A stretch of DNA of 64,000 nucleotides from the NCBI GenBank assembly GCA_037431425.1, contig GCA_037431425.1_4129.1; one strand, written 5' to 3'. The notes under the pieces were generated by a model. The model was not told the origin of the DNA, ran no database searches, and worked only from the letters and a program-made list of their open reading frames with translations. Numbering within the stretch: position 1 is the first letter of the stretch; each line of letters starts with the position of its first letter. This DNA is from a phage. This document shows positions 1 to 64,000 of this stretch, in pieces. The position numbers and the translations under genes were made by a program.

Positions 1-31
1 TTATGTATTATATGCATATTGAGGACTGATT

Positions 32-862
32 ATGTCATTGGAAAAATTAATCATTTCCGAATTCCGAAAGTACATCATGGATTGTGATAGAGATATCCAG
101 CGTAAATTCAATGAGTATCTTGACAAATATCCATATTTGATGTTTAATCCATTTGAAACTCAAACCGATGTCAAACTTGGATTTTACATTGGGTTTACTC
201 AACGAATTCTACAACAATATGAGATGAAACAAGCAGAGGTTTGGGTAGAAACTGATTCGAATGAGACGAATGTTTTTTACCTGTACTCTTATTATGCGGA
301 AATTGTTAGTTCAATGACACTAGAAGGGTATCTATTCGTCAAAACATCTGATATTGAAAAAATATACATAGAACCTGTATCTTTGGATATGGTTGCCCAG
401 CTTCCAACTATCCAGCAAATGGATGCGAATGAATTAACATATTCAGTATTTGAGTACCTTAATAGAGATGATTTAACTCAAGAAATTGAGAATATGGTTG
501 CATCATATACTTCAACTCTTATATCTAATGGTTCACTTAGAATAGAACTGATTTACGACGATACTAGTACTAATGCAGTACGAGGTACTCGAATTGGAAA
601 AGTTACTATACGTGTTGTCCACAATGATGTAGTACTTGGTTATATTTCGAAACGTGGTCATGACTTGTGTATGATTAACGCATATGTTATTGACCGAAAA
701 GAATGGAACGATTTAATGCAAAAAATCGTAGACGGAAGTGGAATTCGTGATATAATGAGTAATGAAACAGTGATAATTAATCCTGATATTGACTGTGATG
801 TATATTTTCCAGTTCCTGGATTTACACTACGTAATTTTGGTAAATTAAAGGATACAAAATGA
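32..862 (+). CDS. hypothetical protein, 276 aa
   Basis: ATG preceded by GAGGA; long ORF in AT-rich DNA; stop overlaps next start (ATGA). Confidence 0.8.
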   Translation: MSLEKLIISEFRKYIMDCDRDIQRKFNEYLDKYPYLMFNPFETQTDVKLGFYIGFTQRILQQYEMKQAEVWVETDSNETNVFYLYSYYAEIVSSMTLEGYLFVKTSDIEKIYIEPVSLDMVAQLPTIQQMDANELTYSVFEYLNRDDLTQEIENMVASYTSTLISNGSLRIELIYDDTSTNAVRGTRIGKVTIRVVHNDVVLGYISKRGHDLCMINAYVIDRKEWNDLMQKIVDGSGIRDIMSNETVIINPDIDCDVYFPVPGFTLRNFGKLKDTK

Positions 863-1149
863 AAATTTTAGAAGTTTTACTTGAAAAAGATGCATCTGGT
901 ACTCTTTATGTTGGTAATGATTTCAGTCCTGATCCAATTGATATGATGCAGCGTATTCAATCACTGACCCAATCAATTTCAGTTAAACAACCTTTCCTAA
1001 AAGAATTGGAAATTCATTGCGATAAAGACATGGAGCAGCATGATAATGTTATTTCTGATATCAAAAATCTGTTGACAAAGAACGGATATGTGGAGTATAA
1101 TCCTCCTATCGTAATCGTTATCCCTGGCTTCATGAGAGGAACATTGTAA
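859..1149 (+). CDS. hypothetical protein, 96 aa
   Basis: ATGA start/stop overlap with upstream gene. Confidence 0.7.
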   Translation: MKILEVLLEKDASGTLYVGNDFSPDPIDMMQRIQSLTQSISVKQPFLKELEIHCDKDMEQHDNVISDIKNLLTKNGYVEYNPPIVIVIPGFMRGTL

Positions 1150-1418
1150 TGACGAAAGAAGAAATGAAATCTCGCTTAAGCGAACTGAAGAAAGAACGCA
1201 AACTAGTCCGTTTGGACTGGGACATTCTTAACAAAAAAGATGAGCAATCATATGCTAATTGGAGTTCTGATAAAGTTCGCAATGAACGTAGTAAAGAAGA
1301 CAACAAACAGTTTATGGCACTGTCCAAGCGTTTATCTGCATTAAATAGTGAAATTACAGGTCTACAGAAAGAAATTATTTCGATTTTACGAGATGAGATT
1401 AAATCACTATATGAATAA
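1149..1418 (+). CDS. K/E-rich coiled-coil-like protein, 89 aa
   Basis: TAATG overlap with upstream stop; highly charged heptad-like sequence. Confidence 0.7.
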   Translation: MTKEEMKSRLSELKKERKLVRLDWDILNKKDEQSYANWSSDKVRNERSKEDNKQFMALSKRLSALNSEITGLQKEIISILRDEIKSLYE

Positions 1419-1707
1419 ACATGAAGTATTAGTATTAGATAATAAATTCTATGTACCAAATAATGATAGTACTGAAACATATTATCTAATTAATAAAATT
1501 ATGACTGAAACTAATACTTGTTGTCGTCAAATCCCAGGAAAATATGAGTTCAGTCAGTCTATTGGCTATTATCGTTATAATCCATTGGAATCATTTACAA
1601 TTGACGTGTTGAAAGTTATTGACATTCTTGTACAGAATGGGTATAATGAAAAACATGTAAATAACTCAGAATTACCAGTTTCAAAAATCGTTATTTCTAA
1701 TAATTAG
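1411..1707 (+). CDS. hypothetical protein, 98 aa
   Basis: track ORF 1348 trimmed to ATG 1411, which overlaps the upstream stop (ATGAATAA). Confidence 0.65.
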   Translation: MNKHEVLVLDNKFYVPNNDSTETYYLINKIMTETNTCCRQIPGKYEFSQSIGYYRYNPLESFTIDVLKVIDILVQNGYNEKHVNNSELPVSKIVISNN

Positions 1708-1710
1708 AGT

Positions 1711-1738
1711 TGGATAATAACAGATGATGTGATATAAT
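1711..1738 (+). promoter_or_regulatory. sigma70-like promoter TGGATA-N16-TATAAT
   Basis: hexamers read directly; followed by weak hairpin CCTCA/TGAGG plus T-run at 1773-1792, then gene 1821. Confidence 0.4.
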
Positions 1739-1820
1739 GTTTTTATCGGCAGATGTTAAAATGCAAACCATTCCTCAATGATGAGGGTTTTTCATTAAAA
1801 AGAAATAAAAGGGTATTAAA

Positions 1821-2030
1821 ATGGCTAAAGAAATTCACGCACAAGTACTAGATATCACCGACTTCGACCGCACTGTGAACTACATTCAATTCCAGATTCA
1901 TCAAGCTGAAGAAGCTCTTGCTGCATTCCATGGTACTGGTGCAAGGCCAATCCGTTTTGCTCACCTAGTTGCATGGAAGAAAAGTCTACAAGAAGAACTG
2001 TCTGAAATGCGTAAAGCAAATCGTAAGTAA
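1821..2030 (+). CDS. hypothetical protein, 69 aa
   Basis: AAGGG SD; followed by clear terminator. Confidence 0.7.
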   Translation: MAKEIHAQVLDITDFDRTVNYIQFQIHQAEEALAAFHGTGARPIRFAHLVAWKKSLQEELSEMRKANRK

Positions 2031-2039
2031 TCTGTTTTC

Positions 2040-2066
2040 GCCCCATCAATTCTGGTGGGGCATTTT
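2040..2066 (+). terminator. rho-independent terminator
   Basis: GCCCCA...TGGGGC stem followed by ATTTT. Confidence 0.7.
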
Positions 2067-2093
2067 AATCACATAAATCAAGAGGATTAACAC

Positions 2094-2600
2094 ATGAGTA
2101 TCGAGTATTGGTTTTTGTTTGTGTGTATTGGAACACTTGCATTAATTACAATTGGATTAATTTTTAATACAATGATTACTGGAAGTAAGTACTTTAAAAC
2201 ATTCCAGCTTTTAATGTCAGCTATGCCATATAGTGCAGAAGCCGAAAAAACAATTTCTCTAATTTTAGATAAGTTCGATGCAAATCTGTTAGTTGCGAAA
2301 ATTTCGGATTGTGATACAAATATGGTATTTTATTCTACCGTCGATGAATCAGGTTCAAAATATGACAAATGTACATCTCCTATAGTTGCTGAAATTTTTA
2401 TTGGTTCAAAATATTATGCTTACGGGTATGTAAGAAAATATTATTCCGAAGCAAAAGCTGAGTTGACGAAGAAACGCCCATCGGTAAAAACATTAAAACG
2501 TATCATTGCGTTGGAAAATAAACTTCGTGGAGAAATTAATACAAATGAACCACCATCAGTAATTAAATCAAAAAATAATATTGTCGTGGAGTTAGAATGA
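2094..2600 (+). CDS. membrane-anchored protein, 168 aa
   Basis: AGAGGA SD; N-terminal hydrophobic helix (YWFLFVCIGTLALITIGLIF). Confidence 0.75.
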   Translation: MSIEYWFLFVCIGTLALITIGLIFNTMITGSKYFKTFQLLMSAMPYSAEAEKTISLILDKFDANLLVAKISDCDTNMVFYSTVDESGSKYDKCTSPIVAEIFIGSKYYAYGYVRKYYSEAKAELTKKRPSVKTLKRIIALENKLRGEINTNEPPSVIKSKNNIVVELE

Positions 2601-2601
2601 G

Positions 2602-2889
2602 ATGCAGCCTGAAAAATCAAAACAGATCCTTATTGATGTACAAGCTAAATTATTAGATGTTATGAAAATCATCGATGAGTTACCACAGGGTTATAAGTTC
2701 AAAGTTCGTGAGATGTTATCGTGTGCCGAAACTGTTGTTTCTATGTATGATGATGTGCAGAACGGAGTTATTCCTGATATTTTAAACGATGATGTAAATA
2801 ATACCGAAGTGGAAGAGACGATCTCAGAAACAGAAAATGTATCTAATAAAAAAGTACTTGATATTAGTGGTATAAAAATTAATATCTAA
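2602..2889 (+). CDS. acidic hypothetical protein, 95 aa
   Basis: starts 2 nt after upstream stop. Confidence 0.7.
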   Translation: MQPEKSKQILIDVQAKLLDVMKIIDELPQGYKFKVREMLSCAETVVSMYDDVQNGVIPDILNDDVNNTEVEETISETENVSNKKVLDISGIKINI

Positions 2890-2977
2890 AATATTCAATA
2901 AGAGAATTAATGAGTTATTAAATAGTTAGAGATCAAAACACATACATTCGCAGTTACGTCAAAAATCACTTTATATT

Positions 2978-3004
2978 ACCCAGTACTAGTACTGGGTATT
3001 TTTA
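2978..3004 (+). terminator. rho-independent terminator built from two AGTACT copies
   Basis: ACCCAGTACT/AGTACTGGGT perfect palindrome followed by ATTTTT. Confidence 0.75.
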
Positions 3005-3016
3005 TAAGGATATAAA

Positions 3017-3409
3017 ATGACTAAATCTGAACTATATGAAATGATAGATTTCATTTATGAAATGGTACAGGATGAAAAACACATCAATACTATTGGATCA
3101 GGTCCAAGACAAATTGGTAACCAAATGACATATTCTTTGTCCTTATGGTTACACCAACAATTCAATGTTGATTGTTTGTATTTCCGTCCTGATATTGGTG
3201 CATATTATTTTGTCAATTATGATGCACTAATGAAACAAAGCAAGCGACCAGTTGATGAATCATTTGTTACATACCCATTTTACCTTGCTGAATCAGAGGA
3301 AGATGAATTTCAAAAAGAAACCGTTTTAAGCAAAGGCGAAATTTGTATCCCTTACGCACTTAAAGATAAAATGATTTACATCACAGAAGTTATGAAAACA
3401 TGCTGGTAA
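3017..3409 (+). CDS. EE-x-FQ-x-ST motif family protein, 130 aa
   Basis: AAGGA SD; C-terminal SEEDEFQKETV motif shared with paralogues. Confidence 0.75.
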   Translation: MTKSELYEMIDFIYEMVQDEKHINTIGSGPRQIGNQMTYSLSLWLHQQFNVDCLYFRPDIGAYYFVNYDALMKQSKRPVDESFVTYPFYLAESEEDEFQKETVLSKGEICIPYALKDKMIYITEVMKTCW

Positions 3410-3456
3410 GTGCAATGAAACTCAGATATAATACTATGACTTACTAAGGAGAACAT

Positions 3457-4026
3457 ATGAACTTTATTAAATTCAACACATCTGAGTCAGAAGCATACTT
3501 TAATACAAATAATAAATTTAATATTATTCTTAAAGACGGAACGGTTGTTATCGGAGTATCATTGCTTTCATTTGATGGCGAAAAACTCGAAACTGTTTAT
3601 AAATTCACCAATCTTGATGGTGATTATTGGGATACATCAGATGTATCTAAAATTTGCACACATTATGTATTTGAATCTATTGAAGTTGGTGATGGCTGGG
3701 CATTGACCTGCAATGGTAATAAAGTATTTTCTGGTAACATATTTGGGGTAATTTCCAGTAAAGAAATAGTAGACCATCATCTTCATGTTCTCAATAATAA
3801 CGCCAACACTTATACACCTGATAATATCAAAATTCACGATATTGTAACATATATTGATTATAATGGTTTCAGACATAAAGCAATTGTAACTGAAATTAAA
3901 AAACCAAAAAATTATTTCGATCACGGTTTGATTGAAGTATATATGGTAGGTGGCGAAAAACAATACTTTGAACATTTCACTTATACTGGTTGGGATAGAT
4001 TCCTAACCGTTATTGAGGAATACTAA
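3457..4026 (+). CDS. hypothetical protein, 189 aa
   Basis: AAGGAGA SD; long ORF. Confidence 0.8.
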   Translation: MNFIKFNTSESEAYFNTNNKFNIILKDGTVVIGVSLLSFDGEKLETVYKFTNLDGDYWDTSDVSKICTHYVFESIEVGDGWALTCNGNKVFSGNIFGVISSKEIVDHHLHVLNNNANTYTPDNIKIHDIVTYIDYNGFRHKAIVTEIKKPKNYFDHGLIEVYMVGGEKQYFEHFTYTGWDRFLTVIEEY

Positions 4027-4027
4027 C

Positions 4028-4516
4028 ATGCCGATTCGTGGTGTACCAGACCCAATACGTGAAATTCTTAAGCACATTCGCATTGAAACACTAGAAGTTA
4101 ACATGCGTCGTTATAATATATATTACTTTAAAACTTCCGAAATGAGTTCTGTACAGATTGTCATTGGTACATCTATTAAGATTACTCGTGTACTTGATGG
4201 CAGTACTGACTTTGTTGAATACAACGTACTTACTAATAAAGTAACACATACATATAAATGGAGTGGATATAAAACTATTAAATATGAGTTTGACTTAGCT
4301 AGAACCGAAGAAGAACGATTCATGTTGAGTACTATAAATCCAGAAAACTATCCTGACATTGATACATTTTTGCTAATTTTAAAATTGTATAATAAAGCAA
4401 ATGAGAAAGCTAAAGAGTACAATAGAATCATGTATGAACGCAAAAAAGAACGTGTACAAAAAAGTTATGATCTGTATGATAACCCATACGTGAAATATAG
4501 TAAGGGAAAGAAATGA
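4028..4516 (+). CDS. EE-x-F-x-ST motif family protein, 162 aa
   Basis: track ORF trimmed to ATG 4028 after upstream stop, GAGGA SD; motif TEEERFMLSTI. Confidence 0.7.
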   Translation: MPIRGVPDPIREILKHIRIETLEVNMRRYNIYYFKTSEMSSVQIVIGTSIKITRVLDGSTDFVEYNVLTNKVTHTYKWSGYKTIKYEFDLARTEEERFMLSTINPENYPDIDTFLLILKLYNKANEKAKEYNRIMYERKKERVQKSYDLYDNPYVKYSKGKK

Positions 4517-4917
4517 ATAATGAAGTTCAAATTATCATTACTCCACCTATACAAAGTCTGGATGTAACCATTAGTGATTTTTTGGAAAAATACTATGAAT
4601 GGTTTAATGAAGATTCAGTCATTTATAACCATTCATTACCTGATGGTTTCGTTGAGCTTATTGAATTAAATGCCAAATCACTATACTTCTGTGTTGAATA
4701 CAATGATTATATGACAGATGAAGCATATCGTTTTCGTTGTACATTGTATCCTAACCATTTTTCCATTGGTTATAAAGACTATCAGTACTGCACCACAAAC
4801 TATAGTGTAGAGGAAGAATTTCAGTACAATTTACTTTATCCTGATTTAGATTATACGATTGCAGTACTGTTGACTAAAATCATGGATTTTTATAAAGATA
4901 AATATAATGCAGCCTAA
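4513..4917 (+). CDS. EE-x-FQ motif family protein, 134 aa
   Basis: ATGA overlap; motif VEEEFQYNLL. Confidence 0.7.
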   Translation: MNNEVQIIITPPIQSLDVTISDFLEKYYEWFNEDSVIYNHSLPDGFVELIELNAKSLYFCVEYNDYMTDEAYRFRCTLYPNHFSIGYKDYQYCTTNYSVEEEFQYNLLYPDLDYTIAVLLTKIMDFYKDKYNAA

Positions 4918-5092
4918 GACATTCGATGAGTGGTATCAAATACATTACAATATAAATGCAGCAGATATATACTATTTTAAGCTTGAATTGTATATATCAT
5001 TGCGTGACCCAGTTGAGTACTATAACAACATTATCAATTGTGATGATTTTGGTACATATTTTAGTATTGCAGTTATGGATAAAATAAGATGA
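4907..5092 (+). CDS. hypothetical protein, 61 aa
   Basis: overlaps upstream end; coupled to next gene (ATGA). Confidence 0.55.
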   Translation: MQPKTFDEWYQIHYNINAADIYYFKLELYISLRDPVEYYNNIINCDDFGTYFSIAVMDKIR

Positions 5093-5259
5093 CACACAAA
5101 GAATGGTTAGATGAACTAAAGTTCAAACATGATCATTTTGGCCTTGGTATACGCCAGAGTCATTATGATGTGTTAAAAGATAAACAACTTTTCAAATCAT
5201 TAGTACTTGATGAGGATAGTAATCACTGGTACATCTATGAGCTTGCGGTTAGAGATTAG
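5089..5259 (+). CDS. MTHxEW mini-protein family member, 56 aa
   Basis: translated by hand (MTHKEWLDELKF...); below track cut-off; N-terminus matches three paralogues at 6345-6831. Confidence 0.55.
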   Translation: MTHKEWLDELKFKHDHFGLGIRQSHYDVLKDKQLFKSLVLDEDSNHWYIYELAVRD

Positions 5260-5269
5260 AAGATATAGT

Positions 5270-5562
<293 letters not shown>

Positions 5563-5569
5563 TTTTTCA

Positions 5570-5597
5570 TTGACAACCTCAGTATATTTGCTATAAT
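5570..5597 (+). promoter_or_regulatory. sigma70-like promoter TTGACA-N16-TATAAT
   Basis: consensus hexamers read directly upstream of gene 5632. Confidence 0.6.
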
Positions 5598-5631
5598 CAC
5601 TTCAGATGAATAAATCCACGAGGTATCCAAA

Positions 5632-5832
5632 ATGACAAAAGCAGAACTTGTTGCATTATTGGAATCATACCCTGATGATGCATGTATTGAAATTGTACAT
5701 ACTACACGACATTTTGACATTGAAGATGTAGTACGTTATAATGATAAAGGTGTACTAATCATGGAACTGTGTATTGGTGAAGTGAAAACTGTACCTGAAT
5801 CAGAAAAACGTAAAAAAATTAATCAGGAGTAA
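5632..5832 (+). CDS. hypothetical protein, 66 aa
   Basis: GAGGT SD. Confidence 0.65.
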   Translation: MTKAELVALLESYPDDACIEIVHTTRHFDIEDVVRYNDKGVLIMELCIGEVKTVPESEKRKKINQE

Positions 5833-5836
5833 TATT

Positions 5837-6109
5837 ATGCATTTTGAAAAATTCAACACAAGTCGTGACACACGCATTGATGCTCTTTATGAAACCCAAG
5901 ACTCAATTAGTATTCGTACACGTAGTGGTGATGTATATCATGACTGTACTATTGGTTGGGAACAGGGAAGAACACGTAGTGCAGAATTCGATAACTATCG
6001 CTTCTACCAAGGGGACATCACAATCTGGCCTGAAGACGTAGAAGATATTGCAATTGAAGATGAACATAAAGATGAATTTATCAAATTTAATCCCGAAACC
6101 GAATCATAA
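5837..6109 (+). CDS. hypothetical protein, 90 aa
   Basis: AGGAG SD. Confidence 0.7.
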   Translation: MHFEKFNTSRDTRIDALYETQDSISIRTRSGDVYHDCTIGWEQGRTRSAEFDNYRFYQGDITIWPEDVEDIAIEDEHKDEFIKFNPETES

Positions 6110-6114
6110 ATAAC

Positions 6115-6239
<125 letters not shown>

Positions 6240-6246
6240 CAAAAGA

Positions 6247-6320
6247 CGGGGTATAGCACAATTGGATAGTGCAAGAGAATTCTAATCTCTAGGTTGGGGG
6301 TTCAAGTCCCTCTACCTCGG
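6247..6320 (+). tRNA. tRNA-Arg(UCU)
   Basis: hand-folded: acceptor CGGGGTA/TACCTCG (one G-U), D-stem GCAC/GTGC, anticodon loop ATTCTAA, T-loop TTCAAGT. Confidence 0.9.
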
Positions 6321-6344
6321 CCTACTTCAATTAAAGGTTAAACC

Positions 6345-6509
6345 ATGACGCATGAAGAATGGATGAATGACATTAATTTTAGATATGCAGGTATCGGTAA
6401 CTGGAGAAAGTATCATTGGGAAATCATATCAGACCCAGCAGAATACGATAAACTTATGAATCATGAAGTGTATCCGTGGTTCTTTATTGAAATAATGGTA
6501 CGATTATGA
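6345..6509 (+). CDS. MTHEEWM mini-protein, 54 aa
   Basis: translated by hand; ATGA coupling to next paralogue. Confidence 0.6.
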   Translation: MTHEEWMNDINFRYAGIGNWRKYHWEIISDPAEYDKLMNHEVYPWFFIEIMVRL

Positions 6510-6666
6510 CACATGAAGAATGGATGAATGACATTAATTTTAGATATTCGGGTATCGGTAAATGGCTAAAGTATCATTGGGAATTCATTTCAGAGCCACA
6601 TCTGTATGATAAACTTATCAACGATTCTGCATATAAAATGTACTTAATTGAACTACTGGTACGAAC

Positions 6667-6670
<4 letters not shown>
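6506..6670 (+). CDS. MTHEEWM mini-protein, 54 aa
   Basis: near-identical N-terminal half to 6345 copy; ATGA coupling. Confidence 0.6.
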
Positions 6671-6839
<169 letters not shown>

Positions 6840-6843
6840 AATC

Positions 6844-7284
<441 letters not shown>

Positions 7285-7312
7285 GTATCTTAACAACAGA
7301 AGGTATATTGAA

Positions 7313-7552
7313 ATGGGTAAGTATTTTGTGAGTTATAGTTATAATGTATCACGAAAGATTCCACGCGGTGACGGAATGGGATGGTCTTATGATGCATATA
7401 CTTTAAATGAGTCATGTATCATCGAATTACAAGAAAAAGACCTTGACATTTTAAAAATCAAACAATATATTCTTGATGTTGAATTGGCACATCGTACTGA
7501 TACCTATCCAGATGTAAACAACATCAGCATCTTAGTACTAACCAAAGTATAA
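7313..7552 (+). CDS. hypothetical protein, 79 aa
   Basis: track ORF trimmed to ATG 7313 with AGAAGG SD. Confidence 0.6.
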   Translation: MGKYFVSYSYNVSRKIPRGDGMGWSYDAYTLNESCIIELQEKDLDILKIKQYILDVELAHRTDTYPDVNNISILVLTKV

Positions 7553-7622
7553 GATAAAAAGAACTTTACTAAATAATTCCACTGGAGATTAATATGTTTA
7601 AAGATGAACGTCCAGATTTGTA

Positions 7623-7661
<39 letters not shown>

Positions 7662-7667
7662 GAATTC

Positions 7668-8006
7668 CACAATCAGACGTATATGGTGTAAGTTACGTCG
7701 ATGCTATCCAGAACAAGATCTCTGGTACTCTAGGAAGTGGTGAATGTTAACCTAGACGGGTTTGATAATTGGACGATAGGCAATTATTACTTGACTAGCA
7801 GGTTGAAACTAGAGGTGACAGTCCTTCACCAAACTGGAAAGCCGGATGGACTTTTATTTAAAAGGGTAAGGCGTGGAAATATGTTTACTGTAGTTGCTTT
7901 TAGTAGCCTGTACGCCCCACGTCAAGGTAGTCGAAAGGCAAGTTAAAACGGGTGGTTATAAAGCTGAATTAACAGCGGCGTTTAAAAGCGTCACCATCCA
8001 TTTTTT
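7668..8006 (+). ncRNA. candidate structured RNA of about 340 nt, class unknown
   Basis: strong promoter, no SD-led ORF, visibly higher GC than flanks, local hairpins (GGTGA-CAGTCCT-TCACC; CTAG..CTAG), ends in weak hairpin plus T7 run. Confidence 0.4.
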
Positions 8007-8023
8007 TAATTAAAGTTGGCTAT

Positions 8024-8391
<368 letters not shown>

Positions 8392-8401
<10 letters not shown>

Positions 8402-8420
8402 TATTCAGTACTGATATAAT
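8392..8420 (+). promoter_or_regulatory. promoter TGGACA-N17-TATAAT with AGTACT in spacer
   Basis: -10 ends 6 nt before tRNA-Ser(GCU) 5' end. Confidence 0.55.
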
Positions 8421-8426
8421 TAATTT

Positions 8427-8513
<87 letters not shown>

Positions 8514-8525
8514 TAAATTGTTCCA

Positions 8526-8612
<87 letters not shown>

Positions 8613-8662
8613 CTGATATTGTTATTATATGAGTTCTAACGATAATGAAACACTAGGAACAT

Positions 8663-8833
<171 letters not shown>

Positions 8834-8857
8834 ACGAAATTACAATAGGAAATTAAA

Positions 8858-9043
8858 ATGCAACTTTTAATTCTTTCAATATTGTATATTATTATAATGG
8901 TTCCGATATCAATACGTTTAATTACAGTTGAACGATTTTTATCGAAACATGGAAATAGATCTATGATATTTGTACCAATCGGGTTGATATTGTTTGGTAT
9001 ATTTTCATTTATAATGGGAATTAACGCTACATTCATTTCATAG
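8858..9043 (+). CDS. small membrane protein, 61 aa (2 TM)
   Basis: two hydrophobic helices; the antisense track ORF overlaps the tRNA and is rejected. Confidence 0.6.
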   Translation: MQLLILSILYIIIMVPISIRLITVERFLSKHGNRSMIFVPIGLILFGIFSFIMGINATFIS

Positions 9044-9052
9044 GAAACAAAT

Positions 9053-9310
<258 letters not shown>

Positions 9311-9324
9311 ATAAAAAGAACGAA

Positions 9325-9647
<323 letters not shown>

Positions 9648-9649
9648 TA

Positions 9650-9833
<184 letters not shown>

Positions 9834-9913
9834 TAAATAATACAGTAAGATGGCCTCCCCTCCATATCATGAGAGTATAGAGACTTGTTGGTTATCTTAC
9901 TTTTAAACAAACT

Positions 9914-9987
9914 GCCTCAATAGCAAAATTGGTAATGCACACGTTTTGTAAGCGTGAGATTTTTCCGTTCGAGTCGGAATTGGGGCA
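9914..9987 (+). tRNA. tRNA-Thr(UGU)
   Basis: acceptor GCCTCAA/TTGGGGC (one U-G), anticodon stem CACGT/GCGTG, loop TTTGTAA, T-arm TTCCG-TTCGAGT-CGGAA. Confidence 0.88.
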
Positions 9988-10004
9988 CAAAATAAAGGCA
10001 CACT

Positions 10005-10421
10005 ATGACATACAATATTGTTAAAATGGTGAACTATGTATTAAAAAACAACTCATGGTCACTGCATGATGTACAATTAGAAGATATTGGTGAAGTTAGA
10101 GTATTTTGCTATGATGACGATTTGAACGAAACCACTGATTTGAGTAAATGTTTTAATATTTTTCTTGGTTATGAAATCAATAATCATTTTTATTCATTTG
10201 ATGTGTATTTTGAACGAGTTAAAATCAGAATTGCTAATGTAAATAGTGATTATTATGACACTAGAATTGAATTGAATTTTGATGATATAGATACTGAAGA
10301 AAAATTCTTTCAGTACTGTCTCGTAAACGATCTAAATGGATTGACATTTGAGGACATTAAAGCTATACTTAAAGTTCAAAGATTGATACCAGAAGAGGTT
10401 CTAAATCCCTTTAATGACTAG
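10005..10421 (+). CDS. EE-x-FQ-x-ST motif family protein, 138 aa
   Basis: motif TEEKFFQYCLVNDLNGLTFEDI. Confidence 0.75.
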   Translation: MTYNIVKMVNYVLKNNSWSLHDVQLEDIGEVRVFCYDDDLNETTDLSKCFNIFLGYEINNHFYSFDVYFERVKIRIANVNSDYYDTRIELNFDDIDTEEKFFQYCLVNDLNGLTFEDIKAILKVQRLIPEEVLNPFND

Positions 10422-10779
10422 TTTAATAACTCGTATAATGCAAGATGTTCGTAAGAATCTTTATACTGGTAATTTTGATGATCCTAACATAAAAATATTA
10501 TGTTATGATGGATTCACACTGGTACATCCATCAGAATCTAATAATATATACATAGCATATACTTCTCCTAATCTTTTGTATCAATTTGATTTATATAGTA
10601 CATTAGCGAAAGTAATCTTAGATGTTTCAAAGGAGCCAATTTTTATAGCAGTACGTGATATTGAGTACACAGAAGAATCATTATTCCAGTACTCAACGAT
10701 AAATGACATTGGTGGGTTGACATTGGATGAGGTTAATGCTATAATAGCAGTCTCACGTTTGATTGATACTCACAATTAG
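10414..10779 (+). CDS. EE-x-FQ-x-ST motif family protein, 121 aa
   Basis: motif TEESLFQYSTINDIGGLTLDEV; overlaps upstream gene by 8 nt. Confidence 0.75.
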   Translation: MTSLITRIMQDVRKNLYTGNFDDPNIKILCYDGFTLVHPSESNNIYIAYTSPNLLYQFDLYSTLAKVILDVSKEPIFIAVRDIEYTEESLFQYSTINDIGGLTLDEVNAIIAVSRLIDTHN

Positions 10780-10788
10780 GAGATTCAT

Positions 10789-10980
10789 ATGTTCTGGAAT
10801 TTATTATGCTTGTTTGGTCGTACATTAGTTCTTGCAATTATTCATACACCTGGCATTCGTAATTATGTTTCTTATGAATTTAAGAAAAATTATCACAACA
10901 ATACTGAAGATCGTGCAACTAAGATGTGCAAAGACTTCAATGTAGATGTTCCACCATTCAAGAAGTACGAGGATGAATAA
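10789..10980 (+). CDS. hypothetical protein, 63 aa
   Basis: AGGAG SD; hydrophobic N-terminus. Confidence 0.6.
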   Translation: MFWNLLCLFGRTLVLAIIHTPGIRNYVSYEFKKNYHNNTEDRATKMCKDFNVDVPPFKKYEDE

Positions 10981-11264
10981 TGGAATTTATTGTTGCACCT
11001 GATGAACTAAAAACATTCACGTTCCGAGACAATAACAATTATCCTTATACAAATCATTCATTGAATTCATTACATGTTATTTCAATCATTGCATCTGAAT
11101 ACAGAGACAATCCATGTATTGATTTTAAAACCACTGATGGTGAATATACATGGGTGATCCCAAAAGATAAATATAGTTATCAAGGGGCAGTAGAAATTCG
11201 CGACTCGATTCTACAGCAAATTGAAGATGGACATACTCATCCTAAACTAAACATTCAGTACTGA
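10980..11264 (+). CDS. hypothetical protein, 94 aa
   Basis: TAATG coupling. Confidence 0.7.
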   Translation: MEFIVAPDELKTFTFRDNNNYPYTNHSLNSLHVISIIASEYRDNPCIDFKTTDGEYTWVIPKDKYSYQGAVEIRDSILQQIEDGHTHPKLNIQY

Positions 11265-11381
11265 AATCGCTTATCAGAATAACTTCTAATAATAATTATT
11301 TTTCTCTACTATCTAACAGTATTTTACAAGAATTCTGTATTTTTGAAGTTGATTTTTGAACTTCTTATATGTTATACTTAC

Positions 11382-11411
11382 GGCTGATTCAATTATGAAT
11401 CAGCCTTTTTT
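11382..11411 (+). terminator. rho-independent terminator
   Basis: GGCTGATTC..GAATCAGCC stem plus T6. Confidence 0.75.
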
Positions 11412-11429
11412 CTTATGAGGATTAATATA

Positions 11430-11846
11430 ATGAACAGAGAAGTTATTAGTTTAATGGATGAGTATATAAACCAAACGCATCGTTTGATATTTTTAAATGA
11501 ATTCGAGTCCAGAACAACGTATCATTCTGGAGAATATGAGATAACGACTGGATCATTTCTGAACGGATATATGGAGTTTTTTGAACAAAGCGATAATGTT
11601 TTTATTTCCATATCTGAAAAACATGGTGATGGTTGTGTTATTGATGTATGGCCCAATAAAGTAGAGATTGATACTTCACACAAAATTGTAATTGATGTAG
11701 ACGAATCATTATATGATTTAACTGAAGATATGTATATGCAGCTAAATTTTGTATATGACCTAACTAATATAAGTTATTGTAATTTAAGTAAATTATTTTA
11801 TATTTGTGGTGTATTACATAATAATACACAACAAAATAAAGGATAA
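11430..11846 (+). CDS. divergent member of EE-x-FQ family, 138 aa
   Basis: GAGGA SD favours ATG 11430; motif TEDMYMQLNFVYDLTNISY. Confidence 0.65.
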   Translation: MNREVISLMDEYINQTHRLIFLNEFESRTTYHSGEYEITTGSFLNGYMEFFEQSDNVFISISEKHGDGCVIDVWPNKVEIDTSHKIVIDVDESLYDLTEDMYMQLNFVYDLTNISYCNLSKLFYICGVLHNNTQQNKG

Positions 11847-11854
11847 ACATTTAA

Positions 11855-12259
11855 ATGTTGAAAATTCCACAACAGGCATTATCTATACTAATTGAAAATG
11901 GTGTAATATTTTCTGAAGGATGTAGTTCATTCTATACATGTGATGTGGACCAGTACACATTTGAATACCGTTCATTTAAAAATACATTGAGTGTTTCGTG
12001 TGAAGCTTCTGACAACATTGTACTTGTTGTTTCTTTCTATGGTGTACCAAAATTCTTCATTGATATATATTATGATTCTTTTAAGATACAAACATACGAC
12101 CATTTTCTTGGTGAAGTGCTCTTGCAAATGCCAATTGAACATGTTACTATAAATGAAGATATGTTCTTTCAGCTATCTACGGTATATGATATGTGTGGTT
12201 TGACATTTGACAACATTAATGGTATTTTTGAAATTGCCAGAACCCTACGAGGAAGATGA
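11855..12259 (+). CDS. EE-x-FQ-x-ST motif family protein, 134 aa
   Basis: motif NEDMFFQLSTVYDMCGLTFDNI. Confidence 0.75.
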   Translation: MLKIPQQALSILIENGVIFSEGCSSFYTCDVDQYTFEYRSFKNTLSVSCEASDNIVLVVSFYGVPKFFIDIYYDSFKIQTYDHFLGEVLLQMPIEHVTINEDMFFQLSTVYDMCGLTFDNINGIFEIARTLRGR

Positions 12260-12260
12260 T

Positions 12261-12668
12261 ATGGTCAAAATTTTAAGTGACAATACAGTTGATATTGTTA
12301 TTGATGTACTTGAAAACAGTAATACATTTGAGAAGAAACACAGTACTGTATACTTCGGTAAAGATTGTTGGCTGAACTATACATCTGATAGTTCATTTAT
12401 AATTCATGTTGAAAAGGGTGATATTGGATTAACGATACATGCTTCCTATAATAAAACAATCACTGTTATTGCCAACAAGCCAAGTTCTTCTGATTTCTGG
12501 GATATTATTGATGATTGTGATCATTTCATGTCAACATTCTATAAAACAGAAGAAGAACATTTCATGGATAGTACTGTTCGAGAATTACAAATTCCATTTA
12601 AATTAATGAAAGCGGCAAGGGATTTTATTTCAAAATACAAAAAAACAGGAGTATGTGATGCAATTTAA
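12261..12668 (+). CDS. EE-x-F-x-ST motif family protein, 135 aa
   Basis: track ORF trimmed to ATG 12261, 1 nt after upstream stop; motif TEEEHFMDSTV. Confidence 0.7.
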   Translation: MVKILSDNTVDIVIDVLENSNTFEKKHSTVYFGKDCWLNYTSDSSFIIHVEKGDIGLTIHASYNKTITVIANKPSSSDFWDIIDDCDHFMSTFYKTEEEHFMDSTVRELQIPFKLMKAARDFISKYKKTGVCDAI

Positions 12669-13119
12669 TGGTAATGTTTCTAAAGTTGCTTTAGTATTTG
12701 AAAATTGTGAGTGTGTGTATATTGATGTAAAGGATGTTTTATGGATGCATATTGGTGATGAGAAGACACTTTGTAGTCGTTTTTCGAATGGACTGACAAT
12801 TAGTACTGGTATTGGTGAGTTTGGAATTGCGTTACGTAGTAATACTCCAGCGGATTTTATGGACAATACCACACTGTTGGAACGTTTAAAAATGCGTGAC
12901 GTTACACATGTTTATCTATATGATAATCAAGACGTAGAACGTCATTATGTTGTTGAATGGGCTGATTATAACATGAATGGGCAATATTCCGTAAACCAGC
13001 GTGTACAAATTACACCAGGTGGTAATATTGTATTTGTTAGTACAACAGGTAAATTAATCAACGTAGATGATAAAAATATCGATCTATTTACGTCATACGA
13101 TAGTTATAATTTGAGGTGA
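12658..13119 (+). CDS. hypothetical protein, 153 aa
   Basis: AGGAG SD 6 nt upstream of ATG 12658 (track used GTG 12655). Confidence 0.75.
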   Translation: MQFNGNVSKVALVFENCECVYIDVKDVLWMHIGDEKTLCSRFSNGLTISTGIGEFGIALRSNTPADFMDNTTLLERLKMRDVTHVYLYDNQDVERHYVVEWADYNMNGQYSVNQRVQITPGGNIVFVSTTGKLINVDDKNIDLFTSYDSYNLR

Positions 13120-13123
13120 TATT

Positions 13124-13486
13124 ATGAACTTGTGGATATTTACACTTATTTGTTGTATTACTATTGTACTTTGTCGTCTAATTCATGTATACTCATATCA
13201 TAAAGCGTTACGTATTGAGCAAGAGACTTACTTAAAAAAACAGCCACCGAAGAAGTTACCATCACCGTATGGGTTGAAACGTGAAATGCACTCCAAAAGC
13301 AAAGAGTGGGGATATGCAATCACAAAAAATGGGTATATTTACACAGCGAGTAATGGTTATTTTCAAATTCACCACAAATTAGAGGTAGCAGTTAAGATTT
13401 TGTGGGAAATGGAGGATATTGGTGGTTATGAGCGTACTAAGTTTGAATACATATCAGATGATCCAGGAACTTCGCGAGAAACATGA
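13124..13486 (+). CDS. membrane-anchored protein, 120 aa
   Basis: GAGGTGA SD; N-terminal TM (LWIFTLICCITIVLC). Confidence 0.75.
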   Translation: MNLWIFTLICCITIVLCRLIHVYSYHKALRIEQETYLKKQPPKKLPSPYGLKREMHSKSKEWGYAITKNGYIYTASNGYFQIHHKLEVAVKILWEMEDIGGYERTKFEYISDDPGTSRET

Positions 13487-13520
13487 TATAATTATCGATG
13501 TTGAGAAGAAGGAAGTTGTT

Positions 13521-13631
13521 ATGAAAAAGCAAGAATATCGCATATTAGATAACTTCCGTCTAAAATCATTTATAATGAAGTTCTGTACAGATGAACATCT
13601 TACTGGACGAGCAATACGTAAGGAGTTGTAA
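13521..13631 (+). CDS. possible small protein, 36 aa
   Basis: AAGGAAG SD before ATG 13521; the longer track ORF overlaps the previous gene. Confidence 0.35.
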   Translation: MKKQEYRILDNFRLKSFIMKFCTDEHLTGRAIRKEL

Positions 13632-13632
13632 A

Positions 13633-13974
13633 ATGAACTTAAGTTCAACAATTCAGTTTTTGAGCAATAACTTTGATAGGATCATATCTCGCGGTGGGAT
13701 GATTGTACATCCAGATACAGACGAAATGTATATCATTGGATTTGATAAAAATTCTTATGATCAAGTGCTTGTAATTTCAAAGTTAGAAAGTTATAATGAA
13801 GTCGTTCAGTTTTGTTGTACCGAATTTGGTATATACATTAAAGATGCTGAAACAAATACGATTTCACATTATTTTTATCACACACTGATGGGTACTAAAG
13901 ACTTCGGATTAAAGTTTGATGATTTAGTACAATGTCATTATATGTTTAAAACCTTCCCTGTTAGTGGACACTAA
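13633..13974 (+). CDS. hypothetical protein, 113 aa (distant EE-FQ family?)
   Basis: AAGGAG SD before ATG 13633; C-terminal GLKFDDL resembles the family tail. Confidence 0.65.
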   Translation: MNLSSTIQFLSNNFDRIISRGGMIVHPDTDEMYIIGFDKNSYDQVLVISKLESYNEVVQFCCTEFGIYIKDAETNTISHYFYHTLMGTKDFGLKFDDLVQCHYMFKTFPVSGH

Positions 13975-13988
13975 GGAGTGTATCAAAT

Positions 13989-14774
13989 ATGAACAACATT
14001 TTCTTCAAAACTATTTCTTTCAAAAAAGAATCTTACTCATATTCCTATGTTGATGGTAATGTGCTTAATATTGTTCTGAATGGGGTAGATGTTCCTGTGA
14101 AATTCGACTCACATGAAGAAGCAGTCGATGGGGCAAAAGAATTGAATTCAATTCTCAATGGTGAAGATAGTCAAAAACAAAAGGTAAAATCCGATTTAGA
14201 TGCACTTTTGGAAAAAATCAAAAGTGGTGAAGTTCTTGAAATTTTAGAAAACTGTAATGAAAAACTACGTAAAGTAGTCAATGATGTTCATGACCAGATT
14301 CAAGAAAAAGCACTAGACCAAGCCTTTAAACATGTATCTAAAAAAGCTGAATCACGTATTGATAATATGGTCAAAAACATTGATGATGTACTTTCACATC
14401 TCTTTACCAAAGAATACGAATGTAACACAGACGAGCCAGTTACTGAATCTAAAAAAGAAAAACGCAACTTTGGTTCAAGTGATGATGTATTTGGTTTTTC
14501 TAATGTACGAACAAGTGCAGATGAACCAAAGGAAATCAGTGAGATGCTCATTGGTGACATGACAACAAAACAACTTCGTAATGAAATTGACAAGTTTGTT
14601 ACTACATCTATCAAATCTGAACGTGCACAAAATATGTTCAAAAGTATCAGTGCTAATTTTGGTACTGAAGCCACCGAACAAGCACTAAATGCATTTAAAG
14701 AATTGATTTATAATGTTGCCATTCGCAATCCAGAAAAAACACTCGAAGAAGTCCTACGAGAAAATTTCAAATAA
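13989..14774 (+). CDS. charged helical protein, 261 aa
   Basis: AAGGAG SD; K/E/D-rich; followed by bidirectional terminator. Confidence 0.8.
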   Translation: MNNIFFKTISFKKESYSYSYVDGNVLNIVLNGVDVPVKFDSHEEAVDGAKELNSILNGEDSQKQKVKSDLDALLEKIKSGEVLEILENCNEKLRKVVNDVHDQIQEKALDQAFKHVSKKAESRIDNMVKNIDDVLSHLFTKEYECNTDEPVTESKKEKRNFGSSDDVFGFSNVRTSADEPKEISEMLIGDMTTKQLRNEIDKFVTTSIKSERAQNMFKSISANFGTEATEQALNAFKELIYNVAIRNPEKTLEEVLRENFK

Positions 14775-14787
14775 TTAGATAAAAGTA

Positions 14788-14816
14788 AAGCCACTACTTT
14801 CGTAGTGGCTTTTTTA
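14788..14816. terminator. bidirectional rho-independent terminator between convergent genes
   Basis: AAAGCCACTAC-TTTC-GTAGTGGCTTT flanked by an A-run and a T-run. Confidence 0.8.
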
Positions 14817-15971
14817 TTATGCGTTATAACCAACAATAACGACAGTACAATCAATTGGATTTACTACTTTAACAGTTACGTTATCATCTTCATCAAACTG
14901 TATTTCGCTATGAACTACCTGTTTGGTTGAAGAATACAATTGAACTTGTGGTAATACTTTACCATGTTCAGTAACTGGAATAGATAGTGAATACATAGAG
15001 TCTTCATCTTCTACCCAATCACTCTCCACATATTCCTTATGGAATGGGGTGGTGTGTAGTGTTTTGCCCATAATACGCAAAGACACAGGCGAATTATCGC
15101 TTTGGTTCACTGTAATATCACCTTTATCATCAACAGACATATCAACACCTATTTGGTGTAAATCATCGCTATATGCTTGGAGAACTAATTTATTACCACG
15201 TTTATGAACATCATATGGTACGACCGCAGAAAAAACTCCATCACCTGATGGTTGGAATTGCGTCAATTGAACCGGAGTAACATAATCAACATCCTCGCCG
15301 TGTTCTTGAACATCAAATTCAACAACTTTAGTGTTATAATATGGGGAAGTTAATGTGGCAGTACCTTTGCCTTTTTGTTGAATAGCATCTACTTGAATCG
15401 TAAACTCATCATCAACAATTTGTTTAGTGACGTATTCTTTCCCTTCTGGTAATACAAATTTAATTTCCATGCCATTGGTATCAATTTCAGAACCAGCATT
15501 GAATAGTTTACCACTAATTGATTTATCACCAACAAATACTGGTGAAATAATAATATTATCAATATCCCTATCAATAATACTACATTCTGGGGTATACATA
15601 TTATAAAGAGATTTTGAATTTCCTAAAATAGTTTTGTGTAGTAGGAATTTATAAACAAATCCAGTATCTGCCTCTTGCTGCTCATTAGTGTGTCCACGAA
15701 CAAAGAAACTGTTTCTATTAATTTCACTTAATAGTTCATCATTAGATTTACTATAATTTAGCAGATAACCTTTATTATCTTTAGTTGTTAGTTGGACTTT
15801 ACGGTAAATTATATTAGTTCTTGGGTCAACCAAATCATATAATTTGTGACTTCTCTGACGATAGATTCTAATATTTTTAAGTTTAGTTCCGTCATTAAGT
15901 ATCGCTCCATCAACGACATAACCACATTCGCCAAACTTGTATCTACCTGCTGACGCTATAGACCTTGACAT
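14817..15971 (-). CDS. hypothetical protein, 384 aa (beta-rich, possibly structural)
   Basis: lone minus-strand gene in a plus-strand block; AAGGAAGG SD; own upstream TATAAT. Confidence 0.8.
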   Translation of the reverse strand: MSRSIASAGRYKFGECGYVVDGAILNDGTKLKNIRIYRQRSHKLYDLVDPRTNIIYRKVQLTTKDNKGYLLNYSKSNDELLSEINRNSFFVRGHTNEQQEADTGFVYKFLLHKTILGNSKSLYNMYTPECSIIDRDIDNIIISPVFVGDKSISGKLFNAGSEIDTNGMEIKFVLPEGKEYVTKQIVDDEFTIQVDAIQQKGKGTATLTSPYYNTKVVEFDVQEHGEDVDYVTPVQLTQFQPSGDGVFSAVVPYDVHKRGNKLVLQAYSDDLHQIGVDMSVDDKGDITVNQSDNSPVSLRIMGKTLHTTPFHKEYVESDWVEDEDSMYSLSIPVTEHGKVLPQVQLYSSTKQVVHSEIQFDEDDNVTVKVVNPIDCTVVIVGYNA

Positions 15972-16029
15972 TTATCCTTCCTTTGTTATAATTATTATAA
16001 CATATTTATTGTATAGATTAAAAAAATGA

Positions 16030-16058
16030 TTGACACGTGTAAGAAAAACTGATACTAT
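16030..16058 (+). promoter_or_regulatory. promoter TTGACA-N17-TACTAT
   Basis: read directly in divergent intergenic region. Confidence 0.55.
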
Positions 16059-16088
16059 AACATTTAATTATTAAGTGAGGATTTTTGT

Positions 16089-16673
16089 ATGAATGTTATT
16101 GAAGATAGATTAGTACTGAAAAATGGAAAAATGACTGTTAAGTTATATAAAGACGAAGCTGATTCATTCATGGCAAAAGCTATTGAAAAATCAGAACGAT
16201 ATAAATTATTAGCACCTGCTAGTAAATCACCGTATGGTTTTAATCATGCCCATAGTCATTTTGTAGGAATGGTTTGTGAACATGCATCTTTAGTTCTTTT
16301 TAATGAAATTGAAAATAATACTGGTATTAAACTTAATATTGATCCTGCATTTCAAAATGATGCACGCGATGGGGAGTGTGATATTAAGGTAAACAACCTT
16401 CGTATAGAAGTAAAAGGTATTAAGTATAAATCATGGACCGACTTTGGACCGTGTGTCAGCACTCGACAGTTGAAAAATATCCAAAAAAAAGCTGACGTAA
16501 TACTATGGGTATTGTATAATGAGAAAAAACAAGAGTTCACGTTTGAGGGTTTCAACTATGTGAAAGATATTAGTTCTATCCCAGTTGTGCTCACGGGTGT
16601 CCCAGGGCGACCAATGATTGAAAATCATCCAGTACTGAGTATTATCAAACCACTTCAGGAGTTACCGTTATGA
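16089..16673 (+). CDS. PD-(D/E)XK-type nuclease-like protein, 194 aa
   Basis: GECDIKVNNLRIEVKG matches the D..(D/E)xK restriction-endonuclease-fold signature; motif level only. Confidence 0.55.
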   Translation: MNVIEDRLVLKNGKMTVKLYKDEADSFMAKAIEKSERYKLLAPASKSPYGFNHAHSHFVGMVCEHASLVLFNEIENNTGIKLNIDPAFQNDARDGECDIKVNNLRIEVKGIKYKSWTDFGPCVSTRQLKNIQKKADVILWVLYNEKKQEFTFEGFNYVKDISSIPVVLTGVPGRPMIENHPVLSIIKPLQELPL

Positions 16674-16897
16674 TTACAGCCACTGTATACCAAGATATCA
16701 ATGAAGAGTTTAATTCCAAAATTGCATTTTTACAATTCCCAGTTATCCCACCAGTTGGGGCAACATTAAATCTAACCATTTGTGGGTTTGAAAAATATTA
16801 CGAAATTCTAGATATTGAGTACTGTGCTGATGTGTATTCATGTAATAGTGAATTTGCCATTCCGGTATCAATCGATATTATCGTTAAAGAGGTTTAA
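16670..16897 (+). CDS. hypothetical protein, 75 aa
   Basis: ATGA coupling. Confidence 0.65.
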   Translation: MITATVYQDINEEFNSKIAFLQFPVIPPVGATLNLTICGFEKYYEILDIEYCADVYSCNSEFAIPVSIDIIVKEV

Positions 16898-16900
16898 AAT

Positions 16901-17356
16901 ATGTTTAAAAATTTTATTGTTATTGTAGCAGTACTGTTTGGTGCATCATGTTTTATTACACCAGTACATGCAGAAGAACAACGTCAAACTATTAAAACTA
17001 TTGGTACTGGTAAAACACCACCTAAACGTACTGCGGAAGAATACATGCCGGAAATCCGTGAGCGTTATCGCCAGACATACAGGGAAAAACATGCAAATGA
17101 CAAACCAATCAAAAAGCACAAATGGGAAGTAGTTAAATCCCCTTCATTTTGTGCTGGTTATGCGAAGGTAAAGGTTGAACAACACAACAACCAGTACTAT
17201 AAGGATATGTATTACTTCTATGACTCCAGAATTTCTGACACTGATTTGATGGCAGGGAAGGTTGATAAAGAAGAATTTCTTCAAGGTTATGATATGATGG
17301 ACGATGCTAAGATCATGGAGTGTGTAGATGTGTATGAAAAATATAGAGGGTTCTAA
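16901..17356 (+). CDS. secreted protein, 151 aa
   Basis: signal-peptide-like N-terminus (FIVIVAVLFGASCFITPVHA/EE). Confidence 0.75.
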   Translation: MFKNFIVIVAVLFGASCFITPVHAEEQRQTIKTIGTGKTPPKRTAEEYMPEIRERYRQTYREKHANDKPIKKHKWEVVKSPSFCAGYAKVKVEQHNNQYYKDMYYFYDSRISDTDLMAGKVDKEEFLQGYDMMDDAKIMECVDVYEKYRGF

Positions 17357-17817
17357 TGATACTACTAGTATTATTATCAAGCCCGTTTGCTTATTTTATT
17401 CTGTATAATATTTTTAGTAATGCTCATCATTTTAAATACGCACAAACAATTGCAAAACATGAAGGATGGTGGCATTTTTTTCCAGCACTACTGTGTTCAT
17501 ATATGTTCAATGAACGCTATTTTATTTTTCCAGAATATACAAAGTACTATTATGATACTAAAATAAATGGCATAATTGAGTACTGTCTACGTAATTATCT
17601 GAACAATACAGATAATGTTAAAGTGAATTTATTAAATGGAAATTCACCAAGAATAGTCTTTACATCTTACATAGAAGACCCCATTTACTTATATCTATAT
17701 GATTATAGTATTTCGGTTCGTTGTTCTATGCGTAGTAGTTGTGAGTACTTTATCTTACTACCTACACAAATAAGATTAATAGAAAAATACTTGAAATTGA
17801 TTGACAAAAAAGATTAG
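17356..17817 (+). CDS. membrane-anchored protein, 153 aa
   Basis: TAATG coupling; N-terminal TM. Confidence 0.7.
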   Translation: MILLVLLSSPFAYFILYNIFSNAHHFKYAQTIAKHEGWWHFFPALLCSYMFNERYFIFPEYTKYYYDTKINGIIEYCLRNYLNNTDNVKVNLLNGNSPRIVFTSYIEDPIYLYLYDYSISVRCSMRSSCEYFILLPTQIRLIEKYLKLIDKKD

Positions 17818-17829
17818 TAGGGTTATAAT
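17801..17829 (+). promoter_or_regulatory. promoter TTGACA-N17-TATAAT
   Basis: consensus hexamers overlapping the end of the upstream CDS. Confidence 0.6.
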
Positions 17830-17861
17830 CATAAGACTAACCGACAAAAGAGGAACTGAAA

Positions 17862-18320
17862 ATGGACGTATTGGCTACCAATTTCAAACGTAACACAGAA
17901 GAGCGTGAAGGATACCTTAGTATTAGCGATGTAGTTGATGATAACTTCAAACAATACATTTTTAATAGTGCGATTAAGTTAAAATGCACAAAGGATGCAC
18001 CAGACCGTAGTTTTACTAAATGGATTGCATATTGGGAAGATTCACCAATTGCAATTGAAATGACAGTTATTACAACAGTTCTGGAAACGGGATATATCAA
18101 AGCTATTGTAGTTGATAAGAAAGTCAGATCTCTTGATGAAATTAACCCATATCCAGCCCGAAATTCTAAAGTTTTTGGGTTTTTGGTTGAAGGTAAGTTT
18201 ATGATTGAAAAAGATGCAAAAGAATATGTAATTAATATGCTACAAACACCAACCGAGAAAAAAAAGGTCGTTGACCAGAATGCTATTGATTCCATCAAGA
18301 AAGCATGGGGACTTAAGTAA
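17862..18320 (+). CDS. hypothetical protein, 152 aa
   Basis: AGAGGA SD; the mirror ORF on the minus strand is rejected. Confidence 0.75.
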   Translation: MDVLATNFKRNTEEREGYLSISDVVDDNFKQYIFNSAIKLKCTKDAPDRSFTKWIAYWEDSPIAIEMTVITTVLETGYIKAIVVDKKVRSLDEINPYPARNSKVFGFLVEGKFMIEKDAKEYVINMLQTPTEKKKVVDQNAIDSIKKAWGLK

Positions 18321-18321
18321 C

Positions 18322-18744
18322 ATGTTCACACTAAGTAATACAAAATATCTTTTTCTTATTAGTATTATTGGTTGGGTTATGGCTCCAGTGCTTAATGCAC
18401 TGGGGATTCCAGAGGAACACAAACTTGTCAATATTTCAGGTTTAATCCAAGCTATTTCGTGGTATTCATTAATCATATTTTTTGTGTGTATTAACACATT
18501 TGCACGCGAGTATCGACGCTTACTTTATTTTAAAGTTTTCGGAACCACATACTATAGTTTTCTTTATACATTTATTTTAGTTCCATGTGTAGTATATGCC
18601 TTTGTTTTTGATTACTATACATATATGTGGGTGTGTAGTACAATGTTTGTTATGTTAGAATATACAAGAACTATTCAAAACTCATATGCAGAAGAGTTTC
18701 ATGATCAAGAAGTCAAACGCAAATTAACGGAGCTAAACAAATGA
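18322..18744 (+). CDS. polytopic membrane protein, 140 aa
   Basis: track ORF trimmed to ATG 18322; several hydrophobic helices. Confidence 0.7.
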   Translation: MFTLSNTKYLFLISIIGWVMAPVLNALGIPEEHKLVNISGLIQAISWYSLIIFFVCINTFAREYRRLLYFKVFGTTYYSFLYTFILVPCVVYAFVFDYYTYMWVCSTMFVMLEYTRTIQNSYAEEFHDQEVKRKLTELNK

Positions 18745-19166
18745 GAGTATATAATAAAATTTGTATTTTTGTATTTTTAGTTTGTGCGTTCAATTCCTTT
18801 GGCTACTACTGCAACGAAAACAATATTTCATATGGATTAAATCCTTTGTGGTTTTCAATTTCAAATGTAGCTCAAACTGGTATTGCTATTATGTCTGCCC
18901 TTATGTTCTTTCCAATAGTTACGATGGATACTGATTATGAAAGGCTTGGATTTATCCGTGATACTGGTGACGAACCTTACAGTAGATTGATTGTGTTGTA
19001 TCCATTTATTGTTATATTAGGTACTAATATCCAACTTGGGTCTTTATCTAATAGTCTTACTTCAGCAGTCATTACCATCTTTGCATTCATATTTTTTATG
19101 GTACACAAATCAGTACTTAAATGGCACATCACTCAATTGGCAGAGAAGGGTACAGAAATCAGTTGA
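18741..19166 (+). CDS. polytopic membrane protein, 141 aa
   Basis: ATGA coupling; hydrophobic helices. Confidence 0.7.
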   Translation: MRVYNKICIFVFLVCAFNSFGYYCNENNISYGLNPLWFSISNVAQTGIAIMSALMFFPIVTMDTDYERLGFIRDTGDEPYSRLIVLYPFIVILGTNIQLGSLSNSLTSAVITIFAFIFFMVHKSVLKWHITQLAEKGTEIS

Positions 19167-19191
19167 CGTGATGTATCGAGTCATATATAAT
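19163..19191 (+). promoter_or_regulatory. promoter TTGACG-N17-TATAAT
   Basis: upstream stop TGA sits inside the -35. Confidence 0.6.
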
Positions 19192-19225
19192 TATTACATC
19201 AAAACGATCAAATGGTAAGGAACTT

Positions 19226-19477
19226 ATGAACATTGATAAGGTCAAAGAACTTAGTGCAGCACTAATTAAGAACGAAGAAGTATGTGAAGAACTTCGCAGT
19301 ACTATCAAAGTGGAGTATGCACGTCTTCAAGCTATGCTTCAGGAGTCAGAATGGGTTGTAACGAAATCTATCGAATCCATCTATAAGGATATCGAATCTC
19401 TTTTTAACAAGAAAAGTAAAATCGAATCTGATTCATATAACAAACGCAAAGAATTAAATTCAGTACTTGGAATCTAA
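19226..19477 (+). CDS. coiled-coil-like protein, 83 aa
   Basis: AAGGA SD. Confidence 0.7.
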   Translation: MNIDKVKELSAALIKNEEVCEELRSTIKVEYARLQAMLQESEWVVTKSIESIYKDIESLFNKKSKIESDSYNKRKELNSVLGI

Positions 19478-19487
19478 AAAAAAGTAT

Positions 19488-19516
19488 TTGACATAAAACA
19501 AAATATGGAGTACAGT
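19488..19516 (+). promoter_or_regulatory. promoter TTGACA-N17-TACAGT
   Basis: overlaps hairpin ATATGGAG..CTCCATAT. Confidence 0.4.
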
Positions 19517-19554
19517 GTGCTCCATATTTAATTATAAGATAAAAGGAAACCGTT

Positions 19555-19824
19555 ATGAAATCTATTCTCGTTGCAGTTAACCAGATTGCTTCTCCATCTT
19601 TCAACTTCAAACAAGCTGTTGCTGATAAATTGAAGAAAATCTGCCCCAACGCTGAATTAACGTTCTGTGTGTTTGATTCTGAAAAAGTATCAACGGTTGA
19701 TCTAAACTATATCATCAACGACATTAAAAGCATTTCAGGCGAAAGTAATTTAAACTTACTAAATGAGATTGCTGATGATTATGATCATACACTAGTAATT
19801 TCGGAGAAATATTCAATCAAATGA
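19555..19824 (+). CDS. hypothetical protein, 89 aa
   Basis: AAGGA SD. Confidence 0.7.
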   Translation: MKSILVAVNQIASPSFNFKQAVADKLKKICPNAELTFCVFDSEKVSTVDLNYIINDIKSISGESNLNLLNEIADDYDHTLVISEKYSIK

Positions 19825-20240
19825 TTAGATTACTTCAGTACTTAATCATTAAATTTTTTGGCTGTCATACAATTGAAGGAAAAGCTACACTTGCACATAA
19901 AATTTTTGTAGCATTGTGTACAGGTGATTATGACGTATTGAATAAGTACTGTAAATCTCAAGCATGTATTGATATAATGGCACTTCGTATCTATGAGTGT
20001 CAATTCAATAGATATAATTTTTACCAGTACAGATATGATAAACAAGAATTTGATAGTTTTGGAATGTTAAAAAATTTATGCAACAATAAAAAGAATATGC
20101 ATATATCTGAATTTATTGCTTTGTATTTTTATTTAAAAAGTTCATTGTTCATGAACACGAGTCAACTTTTTGATACTAGATTTAATGCATTCAAAGGTGA
20201 AGAATTTTACATATATAATAAATTCTTAGATAAGGTTTAA
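19821..20240 (+). CDS. hypothetical protein, 139 aa
   Basis: ATGA coupling. Confidence 0.7.
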   Translation: MIRLLQYLIIKFFGCHTIEGKATLAHKIFVALCTGDYDVLNKYCKSQACIDIMALRIYECQFNRYNFYQYRYDKQEFDSFGMLKNLCNNKKNMHISEFIALYFYLKSSLFMNTSQLFDTRFNAFKGEEFYIYNKFLDKV

Positions 20241-20241
20241 T

Positions 20242-20739
20242 ATGACAACAGTTTACATTGATAAACGATTAAATTTATTGATTACTGATTCTAGAGTTAC
20301 ATTAACCATACCACGAAACTTATTTGGTATTTTCCCACTAAAACCAAAATATCAATATGAAGTTGTTAATCAAAAAACTTTATATGTACATGACCGTTTA
20401 TTCAGTGCTAGTGGGACAATAAGTGAAATTGATAAAGTACTGAATTGGTTAATTAACAAAGAACCTGTTATACCGCACAAAAAACTAGGTTGTCATTGTG
20501 TTCTACTATCCAAAGATTATATCATTCACATGAATATATCTAATGGTAAGTTCACTAAGAAACTTCAATATCTTCATGAAGACTATACATTCTTTATGGG
20601 AAGTGGTGGAGAGTATATGGTAGATGCAGCAATACATGAAGACACTACGACTTTATGTAATAAAGTTTTTAGTACATTCATGGACGTTCATAACCATGAT
20701 TCTTTTACAGATAGTAATATTAATGTGTATAAATTTTAA
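20242..20739 (+). CDS. HslV/proteasome-beta-like Ntn-hydrolase (Thr protease), 165 aa
   Basis: MTT N-terminus (Thr nucleophile after Met removal); KTLYVHDRLFSASGT aligns with HslV KVRRLYNDKVIAGFAGGT; FMGSGGEYMVDAA aligns with IGSGGPYAQAAA. Confidence 0.6.
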   Translation: MTTVYIDKRLNLLITDSRVTLTIPRNLFGIFPLKPKYQYEVVNQKTLYVHDRLFSASGTISEIDKVLNWLINKEPVIPHKKLGCHCVLLSKDYIIHMNISNGKFTKKLQYLHEDYTFFMGSGGEYMVDAAIHEDTTTLCNKVFSTFMDVHNHDSFTDSNINVYKF

Positions 20740-20760
20740 TTTCGTCAATAGGAGAAGTAG

Positions 20761-21726
20761 GTGAAAAAACTTGATTTGAATACAATTGCAGATGAAGTTC
20801 TGGATGAATGCTTTGGTAATGAAGAAGTGAATACGCTGGATGCGTTAGAACCAGTTCAAGAAAAAGATAACATTGACGAGAAAAATAATGGTAATTTCAA
20901 GTTTAATATTAGTCTTAAGCGACCAGCAAATGTAACAAATGAAGATATTATTCGTGATATTCAAGCAGGTATTAACGTAAAGAAAAATACTGAACTATTA
21001 GTTCGTTATAATTACGGTTTGATTATTGATGTTGCAAGTAAATGCACGTGTTATATTCCATTTGAAGATAAGATTTCATATGGCATTGAGGGATTCATGC
21101 GAGCATTAAAAACATTTGACCTTAGTAAGAATGTAAAGTTCGCTACGTATGCATCGTCAAGTATCTATATGACTGTATACAATGAAAGCTCAGATGCTAA
21201 TCATCTGGTCCACTTCCCTCGTTACATGAGTGTTAATAAGATACAAGTGAAACGCTTCTGTCATAATTATGAGCGTCAGCATGGTTGTCGTCCTACACCT
21301 GAAATTATTTCTGAAGAGACTGGTATTGAAATCCAGCACGTTAAGAATTGTTTATTATTCCAAAGTGAATATACTTCACTGGATGCACCATTGGATGGTG
21401 TTTCTGATGGGACGATGAGTGATATTCTGCATTCATCTGAAGGTGATTATAATCTTAATGTTGACAGTATTCGTGCACCGTTGCGTTATACCATCAACGA
21501 ACTAACTAATGAGTTGAGTGCTAAGGAATGTGAGATTATTCAACGTGTTCATGGATTAGGTGAATTTAATCCTGAAACACTACGTGAAATTGCTGATAGT
21601 GGTTTTATTGATGACAATGGTAAGTGTGTAAAATCCAGATCTTCGGTTCATCGTAAATACAGTGATGCTCTTAAGAAACTCAAGAAATTAGTGCTCGCTA
21701 AAGGGTACGAATACGAAGATTTCTAA
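20761..21726 (+). CDS. sigma-70 family RNA polymerase sigma factor, 321 aa
   Basis: GTG start with GGAGA SD; region 2 (YGIEGFMRALKTFDLSKNVKFATYASSSIYMTV), region 3 and region 4 (TLREIAD..VHRKYSDALKKLK) recognisable. Confidence 0.8.
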   Translation: MKKLDLNTIADEVLDECFGNEEVNTLDALEPVQEKDNIDEKNNGNFKFNISLKRPANVTNEDIIRDIQAGINVKKNTELLVRYNYGLIIDVASKCTCYIPFEDKISYGIEGFMRALKTFDLSKNVKFATYASSSIYMTVYNESSDANHLVHFPRYMSVNKIQVKRFCHNYERQHGCRPTPEIISEETGIEIQHVKNCLLFQSEYTSLDAPLDGVSDGTMSDILHSSEGDYNLNVDSIRAPLRYTINELTNELSAKECEIIQRVHGLGEFNPETLREIADSGFIDDNGKCVKSRSSVHRKYSDALKKLKKLVLAKGYEYEDF

Positions 21727-21731
21727 ATTGT

Positions 21732-21758
21732 AAAGGTTGGCATATGCCAACCTTTTTT
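21732..21758 (+). terminator. rho-independent terminator
   Basis: GGTTGGCA-TA-TGCCAACC plus T6. Confidence 0.8.
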
Positions 21759-21761
21759 ATT

Positions 21762-21789
21762 GGGACACAGAATAAATATATGATATAAT
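21762..21789 (+). promoter_or_regulatory. promoter GGGACA-N16-TATAAT (same architecture as tRNA promoter at 6115)
   Basis: read directly; ..TGATATAAT as at 6131-6142. Confidence 0.5.
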
Positions 21790-21795
21790 AATTAT

Positions 21796-22248
21796 GTACA
21801 ATCCTGTTGAATGCAGAAATGCATATAAATTAGAACCTGATCCTATCGAAAACGTAGATGGCAGATGAGCAGTTCAGCAGTGCGATGAGCAGAAGAAACC
21901 CGTCAGAAGTGGGCATAGTTTGAACCCCTCACGGCAATGCGGCTCAATAAAGAACTCCGATAAGCATACAGAGAGTTCCTAGATAGACATATAAGGAATC
22001 ACACCTTACCAGATTTGCTAAGGGAGTCTTGAAATAAGACAGCTTGAGCTTTGATTGTATAGAGTTTCAAGTGAGTGCTGGGATGAAAAGACCAGTGACC
22101 GTTGCATATGACCGTGATAGGGAGAAACAGAGCAACCCGCTTCCGTTTGTGATTGATCATTTTAACAATATAGATCCGTCCAAAATTCACGATACAATAA
22201 TATCCGATGCCATCAGCGTCAAGAAGAGACTTAATTGTCTCTTTTTTA
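21796..22248 (+). ncRNA. candidate large structured RNA of about 450 nt, class unknown
   Basis: promoter-to-terminator unit (AGAGAC-TTAATT-GTCTCT plus T6 at 22225-22248); higher GC than flanks; only two mutually antisense, alt-start, SD-less ORFs. Confidence 0.4.
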
Positions 22249-22314
22249 TTACTTTCATTCCCCTGTGGGGGGATGAAATAGTCCTCAACAAATCCCGTCA
22301 AGTATTAAAAGTCC

Positions 22315-22343
22315 TAGACAGTTATGAAACATTCGCGTATAAT
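22315..22343 (+). promoter_or_regulatory. promoter TAGACA-N17-TATAAT
   Basis: read directly upstream of gene 22408. Confidence 0.5.
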
Positions 22344-22407
22344 ACGTAGTATTAGAAGCGAACAGACATCTCGAAGAGATGGATGATTAACTATTAAGGA
22401 ATATCCA

Positions 22408-22617
22408 ATGAATTCAATCATATTTTTAGTAGTAGCTTTCTCTGTTAATTCCGGTGTACAAATAACCCCAATGAATTCCATGAATCAATGTATAGCAGTT
22501 CGTGATAGTACATACGAACAAGTAAACAAAAATATTAGAATGACAGTTAGTAAAGAACAAATGTGGTGTTACAATAGTAATACTAACGCAAAGCTTATTG
22601 TAGGACAAACTCAATGA
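22408..22617 (+). CDS. small secreted protein, 69 aa
   Basis: AAGGA SD; signal-like N-terminus. Confidence 0.6.
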   Translation: MNSIIFLVVAFSVNSGVQITPMNSMNQCIAVRDSTYEQVNKNIRMTVSKEQMWCYNSNTNAKLIVGQTQ

Positions 22618-22844
22618 GTTATGGTGTTCGTTTTGAGATTCGCTCTATTGTTATTAATGATGATAAGAAAGCATCGTTAGATAGTGATATACGTGAAATT
22701 TATCTATCATGTATCCGTGCAAAATCTGAAGCAGATGCATTAGCACAAATGTATAGTTTTAACTTTTCAAACGGATTTAATTTGGAACGAGTTATTGAAG
22801 TGAAAAAAGTACTTATAGGTTGTAGCATAGAAGGAATCATGTAA
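22614..22844 (+). CDS. hypothetical protein, 76 aa
   Basis: ATGA coupling. Confidence 0.65.
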   Translation: MSYGVRFEIRSIVINDDKKASLDSDIREIYLSCIRAKSEADALAQMYSFNFSNGFNLERVIEVKKVLIGCSIEGIM

Positions 22845-22845
22845 A

Positions 22846-23634
22846 ATGTGCACTATAGATGAACTGATTCGACGGAATTCAAAATATTACAAACCATCAG
22901 AAATTGTAGATAACATTACTAAATCAGAGTTCGGACCAAATACACGAAAACTAATTCATGTAATGTTACGTGATGGCTTTAAATGTGATTGTTGTGGTGA
23001 ATCCAATGTGGTATTCACTTTACATAAGCACAGTACTAAAGAACGTTATAAATTCAGACCTTATGTACTTAAAGGGAAACGCCTTGTACGCATGACGTTA
23101 GACCATAATGTACTGGACTGTCTTCAGGGCGGTAATGATAAAGAAAACATGACTGCACTGTGTGAGGATTGCAATGCATTACGCCAGCATAAATTTGCTG
23201 AGTACAGCGAGTTTAAGTTCTGGTATCATAATGCAGATCGTTCTATTGAACCTGACGTTAACTACTGCTTTATCGAGTACATTAAGAATGCAAAAGATAC
23301 ATACATTCTTAAATCTATGGAACCAATTACCGTGTTTCCAATGAACCTATACACTACATTAAAGAATAGTTTTATGGTAGGTGATATTGATGCATTCAAG
23401 TATTTTGACAAAGGTGCAAAACATTTTGAAGTTCAATGTCTTAGTACTGCACTATGTGAACTTATTAAAATTTACATAAAAGATTATTTGGGTATTGACA
23501 ATGTACGCGTACCAGAGTATACTTTTTCTATTGATTTCGATTGTGAATCAATCAAAGAGTTTGGGATTCTTTTCAATAAACAAATAGAACTTGCAATTCA
23601 AAACGAAATCAAGTACTATAATACTAACATTTAA
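22846..23634 (+). CDS. HNH endonuclease domain protein, 262 aa
   Basis: CDCCGES..LDHNVLDCLQGGNDKENMTALCEDCNALRQHKF is an HNH/His-Me finger with Cys pairs. Confidence 0.7.
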   Translation: MCTIDELIRRNSKYYKPSEIVDNITKSEFGPNTRKLIHVMLRDGFKCDCCGESNVVFTLHKHSTKERYKFRPYVLKGKRLVRMTLDHNVLDCLQGGNDKENMTALCEDCNALRQHKFAEYSEFKFWYHNADRSIEPDVNYCFIEYIKNAKDTYILKSMEPITVFPMNLYTTLKNSFMVGDIDAFKYFDKGAKHFEVQCLSTALCELIKIYIKDYLGIDNVRVPEYTFSIDFDCESIKEFGILFNKQIELAIQNEIKYYNTNI

Positions 23635-23649
23635 TCAGAGGAAATTATT

Positions 23650-23832
23650 ATGCAAATCATCATTCTTATCGTAGGTATCATTCTTGGTGTATATGGTCAC
23701 TCCTGGATGAACGAGAAGTTCCCTAATACCCGTCCTGAGTATTGCAGTACGAATGTATACCAGAATGGTGAGAAACCAAAGGAAAGTATTGGTAAAAAGC
23801 TGGACAAAGTACTTGACGTTATCAACGAATAA
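23650..23832 (+). CDS. membrane-anchored small protein, 60 aa
   Basis: AGAGGA SD; N-terminal TM. Confidence 0.6.
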   Translation: MQIIILIVGIILGVYGHSWMNEKFPNTRPEYCSTNVYQNGEKPKESIGKKLDKVLDVINE

Positions 23833-23841
23833 GGGTAAAGT

Positions 23842-24042
23842 ATGTTTAAATCAAATACAAATGTTGGTAAGAAGGTTAAATTACTTGAGGATGTATCCAC
23901 CTTGAGTGGAATTTTCCCAAGAGGTCACATCATGACTATTATTGCAGAAACATCCCGTGGGTGGGATTTGGAAGATGCTGATGGTAATCGCATCCTTGAG
24001 GCTGGATTCTATGGTCATCGTGAATATAAAATCATTGATTAA
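23842..24042 (+). CDS. hypothetical protein, 66 aa
   Basis: AAGGG SD. Confidence 0.6.
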   Translation: MFKSNTNVGKKVKLLEDVSTLSGIFPRGHIMTIIAETSRGWDLEDADGNRILEAGFYGHREYKIID

Positions 24043-24051
24043 GGATGTAAC

Positions 24052-24135
24052 ATGACTTTAGAGATTGTCTTTGGTATTGTTAGCTTAGTCGTCTGTGTGG
24101 GTTGGTTTGGGTATCTGATGATTTTTGGTGATTAA
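24052..24135 (+). CDS. possible 27-aa single-TM peptide
   Basis: hand-translated MTLEIVFGIVSLVVCVGWFGYLMIFGD; AAGGA SD. Confidence 0.4.
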   Translation: MTLEIVFGIVSLVVCVGWFGYLMIFGD

Positions 24136-24138
24136 TAC

Positions 24139-24166
24139 TTGACATAAGATATCAGTACTGTATAAT
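24139..24166 (+). promoter_or_regulatory. promoter TTGACA-N16-TATAAT with AGTACT in spacer
   Basis: read directly; followed by a structured 90-nt leader. Confidence 0.7.
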
Positions 24167-24259
24167 GTTTATATCAAAGGGAATGCAGTGAAAGGAAAGA
24201 CAGCATAATCGTACTCGTCACTGTGTTCCTTTACTTTTAAATTAAATGAGGAATTAACT

Positions 24260-24568
24260 ATGTTTCAAACTAACACTCAAGGTTTTGTAATCATTGATTT
24301 GAATCAAAACAGCGGTAATTGGATGAAACCTACTGACGCATGTATGCAGTTTGATTTCTTAGGTTACAGAATTAGTGTAAGCACTGGTGCTTCTGTACTG
24401 AGGGGTGGTTGTATTGTTGAACATCTGGTAACTGATCCAGAAGGTCGTGAGTATGAAATCGCAGGTTCAGTACAAGATGCCATTATGTTTGTATGTCAGC
24501 GTGAAATGAATGGTTCGAATTCAAATGCACTGACTCATGCTCTTTCTCAAGAAGTGGAGATTCGTTAA
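24260..24568 (+). CDS. hypothetical protein, 102 aa
   Basis: GAGGA SD. Confidence 0.75.
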   Translation: MFQTNTQGFVIIDLNQNSGNWMKPTDACMQFDFLGYRISVSTGASVLRGGCIVEHLVTDPEGREYEIAGSVQDAIMFVCQREMNGSNSNALTHALSQEVEIR

Positions 24569-24819
24569 TGAAATACATTGTAGCAGTACTCGTCGCATTT
24601 TTACTCACTGCATGTGATGCTTCAACCAAAGAACGCACAAGTGATTTTATTCTCCCGACTGAATTAAAAGAAGCCGGATGTAAGATTTATCGTATGCAAA
24701 AGGACGGTGCTGATGTAACCTTGTATACAGTTTATTGCCCTAATGCAAATACCAGTACTGGATACACTAGCGGTAAAACACGAGTCAATACTTCAGTGAT
24801 TAATGGAGTACAACAATGA
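24568..24819 (+). CDS. lipoprotein, 83 aa
   Basis: signal plus lipobox LLTAC. Confidence 0.75.
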   Translation: MKYIVAVLVAFLLTACDASTKERTSDFILPTELKEAGCKIYRMQKDGADVTLYTVYCPNANTSTGYTSGKTRVNTSVINGVQQ

Positions 24820-25184
24820 GCCTTGATACAACCCGTGCAACAGATTTATTAACTCGTCTGAATGATGAAGAATATCTTGCTGAAATAAAGTACAAGCTTG
24901 ACAAACTGGTTCGAAGTGCTGAAGTAATTGAAGTTGAAGGTCACTTACCAATGGATCAATTCCATACGTTCAACGAAGAGATGGTTTATTATCCTAATGA
25001 AATTTGGATTGAGTGGCAACATTGGACTGGTAAAACACTACGTATTGAAGGGTATTGTGTGAAGTATGAACGTGATCCTGGTTATGTGACAAAAACTTTG
25101 TCAATTTGGTGTACAAAAACACATGAACTCGTTGAGGTGAATTTGAATTATATGAATGGCTTCCGTTGGGGTGATGTTAAATGA
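24816..25184 (+). CDS. hypothetical protein, 122 aa
   Basis: ATGA coupling. Confidence 0.75.
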   Translation: MSLDTTRATDLLTRLNDEEYLAEIKYKLDKLVRSAEVIEVEGHLPMDQFHTFNEEMVYYPNEIWIEWQHWTGKTLRIEGYCVKYERDPGYVTKTLSIWCTKTHELVEVNLNYMNGFRWGDVK

Positions 25185-25456
25185 TTAAAAAACTCTTGAC
25201 GGTGTTCTTTGTATTCAGTACAATGTTTCTTACAGCATGTAACGATGACGGCAGGTTAAGTGCAAAAGACTTAGCTCGATTAGATTGTGCATACACAGGT
25301 AAGTCTTTTATTAACGAGTATGAGGTATGCACACAATCAGGTCGTATCTGTGGTGGTTGGGAGAAACGTCAGGAGCGATTGTATGTATATGAATGTCCTG
25401 GACAACTCAACAAAGTACTAAGCACACAAAAACTTGTTTATGATAAGGTTGAATAA
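25181..25456 (+). CDS. lipoprotein, 91 aa
   Basis: signal plus lipobox FLTAC. Confidence 0.75.
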   Translation: MIKKLLTVFFVFSTMFLTACNDDGRLSAKDLARLDCAYTGKSFINEYEVCTQSGRICGGWEKRQERLYVYECPGQLNKVLSTQKLVYDKVE

Positions 25457-25671
25457 TGACTACTAATGAAATGATGCAGGTTATTTGGGATAAAGGTTGT
25501 GATATTAAAATCACTAGTACTGATGTTCGTGTATTCAAAACTGAATACCTGGAGTACTTGGACCTTGATACTTATAATAATATTGTATCAATTGAACATA
25601 AAGGTGCAGTACTTGAAACTATTGATGTGGTTCTGAAGAAAGCAACAGACCTATTAGGTGCGTCAGTGTGA
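25456..25671 (+). CDS. hypothetical protein, 71 aa
   Basis: TAATG coupling. Confidence 0.65.
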   Translation: MTTNEMMQVIWDKGCDIKITSTDVRVFKTEYLEYLDLDTYNNIVSIEHKGAVLETIDVVLKKATDLLGASV

Positions 25672-25814
25672 ATAATAAAGAGTGGGAAGAATACCGAAAA
25701 AAATGCCGAGAGTTTGATAAAGAACTAACTGGTACTATTAATGCAGTAATGGGTGTATCTGTTTTTATTGCAGTTGTGTCATTATTTGCTGTTATTATTA
25801 ATAAATTTTTATAG
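25668..25814 (+). CDS. possible tail-anchored membrane peptide, 48 aa
   Basis: GTG overlapping upstream stop (GTGTGA); C-terminal TM; hand-translated. Confidence 0.4.
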   Translation: MNNKEWEEYRKKCREFDKELTGTINAVMGVSVFIAVVSLFAVIINKFL

Positions 25815-25822
25815 GAACTCCC

Positions 25823-26020
25823 ATGTTTACTTTATATCTCGCAGTGGTTCTTACTAATGGTGAAATCACTCGTACTATTGGTGAAGGTGTATATAAAACG
25901 CCTGAGCAATGTTACTCTGCTACACATTGGCCTCGTGATAGTGATGATACTCGTACCGAATTTAAATGCATGAAAGTAAAAGGTGATTTTGTTAACCTTA
26001 AAGTTATTGAGGATAAATGA
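25823..26020 (+). CDS. hypothetical protein, 65 aa
   Basis: AGGAA SD. Confidence 0.6.
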   Translation: MFTLYLAVVLTNGEITRTIGEGVYKTPEQCYSATHWPRDSDDTRTEFKCMKVKGDFVNLKVIEDK

Positions 26021-26535
26021 TGAATATTAATGAGTTGTTAATATTATTGTTTAATCGTGGAAATGATGTAAGACGTACTATCTATCAAGACAAAATACAC
26101 ATTGAAACTGATAAATGTTATGGTAAAACAACTCATGAGATTTTAAAACCGAACGGTAAACGATATGCCGACGTATGTTTTCATGAAAGAAGTGATGGTA
26201 GTGACATAATCAGTACTGATATTGTGTTTTATGCTAGATCATCGGCAGAATCGTATGAAATCGAACTTGTATATTGCCCTAGTTCAAAAGCACACAATAA
26301 GCGTCAGATATTGTATGATGTTTATTCACCACCAGGTGTAGCTGAACATTTTGTTATCGATTACAGTACTGAAGAAAGTGTGTTTCAACAGAGTTTGATT
26401 CATAACTTCCAGTTGAACGATCCAAATGTACCAAAGATGTTCAAACTACTCGATGTAATTGATGTTGATTTTGAATTTGTTATGTGCATCAGAACTTCTT
26501 TAATCGATGAATTTATGGAATTACTTAATATATGA
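26017..26535 (+). CDS. EE-x-FQ motif family protein, 172 aa
   Basis: ATGA coupling; motif TEESVFQQSLI. Confidence 0.7.
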   Translation: MMNINELLILLFNRGNDVRRTIYQDKIHIETDKCYGKTTHEILKPNGKRYADVCFHERSDGSDIISTDIVFYARSSAESYEIELVYCPSSKAHNKRQILYDVYSPPGVAEHFVIDYSTEESVFQQSLIHNFQLNDPNVPKMFKLLDVIDVDFEFVMCIRTSLIDEFMELLNI

Positions 26536-26753
26536 ATCGTTACTACATTGTTTATGAGCATGTATCTGAGTTTAATAATATACGTGGATATAAGAAAGAA
26601 GTTCAGAAGATTGATGTATTTGTACATGCTTTTAATCCTACTCATGCACTAATGAAACTGTTTGATGAAGTAACTAAGTACAACACACCAAAAACACAAC
26701 GCTATGTTGGAACTGTACATAGTGTAATGCTTACTGAATATGATGGAGAATGA
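26532..26753 (+). CDS. hypothetical protein, 73 aa
   Basis: ATGA coupling. Confidence 0.65.
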   Translation: MNRYYIVYEHVSEFNNIRGYKKEVQKIDVFVHAFNPTHALMKLFDEVTKYNTPKTQRYVGTVHSVMLTEYDGE

Positions 26754-26756
26754 CAA

Positions 26757-26975
26757 ATGAATTTATATCTTGTTGAAGGGTCAGTGCAAGTGTGCACCGT
26801 AGATGGTGAAGGTTATCGCTTTTCACATGTAGAAGATTTTAAGTACGTTGTACATGCGGAAGGTCAGTATGACGCAGAAATTCAGGTTAAAGAATCATTC
26901 CGTAATAAGAATGCCATTGGAAAATTCAAATACCAGAACTTACAATTCATTGTATGGCCCAGCATTAATGACTAA
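26757..26975 (+). CDS. hypothetical protein, 72 aa
   Basis: starts 4 nt after upstream stop. Confidence 0.65.
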   Translation: MNLYLVEGSVQVCTVDGEGYRFSHVEDFKYVVHAEGQYDAEIQVKESFRNKNAIGKFKYQNLQFIVWPSIND

Positions 26976-27183
26976 GATGTGGTGGTGTCATGGTGTCTAC
27001 AATGTCTATGAATATGGTAGATTCAAAATGAGCAGTACATATGCCAGACGTGTAAATGCGAAAAACCAAGTTGATGCTGCTTGTGAGATTGTAGAGTGGT
27101 ATGCAGAGTTCAATGCAATTGAATATATGTACGAAATAGTCACAATAAATGTTGTACAAATTGACACTTCTTTGATACAATAA
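26968..27183 (+). CDS. hypothetical protein, 71 aa
   Basis: track ORF 26848 trimmed to ATG 26968, which overlaps the upstream stop. Confidence 0.55.
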   Translation: MTKMWWCHGVYNVYEYGRFKMSSTYARRVNAKNQVDAACEIVEWYAEFNAIEYMYEIVTINVVQIDTSLIQ

Positions 27184-27214
27184 CTTTATCAAAACAACTT
27201 CATCTGAGGATTTT

Positions 27215-27877
27215 ATGTTAGTAAATCTCAACTTTATCACTTCTCCTGATTGGGCATTGCGTGGTGTTTCTTTGAACTTTAAAGAAACTCATTTTGAACA
27301 CATTGGTGATTGTACTTTAGTTAATGCTACATTTGATCCACATCATCCTTTTTGGGCTAAAATTCACGATCCAAATGTAAACAATAGTACATCAGTCATG
27401 ACTATTGTTCAAACGAAACATCCTGGTATTCTTGCAGGCTACCGTCCTGAACATGCAATTGAACACTTCACTGATTACGATGTGGTTGATGAATATCCAA
27501 TGATCCATAAAGATGGAAGTTTATACACATCTGAAGACGTTCGTGCTATCTTTAATAGTACTGATGATATTCTACCAAGTGGACGAGCACGTCCTAAGTC
27601 TTATCTTATGCATTCATCTTATGGTGTAGCAGACACACTTGAGCAGATTATGAAGAAGTTCAAGAACCTAATTGAAGGTCCAGAAGAAATTGTTTTATGC
27701 TATCATCCAGTACTGAAATCTGACCAACCAGAGAGTGGTGGGTGGCGTTGGCATAAGAATGGTGAGTACATCGGAACTAAGCGTAGTAAAGAACGCTTTG
27801 AGTACTTGTATGATGAGCCAGATGTTGATGTTGTTTTGTGTTATAATTTTCTTAAGGTGAAAAAGAAATGTATCTAG
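27215..27877 (+). CDS. hypothetical protein, 220 aa
   Basis: GAGGA SD; long ORF. Confidence 0.8.
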   Translation: MLVNLNFITSPDWALRGVSLNFKETHFEHIGDCTLVNATFDPHHPFWAKIHDPNVNNSTSVMTIVQTKHPGILAGYRPEHAIEHFTDYDVVDEYPMIHKDGSLYTSEDVRAIFNSTDDILPSGRARPKSYLMHSSYGVADTLEQIMKKFKNLIEGPEEIVLCYHPVLKSDQPESGGWRWHKNGEYIGTKRSKERFEYLYDEPDVDVVLCYNFLKVKKKCI

Positions 27878-28110
27878 TATTGAATTTTGTAGTTGTGTTT
27901 TTGTTTATGTTATATCCTACACTTGTAGCATTAGCCACTAAACGAACATGGACACACATTATTACTGTTTTCTTTCTTAACGTTGTTCTTGTATTTGTGT
28001 CTATTATTATTCCAATAAGCTTTACATATACTGACATTGTATTTGTATTACTCTTTGTGTTCAGTTATCTTATGCTCATTGATGAAAATAATATTGACAA
28101 ACGTTCTTAG
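27868..28110 (+). CDS. membrane protein, 80 aa
   Basis: hydrophobic throughout. Confidence 0.65.
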   Translation: MYLVLNFVVVFLFMLYPTLVALATKRTWTHIITVFFLNVVLVFVSIIIPISFTYTDIVFVLLFVFSYLMLIDENNIDKRS

Positions 28111-28121
28111 AACTGTATAAT
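28094..28121 (+). promoter_or_regulatory. promoter TTGACA-N16-TATAAT (spacer AGAACT variant)
   Basis: read directly. Confidence 0.6.
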
Positions 28122-28164
28122 AGTTACTGTAGTTTAAAAACACTTTATTTTGAGGATATGAAAT

Positions 28165-28485
28165 ATGTTATCAGTATTGTTTTCGATTCCATCCCTAGTT
28201 CTGATTTGGCTTATTGTTTACGAATTCTTTATCACTGATGTTAATGATAAAAAAGAGTTTGTACAGTTGTTTCTGCTAGATTCACCGATTGTCCGAATTT
28301 ATTATACTATCGTTTGTGTTTCAGTACTTGTATGGATTGTGAGTTTTATTTTTCCATTGGGATCATTAGTATATACATTGAATTTTATGGAAAATGTAGT
28401 GGCTATTCTATGGCTAATTGCAGCATGGTATGCAGGTAATGTTAGTATTTGGATTGATATTTTAAAATCTAAATTCACAAAATAA
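28165..28485 (+). CDS. polytopic membrane protein, 106 aa
   Basis: GAGGA SD; 3 hydrophobic helices. Confidence 0.7.
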   Translation: MLSVLFSIPSLVLIWLIVYEFFITDVNDKKEFVQLFLLDSPIVRIYYTIVCVSVLVWIVSFIFPLGSLVYTLNFMENVVAILWLIAAWYAGNVSIWIDILKSKFTK

Positions 28486-28568
28486 TATTTAATAGTAAAA
28501 AAATACCCCTATGATATTAAATACTTGTATACTATATGTACAAATGTATTTTTCTATAGGGGTTTGTT

Positions 28569-28928
28569 ATGGGTAGATATATAAAATTAATAGCATTTGC
28601 TTGCTTATTATTTTCATGTTTTAGTTATGGTTCGTCATCTGTAACACAATGTCGTAGTTCGAATGGAACTATATATTCATTGACAAACGATCCGAATAAT
28701 GGTAAAAACATTGTTATCAATGGTGTAACTTATCGTGTTAAAGCTCAGAGTACCATCGGTAATAAAAAGATAACGACTTATGTAAATGATTCTGGAACAA
28801 TTGCGAATGTTATATTAATCGTTAACCCAATAACAGGTAATGGTGATATCTATATTGTGATTTATTTGGATACAGCATTACAACGAGAACTAAATTTGGA
28901 TGAATTAAATCTGCACTGCAAAATATAG
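28569..28928 (+). CDS. lipoprotein/secreted protein, 119 aa
   Basis: signal plus LFSC lipobox-like; paralogue of 29319. Confidence 0.7.
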   Translation: MGRYIKLIAFACLLFSCFSYGSSSVTQCRSSNGTIYSLTNDPNNGKNIVINGVTYRVKAQSTIGNKKITTYVNDSGTIANVILIVNPITGNGDIYIVIYLDTALQRELNLDELNLHCKI

Positions 28929-28938
28929 GATATAATAT

Positions 28939-29316
28939 ATGCTCAATTCTATTGTGATTTGGTTTTTAAGTATTCCAATTATTTTATCTTTTGTAATTTC
29001 TATTTGTATGATTTTATATTTTATTTTTGCTGGGGTGTATTTTATTTTTACAAACAAAGATATTTTTATTTCTAAACTTGATTCTATATTTGCTTGTGAG
29101 TCGTTAGCTTATAATTTGTGGATAATTTGTTCTTGTATCATGGGTATGGCATTCCTACTACACGAATTTAATGTCATTGATGATAATGTTGTATATATTA
29201 GTACTGGGTTAGCATTATATCCAGCTACATGGTACTTGATTTATGTTGTCGATATATGGTATAGTACTTACAAAGAATACCAGTGTAAAAAGTCATCAAA
29301 AGTTGAGAGGAAATGA
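28939..29316 (+). CDS. polytopic membrane protein, 125 aa
   Basis: hydrophobic helices. Confidence 0.7.
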   Translation: MLNSIVIWFLSIPIILSFVISICMILYFIFAGVYFIFTNKDIFISKLDSIFACESLAYNLWIICSCIMGMAFLLHEFNVIDDNVVYISTGLALYPATWYLIYVVDIWYSTYKEYQCKKSSKVERK

Positions 29317-29318
29317 TT

Positions 29319-29669
29319 ATGAAAATTATCTTGTTTTTTGTATCTATGTTAGTTTGTGGTTTAGTGTCAGCAGAACCGTTGGAAGGTGTTGTTTGTACAG
29401 ATGGAAATACCAAACACACATATCAAGGTGATAGCTATGACCGCGATATCGTTTATATTGATGGTCAACAATACAGCTTTGTTAAAGAACATACCATTGG
29501 TGACATTAGTTTTACTGAGTTCGCGAAAGATGAGAATCCGAAGGAATTGGCATTTATTGAAGTTGATTTGTATGAAGACAGTAATGGCTCTCAATATGCT
29601 AAACTTGTATTGATGCGTCGTGGTGCAAAAGAAACAAGTTTTGGTGGTTTATGTAAATACAAGGACTAA
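29319..29669 (+). CDS. lipoprotein/secreted protein, 116 aa
   Basis: signal MKIILFFVSMLVCG; shares ..(I/V)DG..Y..K..TIG.. pattern with 28569. Confidence 0.7.
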   Translation: MKIILFFVSMLVCGLVSAEPLEGVVCTDGNTKHTYQGDSYDRDIVYIDGQQYSFVKEHTIGDISFTEFAKDENPKELAFIEVDLYEDSNGSQYAKLVLMRRGAKETSFGGLCKYKD

Positions 29670-29674
29670 ATTTT

Positions 29675-29866
29675 ATGTTGATTTATCAATGTGACGGTAT
29701 TCGTGTTCTACAACATCCTTATCTTCAAATCTTTCATGTTCAGATGTTTATGGAAGGTGATAATCCGAGAACTTATGAACGCACATATGATTATTTCACG
29801 GTCAAAGAGTGCGACAACATCGATGAAGTACGACGATTAGTACATGAACTCCAAAACAAAGGTTGA
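29675..29866 (+). CDS. hypothetical protein, 63 aa
   Basis: stop TGA lies inside cassette -35. Confidence 0.6.
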   Translation: MLIYQCDGIRVLQHPYLQIFHVQMFMEGDNPRTYERTYDYFTVKECDNIDEVRRLVHELQNKG

Positions 29867-29892
29867 CTTCGGTCAGCCTTTTTTGTTATAAT
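29861..29892 (+). promoter_or_regulatory. terminator-promoter cassette copy 1
   Basis: GGTTGAC-TTCG-GTCAGCC hairpin plus T6; TTGACT in the stem acts as -35, TATAAT 18 nt downstream. Confidence 0.75.
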
Positions 29893-29920
29893 TATTTTAT
29901 ATTCTAATGGAGTTTAAATT

Positions 29921-30361
29921 ATGTTAGTATATCGTTTTGAACTTAAATTTAGTTACATTGAACCTGATTTGAAACCAGCAACAAATGTTGGTCCATTTGC
30001 ACGGTATTCTTCAAAATATAGTACTAAAAATGGTTTTGACCGTTTGTATATGTCTACGCCTACGCAGTTCCAACCTGAACCAACTGATGATGGGATCTAT
30101 TCAATCAAATATGGATGGGCATTTGGCTGTCAAAGTTTGAATGATTTGTTTCGGTTCTTTACTATGGACTTGGGTAAATTACATCGTGCTGGGTTTGCTA
30201 TTTCCGTATATGACGTACCTGATAATCACGTTGATATTGGACGAAACCAGGTTCAGTTCCATTATAGGAGTGCAACTTTGGTTCGTATTATGTCTATTAA
30301 GGAAGCAAAGGATGAGTACCGCCATAGTAAAAGAATAATACATGAGGCTGTATATGGATAA
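29921..30361 (+). CDS. hypothetical protein, 146 aa
   Basis: GGAG SD. Confidence 0.75.
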   Translation: MLVYRFELKFSYIEPDLKPATNVGPFARYSSKYSTKNGFDRLYMSTPTQFQPEPTDDGIYSIKYGWAFGCQSLNDLFRFFTMDLGKLHRAGFAISVYDVPDNHVDIGRNQVQFHYRSATLVRIMSIKEAKDEYRHSKRIIHEAVYG

Positions 30362-30698
30362 GACTCAAATAGAATTAAAAAAATTTGTATCGTTCTATCT
30401 ACCAAATGATCCACGTAATTCACAAAAAGATTTTGAATATTATAATATCCTAAGTAAACAGTTAATGAGAAAGTTTCAACAGTGTTTAAGTATATTCAAT
30501 ACTGATGGTAGACGTAGATACCGAATCATTTCAATGAATGATGAAAACGCAAACTACTTTGATTATGATGTTGTTTTTAGAGCATATAATGATGACCGAA
30601 TTAAATTAAATTATGATCAAATAATATTTGATCTAAGTGCTATATCTGTTATAATTACTCACATCGCCGAGATTAATGGTTTTAAAGAGTGGTATTGA
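30354..30698 (+). CDS. hypothetical protein, 114 aa
   Basis: trimmed to ATG 30354, which overlaps the upstream stop (ATGGATAA). Confidence 0.65.
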   Translation: MDKTQIELKKFVSFYLPNDPRNSQKDFEYYNILSKQLMRKFQQCLSIFNTDGRRRYRIISMNDENANYFDYDVVFRAYNDDRIKLNYDQIIFDLSAISVIITHIAEINGFKEWY

Positions 30699-30712
30699 AT
30701 AGAGGACAATAT

Positions 30713-30979
30713 ATGAAGCTTAAATTGCAATATAATGGATTTACTTTACGTAATGATACTGAGTTTGTCAATCGTTCACCTGGTGCTGAACTTTTTTTGC
30801 GAGAGATGAACATTCCTTTCATCATCACTACTGTAGGAGATCGTGAAGTTTTACAATACGCAGAGCATCCTATTATTGATGTTCCTTGGTACTCTGAACA
30901 TATGTACATGGATATGGCACGTCGCTACAACTGTAAGTTCATAGTAGAAGGTGATAAAATTACAGTACAATTTAAATGA
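30713..30979 (+). CDS. hypothetical protein, 88 aa
   Basis: trimmed to ATG 30713 with AGAGGA SD. Confidence 0.65.
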   Translation: MKLKLQYNGFTLRNDTEFVNRSPGAELFLREMNIPFIITTVGDREVLQYAEHPIIDVPWYSEHMYMDMARRYNCKFIVEGDKITVQFK

Positions 30980-31046
30980 TGTGAATTGAAATGATCATTT
31001 AAGCATCATTGTAAATGTAGAAATGGTGTACATGAAGTATAATATA

Positions 31047-31080
31047 AAAAGGGAAATCATATATGGTTTCCCCTTTTTCT
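31047..31080 (+). terminator. rho-independent terminator
   Basis: AAAGGGAAA..TTTCCCCTTT plus T-run. Confidence 0.75.
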
Positions 31081-31120
31081 TATTACGTACAATTAAGGAC
31101 ATATATTAATTGAGGAAATT

Positions 31121-31693
31121 ATGAATCGTAAAGGTCGTTTTAAGGTATCAAAGAAGAACAAAAGTTCTAGATTTAAGCCTATAGTTTTAACCGTTAAAGC
31201 CAAAGCGGAATTAACTGCACTTAGTAAAAAGATCATTTCATCTAAGATTAAAGTATCATACGTAAATTCGGTAAAATATCGAAAGGTTAAACCACAAGAC
31301 CTACTCATTTCACTTATATTTGAACGTAATGATTTTGAGATATCAGTGGATGATTATAGAGCCTATAATGCTGGTTTCATTAATGTTACTTGTACTACAG
31401 AACTAACTGAATTAGAACATTTGTCATGTATAGTAAATCTCGATAAAGGTGTAGTGAAATACCACTTTGTACATTTTACTAATATTAATGATGGAAAGGG
31501 TGTACAATCCAGAACTATAGTACCTACATGTGATGTGACTAAATTATCAAAGCTCAATGACGAAGAATATTTTCAAGAAAGTACTGTAACTGAATATATA
31601 GATGAAATTATAGCAACTTACAAAGAATGTATATGGGTTTTAAATGCAATGAAGCCTAAATTATGTTTGATGAATATTGTACGTGATTTATGA
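31121..31693 (+). CDS. long-form EE-x-FQ-x-ST family protein, 190 aa
   Basis: basic N-terminus; motif NDEEYFQESTV. Confidence 0.75.
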   Translation: MNRKGRFKVSKKNKSSRFKPIVLTVKAKAELTALSKKIISSKIKVSYVNSVKYRKVKPQDLLISLIFERNDFEISVDDYRAYNAGFINVTCTTELTELEHLSCIVNLDKGVVKYHFVHFTNINDGKGVQSRTIVPTCDVTKLSKLNDEEYFQESTVTEYIDEIIATYKECIWVLNAMKPKLCLMNIVRDL

Positions 31694-31706
31694 ATAAGGA
31701 ATTGAA

Positions 31707-32150
31707 ATGTGTTGGGTAAATGTAAACAGTATTGAGCTTAATGAAAAAGATATTTTTGCATTTGTAAATTTAACAAATAATACAGTTCTAAAAGGTCGAT
31801 TGTTCAGTTCCAGCACTGGTGAAAAATGGATTTCATTGATGAATGATTGTGGTGAGATTTATAATGTGATGTCGTTACCACAATGGGTCTATAGTAACAC
31901 TGCGGATGATGTTCTTGCAGCAGTTATGCGTGAGTTTGAAAAACTTCCCGGTGGTGATATCAAAAACAAAGTTTTTAATGCCGAGCGTAAAAATTATACA
32001 GCACAGCAATTAGAATCACTCGCTATTGCTGCATATCAAGCTGCTATTAAGAAGCCAGAATGTGTTATTCTTAAGTATATTCCAGACTTAAAACTCACAT
32101 TGGAAGATATGGATGCATTCATTTTTACATCTGAACTTGAACAGTACTGA
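31707..32150 (+). CDS. hypothetical protein, 147 aa
   Basis: AAGGA SD. Confidence 0.75.
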   Translation: MCWVNVNSIELNEKDIFAFVNLTNNTVLKGRLFSSSTGEKWISLMNDCGEIYNVMSLPQWVYSNTADDVLAAVMREFEKLPGGDIKNKVFNAERKNYTAQQLESLAIAAYQAAIKKPECVILKYIPDLKLTLEDMDAFIFTSELEQY

Positions 32151-32263
32151 TTTAACTTTGGGACAAACCTTCCTATAATGATATAATTTTTTTGTCAGTT
32201 TATTTAAATGACATATGAAATATAAATATTATTGTAAAGTTTATCTCTTATAGGAGTTATAAA

Positions 32264-32647
32264 ATGGTTGATAAATGGAATAAGAAAGAACCATCTCATG
32301 ATGTGGATATTTCTGACCTAGATAATGAACATAAACACAAGTACCTAGATTCACTAGGACTACTAAAGCCGGACCAAAGTATTGCACATGATCGTCCTTC
32401 ACGTGAAAAAGCATTCAGTCTGGAATCTCTAGGTCATGAGCTAAATCGTGTGTTTGAAGAACACCCAATCTATGTACGTGATATTATTGAGAAACTTAAA
32501 GTAACTCCTAAAGAGCACTTTAAAGCAACTGTACACTCTGCATTCAATGCATTACATGAAGCACTTAAGAAAACTCACAACCTTCGTAAGATTCATGATG
32601 ATATTGTAAATGCAATTGAAAGTGAAAAGCATAAGTTCAAAAAGTAA
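32264..32647 (+). CDS. charged helical protein, 127 aa
   Basis: AGGAG SD; shares YLDSLGLL and VPKE modules with 32736 gene. Confidence 0.75.
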   Translation: MVDKWNKKEPSHDVDISDLDNEHKHKYLDSLGLLKPDQSIAHDRPSREKAFSLESLGHELNRVFEEHPIYVRDIIEKLKVTPKEHFKATVHSAFNALHEALKKTHNLRKIHDDIVNAIESEKHKFKK

Positions 32648-32654
32648 TAGAAAG

Positions 32655-32698
32655 GGTTGACTTCGGTCAGCCTTTTTTTATATACTATAAATATAATC
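32655..32698 (+). promoter_or_regulatory. terminator-promoter cassette copy 2
   Basis: GGTTGAC-TTCG-GTCAGCC plus T7; TATACT/TATAAT downstream. Confidence 0.7.
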
Positions 32699-32735
32699 AT
32701 AGAGAAAAAACATGAAATCTATGGAGAGAAATCAA

Positions 32736-33983
32736 ATGCCAAGTAATTTTACTGATAAAAATGGTGGTAACATGGCAGGTCACTCGGATAAATGGAGTGA
32801 ACGCAACCGCCGCCCAAATAGTTACCAAGCAGGCCAAGGTTCCCGTGGCTCCAGAAACCAAGGAACGGGACTTGCTGGCAAGGCAAACGCAGAAGCAGGT
32901 GAAGTTAAGAGTACTGAGAACATGACTGAGCTAGAAAAGCTACGTTATGTTAATTCATTAGGACTTCTTAATGCTACACAAAAACAACGTCTAGCTGATA
33001 TGGAACGCGAAGAAAAAGAAAAAACAACTACTAAAGAAGAATCAAAACAGGAAGCACCGAAGCCGTCTAACCCTGTCAAAGAACTGTCTGATAAGTTAGG
33101 TAAGATCTTTGCAAATAAACCCCAACTTATTCAAGGTATTGTCAAAGAATTACAATCTGTACCTAAAGAAGAATTAAAAGTCAAAGCACAAGCTGTTCTG
33201 GATGCAATGAAAGGAAATACCAGTACTGAACCAACTGAAGTGTTCAGTACTATTATGCGTGCACTGGAAGGTAAACAACAAGGTGAAGAACGTGGTGATG
33301 AAGTAAGTCTTGAACGTATTCTTAAAACATTTGATAGTATTGGGAAAGAAGATCGTGTTAATGCACAACAGGTTAAAAATGTTCTAGCAAAATTGGAAAA
33401 CCGTCTAGAAGGTAAAGATGATAAGATTAAATTGGTATCTGATGTAGTTGACAATGCACTTAAATCTTATGTACAAGGTGAAAAGAGTCGTTTTGTGACC
33501 GCGATGGATGCAGCATTCAATACTATGAAAAAGTACGAAGCTGACCATGGTGAGAAGGTTACACCTGATGGTTATCTGATGCGTGATGATGAAGAAGGTG
33601 CAGTAGAACAGAATGATGTTCATTCTGACGAAGATATTGATGACATGGAAGCTGAACTGTCACAAGATCGCCAAATGACTGAAAAATCACACAACGAACT
33701 AAAGAAATTAATGCAGTGGGTCGCTGATGTTGGAGAAAAAGCGGGTGCTGATAAGAAAAGTATAAACCGAAATCTTAGTTGGATTAAAGATAAAGTAGGT
33801 AACAACGCTCGCAAACTACAAAAAGCATGGACTGATGTAGTGAATGGTGCAGTAGATATTGACGTTGAATCTGGTGAAGCATATGATTATGCATTGACTA
33901 CACTTGATGATTCTTTTCGTGACTACGAAAAAGGAAACGTGACTCCTTGGGAAAAGGACATAATGAGCAAATACGGCAAATGA
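32736..33983 (+). CDS. large charged, low-complexity protein, about 415 aa
   Basis: GGAGA SD favours ATG 32736 over the track start 32712; paralogous modules with 32264. Confidence 0.75.
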   Translation: MPSNFTDKNGGNMAGHSDKWSERNRRPNSYQAGQGSRGSRNQGTGLAGKANAEAGEVKSTENMTELEKLRYVNSLGLLNATQKQRLADMEREEKEKTTTKEESKQEAPKPSNPVKELSDKLGKIFANKPQLIQGIVKELQSVPKEELKVKAQAVLDAMKGNTSTEPTEVFSTIMRALEGKQQGEERGDEVSLERILKTFDSIGKEDRVNAQQVKNVLAKLENRLEGKDDKIKLVSDVVDNALKSYVQGEKSRFVTAMDAAFNTMKKYEADHGEKVTPDGYLMRDDEEGAVEQNDVHSDEDIDDMEAELSQDRQMTEKSHNELKKLMQWVADVGEKAGADKKSINRNLSWIKDKVGNNARKLQKAWTDVVNGAVDIDVESGEAYDYALTTLDDSFRDYEKGNVTPWEKDIMSKYGK

Positions 33984-33992
33984 TAACAAAAA

Positions 33993-34024
33993 GGTTGACT
34001 TCGGTCAGCCTTTTTTGTTATGAT
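33993..34024 (+). promoter_or_regulatory. terminator-promoter cassette copy 3
   Basis: GGTTGAC-TTCG-GTCAGCC plus T6; -10 TATGAT. Confidence 0.7.
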
Positions 34025-34052
34025 AGTGCTATCCACTATTGAGGCCAGAGAG

Positions 34053-34694
34053 ATGACAAAGCAAGAAATATTCAAAACTTTAATTGACATATTACGTCCA
34101 TCTAAATTACGGTGTGCAATGGAGTTTGATATTCCTTATGCTGAACAGGTAATCTTTCCACAAGTGAAATCGGCAGGACTTACGTTACTTGGTATGGGAA
34201 TGTACTCTGTAGTAGTTGAACATAAAAACTATCCAGGTCGTGCATTTAAAGTAACCACGTCACGATGGGATGGTTTTCGTGCTTATGCAAAGTACTGCAT
34301 TGAAAACGCAGGAACTAAATTTCTTCCTGTTATATACAGTGCAAATGAGCAAGGAAACTTCGGCTGGTATGAGATGGATAAGTATTACCCTATAATTAAA
34401 CAAAAAAATAATTACGATGATTTTGTGAGTACTAAAATTGGTGATTTATATTCGTATGCACATGCTGGACAATATGCTTCATCAATATCTAATATGCGTG
34501 GTAGTCCAGAAGAAATTGCTATTGCAACAGTTGTTGCGAACATAATGAAAGAGTTTCATGGTCGTTTTGTACCAGACATTCATTCCAGAAATGTAATGAT
34601 GGACAAAGATGGTAACGTATATATCACAGATCCTATTTCATGTGATGTACGGAGAGAAATACCAATCACACAAGAAGACCCAGTTTTTTATTGA
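34053..34694 (+). CDS. protein-kinase-like (PKL fold) protein, 213 aa
   Basis: GMGMYSVV (Gly loop), RAFKV (AxK), PDIHSRNVMMDKDGNVYITDP (HxD/N catalytic loop plus metal-binding D); start moved off the cassette -10. Confidence 0.6.
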   Translation: MTKQEIFKTLIDILRPSKLRCAMEFDIPYAEQVIFPQVKSAGLTLLGMGMYSVVVEHKNYPGRAFKVTTSRWDGFRAYAKYCIENAGTKFLPVIYSANEQGNFGWYEMDKYYPIIKQKNNYDDFVSTKIGDLYSYAHAGQYASSISNMRGSPEEIAIATVVANIMKEFHGRFVPDIHSRNVMMDKDGNVYITDPISCDVRREIPITQEDPVFY

Positions 34695-34719
34695 CAGAAC
34701 TTTAATACTGTTATATTAT
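34691..34719 (+). promoter_or_regulatory. possible promoter TTGACA..TATATT
   Basis: -35 overlaps upstream stop; spacer 15-17 depending on -10 choice. Confidence 0.4.
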
Positions 34720-34757
34720 TTAAAAATGATAAACGAATTGCATCTAAGGGTAAAATC

Positions 34758-35039
34758 ATGCGTTCATTTGAAAACTTAATCGGAAAAAACCGTTTAGCAG
34801 AAATTGAAGCAGATGTAAAAGAATTGTCACAATCAAAAAGTTATATCCACTTAGATGAACTTTTTATTAAGTACGGTGAAATTGGATTTAAGACACTATT
34901 TGTTTTTACTTTGAAAGTACACAGTTTAAAGTACTTCGATTTAAGTTATAAAAATGGTCAACCGAATCTATATCATATGTATTATCTCAAGAATATAGAA
35001 GAAGCTCATTCCTTATTTTCTGAATATCTGAAGGTATAA
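34758..35039 (+). CDS. hypothetical protein, 93 aa
   Basis: AAGGG SD. Confidence 0.7.
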   Translation: MRSFENLIGKNRLAEIEADVKELSQSKSYIHLDELFIKYGEIGFKTLFVFTLKVHSLKYFDLSYKNGQPNLYHMYYLKNIEEAHSLFSEYLKV

Positions 35040-35040
35040 A

Positions 35041-35379
35041 ATGGAACAATATTTTGAATTAATTAATAAAGTGTCATTCTATGTAGTGTCATTGACGTGG
35101 GTTTATTTCATGTTTTGCTACATTATTGCATTCTTCCGATATACTACTTTATATGAACGTATCTATTATGATGCACCAATTTCATTCTTGGTGTTCTGTG
35201 CATGTACGTGGGGAATATTAGAAGTACTGATATGTGGATATAGAACTGATGAATTAAATCTGGTATCGGTATTGACTGGGTTATCACTTGGTGTTATGAT
35301 ATCTTTCTTTCCAGTATGGTTGTTCTTTGAACTGATCCATCGCATTGATGTATGGCGTTCTAATATCCCTGAAAAATAA
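35041..35379 (+). CDS. small polytopic membrane protein family, 112 aa
   Basis: 3 TM; C-terminal RSNIPEK tail shared with paralogues. Confidence 0.75.
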   Translation: MEQYFELINKVSFYVVSLTWVYFMFCYIIAFFRYTTLYERIYYDAPISFLVFCACTWGILEVLICGYRTDELNLVSVLTGLSLGVMISFFPVWLFFELIHRIDVWRSNIPEK

Positions 35380-35388
35380 GGATTGATA

Positions 35389-35730
35389 ATGATTTTCTAT
35401 ACTAATGCGTTTGCTTATGCTATTGCATCAATCTACATTGTGTACTTCTTATTTGGTGGAGTACTGTACTTCTTTAAGTACAAAACATTGTTTAACCGAA
35501 TGTATCCAAATCACCCAATTGTAGTAGTACTTTTGATAATTTCTGTTGCTCATATCATTGTAGAAACAATAATGGGTATCAGTGCAGTACATTACAGTCT
35601 AGGTACTATTGTAATTATTACTATGATCATAGCATACATTTTAGTAATGGGTTCTGGTTTATTTGGGAATGTAGCAATGAAAATGTATAATCGAATCAAA
35701 ACATTACGTGATAATCTACCGGAGCGTTGA
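35389..35730 (+). CDS. small polytopic membrane protein family, 113 aa
   Basis: ATG 35389 with AAGGA SD (track used TTG 35383); tail RDNLPER. Confidence 0.75.
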   Translation: MIFYTNAFAYAIASIYIVYFLFGGVLYFFKYKTLFNRMYPNHPIVVVLLIISVAHIIVETIMGISAVHYSLGTIVIITMIIAYILVMGSGLFGNVAMKMYNRIKTLRDNLPER

Positions 35731-35731
35731 G

Positions 35732-36076
35732 TTGTATAATTTAAATTTAATATCATATATCATAACAACAATGTTTACTTTCTATGCCTTTGTTGGTATA
35801 ATCCTACTGTACTTTAAATTTTATAAAGTCTTTGACCGTTTATTTCCATCATTGGAACATGAATTCTTAGTGGTGATGTACATATGTTTAACGTGTATGT
35901 CTACATTTTTCACTGTATTTGATGGTATCATCGGTATTAAAGCTGAAGATCCAAATGGAAGTACACTTGTTGCCTTTATCCTGGTAGGATTCTTCGGCAC
36001 TTATATCACTTTCATTTCAACATGGTCTGTGGTTGATTATCTCATTAGATTACGAGATAAAATGCCAAATCGATAG
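35732..36076 (+). CDS. small polytopic membrane protein family, about 114 aa
   Basis: start uncertain (TTG 35732 after GGAG, or GTG 35708); tail RDKMPNR. Confidence 0.65.
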   Translation: MYNLNLISYIITTMFTFYAFVGIILLYFKFYKVFDRLFPSLEHEFLVVMYICLTCMSTFFTVFDGIIGIKAEDPNGSTLVAFILVGFFGTYITFISTWSVVDYLIRLRDKMPNR

Positions 36077-36085
36077 GGGATTGCT

Positions 36086-36343
36086 ATGTTTGCATTGCGT
36101 AATAAAAATACAAAAGAGATTCTATGTATCTCAGCAGTATGGGATTGTGCAGGAAGTGAAATGATCCTCGAAGAAGGTTCAGGTGATTGTGTTTATGTTG
36201 TTCAGGATCGTCGTGAACTTGAATCATTACTTGATGAATTTAATGCTGGTGGTAATCCTAAAAGTACTGAATTCCCTGTGATTATTAATCCAGCACCACC
36301 TGGTTCTTATGAAATTCTACAACTGTGGGAGATGGATAAGTAA
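36086..36343 (+). CDS. hypothetical protein, 85 aa
   Basis: paralogue of 38215 (MFALRNK/MYALYNK; ..LESLLDEF/..LQRLLEN). Confidence 0.7.
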   Translation: MFALRNKNTKEILCISAVWDCAGSEMILEEGSGDCVYVVQDRRELESLLDEFNAGGNPKSTEFPVIINPAPPGSYEILQLWEMDK

Positions 36344-36723
36344 TGCGTCAAATGTACAAAGTAACCGAGCTAAACAAGCGTCTGATTAAACAATCAATGT
36401 TCGAGGACAAAGAGTCTTATTATAACTTTAAACGTGCTGTAGAGGCTGCTATCCATATCCAGAAGCTTAAAGATAGTGGTTGTATTATTCTCGAAAATGG
36501 TTCTGATGTTGTAACGGATGACTTTAGTGTAGCGTTTGATGTTTCACCAGATGGTATACTATCAATGCCACGATTAGGAACTGGAAACATGACTGTTTGG
36601 GTCGGCTTCACTATGGGTAATGTACCAGACACGGTGTATGTAGATGATATTGAGTTGAAAGAAAGCTTCAAAAACTTATCTTATCTTGAACCACAATACG
36701 CACATGAAATGAATTTATTTTGA
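36343..36723 (+). CDS. hypothetical protein, 126 aa
   Basis: TAATG coupling. Confidence 0.75.
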   Translation: MRQMYKVTELNKRLIKQSMFEDKESYYNFKRAVEAAIHIQKLKDSGCIILENGSDVVTDDFSVAFDVSPDGILSMPRLGTGNMTVWVGFTMGNVPDTVYVDDIELKESFKNLSYLEPQYAHEMNLF

Positions 36724-36724
36724 G

Positions 36725-36752
36725 TTGACAAACAGATTTAGTACTGTATAAT
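36725..36752 (+). promoter_or_regulatory. promoter TTGACA-N16-TATAAT with AGTACT in spacer
   Basis: read directly; leader hairpin GGGATG..CATCCC. Confidence 0.7.
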
Positions 36753-36799
36753 GTTTACCAACGGGATGAATTTCCCATCCCTACTATCGAGGAATTACC

Positions 36800-37354
36800 A
36801 TGATTACTTTTAAGAAAACAGCTAACCATATCCATGAAATTTACATTAACGGTCATAAAGCTGGGCTTCTTCGCTTACTGGCACATCATCCTAATGTAGA
36901 CGTATCTGATAATGAACCTAAAGATTGGCGTGTCTTTTTCTTTGGAAAGTACAGTGATTTTCAAGTATCAAATCTGAAGAAGATTCGTTCAGTATGCACG
37001 TTAACTGAAATTAAAGAAAAGTTAGCAGAAGCACTGAAAACCAATCCAGATGGAATCCTTCCTCCTGATAACTTTGTAGATAAAGGTTATGCTTTAGCTC
37101 ATTTCAAAGATGGTACTATTCAATCTATTAGTACTGAATATGAATATCAATGGACTGAGTACTTCACTTATGGCTCACCTAATACATTGATGGCTTCACG
37201 TAGTAAATTGGAAGAAGTACTGACACGTATTAATGAACGCGAGCGTCAGTTCTATGACAAACCAGAAATGTGGAGTTCAACTCACATTGACCGTATTGAC
37301 TATGTTATTATGACTCCAATCTTTAACACTGCTTACTATGATTCTTTGAAATAA
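36800..37354 (+). CDS. hypothetical protein, 184 aa
   Basis: GAGGA SD. Confidence 0.8.
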   Translation: MITFKKTANHIHEIYINGHKAGLLRLLAHHPNVDVSDNEPKDWRVFFFGKYSDFQVSNLKKIRSVCTLTEIKEKLAEALKTNPDGILPPDNFVDKGYALAHFKDGTIQSISTEYEYQWTEYFTYGSPNTLMASRSKLEEVLTRINERERQFYDKPEMWSSTHIDRIDYVIMTPIFNTAYYDSLK

Positions 37355-37365
37355 GGATAACTTAT

Positions 37366-37542
37366 ATGAAACTACGTACTCGTAATCGCCTGATGGATGC
37401 ACTGTACCATGAACAGTATTCATTAAATGAAGTAAAGAGACAGTTAATGTATACATATCAGTTACCTGCCCGTGCTGCGAAACAACGTGCTAAAGAATTA
37501 CTGAAAGAAGCTATCGAGTACTGGGAGTCTGATTCGTATTAA
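37366..37542 (+). CDS. small basic helical protein, 58 aa
   Basis: hand-translated MKLRTRNRLMDALYHEQ...; AAGGA SD; below track cut-off. Confidence 0.55.
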   Translation: MKLRTRNRLMDALYHEQYSLNEVKRQLMYTYQLPARAAKQRAKELLKEAIEYWESDSY

Positions 37543-37581
37543 TATTACGTGATATGTCACATTAATTAAGTGAGACGATAA

Positions 37582-37833
37582 ATGAAAATTTTATTAGTTC
37601 TAATACTACTAATTGTTTTACCATTTACTTTAGTATCTCCTGAACTTGCATGGAATGTGTTTGTGTACTTGGTATGTACTATTGCGGTAAATGGTATCTT
37701 GTTCTTAGTTCTATTCATAAATGGAATAGGACACGGTGGTGGATGGACCAGTACTGCTAATATTGTACATAAAACCACTATGTCTTTATTTGTAGTGTGG
37801 AATTTATTCTGGACTTGGTTTGTGTTCTTCTAA
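37582..37833 (+). CDS. membrane protein, 83 aa
   Basis: 3 hydrophobic helices. Confidence 0.7.
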   Translation: MKILLVLILLIVLPFTLVSPELAWNVFVYLVCTIAVNGILFLVLFINGIGHGGGWTSTANIVHKTTMSLFVVWNLFWTWFVFF

Positions 37834-37841
37834 TTAAAAAT

Positions 37842-38213
37842 ATGAATATAGATTTGAAAGGTTCAACACGAACTGTTATCCTTATTGGTGATTATGCTAT
37901 TAAGATTCCAACCTTTAAAAGTTGGAAGTTATTCCTAACTGGAATGATAGCGAACCTCAATGAACGTTCATGGATGCAGTACTCCAATCGTAGTGATAGT
38001 GGAATATCCCCTACGCTGTGGTCCTCTCGTACTGGTTTAATAACAATACAGAAACGTTGTAAACCTGTACAACATAGGGGTTTATTTTGGGTTGAGTTGT
38101 GTGCGTTGGCATCAAAATCAGAGTTGAATACTGACTTCTTCTATTCAGATGCGAAGCCAGAAAACTTTGGGTATCTGTGTGGTAAGTTGGTTAAACTTGA
38201 TTATGGAGATTAA
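37842..38213 (+). CDS. minimal protein-kinase-like protein, 123 aa
   Basis: YAIKIP (VAIK-like), SDAKPENFG (catalytic-loop-like), KLDYG (DFG-like); unusually short. Confidence 0.5.
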   Translation: MNIDLKGSTRTVILIGDYAIKIPTFKSWKLFLTGMIANLNERSWMQYSNRSDSGISPTLWSSRTGLITIQKRCKPVQHRGLFWVELCALASKSELNTDFFYSDAKPENFGYLCGKLVKLDYGD

Positions 38214-38214
38214 T

Positions 38215-38484
38215 ATGTACGCATTGTATAATAAAGAAAAGAAACGATTTGCTAAGGTTGAAATTTCGATTGATACATTTGACATGTTGGAGTACTGTAT
38301 TGTAACGGATTTATATGCTAACTTGTATTACGTTCTTGATGACGTATCAGTACTGCAACGATTGCTTGAGAATTCCAAAAGTCAATGCCAGGGCATCTAT
38401 GATGGTTCATCTTATGAAACACCTGAGTGTTCCTACGGCTATCTGGACGGGTATGAGATTGTGAAGTTGGGGATTGTTGAATAA
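38215..38484 (+). CDS. hypothetical protein, 89 aa
   Basis: trimmed to ATG 38215 with GGAGA SD. Confidence 0.65.
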   Translation: MYALYNKEKKRFAKVEISIDTFDMLEYCIVTDLYANLYYVLDDVSVLQRLLENSKSQCQGIYDGSSYETPECSYGYLDGYEIVKLGIVE

Positions 38485-38496
38485 ATGGATTAAACA

Positions 38497-38910
38497 ATGA
38501 AGAAGTGTATCACGTGTAATATTGAAAAAGACATTAGTGAATTTGGTATAAGAAAAGATACTGGGAAACATAGAAATACATGCAAAGGTTGTAGTAATAT
38601 TACCAGTAAGAAAACCAGAAATAAAAAAACTGATGTCAAAAAACTTGAAGAAATCAAAAGAAAAAATAAAGATTTCATGTCCAGAGTTAAATCATTTTAT
38701 GGTTGTAGTATTTGTATGATGAAGTATCCAGAATGTTTAGACTTTCATCATCTTGATCCGAATATCAAAGAACATACACCAAGTTCTATGTTCAGTAAAA
38801 GTCGAGATGCTATCAAAGATGAAATTCGAAAGTGTATGATTCTTTGTTCTAATCATCATCGCATGGTCCATTCTGGAAGACTATGCTTAATTGAAAGAAA
38901 AAAGGGTTGA
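38497..38910 (+). CDS. HNH homing-type endonuclease, 137 aa
   Basis: CxxC..CxxC zinc motifs; CLDFHHLDP...LCSNHHRMVH. Confidence 0.75.
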   Translation: MKKCITCNIEKDISEFGIRKDTGKHRNTCKGCSNITSKKTRNKKTDVKKLEEIKRKNKDFMSRVKSFYGCSICMMKYPECLDFHHLDPNIKEHTPSSMFSKSRDAIKDEIRKCMILCSNHHRMVHSGRLCLIERKKG

Positions 38911-38936
38911 CTTCTGTCAGCCCTTTTTGCTATAAT
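38904..38936 (+). promoter_or_regulatory. terminator-promoter cassette copy 4
   Basis: GGGTTGAC-TTCT-GTCAGCCC plus T-run; TATAAT 18 nt after -35. Confidence 0.75.
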
Positions 38937-38966
38937 CATTTCATCGAAGCTTGAGGATATTAAAAA

Positions 38967-39449
38967 ATGAACTACTTAGATTTGATTAACTCATATGTAA
39001 TTAGCCCATATATTAACGATGAAAGTATTAAATGTGTAGTATCAGTTGAGGATCACCCAACTGGTGCATTAAAACTATTTGGTGCAGGTCAAATTAACAA
39101 CCGCAACGGGTATACATTTGAATATTTACCATCAAGTGATAAGTTTGGATGTTATGACCACGAAACAAATAAGGGATATATTTGGGGAACACACTTAAGT
39201 ATTGCACAATCTTCGCTTTTCGAAGACCATAATGGGTATATGTGGCGATATTTAGGTGCAGTACTGCTTGATATCGCCCGTAGGTATAAGAAGTGTATAA
39301 CATTAACTTATACTCATACAAATGAATATAAAAACGAAGTTCAAGTTATTGATGAGGATTTTTTTAAAAATATTCCTTATATTGATTTTAACTGTCAAAA
39401 TGGTTATGCTACATACCCAGCAAGTTTTGAAGGTGAAAGATACTTTTAA
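38967..39449 (+). CDS. hypothetical protein, 160 aa
   Basis: GAGGA SD. Confidence 0.75.
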   Translation: MNYLDLINSYVISPYINDESIKCVVSVEDHPTGALKLFGAGQINNRNGYTFEYLPSSDKFGCYDHETNKGYIWGTHLSIAQSSLFEDHNGYMWRYLGAVLLDIARRYKKCITLTYTHTNEYKNEVQVIDEDFFKNIPYIDFNCQNGYATYPASFEGERYF

Positions 39450-39455
39450 AAAGAG

Positions 39456-39483
39456 TTGATTTAAAATGTATAAGTGATATACT
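39456..39483 (+). promoter_or_regulatory. possible promoter TTGATT-N16-TATACT
   Basis: read directly. Confidence 0.4.
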
Positions 39484-39541
39484 TATCATATCAAGACGAA
39501 ACAACAACCAACATGTAAACGCTACTAATTAGGAGACACAC

Positions 39542-39952
39542 ATGATCAACAAACATTTCGCAGTTTCCAAAACTGTAACCATCGATAATGAATGGGAAAT
39601 TACCATTCTAAATGATACGGCTCGTGGACTACTGGCAGAGAATATTCTCCAGAAGTATATTGACTGTGAATCTGAGTTGATCATTCATGAACGCACTAAA
39701 TTTCTTCTAATTGGTGGAAAGAAATGTAAAGTTCTGGTATTCACCGACAAAATGACTCGTGCAGATATCATTACTAAATTGGTTAGTTCTTCACGTCATC
39801 GTCCGGGTGTTAATAGATCAATTGATGAGATTAAAGAAATGAAGCCAGGTGATTTATTCATTGTTGCAGGGTTTGATTCAAAAACAAGAAAAATGAGTAT
39901 TTCAGAAATGTATACTAATGCTGAAATGCGTAACAAATTCTTTTCTAACTAA
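39542..39952 (+). CDS. hypothetical protein, 136 aa
   Basis: AGGAG SD. Confidence 0.75.
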   Translation: MINKHFAVSKTVTIDNEWEITILNDTARGLLAENILQKYIDCESELIIHERTKFLLIGGKKCKVLVFTDKMTRADIITKLVSSSRHRPGVNRSIDEIKEMKPGDLFIVAGFDSKTRKMSISEMYTNAEMRNKFFSN

Positions 39953-39987
39953 TCAACCCATGTAGTGTAATCTTATACACATTTTAG

Positions 39988-41205
39988 ATGGATAAAAATA
40001 TGATCTTCGAAACTGAAAAAACATTACTTGAAACTTACACTTTGGATAATCTAGTTAAACTTAACCTTGAACGACCAGATATCCAACGCAATTGGCAATG
40101 GAAAAATAATAACCAAAACAATCTTATTATTTCCATTCTAAAGAATTCTCCAATTGGTCAATTTTTAGTATGGAATGAAACTAGTTCAAATACGATGTAC
40201 ATCACTGATGGTCGTCATCGCTATACAGTAATTTCAAACTTCATGAACAATAAATTCCCAGTCACTGTTAGAACTGAAGATGGGACTAAGGATTATTATT
40301 ATGGTTCTGATGATCCAGTAGAAGAAGAAAGCATTTCACTGAAACTTGGTGGAAAGCGTAAAACATGGGATTTTTTATCTAAAGAAGAGCGTGATGCTTT
40401 TCGTGCAAAGGAAGTATCAGTAACATTCGTTCATACAGACGATGCTGAAAAGATTTCAGATATGTTTATTGCAATTAATACTGCATCATCTAATCTATGT
40501 AAAGTTGATTTGTTAGTATGTAAGCACCACACAAATACATATATGAAACGTATTGATAAGCTATTTTCAATTGAGTTTGGCAAAGATGAACCCATGGCAG
40601 CATTAGTGAGTGATTTTTACCGTGCAATCGGTCATTGTTGTGTTAATGGTAATCATGAGAAACACTTATCGAAGCTTAAAGCTAACCCTAAAGTACAGAA
40701 GCGTGAATTTTTTGAAATGTTCTTTATGGTCAAAGCGTTCGCGAAATTATGTGCTAGTGCACTAGATGGTAAGCTAAACTCATACCGTATGCCAAAGATG
40801 AACCAACAAATTGAAGAAGCAATTATTAGTACTGAATCTCTTAGTGAGAAACATGCTGATGCTGATTTTGTTCAGTTTGTTAATGCAGTTCGTGAGATGA
40901 ATTTGGTATCACCTGTAAAATCTGCACAAAAATTTCAATTTATCCATGAAGATATGAAGAATACCTTTAATAAGAGACTCTTTTGTATTTTGATGGGATT
41001 GTTTTATGCTTATGGTACAAGATTGCCATTACATTTTCGTGATGTATGGGGTGACATTTATAATGAAATGTCAGAAAAAAGTTCAGAACTACCTACTAAT
41101 GGAACCGATAGTCCTTCCGCAATTTTAGCTGGCATTGAAATGATTGAACCATACTTTAGTTCAGCATTTAATAATATTCCATTGAGTGCTTACGTGGGAA
41201 AGTGA
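39988..41205 (+). CDS. DUF262 / ParB-like nuclease superfamily protein (GmrS-like), 405 aa
   Basis: N-terminal DIQRNWQW...ITDGRHRYTVIS matches the DUF262 (F/Y)QRxYxW ... DGQQR signature. Confidence 0.65.
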   Translation: MDKNMIFETEKTLLETYTLDNLVKLNLERPDIQRNWQWKNNNQNNLIISILKNSPIGQFLVWNETSSNTMYITDGRHRYTVISNFMNNKFPVTVRTEDGTKDYYYGSDDPVEEESISLKLGGKRKTWDFLSKEERDAFRAKEVSVTFVHTDDAEKISDMFIAINTASSNLCKVDLLVCKHHTNTYMKRIDKLFSIEFGKDEPMAALVSDFYRAIGHCCVNGNHEKHLSKLKANPKVQKREFFEMFFMVKAFAKLCASALDGKLNSYRMPKMNQQIEEAIISTESLSEKHADADFVQFVNAVREMNLVSPVKSAQKFQFIHEDMKNTFNKRLFCILMGLFYAYGTRLPLHFRDVWGDIYNEMSEKSSELPTNGTDSPSAILAGIEMIEPYFSSAFNNIPLSAYVGK

Positions 41206-41414
41206 AAAAACGTGGTGTACTAAATACACCACAAAAACAATATCTTTTGAAAAGATATTCTTTGTGTTATCTTTGTGGACAGAAGATATCGGATTCAGAT
41301 ATACTACATTTTGACCATGTTCAATCATTAAAAGATGGTGGTAGTAATGAATTAAGTAATATACGACCAACGCACTCCATTTGTAATTTACGTAAAGGTG
41401 CTAAGAGTATGTAA
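41202..41414 (+). CDS. small HNH endonuclease (GmrD-like partner), 70 aa
   Basis: GTGA overlap with DUF262 stop; HFDHVQSLKDGGSNELSNIRPTHSICNLRKG is a classic H-N-H. Confidence 0.7.
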   Translation: MKKRGVLNTPQKQYLLKRYSLCYLCGQKISDSDILHFDHVQSLKDGGSNELSNIRPTHSICNLRKGAKSM

Positions 41415-41463
41415 AGCTAATACTCCCCAAAGATGGGGAGTATATATAATTAAAGGGATTTAT

Positions 41464-42300
41464 ATGAGTATTAAAAATAAATTAGATCAGTATTATACAA
41501 ATCCAGAGTATGCTAAAAAATGTTATACTAAATCATTAGAGTTTATTTCGTCTCGAATGGACATTAATTCATCTTATTATATGGAGCCTTGTGTTGGGAC
41601 TGGTTCGTTTTATCTACAGTTTCCTGAATCCCGTCGATTTGGGTGTGACATTGATCCGGTACATCTTGATGAAAATGTTATCCATTCCGATTTTTTACTT
41701 GAATTTGGTATCAATGCAAGAAGTAAAGGTGAACCAATACTTGTTATAAGTAATCCACCTTTTGGGAAAATTTCTTCTTTAGCCATTAAGTTTTTTAATA
41801 AATGTGCATCAATGCCTGAAGTGAAATATATTTGTTTTATTGTCCCTATGACATTTCGAAAAGCAGCAACACAAAATAAACTCAATGAGATGTTTCACCT
41901 GGTATTAGATGAAGATTCACCAAATGACGCTTTTATACTGCACGGAGAACCACATCATGTACCATGCGTATTTCAGATATGGGAACGTAGGGATACAGTT
42001 CGTGAGAAACATGAGATTAAGAACAAATCAGACTATTTCGACTATTGTACTAAGGAAGAGGCTGATGTTTTTATAAAACGTGTAGGAACCAAAGCAGGTG
42101 AGTATGCCGAGCCAGGGAAAGAACACAAAGATGCAAGTATGTACTACATTAAAACTAAGTATGTTGATGAAATCATTAAGGTTTTGAAAAGTAAAGATTA
42201 CCTTGATGAGATAAAACGTATACGTAAAACCACAGCAGGGGTATACTGTGTGTCCAAATCTGAAATCGTTCTTAATATTGAAAAACGTTTGAATCTTTGA
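41464..42300 (+). CDS. DNA methyltransferase, NPPF (N6-A or N4-C) gamma-type, 278 aa
   Basis: motif I EPCVGTGSF, then motif IV SNPPFGK; start moved to ATG 41464 after hairpin ACTCCCC..GGGGAGT and AAGGGA SD. Confidence 0.75.
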   Translation: MSIKNKLDQYYTNPEYAKKCYTKSLEFISSRMDINSSYYMEPCVGTGSFYLQFPESRRFGCDIDPVHLDENVIHSDFLLEFGINARSKGEPILVISNPPFGKISSLAIKFFNKCASMPEVKYICFIVPMTFRKAATQNKLNEMFHLVLDEDSPNDAFILHGEPHHVPCVFQIWERRDTVREKHEIKNKSDYFDYCTKEEADVFIKRVGTKAGEYAEPGKEHKDASMYYIKTKYVDEIIKVLKSKDYLDEIKRIRKTTAGVYCVSKSEIVLNIEKRLNL

Positions 42301-42308
42301 AAATTATA

Positions 42309-42340
42309 GGTTGACTTCGGTCAGCCTTTATTGTTATAAT
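42309..42340 (+). promoter_or_regulatory. terminator-promoter cassette copy 5
   Basis: GGTTGAC-TTCG-GTCAGCC; TATAAT 18 nt after -35. Confidence 0.75.
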
Positions 42341-42368
42341 CATTTTATATAACCAAGAGGATGATTAC

Positions 42369-42872
42369 ATGACACGCATTAATTTAGTACACGTTAAAGA
42401 ACTTGCTGACCAACATTTGATGGCTGAATATCGTGAACTTCCACGGGTGTTCGGTGCTGTACAAAAACACGTTCAAGCACGTAAGCGTGTCCGTGATTTT
42501 AAAATTAACAGTACTTATCTGTTAGGTTCAGGCCATGTGACATTCTTCTACGACAAGTTACTGTACTTACAAAAGCGTCATGTTGAGATTGTTAACGAAT
42601 GTTTGCGTCGTGGTATGAAGATTCAAAACACGGAAGTAAACGACATCAGCGGCTTCCCTGATGAGTTTTGTAATGACTACGTACCATCGGAGTCAGAGAT
42701 TAAAATGTCTCGTGACCGTTTGATTGAGAAGCTCCAGATGAAGCCTAAGTGGTATAAGTTTACTGCTGTTGAAATTCCACAGTACGTTAAAGATATGCAG
42801 AACGTAAAATCTAGTACTGATATGTTCGAAGAAATTGAAGAGCAAATCAAAGATGAAATGAATAATTATTAA
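42369..42872 (+). CDS. denV: pyrimidine-dimer DNA glycosylase (T4 endonuclease V family), 167 aa
   Basis: [41 protein letters not shown] is near-identical in pattern to T4 EndoV; C-terminal extension of about 30 aa. Confidence 0.9.
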
Positions 42873-42878
42873 AGGTAA

Positions 42879-42911
42879 GGGTTGACTTCGGTCAACCCTT
42901 TTTGCTATAAT
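42879..42911 (+). promoter_or_regulatory. terminator-promoter cassette copy 6
   Basis: GGGTTGAC-TTCG-GTCAACCC plus T-run; TATAAT 18 nt after -35. Confidence 0.75.
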
Positions 42912-42939
42912 CATTTCATCAACTACAGAGGGTAACGAA

Positions 42940-43713
42940 ATGAACCGTACAGAAAAAGCACTTCAAATCGAAAAAAACTTCAACTCCATGATGGCAGCAC
43001 TGGAATGTCTTCTGGATACGCAAACTAACTCCATCAATTCTTTGATTGTATCAGGAAAAGGTGGTGTTGGTAAAACTTACAACGTTGACCAGCGTTTACG
43101 GAAAGCGGATGATAACTTTGAAATTGACTACAAAAAAATCAGTGGTAAAGTAACTACTGTGGGTCTGTACGAAGCACTGTATCGTTCACGTCATGCTGCT
43201 TCTGTACTGTTGCTGGATGATGTTGATATCTTCTCTGATGAGACTAACATTGACTTACTCAAAGCTGTATTGGATACATCTGAAAAGCGTGTAGTATCAT
43301 ATGCAACATCTGCTAAGTACCTTGAACAGCAGGGTATTCCTAAGCAGTTTGAATTCCGTGGTAAGGTTATTTTCCTGACGAACAAAAACCTGTCACAGAT
43401 TGCTAAAGGTAAAAGTAGTTTAGCACCACACATCGATGCACTGATTACTCGTAGCATCTTTGTTGATCTGCAACTGTTTACAAATGAAGAAGTAATGATT
43501 CACATTGAAAATATTATGAACAAAACAAACATCCTTGAAAACAATGGTGTTAACAAAAATGGTTGCAAAGCAATTCTGAATTGGATGCTGAACAATGAAG
43601 ATCGTCTGCGTAGCCCATCACTGCGTATGCCAGTACTGATCGCTGGTTTGTATAATAAATTTCCATACGACTGGGAGTCTATGGCAGAGAATATGTTCCT
43701 TGAGAAAATTTAA
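42940..43713 (+). CDS. P-loop (AAA-like) ATPase, 257 aa
   Basis: Walker A SGKGGVGKT; Walker B VLLLDDVD. Confidence 0.7.
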   Translation: MNRTEKALQIEKNFNSMMAALECLLDTQTNSINSLIVSGKGGVGKTYNVDQRLRKADDNFEIDYKKISGKVTTVGLYEALYRSRHAASVLLLDDVDIFSDETNIDLLKAVLDTSEKRVVSYATSAKYLEQQGIPKQFEFRGKVIFLTNKNLSQIAKGKSSLAPHIDALITRSIFVDLQLFTNEEVMIHIENIMNKTNILENNGVNKNGCKAILNWMLNNEDRLRSPSLRMPVLIAGLYNKFPYDWESMAENMFLEKI

Positions 43714-43775
43714 TTATATGTGTTGACGATTCTACTATAGTGTAGTTCTATAATACTTCATACTGGAGATACGAT

Positions 43776-44117
43776 ATGCTTGAGTTTTTTAATTCAAATA
43801 CAATGCTTGGTATTACTTTAATTTACATGTTTGTATTTTTGTTTTATCATTCAATTGTAATTAGTCTGTGGTATTTTAAAAGGAAAGTTGTTTTTAAATT
43901 GTATTCGTATGATAATGTATTCTTAGTTGTATATAGTATTGTACAAGGTGGGTTTATTTTATTTGGTATTATGACTTATTTCATTTATCGATTGGAAATT
44001 GATAATACACCACACATTACACAATATGTTGTGTTTTCGGGACTAATCGTGTGGTTGTTGACATGTGTCGTGTACTTTATTATTAAAGCTCGTGACAAAA
44101 TTAAAGGGGAATTCTAA
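43776..44117 (+). CDS. small polytopic membrane protein family, 113 aa
   Basis: GGAGA SD; 3 TM; tail RDKIKGEF. Confidence 0.75.
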   Translation: MLEFFNSNTMLGITLIYMFVFLFYHSIVISLWYFKRKVVFKLYSYDNVFLVVYSIVQGGFILFGIMTYFIYRLEIDNTPHITQYVVFSGLIVWLLTCVVYFIIKARDKIKGEF

Positions 44118-44455
44118 TGTTAACATTTTTTCAGTCAGATACAATGATTAGTATTACGTTGATTTATCTGTTTGGATTTTTCTTTTATCATGCACTAGTT
44201 GTAGTACTATGGTATTTTAAAAAGAATATAGTTTTCAAACTGTATCCTAAAGGAAACGTTTCATTACTTCTTTTCACTATTATCCAAGGTATCTTTGCAA
44301 TTTTTGGTATTACTGCACATTTAATTTATTGTGCTAATCCACATTTGAACTCAATATCACAATACATTGTATTTTTTGGATTACTAATTTGGGTACTAAT
44401 ATACGTAACTAATCTCATCATTAATGGTAGAGCTAAAATTCACGGGGACTTTTAA
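44117..44455 (+). CDS. small polytopic membrane protein family, 112 aa
   Basis: TAATG coupling; close paralogue of 43776. Confidence 0.75.
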   Translation: MLTFFQSDTMISITLIYLFGFFFYHALVVVLWYFKKNIVFKLYPKGNVSLLLFTIIQGIFAIFGITAHLIYCANPHLNSISQYIVFFGLLIWVLIYVTNLIINGRAKIHGDF

Positions 44456-44802
44456 TGTTTGAATCTTATCTTGACTTTTTAAGGAATAGTCCAGTAGCAC
44501 ACTCACTTGCTGGGATTGTTCTATCAGGCTATATCACATTTTGGGTAGTTATGTTTCTAGGATGGTATTTTAAACGACAATTCTATAAGCGTAACGGTGA
44601 AGATTTTATGAATTCTGCTATTAATCAATCGTTGTTTGCATCAACATTGATAGCATCAATTGTAGCAACACTCACTGGTGCAGTTCTACCAGCATTCGCC
44701 GCAGTTTACGGCACACTTGGAGTGGTATGTTTATCTTTTATATTGATCATTAAACTTTGTTGTGTTATGATTGAACTTCGAAATAAGATACCGGAGGAAT
44801 GA
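44455..44802 (+). CDS. small polytopic membrane protein family, 115 aa
   Basis: TAATG coupling; tail RNKIPEE. Confidence 0.75.
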   Translation: MFESYLDFLRNSPVAHSLAGIVLSGYITFWVVMFLGWYFKRQFYKRNGEDFMNSAINQSLFASTLIASIVATLTGAVLPAFAAVYGTLGVVCLSFILIIKLCCVMIELRNKIPEE

Positions 44803-45137
44803 TGGAGTATTTTATTGATTTACTGCCGTGGTATATGAAAGTGAGTATTTTATACTATATTATTAGTACTGGATTCTACTTCCTGATGTGGTTTTTTAAA
44901 CGACCAATTTCAGTGTACATCGCTGATAACATGCTGCAATTAAAATTACAAGCATGGTTTTATATGGCGATGTTTATGCCTATTATTCACTACTCAATGA
45001 TTAGTCTAGGTTTACGTTCTAATGGTGAACCAATTGTATTAGTATTCTATTGGGCTTCAACTCTAGTATATGTCGGTTTGTTGTTATACCCAATCGTTCA
45101 TATATTACGTGCTAAAGTTCCTGATGCGAGGTACTAA
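44799..45137 (+). CDS. small polytopic membrane protein family, 112 aa
   Basis: ATGA coupling; tail RAKVPDARY. Confidence 0.75.
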   Translation: MMEYFIDLLPWYMKVSILYYIISTGFYFLMWFFKRPISVYIADNMLQLKLQAWFYMAMFMPIIHYSMISLGLRSNGEPIVLVFYWASTLVYVGLLLYPIVHILRAKVPDARY

Positions 45138-45451
45138 TGGATATAGTAACATTGATTTACACGTTGTATTCATTCTATTTTATTATGTGTTGGATTGGAT
45201 TTTTATTTGTACTGAAGACGTTTGATTATGTTGAAAGACAGATAAAAGAATTTTGTATTCCTTTTATTGGGTCAACCATAATTAGTATTACTTGTTTGTA
45301 TTATTTGGTATGTGATCCACCAGATAACACTGCAATGATTGACTTTATGTTAGCACCAACTACTGTTATTTTTTTATGTAGTCTGCTGCCACCTATTAGT
45401 CGTGGGTTAGCAGAATTTAGACGCAAACAAAAGCTTAAACGAGGGATGTAA
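45137..45451 (+). CDS. small polytopic membrane protein family, 104 aa
   Basis: TAATG coupling. Confidence 0.7.
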   Translation: MDIVTLIYTLYSFYFIMCWIGFLFVLKTFDYVERQIKEFCIPFIGSTIISITCLYYLVCDPPDNTAMIDFMLAPTTVIFLCSLLPPISRGLAEFRRKQKLKRGM

Positions 45452-45819
45452 TGGAAATCACACTTATTATATTAACTTCTATGTTGTTTATTAGTACAGT
45501 TGTTATTATTGGCAAGTTCTTCTGTGTATCCTTCTTGGAAACCGTATATGATGAAATTGCAGATGATTATGAATTAGAAGCAGGATTTTTTATTACGTAT
45601 TGGGTTAGTTTATTACTGCTTATCACAGTATGGGTTTTGCATATATTCCAATGGGGTATGGTTGGTGATGATCCATTACTGGGAATTATTTGTGCGACAT
45701 TTGGGCTACTGACTGGTGCTGCCCACAATCTGATAGTAATTGTGCAAACTATAAAATGCGTATTAGTTCCACATTTTCAGAGAATGCACCAAAACATTAA
45801 ACGCCGCAAACGAGGTTAA
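45451..45819 (+). CDS. small polytopic membrane protein family, 122 aa
   Basis: TAATG coupling. Confidence 0.7.
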   Translation: MEITLIILTSMLFISTVVIIGKFFCVSFLETVYDEIADDYELEAGFFITYWVSLLLLITVWVLHIFQWGMVGDDPLLGIICATFGLLTGAAHNLIVIVQTIKCVLVPHFQRMHQNIKRRKRG

Positions 45820-45820
45820 T

Positions 45821-46183
45821 ATGAACGGGATAGAGTTATCTGTGTTTGGTCAATCGCTAATAATTATTAATACTTTCTTTTTCTCACTTAATGCATTTAT
45901 GTGTATTGGGAAGTATTTTCATAAACGACCATTATCAAATATATATGATGTAATTCAAACGAGATATAGTCCAGCATATACTATAGTTATTAGCAGTTTC
46001 AATTTTGGTTTTGTTTTATTAGTAATTGGAATGTTAACATCAACGTTGAATATCATCACATTCGGTCTTATGATATGTTCATTGGCATTAACATTAGTTA
46101 TATGTTGTTTAGTACTACACCTTATGGTTCTATTATATTTAAAGATATATGCAATTCACCACCGCTTAGGTACGAGGAAATGA
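45821..46183 (+). CDS. small polytopic membrane protein family, 120 aa
   Basis: adjacent start; 3 TM; basic tail. Confidence 0.7.
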   Translation: MNGIELSVFGQSLIIINTFFFSLNAFMCIGKYFHKRPLSNIYDVIQTRYSPAYTIVISSFNFGFVLLVIGMLTSTLNIITFGLMICSLALTLVICCLVLHLMVLLYLKIYAIHHRLGTRK

Positions 46184-46184
46184 T

Positions 46185-46556
46185 ATGAGTTATCGTGAAG
46201 TATTTTCTATAATTTCAATTATTATGTTCAGTGCTGGGACATTGATTTGGTTATTATACTTTTTCTGTATTAATCCAGTGTATAATATGTTATGCAATAT
46301 TAAATCAAGTACTGGCTATATGACCTTTATGATCTTTATGGGATATTATTGTCTAAGCATTTTAGGTGTTTTTTTGGTTGTTATATTTGATCTAGGACCA
46401 AACAGGGACGGTCTGCAAATGTATGAGTTAATAACTATGTTTGGGTGTATGATACCAACTGCACTAATGTTTGTAGCTATTGGTGCTGGATGTATAAAGT
46501 TATACAATTATTTAAAATCCATTCATCATTACATTCATAATAAACGTATGTCCTAA
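46185..46556 (+). CDS. small polytopic membrane protein family, 123 aa
   Basis: adjacent start; 3 TM; basic tail. Confidence 0.7.
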   Translation: MSYREVFSIISIIMFSAGTLIWLLYFFCINPVYNMLCNIKSSTGYMTFMIFMGYYCLSILGVFLVVIFDLGPNRDGLQMYELITMFGCMIPTALMFVAIGAGCIKLYNYLKSIHHYIHNKRMS

Positions 46557-46560
46557 TAAA

Positions 46561-46590
46561 AATCCAGTACTATTAAGTACTGGATTATTT
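46561..46590 (+). terminator. terminator hairpin built from two AGTACT copies
   Basis: AATCCAGTACT-ATTA-AGTACTGGATT then ATTT. Confidence 0.6.
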
Positions 46591-46601
46591 GAGGTAGAGC
46601 A

Positions 46602-47249
46602 ATGAAATCGAAATTAGGTTTGTTTTACAGTAATTATTTTGTTAAGCAGCGTAAATTTATAAAGAAATACTTCTCTACAGAGAAGTCCGGTCCTATAATT
46701 TTTAAAAGATCAAAATATTATACTTACTTAGCTGGTGTTAAACAGTCTAAAAAATTTATTGCTCTATTAAATAAAAATAAAGTGAAAGCTTCTTATGTTG
46801 AAACCAGAAAAAATTCCCCTATAACTCCTAGTGATTTTATTGAGTACGGGTGTTTTTATATTGAGAATAATGGTAACACCTATTTTATGGATATTGATTG
46901 TAATACATCGAATCTTTTTAACATTGTAATAAAACCATCAAAACAATATAATGTTTATGGTGATGCTAATATAAAATTGATCAAAAACAAAGATTGGTTT
47001 GATTTTGAAATAAATGTTTTAGATGAAAATTTTGATGAAGTGCCCAGTAAACCTGAAATATGTGATATTCTAAATAGTTTAAAAGGTAGTAGCTACAATA
47101 TACCATCTGATTTAATGTTTCAGTACTCTTTAATAGATAAAGATATTGAAGATTATATTGCGTGTGCTAAAATCTTGAATTATCTGTATGATGAATTTAA
47201 AAAGAGTTCTAAAATCACAGCATTCACACTTTATAATATTTCTATATAA
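46602..47249 (+). CDS. long-form EE-x-FQ family protein, 215 aa
   Basis: basic N-terminus; motif SDLMFQYSLIDKDIEDY. Confidence 0.7.
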   Translation: MKSKLGLFYSNYFVKQRKFIKKYFSTEKSGPIIFKRSKYYTYLAGVKQSKKFIALLNKNKVKASYVETRKNSPITPSDFIEYGCFYIENNGNTYFMDIDCNTSNLFNIVIKPSKQYNVYGDANIKLIKNKDWFDFEINVLDENFDEVPSKPEICDILNSLKGSSYNIPSDLMFQYSLIDKDIEDYIACAKILNYLYDEFKKSSKITAFTLYNISI

Positions 47250-47260
47250 TTTAAAATATT

Positions 47261-47287
47261 AAAGCCAGTTCTCTCGTACTGGCTTTA
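47261..47287. terminator. bidirectional terminator between convergent genes
   Basis: AAAGCCAGT..TACTGGCTTT. Confidence 0.7.
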
Positions 47288-47290
47288 ATA

Positions 47291-48436
47291 TTATTTTTTC
47301 CAAGGAAGTAACGAAGTTGGTATTTTGATAGGTATATTTGATGAAACAACATCAGGAAAATTTGCATCCCCACAAACATACAAATTATCGTCTTCGTCTA
47401 TCAATAATATATAGTTGTAACTTCTACAAAACCCATTTAAACCTCTTCCCTCTAATGCAGATAAATTTATTTCAGTGAATTGTGTTATATATGTTTCATT
47501 TGAACCAACACCACATTGACCATTAGCATTTATACCACAAGTAAGCAATTTATTATTGTTTTGAATTATACATGATGGTCCAGCAAGGTTTGTACCTAGT
47601 TCACCTACAACGTTGACCTCACCTTGTAATGATAAATTTGGAATCACTGTACTCATTGGGACACGAGATGTATTTCCAACACCTGCTTGTCCTGAACCAT
47701 TAGTGGATGCTACTTTAACAGTACCGTCATTAAGAAAAATATAAGATGTTTCGATTGTATTAACTGCTTGAGTAGCTGATGTTATTGACGTATCCTGTTT
47801 GAATTTGAGTACATTTGTTGTTGTCGAACCAGAGATATATGTAGCACCTGCGTACCAATATGTTCCATCCTGGAGTACTAAACCAGTACTTCTAATTGAA
47901 CACCCAGCACTTCGAACATTTTCTATATGACTATATGTAAAGGTTGATACAATTGAAGATTCACCATTACCAAATACCCCACCAGTACCTGCACCACAGA
48001 AAAACCATTTACCGTTTTTCAAAAATACACGCATACAAGCAGAAATAACCACACTATCAATATCACTTGCAGTTACACCAAAATCGGTAAAGAAATGAGT
48101 TATATCAATCCAATTGCCACCAGTATTTGATGGGAGATGTGGAATTACAACTCTAGTCCCTGTGTACCAGATTGTATCATCATCTTTAATAACAAGCGTA
48201 CCTTGAACACCCCCCCAATACCTGGTTACATTAGTATTAACAAGTGTCCACTCATTAGATGATTCCGTTGAGCCATTACCACCTTGACCATATGATGATG
48301 AACCGCACCAGTATAAATTGCCATTTTTATTTAAATAAAATTTTGCATCAGCCGAACATTGTAATCTGTATTTGAATACAGTTTTTGGTGCTGGTGCAAT
48401 ATTTGCATACTTAATCATTCTTCCAAAAGGTAACAT
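47291..48436 (-). CDS. RCC1-like repeat beta-propeller protein, 381 aa
   Basis: MLPFGRMIKYANIAP N-terminus; repeats such as LYWCGSSSYGQGGNG, LLTCGINANGQCGVG. Confidence 0.8.
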   Translation of the reverse strand: MLPFGRMIKYANIAPAPKTVFKYRLQCSADAKFYLNKNGNLYWCGSSSYGQGGNGSTESSNEWTLVNTNVTRYWGGVQGTLVIKDDDTIWYTGTRVVIPHLPSNTGGNWIDITHFFTDFGVTASDIDSVVISACMRVFLKNGKWFFCGAGTGGVFGNGESSIVSTFTYSHIENVRSAGCSIRSTGLVLQDGTYWYAGATYISGSTTTNVLKFKQDTSITSATQAVNTIETSYIFLNDGTVKVASTNGSGQAGVGNTSRVPMSTVIPNLSLQGEVNVVGELGTNLAGPSCIIQNNNKLLTCGINANGQCGVGSNETYITQFTEINLSALEGRGLNGFCRSYNYILLIDEDDNLYVCGDANFPDVVSSNIPIKIPTSLLPWKK

Positions 48437-48478
48437 AATTTCTCTCCCTCATTCATTATACTGTATTTAACCCAATTA
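48437..48478 (-). promoter_or_regulatory. conserved leader/promoter box of RCC1-like genes
   Basis: minus strand reads ..AAATACAGTATAATGAATGAGGGAGAGAAATTATG. Confidence 0.5.
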
Positions 48479-48480
48479 AG

Positions 48481-48503
48481 AAAAGCCAGTATCAAGTACT
48501 GGT
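48481..48503 (-). terminator. rho-independent terminator
   Basis: minus strand ACCAGTACTTGATACTGGC plus TTTT. Confidence 0.7.
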
Positions 48504-48509
48504 ATTTTA

Positions 48510-49859
48510 TTATTGTAATGGAATTTCAGTGAGTGTTTTATATGTACTTCCGTTATACACCCCTCTCCAATATACTTTACCATCAGTACTAACCACTAAT
48601 AATCCATATGTTGTAAACCCAAGAGTACCACCAACATACATAGCATCTTTGATTCTAATACCAATGTCTTCATATGTAAATGACGCGACTGCACCCGCTT
48701 GCCATGAAGGACTAGCGTAGTAATCACTATAAACACCATGTGCTTTATATATTGATGTTGTTCCTGGTTCAAAAATGACAGTTCCACAGTAGTTCATTCG
48801 TATTTTAGTACTGGATGAAGTTGGTACATTTATACCTACATCATCTTTTATCCCTGTGGTTAGGACGTTAAAACCACCCGCCACACGGTTGACGTCATTC
48901 GCACCGATTAAATACATACCAACGTTGTAGCCCATATAAAACACACTAGAGCTTCCATTCCAGAAAGAAAAACCACCACCATTCCCACAGCGATATAGTT
49001 GTGAATTTGAGCAGTACATCATACCTTCGTTTGTCGCATCAAATTCATCTGCTTTTCCTATTGTAGCTACAGTAGTCCAAGTTTTAATTACTTGGTTTGT
49101 ACTAGCTGGTGTTTGTATACCATATCGTATATTATACCCTTTACCGACTATTGTACCATCTTCTAATTTGGCATAAAGTACAGGTCTATTACCAACAAAA
49201 TACATATTATTGTGTGACATGTCTATTGTGCATCTTAATGAAACTACTTTTTGTTTCAATTGATTATCTTTAGTAAAAGAAGTAAAGTAGTAATCTGATG
49301 TTGAGTTGTTTATTAAACCTTGTATTGACAACCCCATATACCAGATTTCTCCCTTACTATTCAAAGCTGCCAAAATACAACTATATTTTGAAGTGTATGT
49401 TGGGTTTACTGAAGTTGCTGGTCCTTTGTCATATCCACCACAGAATACCATCTCCACAACTTCACCTACGTTAGCAAAATAAGAAGATACATTGATAAAA
49501 CCATTTGTTATAAAAGGTGCTGTATTTATACTTGAATGTGTGAATATCCCATTTGCATATACACCACAAAAATGATATGAACCATCATTATCTTGGACTA
49601 TTATTCCATTTGATAGTAACCAAAAATTGTTTACATTTTTTCTTACTAATTCGATTCCTGCCCCATTAGTTGGCGTTATACCAAAAGAAACATATTTTGT
49701 TTGACCAATTCCATATAAATTTCCATTTGATGCTAATATTGCACCAAACCAATTACCACCACCATTCTTGTTATGACCCATACCTATAGAATCAAATTTC
49801 TTAACAGTAGGAGCTTGTACTTTGTTCCCATAATTCACCATTCTTCCAAAAGGTAACAT
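48510..49859 (-). CDS. divergent RCC1-like repeat protein, 449 aa
   Basis: same MLPFGRMVNYGN N-terminus; degenerate G-rich blade repeats. Confidence 0.75.
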   Translation of the reverse strand: MLPFGRMVNYGNKVQAPTVKKFDSIGMGHNKNGGGNWFGAILASNGNLYGIGQTKYVSFGITPTNGAGIELVRKNVNNFWLLSNGIIVQDNDGSYHFCGVYANGIFTHSSINTAPFITNGFINVSSYFANVGEVVEMVFCGGYDKGPATSVNPTYTSKYSCILAALNSKGEIWYMGLSIQGLINNSTSDYYFTSFTKDNQLKQKVVSLRCTIDMSHNNMYFVGNRPVLYAKLEDGTIVGKGYNIRYGIQTPASTNQVIKTWTTVATIGKADEFDATNEGMMYCSNSQLYRCGNGGGFSFWNGSSSVFYMGYNVGMYLIGANDVNRVAGGFNVLTTGIKDDVGINVPTSSSTKIRMNYCGTVIFEPGTTSIYKAHGVYSDYYASPSWQAGAVASFTYEDIGIRIKDAMYVGGTLGFTTYGLLVVSTDGKVYWRGVYNGSTYKTLTEIPLQ

Positions 49860-49900
49860 ATTTCCCTCCTTTATTCATTATACTATATTTAATACTAAAA
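49860..49900 (-). promoter_or_regulatory. conserved leader/promoter box
   Basis: minus strand GTATTAAATATAGTATAATGAATAAAGGAGGGAAATATG; TATAAT at 49877-49882; no -35. Confidence 0.55.
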
Positions 49901-49925
49901 GAAAAAGCCAGTACAGAGTACTGGC
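49901..49925 (-). terminator. rho-independent terminator
   Basis: GCCAGTAC..AGTACTGGC plus T-run on minus strand. Confidence 0.75.
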
Positions 49926-49931
49926 ATTATT

Positions 49932-51083
49932 TTAAATTGGTGAATCTTCAACAAATATAGTACTAGCAGTACCACCTGATACTGGGTTAGTACCACTTGA
50001 ATATATTTTGTTTCCATCTGTCATATATGTTTTACCATAGCAACTTTGGATTTTAACATCTTTGAAATTCAAATCAGGAGTAATAGATTTAGTGTAAGTT
50101 AATACGTTAGTAGTTGAACCTGTACTTAATTGTCCATAGTATGAAGTTGCAGAGTTATTACCAGCAACGTATACGCCAGTATCAGTAATAACAAAGTTCG
50201 AGTAATATCCGTACCCATATCCTATATCTAATATATTTCCTTGTGGTTGATTTACCACTGCTGTTGTCAATATTTGGGTTGTAGCCCCAGTACCAGTCGC
50301 TGCCTGACCATATGTTTGGTCACCACCTGTGTACACTGAAACAACTGACGTGCTTTTGTTTCTTGCAATACCTTGCACCATTCCATTAATTGTACTTATA
50401 AATGCAATAGTGTTAACAGTTGCTGGTAATCTGGATGACAATGTGAAGAATTTATAAGAAGTAGGACCGTCAGTGTTCCCATAAACTTCACCTGTGTAAT
50501 ATAATCTACCACTTTCAGCAATAAATGAACACATGTTTATACCTGCAATAATCCTTTTCGGTATCGCACCAGTTGGTATAATTGATTGTACTAAAGTAGA
50601 AAAACTACTAGTATAAGAATAATTACCAAGCTGTCCTCTTGTGTTATAACCACCACACCAAATGGTCCCATTACTCATAAGTATTGAAATGAAGTTATTT
50701 CCTAGTGATATTTCTGTAATTGTTCCTTGTGATTTGACTTGGTTAATAACGGTTTGCATAGAAGTCCATGCATTAACAGATGACGTACCCATACACACAT
50801 TGTATTGTTGTCCTGTGTATTGATATGTCCCATCTGACTTGTGAATCATTGTAGCATACTGACCACACCATACATCAGTGACATCAGATGCAGTTACAGT
50901 CCATGATGATCTGGCTATATTGTCACCTAAACCCAACTGACCATTTGAATTGTTACCACGGGTGTATAACTTACCATTACTACCCAATACCATAACCCAG
51001 TTATACCCTGCAACTAATTTTTTAATGGCAGCAGGGGATGGTGCAACATTCCCATAATCAAACATTCTAACAAAAGGTAACAT
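49932..51083 (-). CDS. RCC1-like repeat beta-propeller protein, 383 aa
   Basis: LYTRGNNSNGQLGLGDN and IWCGGYNTRGQLGN are canonical RCC1 blade motifs. Confidence 0.85.
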   Translation of the reverse strand: MLPFVRMFDYGNVAPSPAAIKKLVAGYNWVMVLGSNGKLYTRGNNSNGQLGLGDNIARSSWTVTASDVTDVWCGQYATMIHKSDGTYQYTGQQYNVCMGTSSVNAWTSMQTVINQVKSQGTITEISLGNNFISILMSNGTIWCGGYNTRGQLGNYSYTSSFSTLVQSIIPTGAIPKRIIAGINMCSFIAESGRLYYTGEVYGNTDGPTSYKFFTLSSRLPATVNTIAFISTINGMVQGIARNKSTSVVSVYTGGDQTYGQAATGTGATTQILTTAVVNQPQGNILDIGYGYGYYSNFVITDTGVYVAGNNSATSYYGQLSTGSTTNVLTYTKSITPDLNFKDVKIQSCYGKTYMTDGNKIYSSGTNPVSGGTASTIFVEDSPI

Positions 51084-51124
51084 ATTTCCCTCCTTTATTC
51101 ATTATACTATATTTAATACTAAAA
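51084..51124 (-). promoter_or_regulatory. conserved leader/promoter box
   Basis: identical to the 49860 copy. Confidence 0.55.
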
Positions 51125-51125
51125 G

Positions 51126-51150
51126 AAAAAGCCAGTACTTGAGTACTGGC
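51126..51150 (-). terminator. rho-independent terminator
   Basis: GCCAGTACTTGAGTACTGGC (two AGTACT) with flanking A and T runs. Confidence 0.75.
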
Positions 51151-51157
51151 TTTCTTA

Positions 51158-52348
51158 TTACAATTTTCTAGGTGTATCCAGAACATATCTATTTGTTTTA
51201 GGGCCACCATCATCATAAGTTCCGGTTGAATATATATTTTTCATATCAGCAGTTAGGAAAGTACGCAACGAACCGCGATATATTTTTATTTTATCATACA
51301 TAGAATATGTTATTTCTGACGGCAATGGACATGCAGTAAATTTACCAATGGTAGCATCATAACCAACACCCAATGTACCAGCATAACTACTCGCATTTAA
51401 ACCAGTTGCATATACACCTGCACTCGTAACTAGTATACTAGATTGTGCTGGGTATCCAGTATGGATTGAATAATAAGTACCAGGTGGCAATGTGGCACTA
51501 TTATTTCCTAAAACTCCATTAACATTGCTAGATGTAGTTTTATTTCCCCATGCTCCATTATTAGCTAATCCACCAACTAGAAACTGACGTGCTCCTGTAC
51601 TTGGATTCTCTACTAAAGCACTGACAGCACCAAATGAACAAACAGTATATTGTAATGTTTTTGTATATGTGGTACTTGGCTGATATAAAGTATATTCATT
51701 AAATGGTGTCCATGTGGTACTAGTACTTATGCCAGATGTAATACCACCAATATATAAATTATTTTGTTTATCAAACAACATTACACAGTTATATGTTGAC
51801 ATTATTTGTGCAATATCAACATCTGGTGTTACAGCTTTAACAAATGAGCCATCGGTTATTTGTTGAGTTTTTCCAGTACCATCTGCGAATTGTCTAGCAC
51901 TATTCCACCCTGTACTCCATATTGTATTATTATCCATTAAGAAAGTAAACCACGTAGTACCTGCATACATTTGTTTAATTGAAGTACTTGAACTTTGTTT
52001 GTACAAATTTTCAATATATTGGTTATAACTTAAAAACGTAGTAGTACTAGTTTCTAAACCAATATGACTACCATATCCACAATAAAAATAATTTAAGTCA
52101 TTATCTTGAACTAACAAAGTTCCTTGTGTCATCCAGCAATCTTTGATATTTTCTCTAATTAATGTCCACGACCTTACTGCATTATTATTTCCTCTACCAA
52201 ACTTCCCCCAACTATTACTGCCTCGTGCGTATAGTTGACCGTCGGTATAAAGTACAACAACCTCAGTATCAGTTGGTATTATTTTCTTAATTTGAAGTGG
52301 GACGGGTACAATATTCCCGTACTTAACTATTCTTCCAAAAGGTAACAT
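51158..52348 (-). CDS. RCC1-like repeat beta-propeller protein, 396 aa
   Basis: MLPFGRIVKYGNIVP; LYARGSNSWGKFGRGNN. Confidence 0.8.
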   Translation of the reverse strand: MLPFGRIVKYGNIVPVPLQIKKIIPTDTEVVVLYTDGQLYARGSNSWGKFGRGNNNAVRSWTLIRENIKDCWMTQGTLLVQDNDLNYFYCGYGSHIGLETSTTTFLSYNQYIENLYKQSSSTSIKQMYAGTTWFTFLMDNNTIWSTGWNSARQFADGTGKTQQITDGSFVKAVTPDVDIAQIMSTYNCVMLFDKQNNLYIGGITSGISTSTTWTPFNEYTLYQPSTTYTKTLQYTVCSFGAVSALVENPSTGARQFLVGGLANNGAWGNKTTSSNVNGVLGNNSATLPPGTYYSIHTGYPAQSSILVTSAGVYATGLNASSYAGTLGVGYDATIGKFTACPLPSEITYSMYDKIKIYRGSLRTFLTADMKNIYSTGTYDDGGPKTNRYVLDTPRKL

Positions 52349-52386
52349 ATCCCCTCCTTATTCATTATACTATATTTAATCAAAAA
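52349..52386 (-). promoter_or_regulatory. conserved leader/promoter box
   Basis: minus strand ..AAATATAGTATAATGAATAAGGAGGGGATATG. Confidence 0.55.
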
Positions 52387-52387
52387 T

Positions 52388-52410
52388 AAAAGCCAGTATC
52401 AAGTACTGGC
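52388..52410 (-). terminator. rho-independent terminator
   Basis: GCCAGTATCAAGTACTGGC. Confidence 0.7.
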
Positions 52411-52424
52411 ATAGTTTTATAATA

Positions 52425-53531
52425 TTATTTCGGCATCGTAATTGCAGACCATGAATTTGTAGTAATTGGACCTGGTATGTACACTAAAGAACCACATGCA
52501 TAAATTTGTCTATTCCCATCATACACAACACTAAAGTTAGTACAAGTAAACAATGACGAATTTAATGGATTGTAAGTATCTAATGTTAGTGTATTCACCC
52601 ACTTATTTGAACCTAGACCACCTGACCTACCAAATGCACCAGTACTGTATATCTTACCTTCAGTTGTTGCATATATATTAACATATGAAGTTGAACTGGA
52701 TTTAGCTATTTTATGTATCTTACTATCAATAGCACTGGAGTTAAATGTAAAAGGATATATTTCTACGTTAGTTGATGAACCATTACCGAGTTGACCAGAA
52801 TACTGCAAGCCAGCGACGTATGTACCACCACCTGAATATGCTATAGTACTAGTACTGTTACCTCCCATTATTTTAACACTAGTTAAACGACTTACTAAAG
52901 TAGTGTACTGACCTTTACTAACACCTAGTGAACCATAACTACTAGTACCACATCCAATAAGGTTACCGTTGGATGTTAAGATTAATGTGTTGTTTTGTGT
53001 ACCATATATATCAGCAACTTCATTTGTACCAGTATTCAGTACTAACACAAAAGCACTCTGTGAATTAGGATATCCACCACCGAGTGAATAGTTACTGTTC
53101 ATGCCTCTTCCATAAACCTTTGTACCACTAGCATCTACGTAGTGCATCGTATCTGAACCAATTGATATCATTTTAATATTAGATATGTGTGGAAATGAAG
53201 AAGTAACATCTAAACCACCCAAGGGGATTGCAGTATTACCCGTACCTAACTGAGAAGTAACTCCGTGCATTCTGAACTCTTCTCCTTTGAGATACAGAAG
53301 ATTGTACCCACCAGCCCATGCATCAGAAACACCCTCTGCAACTAATATCCAATTATTTTTTTCCGCTGTACCAACGGCATTCAACTGCCAATATGAATTA
53401 TCTCCACATCCATATAATGTACCATCACTATATAGTACGTACAAATTATTGGTTCCACAAAATACTTTCTTGATCGTTATACCTTCTGGAGCTATATTTC
53501 CATAGGTCATTATTCTTGCAAAAGGTAACAT
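52425..53531 (-). CDS. RCC1-like repeat beta-propeller protein, 368 aa
   Basis: MLPFARIMTYGNIAP; LYGCGDNSYWQLN, LIGCGTSSYGSLGV. Confidence 0.8.
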   Translation of the reverse strand: MLPFARIMTYGNIAPEGITIKKVFCGTNNLYVLYSDGTLYGCGDNSYWQLNAVGTAEKNNWILVAEGVSDAWAGGYNLLYLKGEEFRMHGVTSQLGTGNTAIPLGGLDVTSSFPHISNIKMISIGSDTMHYVDASGTKVYGRGMNSNYSLGGGYPNSQSAFVLVLNTGTNEVADIYGTQNNTLILTSNGNLIGCGTSSYGSLGVSKGQYTTLVSRLTSVKIMGGNSTSTIAYSGGGTYVAGLQYSGQLGNGSSTNVEIYPFTFNSSAIDSKIHKIAKSSSTSYVNIYATTEGKIYSTGAFGRSGGLGSNKWVNTLTLDTYNPLNSSLFTCTNFSVVYDGNRQIYACGSLVYIPGPITTNSWSAITMPK

Positions 53532-53570
53532 ATCCCCTCCTTATTCATTATACTATATTTAATACAAATA
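53532..53570 (-). promoter_or_regulatory. conserved leader/promoter box
   Basis: same box as other copies. Confidence 0.55.
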
Positions 53571-53572
53571 AG

Positions 53573-53595
53573 AAAAGCCAGTATCAAGTACTGGC
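53573..53595 (-). terminator. rho-independent terminator
   Basis: GCCAGTATCAAGTACTGGC. Confidence 0.7.
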
Positions 53596-53601
53596 CTATA
53601 T

Positions 53602-54771
53602 TTAAACTGGCGAATCTAATATAAATTCTAAACTACTAATGCCACCATATGTGACATCTGTTCCCGTGCTATATACAAAATTACCATCAGTTATATAAGT
53701 TCGGTTATAACTACCTGCCATCTGTGACTTACTATAATCAAACCCATCAGGTACGATTGCTTTGGTATATACTAATGCATTAGTAGATGTACCAATACCT
53801 AACATACCAGCTTGTGTAGATTGATTGTAGCCGCAACAATATATACCATCTGTTGTAGCAATAACTTGGTTATAATATGAAGTATTGTTAGCAATGCTTA
53901 CTACATCACCAGGTGGCATTAGTGATGCTGTTTGTACCTCAAATGCTCTATAATCTTTGAGAGAACCATCTTTCCCATCTGCTTGTGCACCAAATATTCT
54001 TGAACCACCATTTGCGATGATAGTTTTACCAGTAGGATCAGTGCCTATTGCCATTGCCATTGAAGTACCATTATTCACATAGTACTTTATATTAATTGTA
54101 TTACTTAAGCTGGTAGGAGCACCATAATATATATTATATAACTTACTTCCTGAACTTGTAACTGCATTGACTCTTCCTGTATAAAATAACCATCCTTGGT
54201 TTGTAACATAACCGTGCATTAAATTACTTGCAAACAATTTAACAGGTAATTGATTTGCTACGGTAGGAACAGTACTTTTGACGAATCTACCAGAAACATA
54301 GTTAATTGTTGTTCCATCACCCAACTGACCATCCGACCCTACTCCAGTACTCCATATTGTTTGGTCTGATAGTAACACACTTGTAGTCTGATAACTAATG
54401 GCTATATCTAATATTGGTAATGTTAATGTATTGAATATAGGCATAGCAGATGTCCATATTGATACTCCTGACCCTTTCATACCAACAGTTGTTGAACTTC
54501 CACTGTACCATATTTCATTATTGCTTTTCTTAACAACTATCGACGTGGCTCCCATCCAAAAATCTTCAACACCAGAAGTACTAAAAGTCCATGTAGTAAC
54601 AGTATTTTTGTGACCTAAACCCAAAATACCATATGCATTATCACCACGCACATATAAATCACCACTGTTTGTTAAAACAGCAACATTATCGTTGTTAGCA
54701 AGTATTTTTTTAATATTTGGTTTAGCAGGTGCAATATTCCCGTACTTAACCATCCTCGCAAAAGGTAACAA
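53602..54771 (-). CDS. RCC1-like repeat beta-propeller protein, 389 aa
   Basis: TTG start with GGAGA SD and non-conserved leader; LYVRGDNAYGILGLGHK, IWSTGVGSDGQLGDG. Confidence 0.8.
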   Translation of the reverse strand: MLPFARMVKYGNIAPAKPNIKKILANNDNVAVLTNSGDLYVRGDNAYGILGLGHKNTVTTWTFSTSGVEDFWMGATSIVVKKSNNEIWYSGSSTTVGMKGSGVSIWTSAMPIFNTLTLPILDIAISYQTTSVLLSDQTIWSTGVGSDGQLGDGTTINYVSGRFVKSTVPTVANQLPVKLFASNLMHGYVTNQGWLFYTGRVNAVTSSGSKLYNIYYGAPTSLSNTINIKYYVNNGTSMAMAIGTDPTGKTIIANGGSRIFGAQADGKDGSLKDYRAFEVQTASLMPPGDVVSIANNTSYYNQVIATTDGIYCCGYNQSTQAGMLGIGTSTNALVYTKAIVPDGFDYSKSQMAGSYNRTYITDGNFVYSTGTDVTYGGISSLEFILDSPV

Positions 54772-54810
54772 AATTAAATCTCCAAAATTAAAATAATTAT
54801 ATAGTATTTA

Positions 54811-54843
54811 CAAAAATACCAGTACATATTTCAGTACTGGTAT
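54811..54843 (-). terminator. rho-independent terminator
   Basis: ACCAGTAC-ATATTTCA-GTACTGGT. Confidence 0.65.
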
Positions 54844-54847
54844 ATTA

Positions 54848-55969
54848 TTAAAAGGGCAACGGTAACTCAGTAAAAGAACTTACGTCCGGTAAACCATACA
54901 TTGAATTAGCATCACCACAGTAATACCACTTCGTAGAATCATGTACCACCGATAAACGCAGTGCACATAACACTTCCTGTATGTCATTAAACACCATCGG
55001 GACTAACTCATATGTATCTGCAAATGAAGATACACCACCACTCGCATGAAAAGTATTTGTCCCAGCATAAAATAACTGATTAGTGTTCTTACCCACAGCA
55101 AATGTAATCAAATTCCCATCATTCTCCCATAAAGAAGAAAACTTATCAACACTACCAGAAAGCTCTGTGTAAGTACTCGTAATGGCATTAACCGCCGCCG
55201 CATTACCCATCTGTTTATTCAAGTTCTGCCCAGCAATAAAATATCTCGTTCGTGCACTAGAATCAGTATATAATAACCCAGTGTTCGTGGTCATCATTCC
55301 AATGTCCTTAATCGTCATACCAGGCTGTGAATAACTTAGATACGAAGTTAAATTAACATTATTACCCAACGAACCGTTAGAACTCATGCCACAACGATGT
55401 AATATACCACTTGTATCAACGTAGATAGTACTAACACCACTCGTATACAACTCTTGTACATTATTCGCAATAAACACAGCAGTCGCCTTATTACTAACCC
55501 CACCAAATGATAGGTTATTATCAAATCCCTTAGCGTATAATTGATTATTAGTAGTCAATAATCCAATCGTGTAATAAGACATTTTCATATCCCTTACTGT
55601 ACTCAAATCTACTGCCCCAAATTGATACGTAACATCTGTCCATTTGAAAATCTGTGCACTACCAACACCACCCGTTTCAAACCATTTGTCACCACAGTAC
55701 AATATGCGATTATCCTTAGTAAAGATAACTGTTAACGCTCCACTACCACACGCAAACTTTACATCACTTCTAACCTTCGTCCAATCACGTACATAGGTAG
55801 TGGTGTTATTACCTATACCTAACTTGCCATAACGGTTATAACCACGCACCCATAAATCACCACTCTTAGTAATTAATAGTAATGCGTCTCCTGTACTTAT
55901 TATTCGAAATCCCGATCTAGGATCAGGTACAATATTCCCGTACTTAACCATTCTCCCAAAAGGTAACAT
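54848..55969 (-). CDS. RCC1-like repeat beta-propeller protein, 373 aa
   Basis: MLPFGRMVKYGNIVP; LWVRGYNRYGKLGIGNN. Confidence 0.8.
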   Translation of the reverse strand: MLPFGRMVKYGNIVPDPRSGFRIISTGDALLLITKSGDLWVRGYNRYGKLGIGNNTTTYVRDWTKVRSDVKFACGSGALTVIFTKDNRILYCGDKWFETGGVGSAQIFKWTDVTYQFGAVDLSTVRDMKMSYYTIGLLTTNNQLYAKGFDNNLSFGGVSNKATAVFIANNVQELYTSGVSTIYVDTSGILHRCGMSSNGSLGNNVNLTSYLSYSQPGMTIKDIGMMTTNTGLLYTDSSARTRYFIAGQNLNKQMGNAAAVNAITSTYTELSGSVDKFSSLWENDGNLITFAVGKNTNQLFYAGTNTFHASGGVSSFADTYELVPMVFNDIQEVLCALRLSVVHDSTKWYYCGDANSMYGLPDVSSFTELPLPF

Positions 55970-56008
55970 AATTCCCTCCTTTATTCATTATATCATATTT
56001 ACCCAAAA
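55970..56008 (-). promoter_or_regulatory. conserved leader/promoter box (first gene of array)
   Basis: minus strand ..AAATATGATATAATGAATAAAGGAGGGAATTATG. Confidence 0.55.
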
Positions 56009-56013
56009 AACAC

Positions 56014-56042
56014 TTGACACCCTTTCAGTACTGTTGTACGAT
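56014..56042 (+). promoter_or_regulatory. promoter TTGACA-N17-TACGAT with AGTACT in spacer
   Basis: divergent from the RCC1 array; drives the small-gene array. Confidence 0.6.
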
Positions 56043-56067
56043 AGAAGGAATATTAGGAGAACTACAC

Positions 56068-56295
56068 ATGACAAATACCCTTAAGTACTACCTCAATACT
56101 CTGCCCGACCTAGAGTACGGGAAGTTTCTCGCAGATAGTTCGTGGCTGATTGAGCTAAAAACACATAACAGCCCTGGATGCACCCTTATGATGAACAATG
56201 CTATTGATACCCTTATAGTGAGTATTTTACATAGCAATATCTACAAGGATAACAATAAACAATTAACAAAAATATTAGTACTGCTATCTCTATGA
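56068..56295 (+). CDS. small tandem-array protein, 75 aa
   Basis: trimmed to ATG 56068 with AGGAGA SD; KYYLNTLP N-terminal pattern. Confidence 0.65.
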   Translation: MTNTLKYYLNTLPDLEYGKFLADSSWLIELKTHNSPGCTLMMNNAIDTLIVSILHSNIYKDNNKQLTKILVLLSL

Positions 56296-56495
56296 ATATC
56301 GAACAGTTCTACATCAATGCACTACCAACTAAAAGTCTTCAAGAAAGCCTACTGTATACACAAAAGAATTTTAAAAACTTCAAACGTTGCCCTAAACTAC
56401 TGAACTCGTACATGAATAATATCATAAGAAATGTTTTACAAGGAGAAGAAAGTATGCAATACTATCACATCATTATCCTTATATTGGAGTACTAA
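56292..56495 (+). CDS. small tandem-array protein, 67 aa
   Basis: ATGA coupling; EQFYINALP; ends ..ILILEY. Confidence 0.65.
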   Translation: MNIEQFYINALPTKSLQESLLYTQKNFKNFKRCPKLLNSYMNNIIRNVLQGEESMQYYHIIILILEY

Positions 56496-56496
56496 T

Positions 56497-56706
56497 ATGA
56501 ATACCGAACATAAAGAATTCTACACCAAATACCTCAGCAACGAAGAACAATTGTTTCTAAGAAGTGTATCACCTTTACGTATAGATACACCACACGCCAG
56601 AGAATGCTTTAATAATTGTATACGTAGTACCCTAGAAGCAATCGAATATAATAACAAAAATATTATGTACTCCAGTTTAATCGGACTAATATACTTCTAT
56701 GAATAA
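56497..56706 (+). CDS. small tandem-array protein, 69 aa
   Basis: GTACTAATATG junction; HKEFYTKYLS; paralogue of 59716. Confidence 0.65.
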   Translation: MNTEHKEFYTKYLSNEEQLFLRSVSPLRIDTPHARECFNNCIRSTLEAIEYNNKNIMYSSLIGLIYFYE

Positions 56707-56890
56707 TCATAAAGATTTCTATTGCAGTAAACTACACAAACAATACAGAGATTCATTTCCCAATGAACCTATGGATATGAATAGTCCCTTTTATAACTTT
56801 GACTTCAGACTGGAGACACGTTATGCAATAGAACATCAATTTCCTGAAACTAAGTACTTATCTATCATGAACCTCATCTTTAAGTTCTAA
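56699..56890 (+). CDS. small tandem-array protein, 63 aa
   Basis: HKDFYCSKL; paralogue of 59918. Confidence 0.6.
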   Translation: MNNHKDFYCSKLHKQYRDSFPNEPMDMNSPFYNFDFRLETRYAIEHQFPETKYLSIMNLIFKF

Positions 56891-56942
56891 AAGGTGCACC
56901 AAGGACAGAGTATTTTAATATAGTAAGGCTAATTACACTACC

Positions 56943-57128
56943 ATGAATCACATAAGCTACTACTACCAACAACTATCCGACAGAGACAAGTACAGTCACA
57001 ACTCCCATGTGTGGTACTACAAACGCGGCAGTATAAGAGACAAACATCATTACTTCAGTGCTGCTATAACAGAAGTACTAACAACTAAGTACACGTACAG
57101 AGCAGTACTGAAACTTATCTCTATATAA
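56943..57128 (+). CDS. small tandem-array protein (LKLISI subtype), 61 aa
   Basis: ends AVLKLISI. Confidence 0.65.
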   Translation: MNHISYYYQQLSDRDKYSHNSHVWYYKRGSIRDKHHYFSAAITEVLTTKYTYRAVLKLISI

Positions 57129-57136
57129 GGTACTAT

Positions 57137-57322
57137 ATGAATACATTTGAGTACTATACCAATAAACTATCTATGCCTGAAAGATCTCATCTCTATGTGT
57201 GGAGAAATGCGTATAAAAACGGAAATAAACTTATACAAAGAAATTCCCTTACAGTGTGTACCAATTTAATTAACGCAGAGTACCGCACATATATTGAAGT
57301 ACTGAAACTCATCTCTATCTAA
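57137..57322 (+). CDS. small tandem-array protein (LKLISI subtype), 61 aa
   Basis: MNTFEYYTNKL..EVLKLISI. Confidence 0.65.
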   Translation: MNTFEYYTNKLSMPERSHLYVWRNAYKNGNKLIQRNSLTVCTNLINAEYRTYIEVLKLISI

Positions 57323-57330
57323 GGTACTCT

Positions 57331-57510
57331 ATGCAAGAATTCTATATCTATAATCTCCAGCACAAAGATAGATACAACTATAATCAATTCCAAAGGTACT
57401 ACACCGTCGGGAACATCAAAGATAAAAAACGATACCTACTATCATGTACTGTAGATGCACAAAACAAAAAGTACACGTACAGAGAAGTACTGAAACTAAT
57501 TTCTATTTGA
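57331..57510 (+). CDS. small tandem-array protein (LKLISI subtype), 59 aa
   Basis: hand-translated MQEFYIYNLQ..EVLKLISI; below track cut-off. Confidence 0.6.
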   Translation: MQEFYIYNLQHKDRYNYNQFQRYYTVGNIKDKKRYLLSCTVDAQNKKYTYREVLKLISI

Positions 57511-57518
57511 GGTAATAT

Positions 57519-57707
57519 ATGAATACTTTTGAGTACTACTTCAATAAACTAAATTCCATAGAACAAAATATGTACAATTCATATATTAAGTACTATCAAT
57601 CATCTGCACCTGGAATTAAAAATATATCAATAAAGATTATCACTAACCGTGTACTGACATCTGAACGTTATATGTATATGGATGCACTGAAACTCATCTC
57701 TATGTAA
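57519..57707 (+). CDS. small tandem-array protein (LKLISI subtype), 62 aa
   Basis: MNTFEYYFNKL..DALKLISM. Confidence 0.65.
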   Translation: MNTFEYYFNKLNSIEQNMYNSYIKYYQSSAPGIKNISIKIITNRVLTSERYMYMDALKLISM

Positions 57708-57717
57708 GGAATAAACT

Positions 57718-57897
57718 ATGAACAATTTCTATATAGAACACATAACCATAAAAGACCGTTTCATGTACGACACCTTCGTGAAGTACTACAACCTCGCAAC
57801 TAACAGTACTAAAAATATCAATCTCAATAGCTGCATACACCAAGCACTAACAAAAGAAAATCCCTTCAGGGAAATCCTTGCACTTGCATCTGTATAA
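57718..57897 (+). CDS. small tandem-array protein (LKLISI subtype), 59 aa
   Basis: hand-translated MNNFYIEHIT..EILALASV; below track cut-off. Confidence 0.55.
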   Translation: MNNFYIEHITIKDRFMYDTFVKYYNLATNSTKNINLNSCIHQALTKENPFREILALASV

Positions 57898-57907
57898 AGG
57901 AATTCAA

Positions 57908-58573
57908 ATGAAACTTAATCCACAAAGTAAACAATACCTTAAGCACTTTAAGTACCTCAACAGTATTCAAGCAGAATCTATTACATCTTCTTATACTTAT
58001 CACCCGAATATACTAAAGAAACGAAATAAAAAGAATAAATCCAGTACAGATCTAGTATCAAAGAACCTCAAATCGTACTTGAAGAAAAATAATATCTCTA
58101 TTCATTGTGCGAATATCTATAATACTGATTTAAAAGCATTGAGTACTAATACCAGCACAAAAACACTAAAGAATACATCTATCTATATCTATATGCACCT
58201 GGATAATATCCCGTGCACTATAATTCTATCTTTCGGGAATGTATACTTCTTCGGGAATTGTAATACCACCCATGATATCCGTACAGCACAATTCCAAATC
58301 GGAGATATGTACTGCATGGGTTCAGAAAAAATACACGATAACATGCATTTCTTCCAACAGCAACGTACAGAAGAAACTAATACAGTACTAGAATTCCTCA
58401 AAGAACTTCAAAACAAAGAATTATCTCAAGAAGAACTATTCATGTACAGCACCGTAATCAATAATCCAGAACTCTACAAAAACGCGTACAATCTAACAAA
58501 ACATGTGCAGGAACTTATTAGTACTAATAAGAAAATTCATCACCTCATGACATATATTGCAAACTATGCATAA
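57908..58573 (+). CDS. long-form EE-x-F-x-ST family protein, 221 aa
   Basis: trimmed to ATG 57908 with AAGGA SD; basic N-terminus; motif SQEELFMYSTV. Confidence 0.7.
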   Translation: MKLNPQSKQYLKHFKYLNSIQAESITSSYTYHPNILKKRNKKNKSSTDLVSKNLKSYLKKNNISIHCANIYNTDLKALSTNTSTKTLKNTSIYIYMHLDNIPCTIILSFGNVYFFGNCNTTHDIRTAQFQIGDMYCMGSEKIHDNMHFFQQQRTEETNTVLEFLKELQNKELSQEELFMYSTVINNPELYKNAYNLTKHVQELISTNKKIHHLMTYIANYA

Positions 58574-58751
58574 AGAATACTACCAAAATAAACTCCCAAT
58601 GCATCTACAACACCTTGTACCAACAGAACCATTGGGTATAGAAAAAGACTACGAAAAAGACTACTTCATTAAGTGCACCAAATCCTCAATAGATATTGAG
58701 GACTATAATCGAGTACTGTATCACATCCTTTTACTAATATATAAGTACTAA
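58566..58751 (+). CDS. small tandem-array protein (IYRY subtype), 61 aa
   Basis: MHKEYYQNKLPMHLQHL..LLLIYKY. Confidence 0.65.
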   Translation: MHKEYYQNKLPMHLQHLVPTEPLGIEKDYEKDYFIKCTKSSIDIEDYNRVLYHILLLIYKY

Positions 58752-58752
58752 T

Positions 58753-58947
58753 ATGAATAATGAATACTATAAAGAATACTACCAAAATAAACTCCCTATG
58801 TATCTACAACACCTTATACCAACAAAACCTATTGGCATAAAAGATCATGAAAAAATAATGTTCCAACAATGTTCTAAGTACATCCTAATAGACGATCACA
58901 ATCCATATATGCTGTACTATATAATAATGCTAACATTCAGGTACTAA
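58753..58947 (+). CDS. small tandem-array protein (IYRY subtype), 64 aa
   Basis: KEYYQNKLPMYLQHL..IMLTFRY. Confidence 0.65.
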   Translation: MNNEYYKEYYQNKLPMYLQHLIPTKPIGIKDHEKIMFQQCSKYILIDDHNPYMLYYIIMLTFRY

Positions 58948-58948
58948 T

Positions 58949-59131
58949 ATGCACAAAGAATACTACACACAATTTCTCCCCAGTATATTTGAACACTACG
59001 CCAGATATAAAGTCCCACTGGATAACGATTTGGCAGTACTCGGATTCAATAACTGCATAGAACGCAGTATAGAAAATAGTAGTTCATATGACCAACTATA
59101 TAACACTATCCTACTTATATTCAGGTACTAA
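58949..59131 (+). CDS. small tandem-array protein (IYRY subtype), 60 aa
   Basis: MHKEYYTQFLP..ILLIFRY. Confidence 0.65.
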   Translation: MHKEYYTQFLPSIFEHYARYKVPLDNDLAVLGFNNCIERSIENSSSYDQLYNTILLIFRY

Positions 59132-59132
59132 T

Positions 59133-59321
59133 ATGTTTAAAGAATACTACGCAAAATATTTCCCAATGTATCTCAGAACTAATCTATTAGATAAACCTCG
59201 CGATATCAATGCTCAAAACGATAAAGTGTACTTTATTATGTGCACTAAAGCATGTATACTAGATCATGACAGCTACCATCGAGTACTCTATCATACACTG
59301 TACCTAACATTCGTGTACTAA
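59133..59321 (+). CDS. small tandem-array protein (IYRY subtype), 62 aa
   Basis: trimmed to ATG 59133; MFKEYYAKYFPMYL..LYLTFVY. Confidence 0.65.
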   Translation: MFKEYYAKYFPMYLRTNLLDKPRDINAQNDKVYFIMCTKACILDHDSYHRVLYHTLYLTFVY

Positions 59322-59331
59322 AGAGAACATT

Positions 59332-59526
59332 ATGCAACACAAGTTCAAAGAATTCTACTTAAGCCGCCTGGAACTAAACTCCCAAATGCTTATACCACTA
59401 AAACCAATAGATATCAAGGATAAGAAAAATACCCAACAATTCATCTACCATACACAGTGTGCTATCTCCCCAGATTATAATACATATAAATTGTACTATA
59501 TCATCGCCCTAATACTCAGGTACTAA
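59332..59526 (+). CDS. small tandem-array protein (IYRY subtype), 64 aa
   Basis: FKEFYLSRL..IALILRY. Confidence 0.65.
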   Translation: MQHKFKEFYLSRLELNSQMLIPLKPIDIKDKKNTQQFIYHTQCAISPDYNTYKLYYIIALILRY

Positions 59527-59528
59527 TC

Positions 59529-59714
59529 ATGTATAAAGAATACTACACACAATTTGTTAAAGAAAACTACAAATATGCCGTCCCCATAAAACCCTTAAAT
59601 GCTAATGACCCAAATACTATATTCCTGTTTAATGACGCAATACGTACAGTACTCAATACTAAAGATGAACAAGTGCAGTACGTATTCTTACTTTTACTTA
59701 TATACAGACACTAA
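59529..59714 (+). CDS. small tandem-array protein (IYRY subtype), 61 aa
   Basis: MYKEYYTQFV..LLLLIYRH. Confidence 0.65.
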   Translation: MYKEYYTQFVKENYKYAVPIKPLNANDPNTIFLFNDAIRTVLNTKDEQVQYVFLLLLIYRH

Positions 59715-59715
59715 T

Positions 59716-59925
59716 ATGAATAAAGTACATAAAGAATTCTATTCCAGATACCTCAGCCTATCAGAACAAATGTTTATAAGATCTACACCACCATTAAGTA
59801 CTGATACTTACTTCGGTAGAGTATGCTACAATAAATGTGTACAAATGACTTTAAACGCAAACGACAATAATAACAGTACTAACCTGTACTCAGGCATCAT
59901 AGGTATACTATTTCTATATGATTAA
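59716..59925 (+). CDS. small tandem-array protein, 69 aa
   Basis: trimmed to ATG 59716; HKEFYSRYLS; paralogue of 56497. Confidence 0.65.
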   Translation: MNKVHKEFYSRYLSLSEQMFIRSTPPLSTDTYFGRVCYNKCVQMTLNANDNNNSTNLYSGIIGILFLYD

Positions 59926-60100
59926 AGAATATAAAGACTTCTACATAAGAAAACTAACATTCGTCCCCGTAAGAATATACAAAGAATGCGACCCAAGATT
60001 ATACCTATGGCACTTCAATGAGTGCATAAAAGATTCTATATACCCTAAGAACTATAAAGAACAATTGTGCTCAGTACTAACACTAGTACTATCATATTAA
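59918..60100 (+). CDS. small tandem-array protein, 60 aa
   Basis: YKDFYIRKL; paralogue of 56699. Confidence 0.6.
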   Translation: MIKEYKDFYIRKLTFVPVRIYKECDPRLYLWHFNECIKDSIYPKNYKEQLCSVLTLVLSY

Positions 60101-60113
60101 TAGAGATAATACT

Positions 60114-60326
60114 ATGAATAAAGAACATAAAAACTTCTATATAAGTAAACTAAAAGAAAATGAACAAGTATGGATTAGATCTATAATAGAACTGGCATTT
60201 AATAGATACGCACTGAATAGATGTACACAGATTGCTATAGACCCTTATCCCATTGAAGAGGATGAAAAGGATGTACAGTACAATCAGTACTACTATATCT
60301 TAATGCTTATATATAGACCTATATAG
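60114..60326 (+). CDS. small tandem-array protein, 70 aa
   Basis: HKNFYISKL..LMLIYRPI; last gene before the noncoding region. Confidence 0.65.
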   Translation: MNKEHKNFYISKLKENEQVWIRSIIELAFNRYALNRCTQIAIDPYPIEEDEKDVQYNQYYYILMLIYRPI

Positions 60327-60340
60327 GAAACTACACAGGC

Positions 60341-60423
60341 GAATTGCTAAAATTCAGCCTGCTATACGTCTGAATTGTTAAAATTCAGCCTGCTATACGT
60401 CTGAATTGTTAAAATTCAGCCTG
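60341..60423. repeat. 31-bp direct tandem repeat, 2.7 copies
   Basis: GAATTG(C/T)TAAAATTCAGCCTGCTATACGTCT at 60341, 60372, and partial at 60403; each unit contains the inverted repeat TGAATT..AATTCA. Confidence 0.9.
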
Positions 60424-60467
60424 GACAAATGCGATCACCAGGATTCTCTCCAGGCTAAACACCGTAG

Positions 60468-60534
60468 TCATAAGTAATCATAAGTAATCATATATAAACA
60501 TTTATATGAGCATTTATAAGCATTTATAAGCACC
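60468..60534. repeat. short tandem decamers
   Basis: CATAAGTAAT x2.5, then GCATTTATAA x2, each block flanked by ACCGTAG. Confidence 0.75.
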
Positions 60535-61027
60535 GTAGAATCACAGAATGATTATATATGATTCAGTACTGCCCCAAAAGTATTCAGTACTGAAGAATTA
60601 CCCCTGAATGATTCAGTACTGATATGCCACTAAGTAGGCAGAGGAAGTCTGCCGTACTTTGTAGTTTCCAAGCTCCTTTTCCATTTTGCAAATTACATCA
60701 AATGTAATCAAAAGTAATCACGTAATGATTAGTACTGAAATATTAGTTTCATCTTTTTTCAAATACCTTTTTACCCTTCGGGGTAAATGTATTTTTACCC
60801 ATTTACCTTTGGGGTAAAATCCCATTACCCCTTGAGGCTCCAGCAAAAAGTTGGAAAGTACTCCATCCTAAATCTCGATCCTAAAAATTTTGGAGTACCT
60901 ATGAAATAAAAGTTGGATCTTCGAAAGTTGAAATTTACGTTGGGACGTTTATGATTTGTGGGATATAATGATGTTTGTAGTCGGGTAGTTCTCAAGAATA
61001 TCAGTACTGAATGGTGAAAGAAAGTTA

Positions 61028-61055
61028 TTGACATTATGATTCAGTACTGTATAAT
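61028..61055 (+). promoter_or_regulatory. promoter TTGACA-N16-TATAAT with AGTACT in spacer, inside ORF-free region
   Basis: read directly; downstream has GNRA hairpin CTGTC-GTGA-GACAG and no ORF. Confidence 0.6.
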
Positions 61056-61435
61056 GTTCTACATAGAGAGATGAGTTGCTGCGAACAATTCATTTACTCT
61101 ACCTCCTGTCGTGAGACAGTACAGAAAAGATAGTTCCTCCTGTGGTGGTACATCTTTTTGAACCTCATATGAAAATCGTAATAACAGTACTGGTATTAAC
61201 AGAATGGTATCAGTACTGACTTTAATCTAATACATTATACCACCAGCTTGTGCTGGTGGATTCCCTCTAACAGTATTCAGTACTACATGATAGTCTTCAT
61301 CCTCCTAGGGTAACATAGTGAGGGCTATTGTGGGAGTACTGAATACTCCTTTCAAAAGATAGAATAATGGTATAGTACCGACGGATTTTGGGCGTAGTTA
61401 CCCTGGGTGTATTTTGGACGTAGATATGTCTAGCC

Positions 61436-61578
61436 CTCCAGAAGTCTGGAAGTAAAGATGGCTATCTATCTAGACGGCTAAACGGCTAGATTTCTAGATG
61501 GCTGTATGGCTAGACGTTTGGATGGCTAAACGGCTAAACGGCTAGATGGTTACACGTCTGGAAGTATAGACGGCTAAA
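61436..61578. repeat. iteron block: 8 GGCTA cores bracketed by direct repeats GTCTGGAAGTA
   Basis: GGCTA at 61460, 61476, 61484, 61508, 61524, 61532, 61540, 61572 (consensus ACGGCTAAA/ACGGCTAGA); GTCTGGAAGTA at 61444-61454 and 61556-61566. Confidence 0.85.
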
Positions 61579-61927
61579 TCAAAATTTTTATTTTGTTTTT
61601 CCAATAGTTCCCCTACCGCGTGAGGATATTTTTTCCCCGCAGTATCTGGAGTTAGATTTTTCTGAATCTGGAATCATTATCTAATAAACTGGGGGCAATG
61701 TCAACCGCCTGGATGAATATTTTTAAAAAATAATCTAGTACTAAATTTTGGGCGTAACTATGCACCCGGTGGGCTTGAGTCTTTCTCGACTTGATGAAAT
61801 AATTATATCAGTACTGAAAAAATAAAGCAATACCCTAAACGCAAAAAAAATTTAATTAATTTGCTTGCTATTCTGGGCCGTACTATGGTACTATTAATTC
61901 AGTACTGAGAAAGTGCTTTTACCTGCT

Positions 61928-61999
61928 AGGGTGCGGGAGTGTATCCTTTTTAAATTTTATGAATTTTGGGCAGATCTCCGCACCCTGTGGGTTAGTGCC
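61928..61999. repeat. GC-rich dyad element (long hairpin), copy A
   Basis: AGGGTGCGGGAG ... CTCCGCACCCT arms around an AT-rich 45-nt core; shares the 16-mer GGTGCGGGAGTGTATC with the 63898 copy. Confidence 0.7.
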
Positions 62000-62210
62000 T
62001 TGTGTCCGGCTTATGTAGTAATTATACGCTTTTTCAGTACTGAGTCAATACCTAAAAACAAAATAATTGAAAATAATTTAACGCGTTTAAACGGCCCGTA
62101 AAGCCCTGGAATGATTAGAATGGTGCAAATGTATAGCTTAGGTGTAATATCTCGTTAGAATGCGACTGAGGCCGTTTTACGGGGTATAGGGATGATTTAG
62201 TGGATTGATT

Positions 62211-62298
62211 CAGTACTGAATAATAGTACTCCTATATAGAAAGATAGTTCCCCTGGATGGTTGCAGTACTGAATAATAGTACTCCTATATAGAAAGAA
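62211..62298. repeat. 35-bp direct repeat x2
   Basis: CAGTACTGAATAATAGTACTCCTATATAGAAAGA at 62211 and 62264. Confidence 0.85.
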
Positions 62299-62329
62299 AA
62301 CTATTTTAAAAAGTATTTGTAGAAAGTAC

Positions 62330-62388
62330 TTGCACCGTACTGATAAAAGCGTATAATGTTTTACATCGAGAGCGGGAGCACTTCCCGC
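62330..62388 (+). promoter_or_regulatory. conserved promoter plus 5' hairpin cassette, copy 1
   Basis: TTGCAC-N16-TATAAT, then TTTTACATCGAGAGCGGGAGCACTTCCCGC (stem GCGGGA/TCCCGC). Confidence 0.7.
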
Positions 62389-62412
62389 TACACATTAAGA
62401 GAGATTAAAACG

Positions 62413-62775
62413 ATGGCGACTCAAATCAATAAAATTATTGCTAACCTGGTTAACTTCCGTGAAGAGATGAAAGGTCTTCCGGCTGAAACGGTAAAAATTC
62501 ACATTTCAGCTTATCGGGAACTTATTGCAATGTTACCGCTTAAGCGTGAACAATACGCCGCTACCGTGATGCTTGATGCGATGATCAATAAGATGATCGC
62601 CAGTGATTTAACGATGGTTTATCAGTACATGGGCGAAAATTTCGCGGTGTCTGGTAAGCCAGTACCAGGGATGGCAACTACTGAGGAATTGCACGGTTTA
62701 AATTTAAAACAAGATGCATGGGATAATATGCCTCGTTTCCTGGTATGGGCTGACAGTGGCAAAATTTACAAATAA
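62413..62775 (+). CDS. hypothetical protein, 120 aa
   Basis: trimmed to ATG 62413 (MATQINK) downstream of the cassette; higher GC than the rest of the window. Confidence 0.75.
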   Translation: MATQINKIIANLVNFREEMKGLPAETVKIHISAYRELIAMLPLKREQYAATVMLDAMINKMIASDLTMVYQYMGENFAVSGKPVPGMATTEELHGLNLKQDAWDNMPRFLVWADSGKIYK

Positions 62776-62789
62776 GTTTAATAAAGTAC

Positions 62790-62875
62790 TTGCCAACTAA
62801 GTTTAAAAGCGTATAATACTTTACATCAGGTGCAACGGGAAGTTTAAAAACTTCCCTATAGGGGAATAGTTCCCC
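62790..62875 (+). promoter_or_regulatory. promoter plus 5' hairpin cassette, copy 2 (variant)
   Basis: TTGCCA-N16-TATAAT; hairpins GGGAAG..CTTCCC and GGGGA-ATAGT-TCCCC. Confidence 0.65.
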
Positions 62876-62896
62876 ACTATATAAGAGGATTAAAAA

Positions 62897-63136
62897 ATGG
62901 CTAAATCAAAAATGTTCTTAGGTCACAAAAACAAAACTCATTGGAATGTAAGCCTTTGGATTAATAACGATGAATCATTATACCGGTTGGCCCTGGACTT
63001 TATTGCCGCTAATACTAATCGCAATGATGCGGCCCGTCATATGATGTTATTTTTAGAACAGACTGGACAAGATAAAACACCGGACGGATTCAAATATAGC
63101 ACTACTGCGATCCGTGCGGCGATGGTTGGAATGTAA
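62897..63136 (+). CDS. hypothetical protein, 79 aa
   Basis: AGAGGA SD. Confidence 0.75.
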   Translation: MAKSKMFLGHKNKTHWNVSLWINNDESLYRLALDFIAANTNRNDAARHMMLFLEQTGQDKTPDGFKYSTTAIRAAMVGM

Positions 63137-63149
63137 TAGAATTTATTTA

Positions 63150-63184
63150 AAGTACTATCGCAAAAAATGATAGTACTTTATAAT
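63150..63184 (+). promoter_or_regulatory. AGTACT-based hairpin abutting TATAAT
   Basis: AAGTACTATC..GATAGTACTT stem followed directly by TATAAT. Confidence 0.5.
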
Positions 63185-63221
63185 AGTGTTTTATTCATAC
63201 ACCAACGATAAGGGCAATAGC

Positions 63222-63488
63222 ATGAATATTAAGTATTTTGCGACGCGTGAACAAGCTCGGAAGGCGGCGAAAGTGGAAGGTGCAACGTTTAAAGATATGG
63301 GCATACAATCGGAACGTGGTAAACGTTGGGCCATTGTAAAGCGTAGTACAGCCAGATCATTACAGTACTGGTTAGCGGCTTTAAAAAGTCCTGCTAGTGT
63401 ATCGCGTCGAGTGGTAGAAATAAAGCTCGACCGTAAGGGGAATCGTGTTACCGTGTACCGTACTAAAAAGATAGCAGTACTTGAATAA
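63222..63488 (+). CDS. basic hypothetical protein, 88 aa
   Basis: trimmed to ATG 63222 with AAGGG SD. Confidence 0.7.
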   Translation: MNIKYFATREQARKAAKVEGATFKDMGIQSERGKRWAIVKRSTARSLQYWLAALKSPASVSRRVVEIKLDRKGNRVTVYRTKKIAVLE

Positions 63489-63495
63489 AAAGAAC

Positions 63496-63554
63496 TTGCA
63501 AACTATGTTTAATGGCGTATAATGTTTTACATCGAGAGCGGGAACACTTCCCGC
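63496..63554 (+). promoter_or_regulatory. conserved promoter plus 5' hairpin cassette, copy 3
   Basis: TTGCAA-N16-TATAAT, then TTTTACATCGAGAGCGGGAACACTTCCCGC; near-identical to copy 1. Confidence 0.7.
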
Positions 63555-63575
63555 CTATAAACTGGAGTAATAAAA

Positions 63576-63806
63576 ATGACTAATATGTATATGACTGAAG
63601 TTAAAACCGTAAAAGATACTACCACGAATAAAACTACTTACTTACAGCGGATCTGCGGTGTATGGCAACGTATCAGCAAATCAAAGTACTATAAATTAAC
63701 ATCATATGCCAATCGTTCGGATTCATTCAGTACTGAAATAAAAGGTAATAAAGTACACCAATACGGCACTTATTATTATTATAGCCTGGACGCGATTGCA
63801 GTATAA
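63576..63806 (+). CDS. hypothetical protein, 76 aa
   Basis: GGAG SD. Confidence 0.7.
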   Translation: MTNMYMTEVKTVKDTTTNKTTYLQRICGVWQRISKSKYYKLTSYANRSDSFSTEIKGNKVHQYGTYYYYSLDAIAV

Positions 63807-63836
63807 GTAGTTTACAAATCTTTACAATTGCCGGTA

Positions 63837-63865
63837 TTGACTTAAAATGTCAGTACTGGCATAAT
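63837..63865 (+). promoter_or_regulatory. promoter TTGACT-N17-CATAAT with AGTACT in spacer
   Basis: read directly; transcribes GC-rich dyad copy B. Confidence 0.55.
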
Positions 63866-63885
63866 GTATCTATTGAAACGAACAA

Positions 63886-63966
63886 TTTGGCCCACGGGGT
63901 GCGGGAGTGTATCTATAGCAAAATTAGTTTAGTATAATTACAATTGTGCACCCGGTGGGTTAGCTG
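63886..63966. repeat. GC-rich dyad element, copy B
   Basis: CCCACGGGGTGC (63891-63902) pairs with GCACCCGGTGGG (63948-63959), 11/12; same 16-mer as copy A. Confidence 0.7.
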
Positions 63967-64000
63967 TTGTCATGGGGTATATTATGCCAGTACTTGATAA

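What the first reader, a model, noticed from the sequence alone, without database searches (positions are those of the whole stretch)
56068..60326. Tandem array of about 18 paralogous 59-75-aa genes, in two subtypes, interrupted by one 221-aa gene
Eighteen small ORFs lie head to tail over 4.3 kb. Many are joined by the junction ..GGTACTAATATG.., and others by ATGA overlaps. They share an N-terminal (H)KE(F/Y)Y..KL pattern. One subtype ends in ..VLKLISI (five copies, 56943-57897). The other ends in ..L(L/I)(I/F)(Y/R)Y (58566-60326 and 56292-56890).

The pairs 56497/56699 and 59716/59918 are parallel duplicates, which indicates segmental duplication. Two members were below the ORF-track cut-off and were found by hand translation. 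Such a large expansion of one mini-protein family at a genome end, driven by an early-type promoter, suggests an arms-race function such as anti-defence or host takeover. No function is known.
Basis: seen in the sequence. Interest (0 to 1): 0.7.

Follow-up and report, generated by a model that had tools for sequence, protein, structure and literature searches.

The report
Early small-protein family in jumbo phage
A 350-kb E. coli phage carries, just before its terminal repeat, one tightly packed operon of about 18 related 60-residue helical proteins; the genes are real, conserved and vary in number between phages, but their role is unknown and they already sit unnamed in about 36 public phage genomes.

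Summary
Window 56068-60326 (+) contains 18 small ORFs (59-75 aa) and one 221-aa ORF, head to tail, with gaps of -8 to +13 nt and one of 52 nt.

Sixteen ORFs are clear paralogues: 11 of subtype B (PHROG 11711) and 5 of subtype A. Profile comparison links A to B (88% probability) and the second ORF to B (77%). The first ORF is only a possible member. The 221-aa gene is unrelated.

The window comes from an Asteriusvirus (121Q/PBECO4-like jumbo coliphage). Orthologues in relatives are intact, with dN/dS 0.31-0.39. The divergent phage JNE01 keeps the same array although only 17% of the DNA still aligns. These are therefore protein-coding genes.

Copy number is 15-23 per genome. The paralogues are old (15-55% identity). 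An exhaustive search found the family only in this phage group. AlphaFold gives a confident four-helix fold (pLDDT 90) with no informative structural match.

The array fills the last 4.3 kb of the unique genome and ends 306 bp before the 21-kb terminal repeat. Its conserved promoter belongs to the same sigma-70-like class as the promoters in the repeat.

Best reading: an early operon of host-directed small binding proteins. That function is untested.

The parts
56014..56042 (+). Sigma-70-like promoter of the array: -35 TTGACA (56014-56019), 17-nt spacer containing CAGTACTG (56026-56033), -10 TACGAT (56037-56042)
   Evidence: Scan. The alignment of eight genomes, including the divergent JNE01, shows it conserved. 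Same architecture as at least 14 promoters in the fEgEco12 terminal repeat. Activity not tested.
56055..56059 (+). Shine-Dalgarno AGGAG, 8 nt before the first ATG
   Evidence: Sequence; conserved as AAGGAGAA in all relatives.
56068..56295 (+). m01, 75 aa; possible remote member only
   Evidence: ORF. Orthologues at 76-87% identity, dN/dS 0.14-0.41. hhalign against the family is not significant.
56292..56495 (+). m02, 67 aa; third divergent subtype
   Evidence: hhalign against subtype B: 77%, E 2e-5. dN/dS 0.44-0.81.
56497..56706 (+). m03, 69 aa; subtype B, close paralogue of m17
   Evidence: PHROG 11711, E 1e-13. 48% identical to m17.
56699..56890 (+). m04, 63 aa; subtype B
   Evidence: HMM B, E 4e-26.
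56943..57897 (+). m05-m09: five subtype A genes (56943-57128, 57137-57322, 57331-57510, 57519-57707, 57718-57897), 59-62 aa, mostly basic (pI 9.3-9.6; m09 7.9)
   Evidence: HMM A, E 1e-31 to 1e-33. pI. 28 homologous clusters, all from this phage group.
57908..58573 (+). 221-aa gene (PHROG 29152) between the A and B blocks; not a family member
   Evidence: PHROG, E 2e-115. No profile similarity to A or B. AF2 pLDDT 44.7, unusable. Kept at the same place in JNE01.
58566..60326 (+). m11-m19: nine subtype B genes (58566-58751, 58753-58947, 58949-59131, 59133-59321, 59332-59526, 59529-59714, 59716-59925, 59918-60100, 60114-60326), 60-70 aa
   Evidence: HMM B, E 2e-19 to 1e-27. PHROG 11711. AF2 model of m11: pLDDT 90, four helices.
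60341..60433 (+). Three 31-nt direct repeats in the 306-bp spacer between the array and the terminal repeat
   Evidence: family D4. Role unknown.
60633..60653 (+). Position equivalent to the physical left terminus and start of the direct terminal repeat (AGTAGGCAGAGGAAGTCTGCC); also a hairpin
   Evidence: Matches base 1 of fEgEco12, BF17 and ELP-22. fEgEco12 termini were verified by PhageTerm and restriction digests (PMC13070987). Hairpin.

Best explanation
The array is a single early operon of a jumbo coliphage (genus Asteriusvirus). It encodes a lineage-specific family of about 17-18 distinct 60-residue four-helix proteins.

Proposed mechanism:
1. Host sigma-70 RNA polymerase starts at the conserved promoter at 56014-56042.
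2. A 4.3-kb, G-poor and weakly structured mRNA is made.
3. Its 19 cistrons are translated one after another, through stop/start overlaps or short spacers that carry AGG(T/A) ribosome-binding motifs.
4. The products share a conserved hydrophobic core and an N-terminal K-E-[FY]-Y motif, but differ on the remaining surface.
5. I infer that they act in the cytoplasm as small binding modules against host proteins (takeover or counter-defence). Different paralogues would cover different targets or target variants. The set is reshaped by gene gain, loss and recombination between members.

Shown: the genes are real, paralogous, under purifying selection, variable in number, confined to this phage group, placed next to the terminal repeat, and headed by an early-class promoter.

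Inferred: the timing of expression, coupled translation, and the whole host-directed function.
For: **Coding**
- All orthologues are intact in five relatives. Pooled dN/dS is 0.31-0.39.
- JNE01 keeps 16 members plus the 224-aa gene in the same order, although only 723 of 4357 nt still align.
- Identical residues in paralogues are often encoded by different codons.
- AF2 gives pLDDT 90 and pTM 0.74.

**Family**
-.

**Early class**
- The promoter is conserved and of the same type as at least 14 promoters in the terminal repeat. That repeat holds about 56 small same-strand genes.
- The neighbouring RCC1-like virion genes use a different upstream element that lacks a -35.
- C-ending codons at Y-ending pairs are preferred as in the repeat's genes: 0.5 in the array and 0.43 in the repeat, against about 0.25 elsewhere.
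- In the related phage CBB, RpoD-like promoters mark the presumed early host-takeover region of short ORFs (PMC5259590).

**Operon and coupling**
- Gaps are -8 to 13 nt, with AGG motifs upstream of the starts.
- No terminator-like site was predicted inside the array.
- Sense-RNA MFE is -10.1 kcal/mol per 100 nt, against -15.7 for other genes at the same G+C.

**Not virion-associated**
- The virion proteome table of phAPEC6, as far as the excerpt read shows, goes from gp347 to the adjacent RCC1-like gp549 and gp551, with no array gene listed.

**Scaffold and surface**
- Conserved columns are mostly hydrophobic, plus K3, E4 and Q15. Loops and helix surfaces vary.

**Turnover**
- There are 15-23 members per genome and about 26 orthogroups in seven genomes.
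Against: - There is no expression, translation or phenotype data for any member.
- No homologue, domain or fold has a known function.
- dN/dS is below 1 and no higher than in neighbouring ORFans, so there is no signature of positive selection.
- The paralogues are old, so this is not a recent 'accordion' expansion.
- The array is rich in codons that are rare in E. coli: AGA 19, ATA 42 and CTA 35 per 1000. The terminal-repeat genes avoid them: 3.8, 6.5 and 7.4. This fits poorly with immediate-early translation on host tRNAs alone.
- The -10 element is imperfect (TACGAT here, TACTAT in most relatives).
- The fully hydrophobic last helix could instead indicate oligomerisation or membrane association.
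Confidence: 0.4

Rival explanations
1. The small proteins act on the phage itself rather than on the host. They could be small regulators or nucleic-acid-binding proteins that time the early-to-late switch. They could also act on the nearby terminal-repeat boundary, in concatemer processing, end protection or packaging initiation.
For: - The array ends 306 bp from the terminal-repeat start.
- The region around it is full of repeats and the palindrome TTCAGTACTGAA, which also lies in early promoter spacers.
- Four of the five subtype A members are basic, pI 9.3-9.6.
- No small terminase subunit was identified in BF17 (PMC10059673).
Against: - No DNA-binding domain or fold was detected.
- Subtype B members are neutral or acidic.
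- A regulator or packaging factor would not be expected in 15-23 divergent copies with presence/absence variation between close relatives.
Confidence: 0.15
2. The small proteins are assembly chaperones or accessory factors for the seven neighbouring RCC1-like virion 'hair' proteins, with paralogues matched to paralogues.
For: - They lie directly next to a tandem family of seven RCC1-like genes (47291-55969, - strand).
- Relatives of those genes are virion-associated in phAPEC6.
- This synteny is kept in JNE01.
- Both families vary in copy number.
Against: - The two sets are divergently transcribed.
- They use different promoter classes: TTGACA plus CAGTACTG for the array, against a -10-only element after a hairpin for each RCC1 gene.
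- Their codon usage differs.
- Fibre chaperones are normally encoded downstream of, and co-transcribed with, their fibre gene (own knowledge).
Confidence: 0.1
3. The ORFs are incidental. The region works at the DNA or RNA level, as repeats near the terminal repeat or as a long non-coding transcript, and the ORFs are not translated into functional proteins.
For: - The sense strand has an unusual composition (A 40%, C 20%, G 13%), and GTAC is six-fold over-represented.
- Third-position usage deviates from every other gene class.
- The sense RNA is unusually unstructured.
Against: - dN/dS is 0.31-0.39.
- All ORFs are intact in seven other genomes.
- The ORF architecture and the protein profile are kept in JNE01, where only 17% of the nucleotides align.
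- Ribosome-binding motifs precede the starts.
- The predicted fold is confident.
- There is no Rfam match.
Confidence: 0.03

Closest known systems
PHROG 11711 and PHROG 29152 (phage orthologous groups of unknown function); GenBank 'hypothetical proteins' such as 121Q gp249-265
   Same: Subtype B members match PHROG 11711 (E 1e-11 to 1e-27). The 221-aa gene matches PHROG 29152 (E 2e-115). The same genes are annotated in 121Q, SHEFM2K, ELP-22 and fEgEco12.
   Different: Subtype A, m01 and m02 belong to no PHROG. No source links the subtypes into one family, notes the position next to the terminal repeat, or gives a function. Many members are not annotated at all in BF17, PBECO4, SP27 and Sharanji.
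Host-takeover module of Bacillus phage SPO1, a cluster of about 24-26 small early genes in the terminal redundancy (PMC6873191, PMC10531801)
   Same: A block of many small genes at or next to a long terminal repeat, read from host-sigma promoters. The products are mostly under 100 aa. The characterised SPO1 members bind host proteins such as RNA polymerase, HU and ClpCP.
   Different: SPO1 genes lie inside the repeat and are not paralogues of one another. Here the array lies just outside the repeat and is one family in one operon. There is no sequence or fold similarity. Function is shown for SPO1 and not here.
Terminal multigene families of large eukaryotic DNA viruses, such as ASFV MGF100/110/360/505 and poxvirus terminal families and gene 'accordions' (own knowledge)
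   Same: Tandem paralogues near the genome ends, with copy number differing between close isolates, and birth-and-death turnover.
   Different: Those families have documented roles in host range and immune evasion. Here there is no phenotype, the proteins are much smaller, the paralogues are old, and there is no sign of recent amplification.
Anti-CRISPR / anti-defence operons (Acr-Aca type) (own knowledge)
   Same: Small proteins with no detectable homologues, in a tight operon behind a strong promoter that contains a palindromic motif.
   Different: No HTH (Aca-like) regulator is found in or beside the array. Acr loci hold unrelated proteins rather than 17 paralogues. There is no match in PADLOC beyond noise. 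Inhibition is not tested.
[quoted passage not shown]
   Same: Large tandem expansions of one small protein in jumbo phages have been described as a route of genome growth.
   Different: The fold differs: a four-helix protein with no zinc ribbon. The 121Q array meant in PMC5646251 is not identified in the text and has more than 30 members. The present one has 16 in 121Q, so it may be a different array.

Membership tests
PHROG 11711 (unknown function) | Significant match to the family profile | tested here: met
   The four subtype B members scanned matched: m03, m11, m16 and m19, E 1e-11 to 1e-27. The three subtype A members scanned, m01 and m02 gave no match.
PHROG 29152 (unknown function) | Significant full-length match to the family profile | tested here: met
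   The 221-aa gene matches at E 2e-115 over residues 1-220.
One paralogous family comprising all 18 small ORFs | Pairwise or profile similarity above chance between every subgroup | tested here: inconclusive
   A against B: 88%, E 2.8e-6. m02 group against B: 77%, E 2e-5. m01 group: 3-8% probability, P 0.004-0.016, colinear but not significant.
SPO1-type host-takeover module | Located within the terminal redundancy | tested here: not met
   The array ends 306 bp before the repeat start at window 60633.
SPO1-type host-takeover module | Small genes behind host-sigma early promoters | tested here: met
   By sequence only. TTGACA-17-TACGAT is conserved and of the same class as the repeat's promoters. 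Activity not measured.
SPO1-type host-takeover module | Products shut off or redirect host functions | not testable with these tools
   Needs expression and infection experiments.
Terminal multigene family of a large DNA virus | Tandem paralogues close to a genome terminus or terminal repeat | tested here: met
Terminal multigene family of a large DNA virus | Copy number differs between related isolates | tested here: met
   15, 16, 18, 20, 21, 22 and 23 members in seven related genomes, and about 26 orthogroups.
Terminal multigene family of a large DNA virus | Role in host range or immune evasion | not testable with these tools
   No phenotype data found.
Acr-Aca type anti-defence operon | Associated helix-turn-helix autoregulator (Aca) | tested here: not met
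   No HTH or other Pfam or NCBIfam domain in the ten proteins scanned (nine small members and the 221-aa gene).
Acr-Aca type anti-defence operon | Inhibition of a defence system | not testable with these tools
   Needs plaque assays on defence-carrying strains.
Alpha-solenoid (HEAT/ENTH-like) repeat proteins | Significant structural match | tested here: not met

The most novel reading that the evidence does not exclude
The array is a phage counterpart of the terminal multigene families of large eukaryotic DNA viruses. It would be an arsenal in which one four-helix scaffold, previously undescribed, is diversified into 15-23 versions per genome. Each version would neutralise a different host defence or housekeeping protein, and the members carried would help set which E. 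coli and Salmonella strains a given phage can infect.
Probability: 0.25. Interest if true: 0.75.

Novelty: new variant of a known kind. Interest (0 to 1): 0.45.

Why it matters
Jumbo phages consist mostly of genes with no known function, and they are being developed for therapy. This is a compact and easily deleted 4.3-kb block. It holds about 3% of the phage's genes, has a confident new fold, an early-type promoter, and presence/absence variation between close relatives.

If the products target host proteins, the array would provide a family of natural inhibitors built on one scaffold. It could also help explain host-range differences among Asteriusviruses. If it has no such role, it is still a clear example of genome growth by tandem duplication.

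The work also fixes where this window sits on the physical genome: at the junction between the unique region and the terminal repeat.

Tried and rejected
**Database and fold searches with no usable result**
- Pfam, NCBIfam and PADLOC gave nothing above noise. PADLOC's PtuB and Cas6b hits at E about 2e-3 cover fragments of larger proteins, and I treat them as chance.
- PDB sequence profiles for subtype A, subtype B and the 221-aa gene gave nothing.
- The afdb50 library was not available.
- Rfam gave no match in 55800-62500.

**The 221-aa gene**
- Its C-terminal helical part looks like the family by eye, but hhalign gives 0.2-1% probability. I rejected the idea that it is an extended family member.
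- Its AF2 model has pLDDT 44.7, so I did not use it.

**Wider distribution**
- The search for related loci with the family alignment failed because there was no conserved stretch. With the 221-aa protein it returned only 121Q.
- The terminal repeat of fEgEco12 contains no family member.

**Composition**
- I considered that the odd composition is a mirror image of a strand-specific mutation bias. I rejected this because four-fold sites of + and - strand genes are alike and nearly symmetric (A about equal to T, C about equal to G). The array instead shows a T-to-C shift.
- I considered adaptation to host tRNAs. I rejected this because AGA, ATA and CTA are enriched.

**Other**
- One literature search was badly chosen and gave nothing.
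- The dN/dS control on the RCC1-like genes failed because of paralogy. Only the terminal-repeat genes served as a control.


Full report
**What is there.** On the + strand between 56068 and 60326 lie 19 consecutive ORFs: 18 of 59-75 aa and one of 221 aa at 57908-58573. Successive genes overlap by 4 or 8 nt or are 1-13 nt apart. One spacer, between m04 and m05, is 52 nt. Most starts are preceded by AGG(T/A), either in the spacer or in the last codons of the gene before. The exact junction GTACTAATATG occurs four times in the window, always at array junctions. No terminator-like site was predicted inside the array.

**Is it one family?**
- All-against-all BLASTP gives strong matches within two groups, for example m03/m17 at 48% identity and m11/m12 at 57%.
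- HMMs built from each group recover 11 members of subtype B (m03, m04, m11-m19) and 5 of subtype A (m05-m09), and nothing else in the 64-kb window.
- With deeper alignments (65 and 29 sequences), A and B align over their whole length at 88% probability, E 2.8e-6.
- The m02 group aligns with B at 77%, E 2e-5.
- The m01 group has the same length and end motifs but is not significantly related.
- The 221-aa gene is unrelated by profile comparison.
m03 and m17 are close paralogues, and both overlap the next gene by 8 nt. However, m04 and m18 share only 21% identity.

**Where the window comes from.** The region matches 34 phage records at 87-91% nucleotide identity. All are Escherichia or Salmonella jumbo phages of the genus Asteriusvirus, such as 121Q, PBECO4 and phAPEC6. 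The same genes are annotated as hypothetical proteins in several of them, for example 121Q gp249-265. They are largely missing from the annotation of others.

**Are they genes?**
- Every window member that has an orthologue in five relatives is intact there. Pooled Nei-Gojobori dN/dS is 0.31-0.39. That is within the range of four neighbouring small genes in the terminal repeat, 0.06-0.59.
- The divergent phage JNE01 has the same layout: RCC1-like genes on the - strand, then 16 family members with a 224-aa gene in the middle, then a noncoding stretch of about 2 kb. Only 723 of 4357 nt align between the two arrays. Conservation therefore lies in the proteins and not in nucleotide repeats.
- About 30-40% of the residues that are identical between paralogues use different codons.
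- AlphaFold2 on the subtype B alignment gives a confident model: pLDDT 90.2, pTM 0.74, with helices at 2-7, 12-15, 28-43 and 47-60.

**Distribution and turnover.**
- Word-indexed searches of 5.8 billion proteins found 71 clusters for subtype B and 28 for subtype A. All those that carry a name come from this phage group or from E. coli assemblies, and the long contigs are about 350 kb.
- An exhaustive HMM search of 1.84 billion representatives found only 31 clusters, all 41-69 aa long, most of them 59-69.
- tblastn found the family in 36 of 50,697 phage records.
- Genomes carry 15-23 members. At 62% identity or more there are about 26 orthogroups among seven Asteriusviruses, roughly 15 of them nearly universal. 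JNE01's 16 members fall into separate groups.
- BF17 and fEgEco12 also have members in a different order.
- The family is therefore old and is reshaped by loss, gain and recombination. It is not a recent amplification.

**Position on the genome.**
- fEgEco12 has termini confirmed by PhageTerm and restriction digests, with 20,993-bp direct terminal repeats (PMC13070987).
- Its first bases, AGTAGGCAGAGGAAGTCTGCC, match window 60633. The BF17 and ELP-22 records start at the same base.
- In fEgEco12 the right repeat starts at 353,741, which is 303 bp after the last array gene.
- The array is therefore the last 4.3 kb of the unique region, and the window runs from it into the terminal repeat.
- 'At a genome end' is thus only partly right. 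The array is about 21 kb from the physical right end and directly upstream of the repeat. In concatemers it lies directly upstream of the left-end genes.

**Expression class (inferred).**
- The 100-bp region upstream of m01 is conserved in all eight genomes compared. It contains TTGACA, a 17-nt spacer with CAGTACTG, TAC(T/G/A)AT, and AAGGAGAA.
- The terminal repeat of fEgEco12 holds about 56 small genes on the same strand. It also holds at least 14 promoters of the form TTGACA-N8-(Y)AGTACTG followed by TATAAT or GCATAAT.
- By contrast, each neighbouring RCC1-like gene is preceded by a hairpin and by AAATATAGTATAATGAATAAAGGAGG, with no -35 element. Relatives of these genes are virion proteins in phAPEC6.
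- In the related phage CBB, RpoD-like promoters mark the presumed early host-takeover region of short ORFs that continues into the terminal repeat. Late genes there have T4-like promoters (PMC5259590).
- The array and the repeat's genes share a preference for C-ending codons at Y-ending pairs: about 0.5 and 0.43, against about 0.25 in other genes.
- I therefore class the array as early, with roughly 75% confidence.
- One caveat: the array is rich in AGA, ATA and CTA, which the repeat's genes avoid.

**Function.** Nothing known matches.
- There is no Pfam, NCBIfam or PADLOC family.
- There is no PDB sequence relative.
- The proteins are Tyr-rich (11%, against 5.8% elsewhere) and poor in Gly (1.2%).
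- Conserved positions are mostly hydrophobic, plus K3, E4 and Q15. The loop at 24-33, the turn at 43-50 and the helix surfaces vary.
- No array gene appears in the part of the phAPEC6 virion proteome table that was read.

The most economical reading is a set of cytoplasmic small binding proteins made early and directed at host targets, as in the SPO1 host-takeover module (PMC6873191, PMC10531801). Here it takes the form of a diversified multigene family. I give this 0.4.

The rivals are:
- action on the phage's own DNA ends or gene timing (0.15);
- helper proteins for the RCC1-like hair proteins (0.1);
- a non-coding role (0.03).

**Verdict.** This is a real, conserved and uncharacterised small-protein family. 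Its members are already in public records as hypothetical proteins, and part of it is catalogued as PHROG 11711. New here are:
- the link between the subtypes;
- the confident fold;
- the exact position next to the terminal repeat;
- the shared early promoter class;
- the copy-number survey.

The finding is moderately interesting and easy to test experimentally.

Noticed in passing
window 60633 onwards (60327-62355 is noncoding): The window crosses from the unique region into the direct terminal repeat. Position 60633 equals base 1 of fEgEco12, BF17 and ELP-22. The first 1.7 kb of the repeat has no convincing ORF, but it has a perfect TTGACA-16-TATAAT promoter at 61028-61055 and strong promoter-like sites on the - strand at 62048 and 61704.
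   Followed up: yes
whole window; densest at 60557-62280: The palindrome (T)TCAGTACTGA(A) is very frequent. CAGTACTG occurs 43 times in the window, 12 of them between 60564 and 62271. In a subset it sits in the spacer of sigma-70-like promoters directly before the -10 (7267, 7647, 8406, 24153, 61042, 63851, and the array promoter). Elsewhere it stands alone or forms hairpin stems. It looks like the operator of an unknown regulator, or part of the early promoter itself.
   Followed up: partly
whole window: GTAC is over-represented throughout: 506 observed, against 199 expected from base composition and 347 from a Markov model. In the array it is six-fold over-represented (71 against 12). This is unusual for a 4-base palindrome in a phage.
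   Followed up: partly
window 56068-60326: The sense strand of the array is A 40%, C 20%, G 13%, T 27%. It is the only gene block in the window with C exceeding G on the coding strand. Third positions shift from T to C and A. The sense RNA is predicted to be weakly folded (-10.1 kcal/mol per 100 nt), against -15.7 for other genes of equal G+C and -17.4 for its own antisense. The cause is unknown. Possibilities are selection for an open polycistronic mRNA or for Rho or RNase behaviour.
   Followed up: partly
window 61458-61577: A run of about 15 head-to-tail 8-bp units (ACGGCTAR / ATGGCTAR) lies about 830 bp inside the terminal repeat. It recalls the short-repeat arrays beside the T7 terminal repeat (own knowledge).
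   Followed up: no
window 60341-60433: Three 31-nt direct repeats (GAATTGYTAAAATTCAGCCTGCTATACGTCT), each able to form a small hairpin, lie between the array and the terminal-repeat start.
   Followed up: no
window 47291-55969 (- strand): Seven tandem RCC1-like (WD40_RLD) paralogues of 373-449 aa. Six of the seven have their own upstream hairpin (GCCAGTACT..GTACTGGC) and a conserved AAATATAGTATAATGAATAAAGGAGG element. The gene at 53602-54753 has a different upstream sequence. Relatives are virion proteins in phAPEC6 and probably form the 'hairs'.
   Followed up: partly
window 6153-9988: Six tRNA genes: Ser-UGA, Arg-UCU, Ser-GCU, Met or possibly Ile2 (CAU), Asn-GUU and Thr-UGU. They are interleaved with CAGTACTG-type promoters at about 7252, 7632 and 8391. 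AGA and ATA, which two of these tRNAs may read, are especially common in the array.
   Followed up: partly
window 5089-6670, 10005-10779, 35041-36076, 43776-44455: Further small tandem paralogue sets of 2-3 genes each. This phage therefore duplicates genes in tandem at many places.
   Followed up: no
public records MW822008.1 (BF17), KC295538.1 (PBECO4), LC494302.1 (SP27), OR545507.1 (Sharanji): Many array members are not annotated in these records. For example, only 4-10 features lie under a match that holds about 20 ORFs. Gene counts of these phages are therefore not comparable.
   Followed up: partly
protein P0121: A 221-aa protein identical to the window's is recorded under an Escherichia coli assembly (WJW27_002794, contig of 125,904 bp). 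The window may therefore come from a phage genome present in a bacterial assembly rather than from a phage isolate.
   Followed up: no

What the first reader, a model, noticed from the sequence alone, without database searches (positions are those of the whole stretch)
60327..62355. 2-kb ORF-free, repeat-dense region separating two differently organised gene blocks: candidate origin, packaging site or genome terminus
After the last small-array gene there are about 2 kb with no credible ORF. The region holds several repeat families:
- a 31-bp tandem repeat
- decamer repeats
- about 20 AGTACT/TTCAGTACTGAA sites
- TTTACCC/GGGGTAAA hairpins
- the recurring motif ATAGTTCC(C/T)C
- a GGCTA iteron block
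- GC-rich dyads
- a 35-bp direct repeat

Downstream genes differ from the rest of the window. They are GC-richer and use a different conserved promoter cassette. This pattern is typical of a replication origin, a pac/terminase recognition region, or the junction of the physical ends of a linear genome that was circularised during assembly.
Basis: partly seen in the sequence, partly recalled or inferred. Interest (0 to 1): 0.7.

Follow-up and report, generated by a model that had tools for sequence, protein, structure and literature searches.

The report
Left end of jumbo-phage terminal repeat
This ORF-free 2 kb holds the left physical end (base 60633) of a roughly 21-kb direct terminal repeat of a 121Q/PBECO4-type jumbo coliphage, followed by a conserved non-coding leader that includes an unreported array of 15 sites resembling operators of the host methionine repressor MetJ.

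Summary
Window 60327-62412 has no conserved ORF and is dense in repeats.

The window comes from an Asteriusvirus, a 121Q/PBECO4-like jumbo coliphage. Six GenBank records of relatives begin at exactly the base that aligns to window 60633 (AGTAGGCAGAGG...), and each carries a second copy about 21 kb from its other end. [quoted passage not shown] So 60633 is the left boundary of a long direct terminal repeat (DTR), not a junction of both ends.

Left of 60633 the sequence varies between relatives. Right of it, 1.8 kb of non-coding DNA is about 89% conserved, as well as the neighbouring gene. It contains:
- a terminal cut motif, CTA^AG, inverted at the right end of the repeat;
- a consensus sigma-70 promoter followed by a candidate structured RNA of about 210 nt;
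- the "GGCTA iterons", which are 15 tandem 8-mers passing a published MetJ operator matrix;
- a hairpin that covaries across five genera;
- early-gene promoters.

The same 8-mer arrays occur near the ends of unrelated T7-like and T5-like phages. Other jumbo genera carry Fur-box-like repeats at the same position.

An origin function is neither supported nor excluded. A headful pac site is contradicted.

The parts
60341..60423 (.). 31-bp tandem repeat (2.7 copies), outside the terminal repeat. It is a lineage-specific duplication.
   Evidence: Only the window and ph0011 have extra copies; 60% of the other genomes show a gap here.
60418..60456 (+). Conserved dyad AGCCTGG...CCAGGCT after the last small-array gene. 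It may terminate transcription of the upstream block (inferred).
   Evidence: Read directly from the sequence. Bins 60408-60457 are 0.89-0.99 conserved.
60464..60532 (.). Decamer repeats GTAATCATAA (x2.9) and TAAGCATTTA (x4.6), 100-170 bp upstream of the cut. The GTAATCA copies are mirrored by copies at 60697-60730.
   Evidence: (family D7).
60557..60623 (.). Three (T)TCAGTACTG palindromes just outside the terminus, in the most variable stretch of the region.
   Evidence: (D5, D13). Identity among relatives is 0.37-0.56.
60628..60637 (+). Left cut site CACTA|AGTAG. The cut lies between 60632 and 60633, and the packaged strand begins 5'-AG.
   Evidence: Six records start at this base (sequences).
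60633..64000 (+). Start of the ~21-kb direct terminal repeat, which runs beyond the window.
   Evidence: Repeat lengths are 20,993 bp (fEgEco12, PMC13070987), 21,525 bp (vB_Ec-M-J annotation) and 20,668 bp (Sharanji, PMC11895373). Two copies per record.
60633..60757 (.). Near-invariant terminal 125 bp. It holds the hairpin GGCAG-N7-CTGCC (60637-60653), AAGTC at +13..+17 (60645-60649), and the GTAATCA repeats (60697-60730).
   Evidence: Identity 0.94, with the first 25 nt at 1.00. AAGTC sits at the same offset in Muenster, CBB, BF and XbC2. Hairpin.
60770..60830 (+). TTTACCC/GGGTAAA hairpins. They look like terminators and are variable.
   Evidence: 60783-60807 is absent from 83% of relatives.
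60857..60898 (.). Hairpin GTACTCCA - (ATCCTAAA x2) - TGGAGTAC, conserved across genera.
   Evidence: 93% identical over 46 nt in Kae01, with a partial match in CBB. XbC2 carries a variant.
61028..61055 (+). P1, a consensus sigma-70 promoter (TTGACA-16-TATAAT, 12/12) with TTCAGTACTG in the spacer, pointing inward about 400 bp from the end.
   Evidence: The same promoter type occurs in the tRNA region. It is conserved in relatives and in Muenster.
61062..61275 (+). Candidate early non-coding RNA of about 210 nt transcribed from P1. It has five hairpins and two CCUCCU stretches.
   Evidence: Fold z = -5.3. RNAalifold gives 55 pairs, 6 of them compensatory, with G.U pairs valid only on the plus strand. 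No ORF and no Rfam match.
61384..61405 (.). Conserved left flank of the array cassette (GATTTTGGGCGTAGTTACCCTG).
   Evidence: Matched in Kae01 at 645-666.
61440..61575 (.). The 'GGCTA iteron block'. It is AGAAGTCT at 61440 plus 15 consecutive 8-bp boxes (61456-61575) of the form AGAYGKCT, which resemble MetJ metboxes.
   Evidence: With the published MetJ matrix and thresholds it is the only site in 64 kb: 15 boxes, 107.3 bits. Genuine E. coli operators score 4 boxes/31.2 bits and 4 boxes/24.9 bits; shuffles give at most 3 boxes/19 bits. Matrix correlation is 0.86 in register and at most 0.06 out of register. All 12 Asteriusvirus genomes examined carry the array: 14-15 consecutive boxes in six, 12 in Sharanji, and two or three shorter runs (4-8 boxes each) in the other five.
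61596..61646 (.). Conserved box TTTTTCCAATAGTTCCCCTACCGCG plus a hairpin (61614-61644) whose stem sequence differs between genera.
   Evidence: 9 pairs, 5 with compensatory changes, across Asteriusvirus, Muenster, Kae01, CBB, BF and XbC2.
61676..61704 (-). Leftward sigma-70-like promoter (TTGACA-17-GATAAT, 11/12) pointing at the array. It is convergent with P1.
   Evidence: The hexamers are conserved in Kae01.
61744..62048 (-). Two GCACCCKGTGGG elements (E2 at 61762, E3 at 61929-61990), each with a leftward promoter carrying CAGTACTG in its spacer. The promoters are 61797-61830 (identified by eye) and 62021-62048. These are candidate small RNAs or bidirectional stem-loops.
   Evidence: (D10). 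The E3 minus-strand fold has z = -3.1. The same paired elements occur in CBB, BF, Kae01 and at window 63891-63960.
62201..62297 (.). Two 44-nt direct repeats, each containing TTCAGTACTGAATAATAGTACTCC.
   Evidence: (D6), 93% identity.
62330..62412 (+). First early-gene cassette: promoter TTGCAC-16-TATAAT (62330-62357), a leader hairpin GCGGGAGCACTTCCCGC, an RBS, then the ATG at 62413.
   Evidence: D16 links its -10/leader to P1. Repeated at 62790-62817 and 63496-63523.

Best explanation
**What it is.** The window comes from an Asteriusvirus, a 121Q/PBECO4-type jumbo coliphage. The region spans the left boundary of the phage's ~21-kb direct terminal repeat (DTR). Base 60633 is the left physical end of the virion DNA.

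**Outside the repeat.** 60327-60632 is the variable tail of the unique region. In the virion it lies just before the right-hand copy of the repeat.

**Inside the repeat.** 60633-62412 is a conserved non-coding leader that precedes the host-RNA-polymerase-transcribed early genes.

**How the ends are probably made (inferred).**
- In concatemeric DNA, a site-specific nuclease cuts 5' of AG in CTA^AG at the left boundary.
- It cuts the inverted copy of the same motif on the other strand about 21 kb away.
- Fixed-distance pentamers at +13..+17 and flanking GTAATCA repeats probably act as recognition elements.
- Strand-displacement synthesis then duplicates the repeat, as in the T7-type model.

**What the leader probably does (inferred).** It is probably the last DNA packaged and the first to enter the cell. 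It carries:
- an inward-facing consensus sigma-70 promoter about 400 bp from the end, driving a structured non-coding RNA;
- a 15-box array predicted to bind the host MetJ-SAM repressor cooperatively, flanked by convergent promoters;
- a covarying hairpin;
- small stem-loop/promoter units;
- the first early-gene promoters.

**Shown:** position of the terminus in relatives, non-coding status, conservation, motif statistics. **Inferred:** the cutting mechanism, entry polarity, RNA expression, MetJ binding.
For: **Identity.** Best hit is ph0011 at 95.7%; 156 related records.

**Terminus.**
- fEgEco12, vB_Ec-M-J, BAU.Micro_ELP-22, CRJP21, E9.1 and BF17 all start at the base aligned to 60633, and each has two copies.
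- G17, WPEC3 and WPEC5 show the same in reverse orientation.
- fEgEco12 has a 20,993-bp DTR by PhageTerm plus restriction digests (PMC13070987).
- Sharanji has a 20,668-bp DTR by PhageTerm (PMC11895373). That equals the boundary coordinate in the G17 record.

**Cut motif.**
- Left site: CACTA|AGTAGG.
- Reverse complements of the right sites: CGCTA|AGGTTA (fEgEco12), TGCTA|AGCCTA (Muenster), CGCTA|AGCGTT (CBB).
- vB_Ec-M-J has one extra A/T in both of its sites.
- AAGTC lies at +13..+17 from the left end in five genera. CTTTA lies at +13..+17 inward from the right end in three.

**Conservation.** Identity is 0.39 just outside the terminus, 0.94 in the first 125 nt inside, 0.885 over the whole leader, and 0.876 in the first gene.

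**Non-coding.** ORFs are broken in relatives.

**Architecture in distant genera.** Muenster, Kae01 and CBB, all with DTRs mapped by PhageTerm or by read depth plus PFGE, show the same layout: terminus, then an ORF-poor leader whose first substantial CDS starts about 1.3-1.4 kb in (short, unconserved ORFs are annotated earlier in Kae01 and CBB), then small plus-strand genes. They share DNA blocks with the window.

**Elements.** Promoter P1 and its RNA. MetJ-like array. Covarying hairpin.
Against: - No reads or virion DNA exist for this particular phage, so the terminus is assigned by homology only.
- Some of the six records may have been re-oriented to match an earlier one rather than determined independently.
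- The phAPEC6 paper inferred headful packaging from terminase phylogeny (PMC7247149).
- CBB, BF, XbC2 and Kae01 left ends begin TATC rather than AG, so the cut motif is not universal.
- The UE-S1 authors reported a different DTR (8.3 kb). The fEgEco12 paper regards that as mis-assigned.
- Nothing shows which end is packaged or injected first.
- RNA evidence rests on close relatives; all six compensatory pairs come from one sequence (JNE01).
- Phage boxes have G at position 6 in 45-78% of cases, against 10% in genuine metboxes.
- XbC2 carries the array, yet its listed host (Xanthomonas) has no MetJ.
Confidence: 0.8

Rival explanations
1. The region is, or contains, the origin of DNA replication. 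The 8-mer array would act as iterons, the adjacent AT-rich stretch (61576-61602) as an unwinding element, and a flanking promoter would provide an R-loop primer, as at T4 oriF/oriG.
For: - The array, AT-rich tract and convergent promoters sit together.
- The covarying hairpin next to the array could be a single-strand initiation signal.
- There is a local minimum of cumulative GC skew at 60-61 kb.
- This reading is not mutually exclusive with the terminus.
Against: - An 8-bp period is atypical for iterons, and the boxes match a known repressor operator.
- The same arrays lie near the ends of T7-like and T5-like phages; for T5, replication origins map near the middle of the genome (statement in 10.1101/866236).
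- Muenster and Kae01 replace the array with Fur-box-like repeats.
- No DnaA box occurs in the region, and no initiator gene is adjacent.
- The skew change coincides with a gene-block change, and the plus-strand small-gene array has anomalous negative skew.
Confidence: 0.15
2. The region is a pac site for headful packaging. Terminase would start a series of imprecise cuts here and the genome would be circularly permuted.
For: The large terminase of relatives clusters with T4-type headful enzymes (PMC7247149). Short repeats flank a cut point, as at P1 or SPP1 pac (from established knowledge).
Against: - Fixed, identical first bases in six records and ~21-kb exact repeats.
- Restriction fragments of fEgEco12 match a linear, non-permuted map.
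- PhageTerm calls long DTRs in Sharanji, Muenster and Kae01.
Confidence: 0.04
3. The 8-mer array is bound not by host MetJ but by a phage-encoded (or other host) ribbon-helix-helix-type protein with a similar 8-bp register. Alternatively, it works through DNA shape alone (CTAG kinks every 8 bp).
For: - There is a systematic G at box position 6 in all phage lineages.
- The array is present in XbC2, whose host lacks MetJ.
- The array is not associated with any met gene.
Against: - The phages sharing the array (jumbo, T5-like, T7-like and other vibriophages) are otherwise unrelated. This favours a common host factor.
- All hosts but one belong to the orders that have MetJ.
- Box-by-box variation follows the MetJ tolerance profile: A/G at position 1, G/A at 2, C/T at 4, never T at 3.
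- In other phages the same slot holds Fur-box-like repeats, which are sites resembling another host repressor's operators.
Confidence: 0.3
4. The region is a functionless spacer in which slippage and recombination have piled up repeats.
For: The part outside the repeat (60327-60632) is variable. It shows lineage-specific duplications and deletions.
Against: - The leader inside the repeat is as conserved as the coding sequence.
- Blocks survive between genera that the fEgEco12 paper reports as sharing only 23-30% ANI.
- A hairpin covaries across genera.
- The array register is kept in all 12 Asteriusvirus genomes examined.
Confidence: 0.03

Closest known systems
Mapped direct terminal repeats of Asteriusvirus relatives (fEgEco12, vB_Ec-M-J, Sharanji) and of Muenster, Kae01 and CBB
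   Same: The terminal sequence is the same in Asteriusvirus: the first 25 nt are identical and the first 125 nt are 94% identical. The repeat is ~20-22 kb. An ORF-poor leader is followed by small plus-strand early genes.
   Different: Those papers and records report only the coordinates and length of the repeat. The anatomy of the leader, the cut motif, the array and the RNA candidates are not described in any of the papers read. For this window the end is inferred, not measured.
Phage T5 left terminal repeat: untranslated repeat regions and the 'injection stop signal' (Davison preprint 10.1101/866236; T5 record AY587007)
   Same: - It is a long DTR with a repeat-dense, highly conserved non-coding kilobase.
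- Conservation there exceeds that of neighbouring ORFs.
- Arrays of host-protein sites have been proposed (DnaA boxes).
- T5-like Vibrio, Aeromonas and Providencia phages carry the same metbox-like 8-mer array.
- T5's palindromes E-I are nearly identical to the Fur-box-like repeats of the jumbo phage Muenster.
   Different: - In T5 the region lies at the inner end of the repeat (9.2-10.4 kb). Here it is in the first 1.8 kb.
- This region has no DnaA boxes.
- T5 itself has no metbox array.
- Two-step injection is not known for jumbo phages.
Phage T7 left end: terminal repeat, short repeat arrays, then A1-A3 host promoters (from established knowledge, Dunn and Studier 1983; not re-read here)
   Same: - Fixed ends made from concatemers.
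- Short repeat arrays next to the end.
- Strong inward sigma-70 promoters a few hundred bp from the end that enters first.
- The T7-like phage PGT2 carries a 9-box array 38-109 nt from its left end, inside its repeat.
   Different: The T7 repeat is 160 bp, not 21 kb. T7's own arrays are CCTAAAG-type, not metbox-like. Entry polarity is unproven here.
E. coli MetJ operators (metJ/metB, metF): tandem 8-bp metboxes, consensus AGACGTCT (PMC3228920, PMC4239095)
   Same: Tandem head-to-tail 8-bp boxes in the same register. Per-box scores are similar (7.2 bits against 6.2-7.8). The metF operator reads GGACGTCTAAACGGATAGATG and the phage array reads AGACGGCTAAACGGCTAGATG.
   Different: There are 15 boxes rather than 2-5. 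The array is not upstream of a met gene. G is preferred at position 6. Binding is untested.

Membership tests
Long direct terminal repeat boundary (non-permuted, T5-type 'DTR long') | The sequence at the boundary is homologous to an experimentally mapped terminus. | tested here: met
   Six records start at the base aligned to 60633. The first 25 nt are identical and the first 125 nt are 94% identical. fEgEco12 ends were confirmed by PhageTerm and digests.
Long direct terminal repeat boundary (non-permuted, T5-type 'DTR long') | The same sequence is present at both ends of the virion DNA. | tested here: met
   Met in relatives: two places per record, one at position 1 and one ~21 kb from the other end. 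It cannot be seen within this 64-kb window.
Long direct terminal repeat boundary (non-permuted, T5-type 'DTR long') | Read-start pile-up at the ends and two-fold coverage over the repeat in this phage's own data. | not testable with these tools
   No reads are available for the window.
Headful pac site | Circularly permuted, imprecise ends. | tested here: not met
   Relatives have identical first bases and exact repeats. The restriction pattern fits a linear, non-permuted map.
Iteron-type replication origin | Iterons of about 17-22 bp bound by an initiator encoded nearby, with DnaA boxes and an AT-rich unwinding element. | tested here: inconclusive
   - The repeat period is 8 bp.
- No DnaA box occurs in the region.
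- Neighbouring genes have unknown function with no Rep-like domain.
- An AT-rich tract is present at 61576-61602.
- Replication itself was not tested.
MetJ operator | Two or more adjacent 8-bp metboxes, each scoring at least a quarter of the consensus, with a total at least equal to the consensus (criteria of PMC3228920). | tested here: met
   15 adjacent boxes totalling 107.3 bits (consensus 12.58). It is the only such site in 64 kb; shuffles give at most 3 boxes.
MetJ operator | Overlaps the promoter of a methionine-regulon gene. | tested here: not met
   There is no gene within 800 bp. The flanking promoters are 95 and 400 bp away.
MetJ operator | Bound by MetJ in a SAM-dependent manner. 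| not testable with these tools
   This needs EMSA, footprinting or ChIP.
T5 injection-stop region | Paired DnaA boxes in inverted repeats at the inner end of the first-step-transfer DNA. | tested here: not met
   No DnaA boxes. The region lies at the outer end of the repeat. Only the array and Fur-like modules are shared with T5-like phages.
Known RNA families (Rfam) / tRNA | Match to a covariance model. | tested here: not met
   No Rfam match at E <= 1 in 59000-64000. No tRNA in the region.

The most novel reading that the evidence does not exclude
The first DNA of fixed-end (DTR) phages to enter the cell may carry an exchangeable cassette of operator arrays for abundant, co-repressor-dependent host repressors.

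- Metbox-like arrays (MetJ-SAM) occur in Asteriusvirus, Mimasvirus, Eneladusvirus, T7-like PGT2/phiKT/KPV811 and T5-like Vibrio, Aeromonas and Providencia phages.
- Fur-box-like arrays (Fur-Fe) occur in Alcyoneusvirus Muenster, Kae01 and T5 itself.
- In the jumbo phages the two kinds of array occupy the same slot between the same conserved flanks.

The phage would recruit a host nucleoprotein filament. That filament could act as a roadblock or anchor controlling genome entry or early convergent transcription. Alternatively it could read out host SAM/iron status, or titrate the repressor.
Probability: 0.35. Interest if true: 0.8.

Novelty: new variant of a known kind. Interest (0 to 1): 0.62.

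Why it matters
**For annotation.** It fixes the natural start of Asteriusvirus genomes. Most of the related records retrieved are arbitrarily permuted or collapsed. It also shows that 1.8 kb of apparently empty DNA is as conserved as the neighbouring gene.

**For mechanism.** It gives a concrete, mutable cut motif: inverted CTA^AG with fixed-distance pentamers. This bears on how 20-kb terminal repeats are generated, which no paper read here explains for these jumbo phages.

**The host-repressor arrays.** A 15-box MetJ-operator-like array recurs near the ends of unrelated T7-like, T5-like and jumbo phages, almost exclusively on hosts that have MetJ. In sister genera and in T5 it is replaced by Fur-box-like repeats at the same position. 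No paper linking MetJ or Fur sites to phage genome ends turned up in the library searched. If host repressors are really recruited there, a long-standing puzzle becomes directly testable with metJ and fur mutants: what the repeat-dense untranslated regions of terminal repeats, including the T5 injection-stop region, actually do.

Tried and rejected
- **Rfam and tRNA.** An Rfam scan of 59000-64000 at E <= 1 found nothing. ARAGORN found tRNAs only at 6-10 kb.
- **IMG/VR.** A pattern scan for the terminal 25-mer returned only 121Q itself, so comparative work relied on GenBank phage records.
- **DnaA boxes.** TTWTNCACA: none in the region, and fewer in the window than expected by chance.
- **Fur boxes.** Hits in the window are at chance level and none lie in the region. 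The Fur-like cassette belongs to other genera.
- **Right terminus.** The right-terminus sequence of relatives is not in the window.
- **T5.** T5 itself was checked for the 8-mer array and lacks it. Its DRD repeats are a different family, TGTGCAAATCCGACA.
- **AGTACT as a promoter element.** Rejected as a fixed-position element. There is no flanking information beyond (C)AGTACT(G). Density in coding sequence is 2.45 per kb, and distances to start codons are scattered. Only the extended TTCAGTACTG form sits in promoter spacers.
- **Other host operators.** Comparison by eye of TTCAGTACTGAA with the TrpR, Cra, LexA and MetR operators (from memory) gave no convincing match.
- **Left/right termini.** A search for a longer shared motif found only the short inverted CTA^AG core and the +13..+17 pentamers, which differ between the two ends.
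- **GC skew.** Not usable as origin evidence. It follows gene blocks, and the small-gene array is compositionally anomalous.
- **Neighbouring genes.** Pfam and PHROGs scans gave only unknown-function families.


Full report
**1. What the sequence is**

The window is from an Asteriusvirus, a 121Q/PBECO4-type jumbo myovirus of E. coli with a genome of about 350 kb.
- Megablast of 60000-64000 finds 156 phage records. The best is ph0011 (95.7%), followed by E9.1, 121Q, phAPEC6 and others.
- In the annotations of 121Q and ph0011 the same ~2-kb gap carries no gene. The same holds for PBECO4, phAPEC6, SP27, A4 and Sharanji.
- A few records place short ORFs in the gap, inconsistently. fEgEco12 annotates one in the right copy only; JNE01 and UE-S1 also annotate some.

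**2.

- The "35-bp" direct repeat is 44 nt.
- The 31-bp tandem repeat is a duplication private to the window/ph0011 lineage.
- AGTACT is not special to this region. The window has 184 copies against 19.3 expected. The region holds 20 of them, about 3.5 times the window average.

The region is truly non-coding.
- Each of the five largest ORFs (>=37 aa) is interrupted by stops or frameshifts in close relatives.
- There is no tRNA and no Rfam family at E <= 1.
- The first real gene starts at 62413.

**3. The key result: a mapped genome end**

The fEgEco12 paper reports a 374,733-bp linear genome with 20,993-bp direct terminal repeats. These were found by PhageTerm and confirmed with restriction digests (PMC13070987).

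I fetched both ends of that record and of vB_Ec-M-J, whose record annotates a 21,525-bp repeat. Position 1 of both is AGTAGGCAGAGGAAGTCTGCC..., which aligns to window 60633.
- A 300-nt query starting at 60633 hits position 1 of six records: fEgEco12, vB_Ec-M-J, BAU.Micro_ELP-22, CRJP21, E9.1 and BF17. Each has a second copy about 21 kb from the far end.
- In G17, WPEC3 and WPEC5 it hits the mirror-image position.
- Sharanji's PhageTerm repeat length of 20,668 bp (PMC11895373) equals the boundary coordinate in G17.

The right terminus sequence of relatives is not in the window, as expected if it lies ~21 kb downstream. So 60633 is the left end of the virion DNA and the start of the long terminal repeat. 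In this window it is assigned by homology, not by measurement.

**4. Conservation pattern**

I aligned the window with 11 relatives (12 sequences in all).
- The ~100 nt just outside the terminus are the most variable part, with identity 0.39.
- The first 125 nt inside have identity 0.94; the first 25 nt are invariant.
- The whole non-coding leader 60633-62412 has identity 0.885, the same as the first gene at 0.876.

**5. How the ends look**

Written as outside|inside, the left site is CACTA|AGTAGG. The reverse complements of the right sites are:
- CGCTA|AGGTTA in fEgEco12,
- TGCTA|AGCCTA in Muenster,
- CGCTA|AGCGTT in CBB.

Both 5' ends of the virion DNA therefore begin AG after CTA, and the two sites are inverted copies.
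- vB_Ec-M-J has one extra A/T in both of its sites (CTAA|AG and CT|TTAG). This is a small but telling covariation.
- AAGTC lies at exactly +13..+17 from the left end in Asteriusvirus, Muenster, CBB, BF and XbC2.
- CTTTA lies at +13..+17 inward from the right end in three genera.
- Three GTAATCA decamers lie about 150 nt outside the left cut and three lie about 70-100 nt inside it.

My inference is as follows. One nuclease, presumably the terminase, nicks opposite strands at the two boundaries of the single repeat copy in a concatemer. Strand-displacement synthesis then duplicates the 21 kb. This is the model proposed for T7, and I cite it from general knowledge. It has not been shown for these phages.

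One caveat: CBB-type and Kae01 left ends begin TATC, not AG.

**6. The leader, element by element**

(a) *Conserved hairpin.* GTACTCCA...TGGAGTAC (60857-60898), with two ATCCTAAA repeats, is 93% identical in Kae01. The fEgEco12 paper lists Kae01 at about 29% ANI to fEgEco12.

(b) *Promoter P1 and its RNA.* P1 (61028-61055) is a perfect TTGACA-16-TATAAT promoter facing inward about 400 bp from the end.
- Its spacer holds TTCAGTACTG, like promoters in the tRNA cluster of the window.
- The downstream 210 nt fold far better than shuffles, z = -5.3.
- They keep 55 pairs across eight variants. Six pairs show compensatory changes, all from JNE01. Several G.U pairs work only on the plus strand.
- This is a candidate early non-coding RNA. 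It contains two CCUCCU stretches.

(c) *The "GGCTA iteron block".* See section 7.

(d) *Conserved box and hairpin.* Directly after the array lies the box TTTTTCCAATAGTTCCCCTACCGCG and a hairpin. The stem sequence differs in Asteriusvirus, Muenster, Kae01, CBB, BF and XbC2 while pairing is kept: 5 of 9 pairs are compensatory.

(e) *Leftward promoter.* A promoter at 61704-61676 faces the array, convergent with P1.

(f) *GCACCCKGTGGG units.* Two units have leftward promoters and stem-loops. Paired versions recur at 63891-63960 and in CBB, BF and Kae01.

(g) *Direct repeats and early-gene cassette.* Two 44-nt repeats are followed by the first early-gene cassette. Its -10 and leader resemble those of P1 (family D16).

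**7. The array**

In register the block reads AGAAGTCT GGAAGTAA AGATGGCT ATCTATCT AGACGGCT AAACGGCT AGATTTCT AGATGGCT GTATGGCT AGACGTTT GGATGGCT AAACGGCT AAACGGCT AGATGGTT ACACGTCT GGAAGTAT AGACGGCT.

MetJ, the E. coli methionine repressor, binds tandem 8-bp metboxes with consensus AGACGTCT (PMC4239095). I applied the published half-site matrix and thresholds of PMC3228920.
- The only site in the 64-kb window is 15 consecutive boxes at 61456-61575, totalling 107.3 bits.
- The genuine metJ/metB and metF operators, fetched from MG1655, score 4 boxes/31.2 bits and 4 boxes/24.9 bits.
- Twenty shuffles of the window never exceed 3 boxes/19 bits.
- The base-frequency matrix of the phage boxes correlates 0.86 with the MetJ matrix in this register and at most 0.06 in the other seven.
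- The one systematic departure is G rather than T at position 6.
- All 12 Asteriusvirus genomes examined carry the array. Six have 14-15 consecutive boxes, Sharanji has 12, and five have it split into two or three runs of 4-8 boxes.

**8. The array elsewhere**

Distant blastn with the block, and again with the Aeromonas phage array, finds 79 and 90 records. They fall into three groups.
- Other jumbo genera: CBB, XbC2, GAP32, BF, pEa_SNUABM and Yen9-04, about 0.7-0.8 kb from record starts where these are the mapped ends.
- T7-like Ermolevavirus: PGT2 has 9 boxes at nt 38-109 from its left end, inside its repeat. phiKT and KPV811 also match.
- T5-like phages of Vibrio, Aeromonas and Providencia, plus other vibriophages. 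Pontus has 15 boxes and AhSzw-1 has 16. In AhSzw-1 the array lies in a 1.9-kb unannotated gap a few kb from the A2 gene, next to a DnaA box and T5-type DRD repeats; Pontus shows the same DnaA-box/array/DRD order.

All listed hosts except Xanthomonas (XbC2) belong to orders that possess MetJ.

**9. A cassette swap**

Muenster and Kae01 have no metboxes. Yet between the same two conserved flanks they carry about 120 nt of repeats such as GAGAATGATAATGATTCTC. The flanks are GATTTTGGGYGTA..CCTG on the left and the box-plus-hairpin on the right.
- These repeats match 16/19 of the Fur-box consensus GATAATGATAATCATTATC, which I quote from established knowledge.
- There are 9 hits of at least 14/19 in 4 kb of Muenster, against 1-10 per shuffled 64 kb.
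- T5's palindromes E-I in its injection-stop region are almost the same sequence.

Davison's preprint describes that T5 region and proposes that DnaA boxes there bind host DnaA. It does not mention Fur or MetJ. Full-text searches found no paper linking MetJ or Fur sites to phage genome ends, and none on AGTACT in jumbo phages.

**10. Interpretation and limits**

*Well supported:* the region is the left DTR boundary plus its leader.

*Plausible but inferred:*
- The leader is the first DNA to enter the cell, by analogy with T7 and T5, and because the sigma-70-driven early genes follow it.
- P1 makes an RNA.
- The array binds MetJ.

What such binding would achieve is open. Candidates are:
- a roadblock between convergent promoters;
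- a brake or anchor during genome entry;
- a metabolic sensor;
- repressor titration as the phage DNA replicates.

An origin of replication is not excluded but has no specific support. A headful pac site is contradicted by the fixed ends of relatives.

Noticed in passing
whole window; also L019 (Muenster), L020 (Kae01), L021 (CBB): The palindrome AGTACT is about 10-fold over-represented genome-wide: 184 against 19.3 expected, 2.45 per kb even inside coding sequence. It is by far the commonest palindromic hexamer in the first 4 kb of three other jumbo genera (29-38 copies each). No flanking context exists beyond (C)AGTACT(G), and no explanation was found. Palindromes are usually avoided in phage genomes.
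   Followed up: partly
window 7225-7290, 7605-7670, 8365-8430 and 61028-61055: The extended form TTCAGTACTG(T/A) fills the spacer of TTGAC(A/T)...TATAAT promoters in the tRNA cluster and at P1. This looks like an operator for a dimeric regulator of host-polymerase promoters.
   Followed up: partly
L019 785-905 and 1060-1100; L020 700-800; L026 (T5 9470-9640): Fur-box-like palindromes (GAGAATGATAATGATTCTC) occupy, in Muenster and Kae01, the slot that holds the metbox array in the window. T5's injection-stop palindromes E-I are nearly the same sequence.
   Followed up: partly
window 56014-60326: This is an array of about 20 plus-strand paralogous genes of ~60 aa (phrog_11711 for the last two). 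Their coding strand is A- and C-rich: GC skew is -0.19 to -0.28 and AT skew +0.17 to +0.23. This is the opposite skew sign to the other plus-strand genes of the window.
   Followed up: partly
window 47291-55969 (minus strand): Seven tandem paralogues of 368-449 aa lie on the minus strand. The one scanned (54848-55969) has RCC1-like beta-propeller repeats (Pfam PF25390, below cut-off; phrog_4219 at 1e-56).
   Followed up: partly
window 63821-63965: A further GCACCCKGTGGG unit inside the early-gene block consists of CCCACGGGGTGCGGGAG, then 57 nt downstream GCACCCGGTGGG, preceded by a TTGACT-17-CATAAT promoter. The same paired element with the same 57-nt spacing occurs twice in CBB.
   Followed up: partly
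L024 3430-3500 (AhSzw-1), L023 1340-1500 (Pontus), L026 (T5 9670-9900): The T5 'DRD' repeats (TGTGCAAATCCGACA) have counterparts after the metbox array in T5-like Vibrio and Aeromonas phages. In AhSzw-1 the variant is AAGTACTTATCCGACA, which contains AGTACT. The arrays there sit next to a CCCTCCTGCGCC sequence resembling T5's 7.9% nick site.
   Followed up: no
window 6153-9988: A cluster of six tRNA genes: Ser-TGA, Arg-TCT, Ser-GCT, Met-CAT, Asn-GTT and Thr-TGT.
   Followed up: no
L014 (UE-S1) and PMC12805682: UE-S1 was published with an 8,298-bp terminal repeat. Yet it carries the same terminus sequence internally, at record position 117,923. This agrees with the fEgEco12 authors' remark that its repeat is mis-assigned.
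   Followed up: partly

What the first reader, a model, noticed from the sequence alone, without database searches (positions are those of the whole stretch)
61385..63966. GC-rich dyad repeat family (GGTGCGGGAGTGTATC ... GCACCC(G/T)GTGGG) forming long hairpins around AT-rich cores
There are two full copies, at 61928-61999 and 63886-63966. Their arms of 11-12 bp can pair (AGGGTGCGG(G)AG/CTCCGCACCCT and CCCACGGGGTGC/GCACCCGGTGGG) around a core of about 45 nt that contains TATAAT-like sequence. Two half copies lie at 61386-61409 and 61746-61779 (TTTTGGGCGTA...CACCCGGTGGGC). Copy B lies just downstream of the promoter at 63837, so it would be transcribed.

The element could be an RNA regulatory structure (antiterminator or processing site) or a DNA cruciform or recombination site.
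Basis: seen in the sequence. Interest (0 to 1): 0.5.

Follow-up and report, generated by a model that had tools for sequence, protein, structure and literature searches.

The report
Convergent early small-RNA units, jumbo phage
The "long hairpins" are pairs of short, promoter-driven RNA units facing each other near the end of a giant E. coli phage genome; they belong to an apparently undescribed multi-copy RNA family shared by RaK2-like jumbo phages, whose function is unknown.

Summary
The 16-mer occurs exactly twice (0.09 expected) and the stated arms pair. However, each dyad is not a single hairpin element. It is two convergent copies of one oriented unit: a near-consensus sigma-70 promoter, a start about 20 nt upstream, a short hairpin with an A-rich loop, and an invariant box CCCAYNGGGUGC followed by YRYCY.

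The window is an Asteriusvirus (121Q/PBECO4-like) jumbo coliphage. The finding lies 0.75-3.3 kb inside its direct terminal repeat (DTR). The window holds four full units and one degenerate unit, and none in the other 60 kb.

Relatives (vB_Ec-M-J, ph0011, GAP32, Hallingskeid, fENko-Kae01; also contigs whose lengths match RaK2 and CBB) carry about 9-13 units per DTR. No counterpart turned up in two exact-pattern scans of bacterial genomes, in Rfam or in the papers read.

Hairpin 1 covaries, with more than 10 different stems. The 3' partner of the box varies only in ways that keep G-U or G-C pairing, which points to selection on one transcribed strand.

Some units in relatives stand alone and end at intrinsic terminators, giving RNAs of about 100 nt. 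Convergent pairs keep a fixed 68-nt spacing (19 of 24).

Best reading: a family of immediate-early small RNAs with an invariant recognition box. The function is inferred, not shown.

The parts
60633..64000 (.). Left part of the phage direct terminal repeat (context). Its left boundary is at about 60633.
   Evidence: Position 1 of vB_Ec-M-J (annotated 21,525-bp DTR) aligns to window 60633. fEgEco12, whose ends were confirmed by restriction digests (PMC13070987), aligns from record position 338 to window 61000.
61802..61830 (-). Promoter of unit U1 (TTGCTT, 17-nt spacer containing CAGTACTG, TATAAT). Inferred start at about 61795.
   Evidence: Read from the sequence. Equivalent promoters precede the orthologues.
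61740..61795 (-). Hairpin 1 is AGUC-GAGAAA-GACU (61778-61791). The box CCCACCGGGUGC is at 61762-61773. Hairpin 2 is GGGUG/CGCCC (61750-61767).
   Evidence: Covariance-model hit of 52.1 bits, E = 3.7e-11. The minimum-energy fold gives exactly these two hairpins.
62021..62048 (-). Promoter of unit U2 (TTGACT, 16 nt, TATAAT; 11 of 12 consensus positions). Inferred start at about 62014.
   Evidence: Promoter scan.
61958..62014 (-). Unit U2, which supplies the right arm of dyad A. Hairpin 1 is GCC-GGACACAA-GGC. The box CCCACAGGGUGC is at 61980-61991.
   Evidence: Covariance-model hit of 40.6 bits, E = 3.6e-8. The first 37 nt shown in the unit alignment are identical to two units of Erwinia phage Hallingskeid, and the surrounding match is 96% over 54 nt.
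61901..61946 (+). Degenerate unit U3, which supplies the left arm of dyad A. It has a hairpin-1-like AGUAC-UGAGAAA-GUGCU (61901-61917) and GGGUGCGGGAGUGUAUCC (61929-61946). CCCAY is replaced by CCUGCUA, and it has no good promoter.
   Evidence: Partial covariance-model hit at 61927-61946, 15.2 bits, E = 0.14. The same degenerate copy is present in orthologues.
63837..63865 (+). Promoter of unit U4 (TTGACT, 17 nt with CAGTACTG, TG-CATAAT). Inferred start at about 63872.
   Evidence: Promoter scan.
63872..63924 (+). Unit U4, which supplies the left arm of dyad B. The box CCCACGGGGUGC is at 63891-63902, followed by GGGAGU and GUAUCU.
   Evidence: Covariance-model hit at 63882-63924, 33.5 bits, E = 2.6e-6.
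63926..63986 (-). Unit U5, which supplies the right arm of dyad B. The box CCCACCGGGUGC is at 63948-63959. Its -10 CATAAT is at 63981-63986, and its -35 lies beyond the window end.
   Evidence: Covariance-model hit at 63926-63970, 26.8 bits, E = 1.4e-4. Orthologues show TTGACA, 17 nt, CATAAT.
61386..61422 (-). Relic fragments of units (ACACCCAGGGUAACUACGCCCAAAAU and ACGUCCAAAAU).
   Evidence: Direct-repeat families D13 and D18, compared with U1. No covariance-model hit.

Best explanation
Each 'dyad' is a head-to-head pair of short early transcription units, and one further unit stands alone.

How a unit is built: the host sigma-70 RNA polymerase starts about 20 nt upstream of an invariant box. 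The first 55 nt or so of RNA form a 3-5 bp hairpin with an A-rich purine loop, followed by the box CCCAYNGGGUGC. The box can fold on itself (RCCC-AYN-GGGU) or pair with a downstream YRYCY.

The units belong to a family of roughly 9-13 copies per terminal repeat in RaK2-like jumbo phages.

The most likely product is a set of abundant immediate-early small non-coding RNAs. The invariant box would be the surface recognised by one common partner, a protein or an RNA.

Shown here: the anatomy, the family, the conservation and the strand-specific structural constraint. Inferred: transcription itself, the 3' ends, and action in trans.
For: - **Promoter linkage.** In one search, 56 of the 57 listed instances of the box in 7 sequences (all but one terminator look-alike, L008 6639-) have a sigma-70-like promoter whose -10 hexamer starts 27-35 nt upstream of the box.
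- **Hairpin 1 covariation.** Stems differ between copies (AGUC/GACU, UGGC/GCCG, UGAG/CUCA, GACG/CGUC, GGAG/CUCC, ACCG/CGGU, GUCA/UGAC and others). All 4 pairs show changes on both sides. 90-97% of cells are paired, against 31-54% when the partner is slid, and 0 of 500 shuffles reach the observed value.
- **Strand-specific pairing.** The invariant GGGUG faces YRYCY. 89% of cells pair, against 33-63% when slid. The variation is only GU to GC and UA to UG, which means something in RNA on this strand only.
- **Cross-genus conservation.** U2 with its promoter gives the strongest matches between this window's terminal-repeat stretch (60600-64000) and the distant phage Hallingskeid (E = 2e-22 and 3e-19). 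Hairpin-1 subtypes recur across genera.
- **Stand-alone units in relatives.** Units pointing against the genes end at intrinsic terminators (L008 5580-, L011 17453+, L012 11026- and 3333-), predicting RNAs of about 100 nt.
- **Location.** All lie between genes. None occurs in the 60 kb of the window outside the terminal repeat.
- **Distribution.** All IMG/VR contigs with several hits are 345-378 kb, apart from one of 109 kb. There is no bacterial counterpart and no Rfam family.
- **Precedent.** The distant relative PA5oct has two highly transcribed non-coding RNAs in its terminal repeat (PMC7318152).
Against: - There are no expression data: start sites and 3' ends are all inferred.
- Units inside the terminal repeat that point the same way as the genes have no terminator before the next gene promoter. 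There the element would be a leader unless it is cut out.
- Hairpin 2 is weak. ViennaRNA prefers the mini-hairpin in 33 of 60 units and hairpin 2 in 12 of 60. The box never varies, so neither fold can be proved by covariation.
- About a fifth of units lack a hairpin-1 stem.
- Alignment A2 was chosen for being in register, and A3 is fitted to the model, so both lean towards the structure.
- The exact 68-nt spacing of pairs is not explained by independent small RNAs.
- No partner or target has been identified.
Confidence: 0.55

Rival explanations
1. A leader RNA acting in cis. The two-hairpin RNA made just after a strong early promoter modifies RNA polymerase (like HK022 put or lambda nut) or stabilises the downstream early mRNA.
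For: Five units in the interior of the vB_Ec-M-J terminal repeat point the same way as the genes, with no terminator before the next gene. Hairpin 1 resembles boxB in being a short GC stem with a purine-rich loop. This early region is dense in terminator-like hairpins.
Against: The window's units U1-U3 have no downstream gene. Many units face against the genes and stop at terminators. Every downstream gene has its own promoter. There is no boxA-like sequence. Convergent pairs make no sense for reading through terminators.
Confidence: 0.15
2. A DNA-level site. The box is a protein-binding sequence, and a convergent pair is an inverted-repeat site (operator, roadblock, or recombination or replication site) whose geometry matters.
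For: Of 24 distinct pairs, 19 are spaced exactly 68 bp, 3 at 79 and 2 at 86, with no other spacing and no divergent pairs. The box sequence is invariant rather than covarying. Pairs A and B lie in the largely non-coding left end, next to a conserved 8-bp tandem array. The 79- and 86-bp pairs carry a Fur-box-like palindrome at their centre.
Against: The box is not a palindrome and most copies are single. The YRYCY pattern and the hairpin-1 covariation are strand-specific RNA signatures that a double-stranded DNA site would not produce. The fixed position relative to a promoter fits a transcript.
Confidence: 0.15
3. A PeSL-like mobile promoter cassette. The repeats are promoter-plus-stem-loop modules kept similar by recombination, and they serve mainly as homology for shuffling early genes. 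The transcribed part has no function of its own.
For: The family lies in a region of small unknown genes, each with a consensus promoter and hairpins, as described for PeSLs (PMC2839356, PMC4122927). In interior units of relatives the -35 sits inside a terminator-like hairpin. At the orthologous U4 site, the stretch of about 25 nt running from hairpin 1 into the first half of the box is swapped as a block between close relatives.
Against: Gene conversion does not explain an invariant 12-nt box beside freely covarying stems. It also does not explain 37 identical nucleotides between phages of different genera (PMC13070987 lists about 24-29% ANI for phages of other genera; Hallingskeid itself is not in that table). 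The window's units are not upstream of ORFs.
Confidence: 0.1
4. The long hairpin is itself the functional element. When read through from upstream genes it would act as an RNase III processing site or a two-way barrier.
For: Module B folds at -42.8 kcal/mol with z = -3.9. Paired units mostly carry GGAG after the box, which extends the stem to about 16 bp. No terminator lies between ORF 63576-63806 and pair B.
Against: The loop is 36-45 nt and no U-tract follows, so it does not match an intrinsic terminator. Arm position N is not coordinated between partners. Single units outnumber pairs, since only 48 of the 152 distinct units belong to pairs. Both halves keep full promoters.
Confidence: 0.1

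Closest known systems
PeSL (promoter-early stem-loop) cassettes of T4-like phages (Arbiol 2010, PMC2839356; Comeau 2014, PMC4122927)
   Same: A repeated composite motif in the early or hyperplastic region, with a consensus sigma-70 promoter, an AT-rich upstream part and an associated stem-loop. Dozens of copies occur between small unknown genes, with signs of exchange between copies.
   Different: PeSLs are defined by a promoter plus a terminator stem-loop placed directly before an ORFan. They have no invariant transcribed box. The units here carry a conserved RNA module of about 55 nt, often have no ORF, can face against the genes, and form pairs at a fixed spacing.
Lambda nut (boxA/boxB) and HK022 put antiterminator RNAs
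   Same: A promoter-proximal RNA in an early region. A small hairpin with a purine-rich loop sits next to a conserved single-stranded or second-hairpin element.
   Different: There is no boxA consensus, and no N or Q analogue was examined. Many units end at terminators or face each other, which argues against read-through. The resemblance to put is recalled from memory, not tested.
Convergent sense/antisense RNA pairs such as ColE1 RNA I/RNA II
   Same: Two promoters face each other about 100-110 bp apart (starts at about 63872 and 63973), so the two structured RNAs would be fully complementary.
   Different: No replicon or toxin context is evident. Both partners are copies of the same family, and most family members are unpaired.
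Non-coding RNAs in the terminal repeat of jumbo phage PA5oct (PMC7318152)
   Same: Highly transcribed ORF-free loci inside the long terminal repeat of a distantly related jumbo phage.
   Different: The PA5oct RNAs are 236-451 nt and were reported without known promoters or any sequence similarity. No homology to the units was tested here.

Membership tests
PeSL cassette | Strong sigma-70-like promoter with an AT-rich upstream region | tested here: met
   Promoters at 62021-62048(-) and 63837-63865(+). 56 of the 57 listed box instances have a sigma-70-like promoter whose -10 starts 27-35 nt upstream.
PeSL cassette | Stable stem-loop at or overlapping the promoter that acts as a terminator | tested here: inconclusive
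   Present in interior units of relatives (AAAGGGATTGACTCCGGTCAGTCCCTTT overlaps the -35). Not seen at the window's U1, U2 and U4 promoters.
PeSL cassette | Sits immediately upstream of a small ORF (ORFan) | tested here: not met
   U1, U2 and U3 have no ORF downstream, and U5 points back at the preceding gene. In relatives a separate gene promoter lies between the unit and the ORF.
Intrinsic (bidirectional) terminator | GC-rich stem, short loop (3-8 nt), then a U-tract | tested here: not met
   The dyad loops are 36-45 nt with no U-run. The scan flagged only a weak 8-pair stem with three G-T pairs at 61928-61947.
Lambda-type nut / rrn antiterminator | boxA consensus (GCUCUUUA or GCUCUUA) next to a boxB hairpin | tested here: not met
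   No match on either strand in 60600-64000. The hairpin-1 loop is only loosely like boxB.
HK022 put RNA | Specific two-stem RNA that binds RNA polymerase and suppresses termination in cis | not testable with these tools
   I had no put sequence or model to compare with, and the activity needs transcription assays.
Any Rfam 15 family | Covariance-model score at or above the gathering threshold | tested here: not met
   Only tRNAs scored in the window and in four terminal repeats. With the E-value threshold, only chance-level hits appeared over the units.
tRNA / tmRNA | Cloverleaf detected by ARAGORN | tested here: not met
   Six tRNAs at 6153-9988 and none near 61-64 kb.
Host-type dispersed palindromic repeats (REP/BIME, MITE-like) | Copies dispersed in bacterial chromosomes | tested here: not met
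   Two pattern scans of 185,579 species genomes gave 0 hits and 16 scattered single hits in unrelated taxa, none in Enterobacterales.
Cis-antisense RNA pair | Convergent promoters whose transcripts overlap | tested here: inconclusive
   The geometry is met: starts about 100 nt apart and box spacing of 68 nt in 19 of 24 pairs. The transcripts themselves cannot be tested here.

The most novel reading that the evidence does not exclude
The units are a new class of immediate-early phage non-coding RNA. There would be about 10 genes per terminal repeat, or about 20 per genome. Each combines an invariant 12-nt handle with one of several ancient hairpin subtypes conserved across genera. The RNAs would act in trans on a host or phage factor as a decoy, sponge or guide-like RNA. 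The fixed-spacing convergent pairs would deliberately make complementary RNA or double-stranded RNA.
Probability: 0.3. Interest if true: 0.75.

Novelty: new variant of a known kind. Interest (0 to 1): 0.55.

Why it matters
RaK2-like jumbo phages (121Q, PBECO4, phAPEC6, GAP32, RaK2, CBB) are candidates for phage therapy, yet their early regions of about 20 kb are almost entirely unannotated.

A conserved multi-copy RNA made from the first DNA to enter the cell would be a prime candidate for a host-takeover or anti-defence factor. It gives concrete coordinates for 5'-end mapping, Northern blots and pull-downs.

It also corrects annotation. Several records place 'hypothetical proteins' over these units (for example 121Q gene 270). 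The covariance model built here can find the family in new genomes.

Tried and rejected
- **Known RNA families.** Rfam at gathering and E-value thresholds gave nothing over the units. ARAGORN gave nothing there either.
- **Alternative second hairpin** (columns 35-39 with 44-48): only 51% of cells pair, so it was rejected.
- **Long-range arm covariation:** the arms are invariant, and position N is uncoordinated between partners.
- **boxA search:** no match.
- **Bacterial counterpart or host RNA being mimicked:** two genome-contig scans gave none.
- **Fur-box-like and LexA-box-like motifs:** seen next to units in Hallingskeid and Kae01, but absent from the terminal-repeat part of the window and from the Asteriusvirus and GAP32 repeats fetched (the window's only two CTGT-N8-ACAG matches lie at 48366 and 54665), so they are not part of this finding.
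- **Small peptide in the units:** no conserved start codon or reading frame was seen by eye across the aligned units.
- **Resemblances recalled from memory:** CRISPR repeats, ToxI, tmRNA PK1 and RNase P RNA. Only short chance-level similarities came to mind; this was not tested with tools and was not pursued.
- **Literature:** the CBB, fEgEco12, PA5oct and PeSL papers do not describe the box. The GAP32 paper is not in the library.
Full report
**Where the window comes from.** The 3 kb around the finding matches Escherichia phage ph0011 at 96%, and about 40 other Asteriusvirus jumbo phages (121Q, PBECO4, phAPEC6 and others) at 86-93%. Records that start at the physical genome end align from their position 338 to window 61000. 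Position 1 of vB_Ec-M-J, whose first 21,525 bp are annotated as a direct terminal repeat (DTR), aligns to window 60633. The fEgEco12 ends were confirmed by restriction digests (PMC13070987). The finding therefore lies 0.75-3.3 kb inside the DTR. This is a region of small unknown genes, each with a consensus sigma-70 promoter. By analogy with T5-type terminal repeats it may be the first DNA to enter the cell, but that is my inference and was not tested.

**Checking the observation.**
- The 16-mer is present exactly twice (0.09 expected).
- GCACCCKGTGGG occurs three times on the + strand and once, with 1 mismatch, on the - strand.
- The arms pair as described.
- The whole modules fold into long hairpins on both strands, with z from -2.3 to -3.9.
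- Both full copies are kept at orthologous sites in about 40 Asteriusvirus records, with partial hits in GAP32, Munch, 7t3, fENko-Kae01 and Hallingskeid.

**What the dyads really are.** I listed every CCCACNGGGTGC-like sequence with its flanks, in the window and in relatives. This shows one oriented unit:
- TTGACA, a spacer of 16-18 nt (often containing CAGTACTG), then TATAAT;
- 6 nt further on, a start at the A of a conserved CAT;
- a short hairpin with a purine-rich loop (GAGAAA, AGAUAA, AGAACAA, GCGAAA and others);
- a 3-5 nt linker ending in R;
- CCCAYNGGGUGC, then 6 nt, then (G)YRYCY and AU-rich sequence.

Of the 57 box instances listed, 56 have such a promoter, with the -10 hexamer starting 27-35 nt upstream of the box; the exception is a terminator look-alike (L008 6639-).
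- Dyad B is U4 (63891+) facing U5 (63959-).
- Dyad A is a degenerate U3 (GGGUGC at 61929+) facing U2 (61991-).
- The 'half copy' at 61746-61779 is a complete unit, U1 (61773-).
- The 'half copy' at 61386-61409 is a relic.

A covariance model built from 23 units finds exactly these sites in the window (52, 41, 34 and 27 bits, plus a partial hit of 15 bits). It finds nothing credible in the other 60 kb.

**Size and spread of the family.** The model finds 52 significant units in five DTR regions, about 9-13 per DTR, all between genes. An IMG/VR pattern scan followed by the model gave 86 more hits. All contigs with several hits are 345-378 kb, and their lengths match RaK2, CBB, 121Q and GAP32. The exceptions are one 109-kb contig and a few short fragments. 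Two scans of 185,579 bacterial and archaeal genomes gave no counterpart. Rfam has no matching family, and the papers I could read do not mention the box.

**Evidence for selection on RNA.**
- **Hairpin 1 covaries.** More than ten different stems flank the same kind of loop at the same position. All four pairs show changes on both sides. 90-97% of cells pair, against 31-54% when the partner is slid, and 0 of 500 shuffles reach the observed score. In the unselected set of 60 units, 34 have a stem of at least 4 bp, against at most 26 in shuffles.
- **Caveats on that result.** A2 was chosen for being in register and A3 is fitted to the model. The copies are paralogues, so the counts are not independent events. 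About a fifth of units have the A-rich stretch but no stem.
- **Downstream of the box.** The invariant GGGUG(C) faces (G)YRYCY. 89% of cells pair, against 33-63% when slid. The only variation is GU to GC and UA to UG, and RNAalifold predicts the same helix independently. Tolerance of wobble pairs means something only in RNA of this strand.
- **Ambiguity of the fold.** The helix is weak. The box can instead fold on itself as RCCC-AYN-GGGU, which is 98% paired but nearly invariant. ViennaRNA prefers that fold in 33 of 60 units, against 12 of 60 for hairpin 2. The two folds exclude each other and I cannot decide between them.
- **Cross-genus conservation.** U2 and its promoter give the best non-coding matches between the window's DTR stretch (60600-64000) and the distant phage Hallingskeid (E = 2e-22 and 3e-19). 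The first 37 nt of the aligned U2 sequence are identical to two Hallingskeid units. Hairpin-1 subtypes (UGGC-AGAUAA-GCCG, AGCA-AGAACAA-UGCU, CGC-GAGAAA-GCG and others) recur in Asteriusvirus, GAP32, Hallingskeid and Kae01.

**Contexts in which units occur.**
1. **Stand-alone units facing against the genes.** These end about 30-45 nt after the box region at a GC hairpin followed by a U-tract (L008 5580-, L011 17453+, L012 11026- and 3333-, L010 12884-). The predicted RNAs are about 100 nt.
2. **Units pointing with the genes, inside the DTR.** They have no terminator before the next gene's own promoter. They would be leaders unless released by cleavage in the AU-rich tail, which is an inference.
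3. **Convergent pairs.** Of 24 distinct pairs, the box-to-box spacing is 68 nt in 19, 79 nt in 3 and 86 nt in 2. There is no other spacing and there are no divergent pairs. Paired units usually have GGAG after the box, which extends the inverted repeat to about 16 bp. Position N inside the arms is not coordinated. The pair is therefore a constrained module in its own right, and a model of independent small RNAs does not explain this.

**Interpretation.** I am fairly confident (about 0.75) that the finding is a family of promoter-linked transcribed units under RNA-level constraint, and that the dyads are convergent pairs of them.

The function is inferred. The most economical reading is a set of abundant immediate-early small RNAs whose invariant box is recognised by one partner. 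The four rivals are:
- a cis-acting antitermination or stability leader;
- a DNA-level inverted-repeat site;
- a PeSL-like recombination cassette with no RNA function;
- the long hairpin acting as a processing or barrier element.

Each explains part of the data and fails on another part. The nearest described kind is the PeSL cassette of T4-like phages. The units share its promoter and stem-loop logic, and one block swap between orthologues fits that picture. However, they fail its 'directly upstream of an ORFan' criterion and add an invariant RNA module. I therefore class the finding as a new variant of a known kind.

Noticed in passing
window 61240-61259; L008 588-607; L012 484-503: A palindromic double Chi site (CCACCAGC-TTGT-GCTGGTGG) lies about 600 bp from the DTR boundary. 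Chi is strongly enriched in the DTR-containing stretches fetched and mostly co-oriented with the early genes: 9 on + and 2 on - in 26 kb of vB_Ec-M-J, and 12 and 2 in 25 kb of Kae01, against about 0.4 expected per strand (7 and 2 in GAP32; weaker bias, 11 against 6, in Hallingskeid). This could protect the linear ends from RecBCD.
   Followed up: partly
window, whole (43 sites; 15 in 60564-63858): The palindrome CAGTACTG occurs 43 times against 0.72 expected. It often sits in promoter spacers, and the related AGTACTTGCA overlaps -35 regions. It may be the site of an unknown DNA-binding protein, or a promoter-class signature.
   Followed up: partly
window 61418-61577, flanked by ATTTTGGGCGTA at 61385 and 61745: An iteron-like array with an 8-bp period (ACGGCTAA/ATGGCTAG) is followed by an AT-rich stretch in the gene-free left end. 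The array is also present in GAP32 just upstream of a convergent unit pair. U1 would transcribe towards it. It could be an origin or a packaging-related site.
   Followed up: partly
window 60838-60906: A short non-coding segment about 200-270 bp from the DTR boundary is conserved in Kae01 (record positions 83-192), Hallingskeid and GAP32. It is a candidate terminus or terminase recognition region.
   Followed up: no
L011 19348-19427 and 19886-19972; L012 1002-1088 and 7278-7357; L041; L063: Convergent pairs spaced 79 or 86 nt carry a Fur-box-like palindrome at the centre of the pair (for example GAGAATGATAATCATTTAC, 16 of 19 to the consensus). It is absent from the window's 68-nt pairs.
   Followed up: partly
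L011 (8 sites), L012 (2 sites): LexA-box-like CTGT-N8-ACAG motifs (for example TACTGTACAAATAAACAG) directly follow many units in Hallingskeid (8 against 0.4 expected) and in Kae01. They are absent from the Asteriusvirus and GAP32 terminal repeats.
   Followed up: partly
window 62320-62388, 62780-62848, 63486-63554: The gene promoters form their own repeat family: AGTACTTGCA..TATAAT, then a 5' hairpin such as GAGCGGGAnnnCUUCCCGC, then a ribosome-binding site. This is a PeSL-like arrangement.
   Followed up: no
window 61028-61140: A perfect-consensus promoter (TTGACA, 16 nt, TATAAT) is followed by about 100 nt of hairpin-rich sequence with no ORF. It may be another small RNA, unrelated to the box family.
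   Followed up: no
window 58949-60326: A tandem array of at least six paralogous ORFs of 60-77 aa lies just before the DTR boundary, with N-termini such as MxKEYYTQF and C-termini ending in Y (for example ...IFRY, ...TFVY, ...LILRY, ...LVLSY). A 31-bp triple repeat follows at 60341-60433.
   Followed up: no
L001 5789-5974 (121Q gene 270) and other records: Some deposited annotations place 'hypothetical protein' coding sequences across convergent pair B (121Q gene 270). These are probably miscalls.
   Followed up: no
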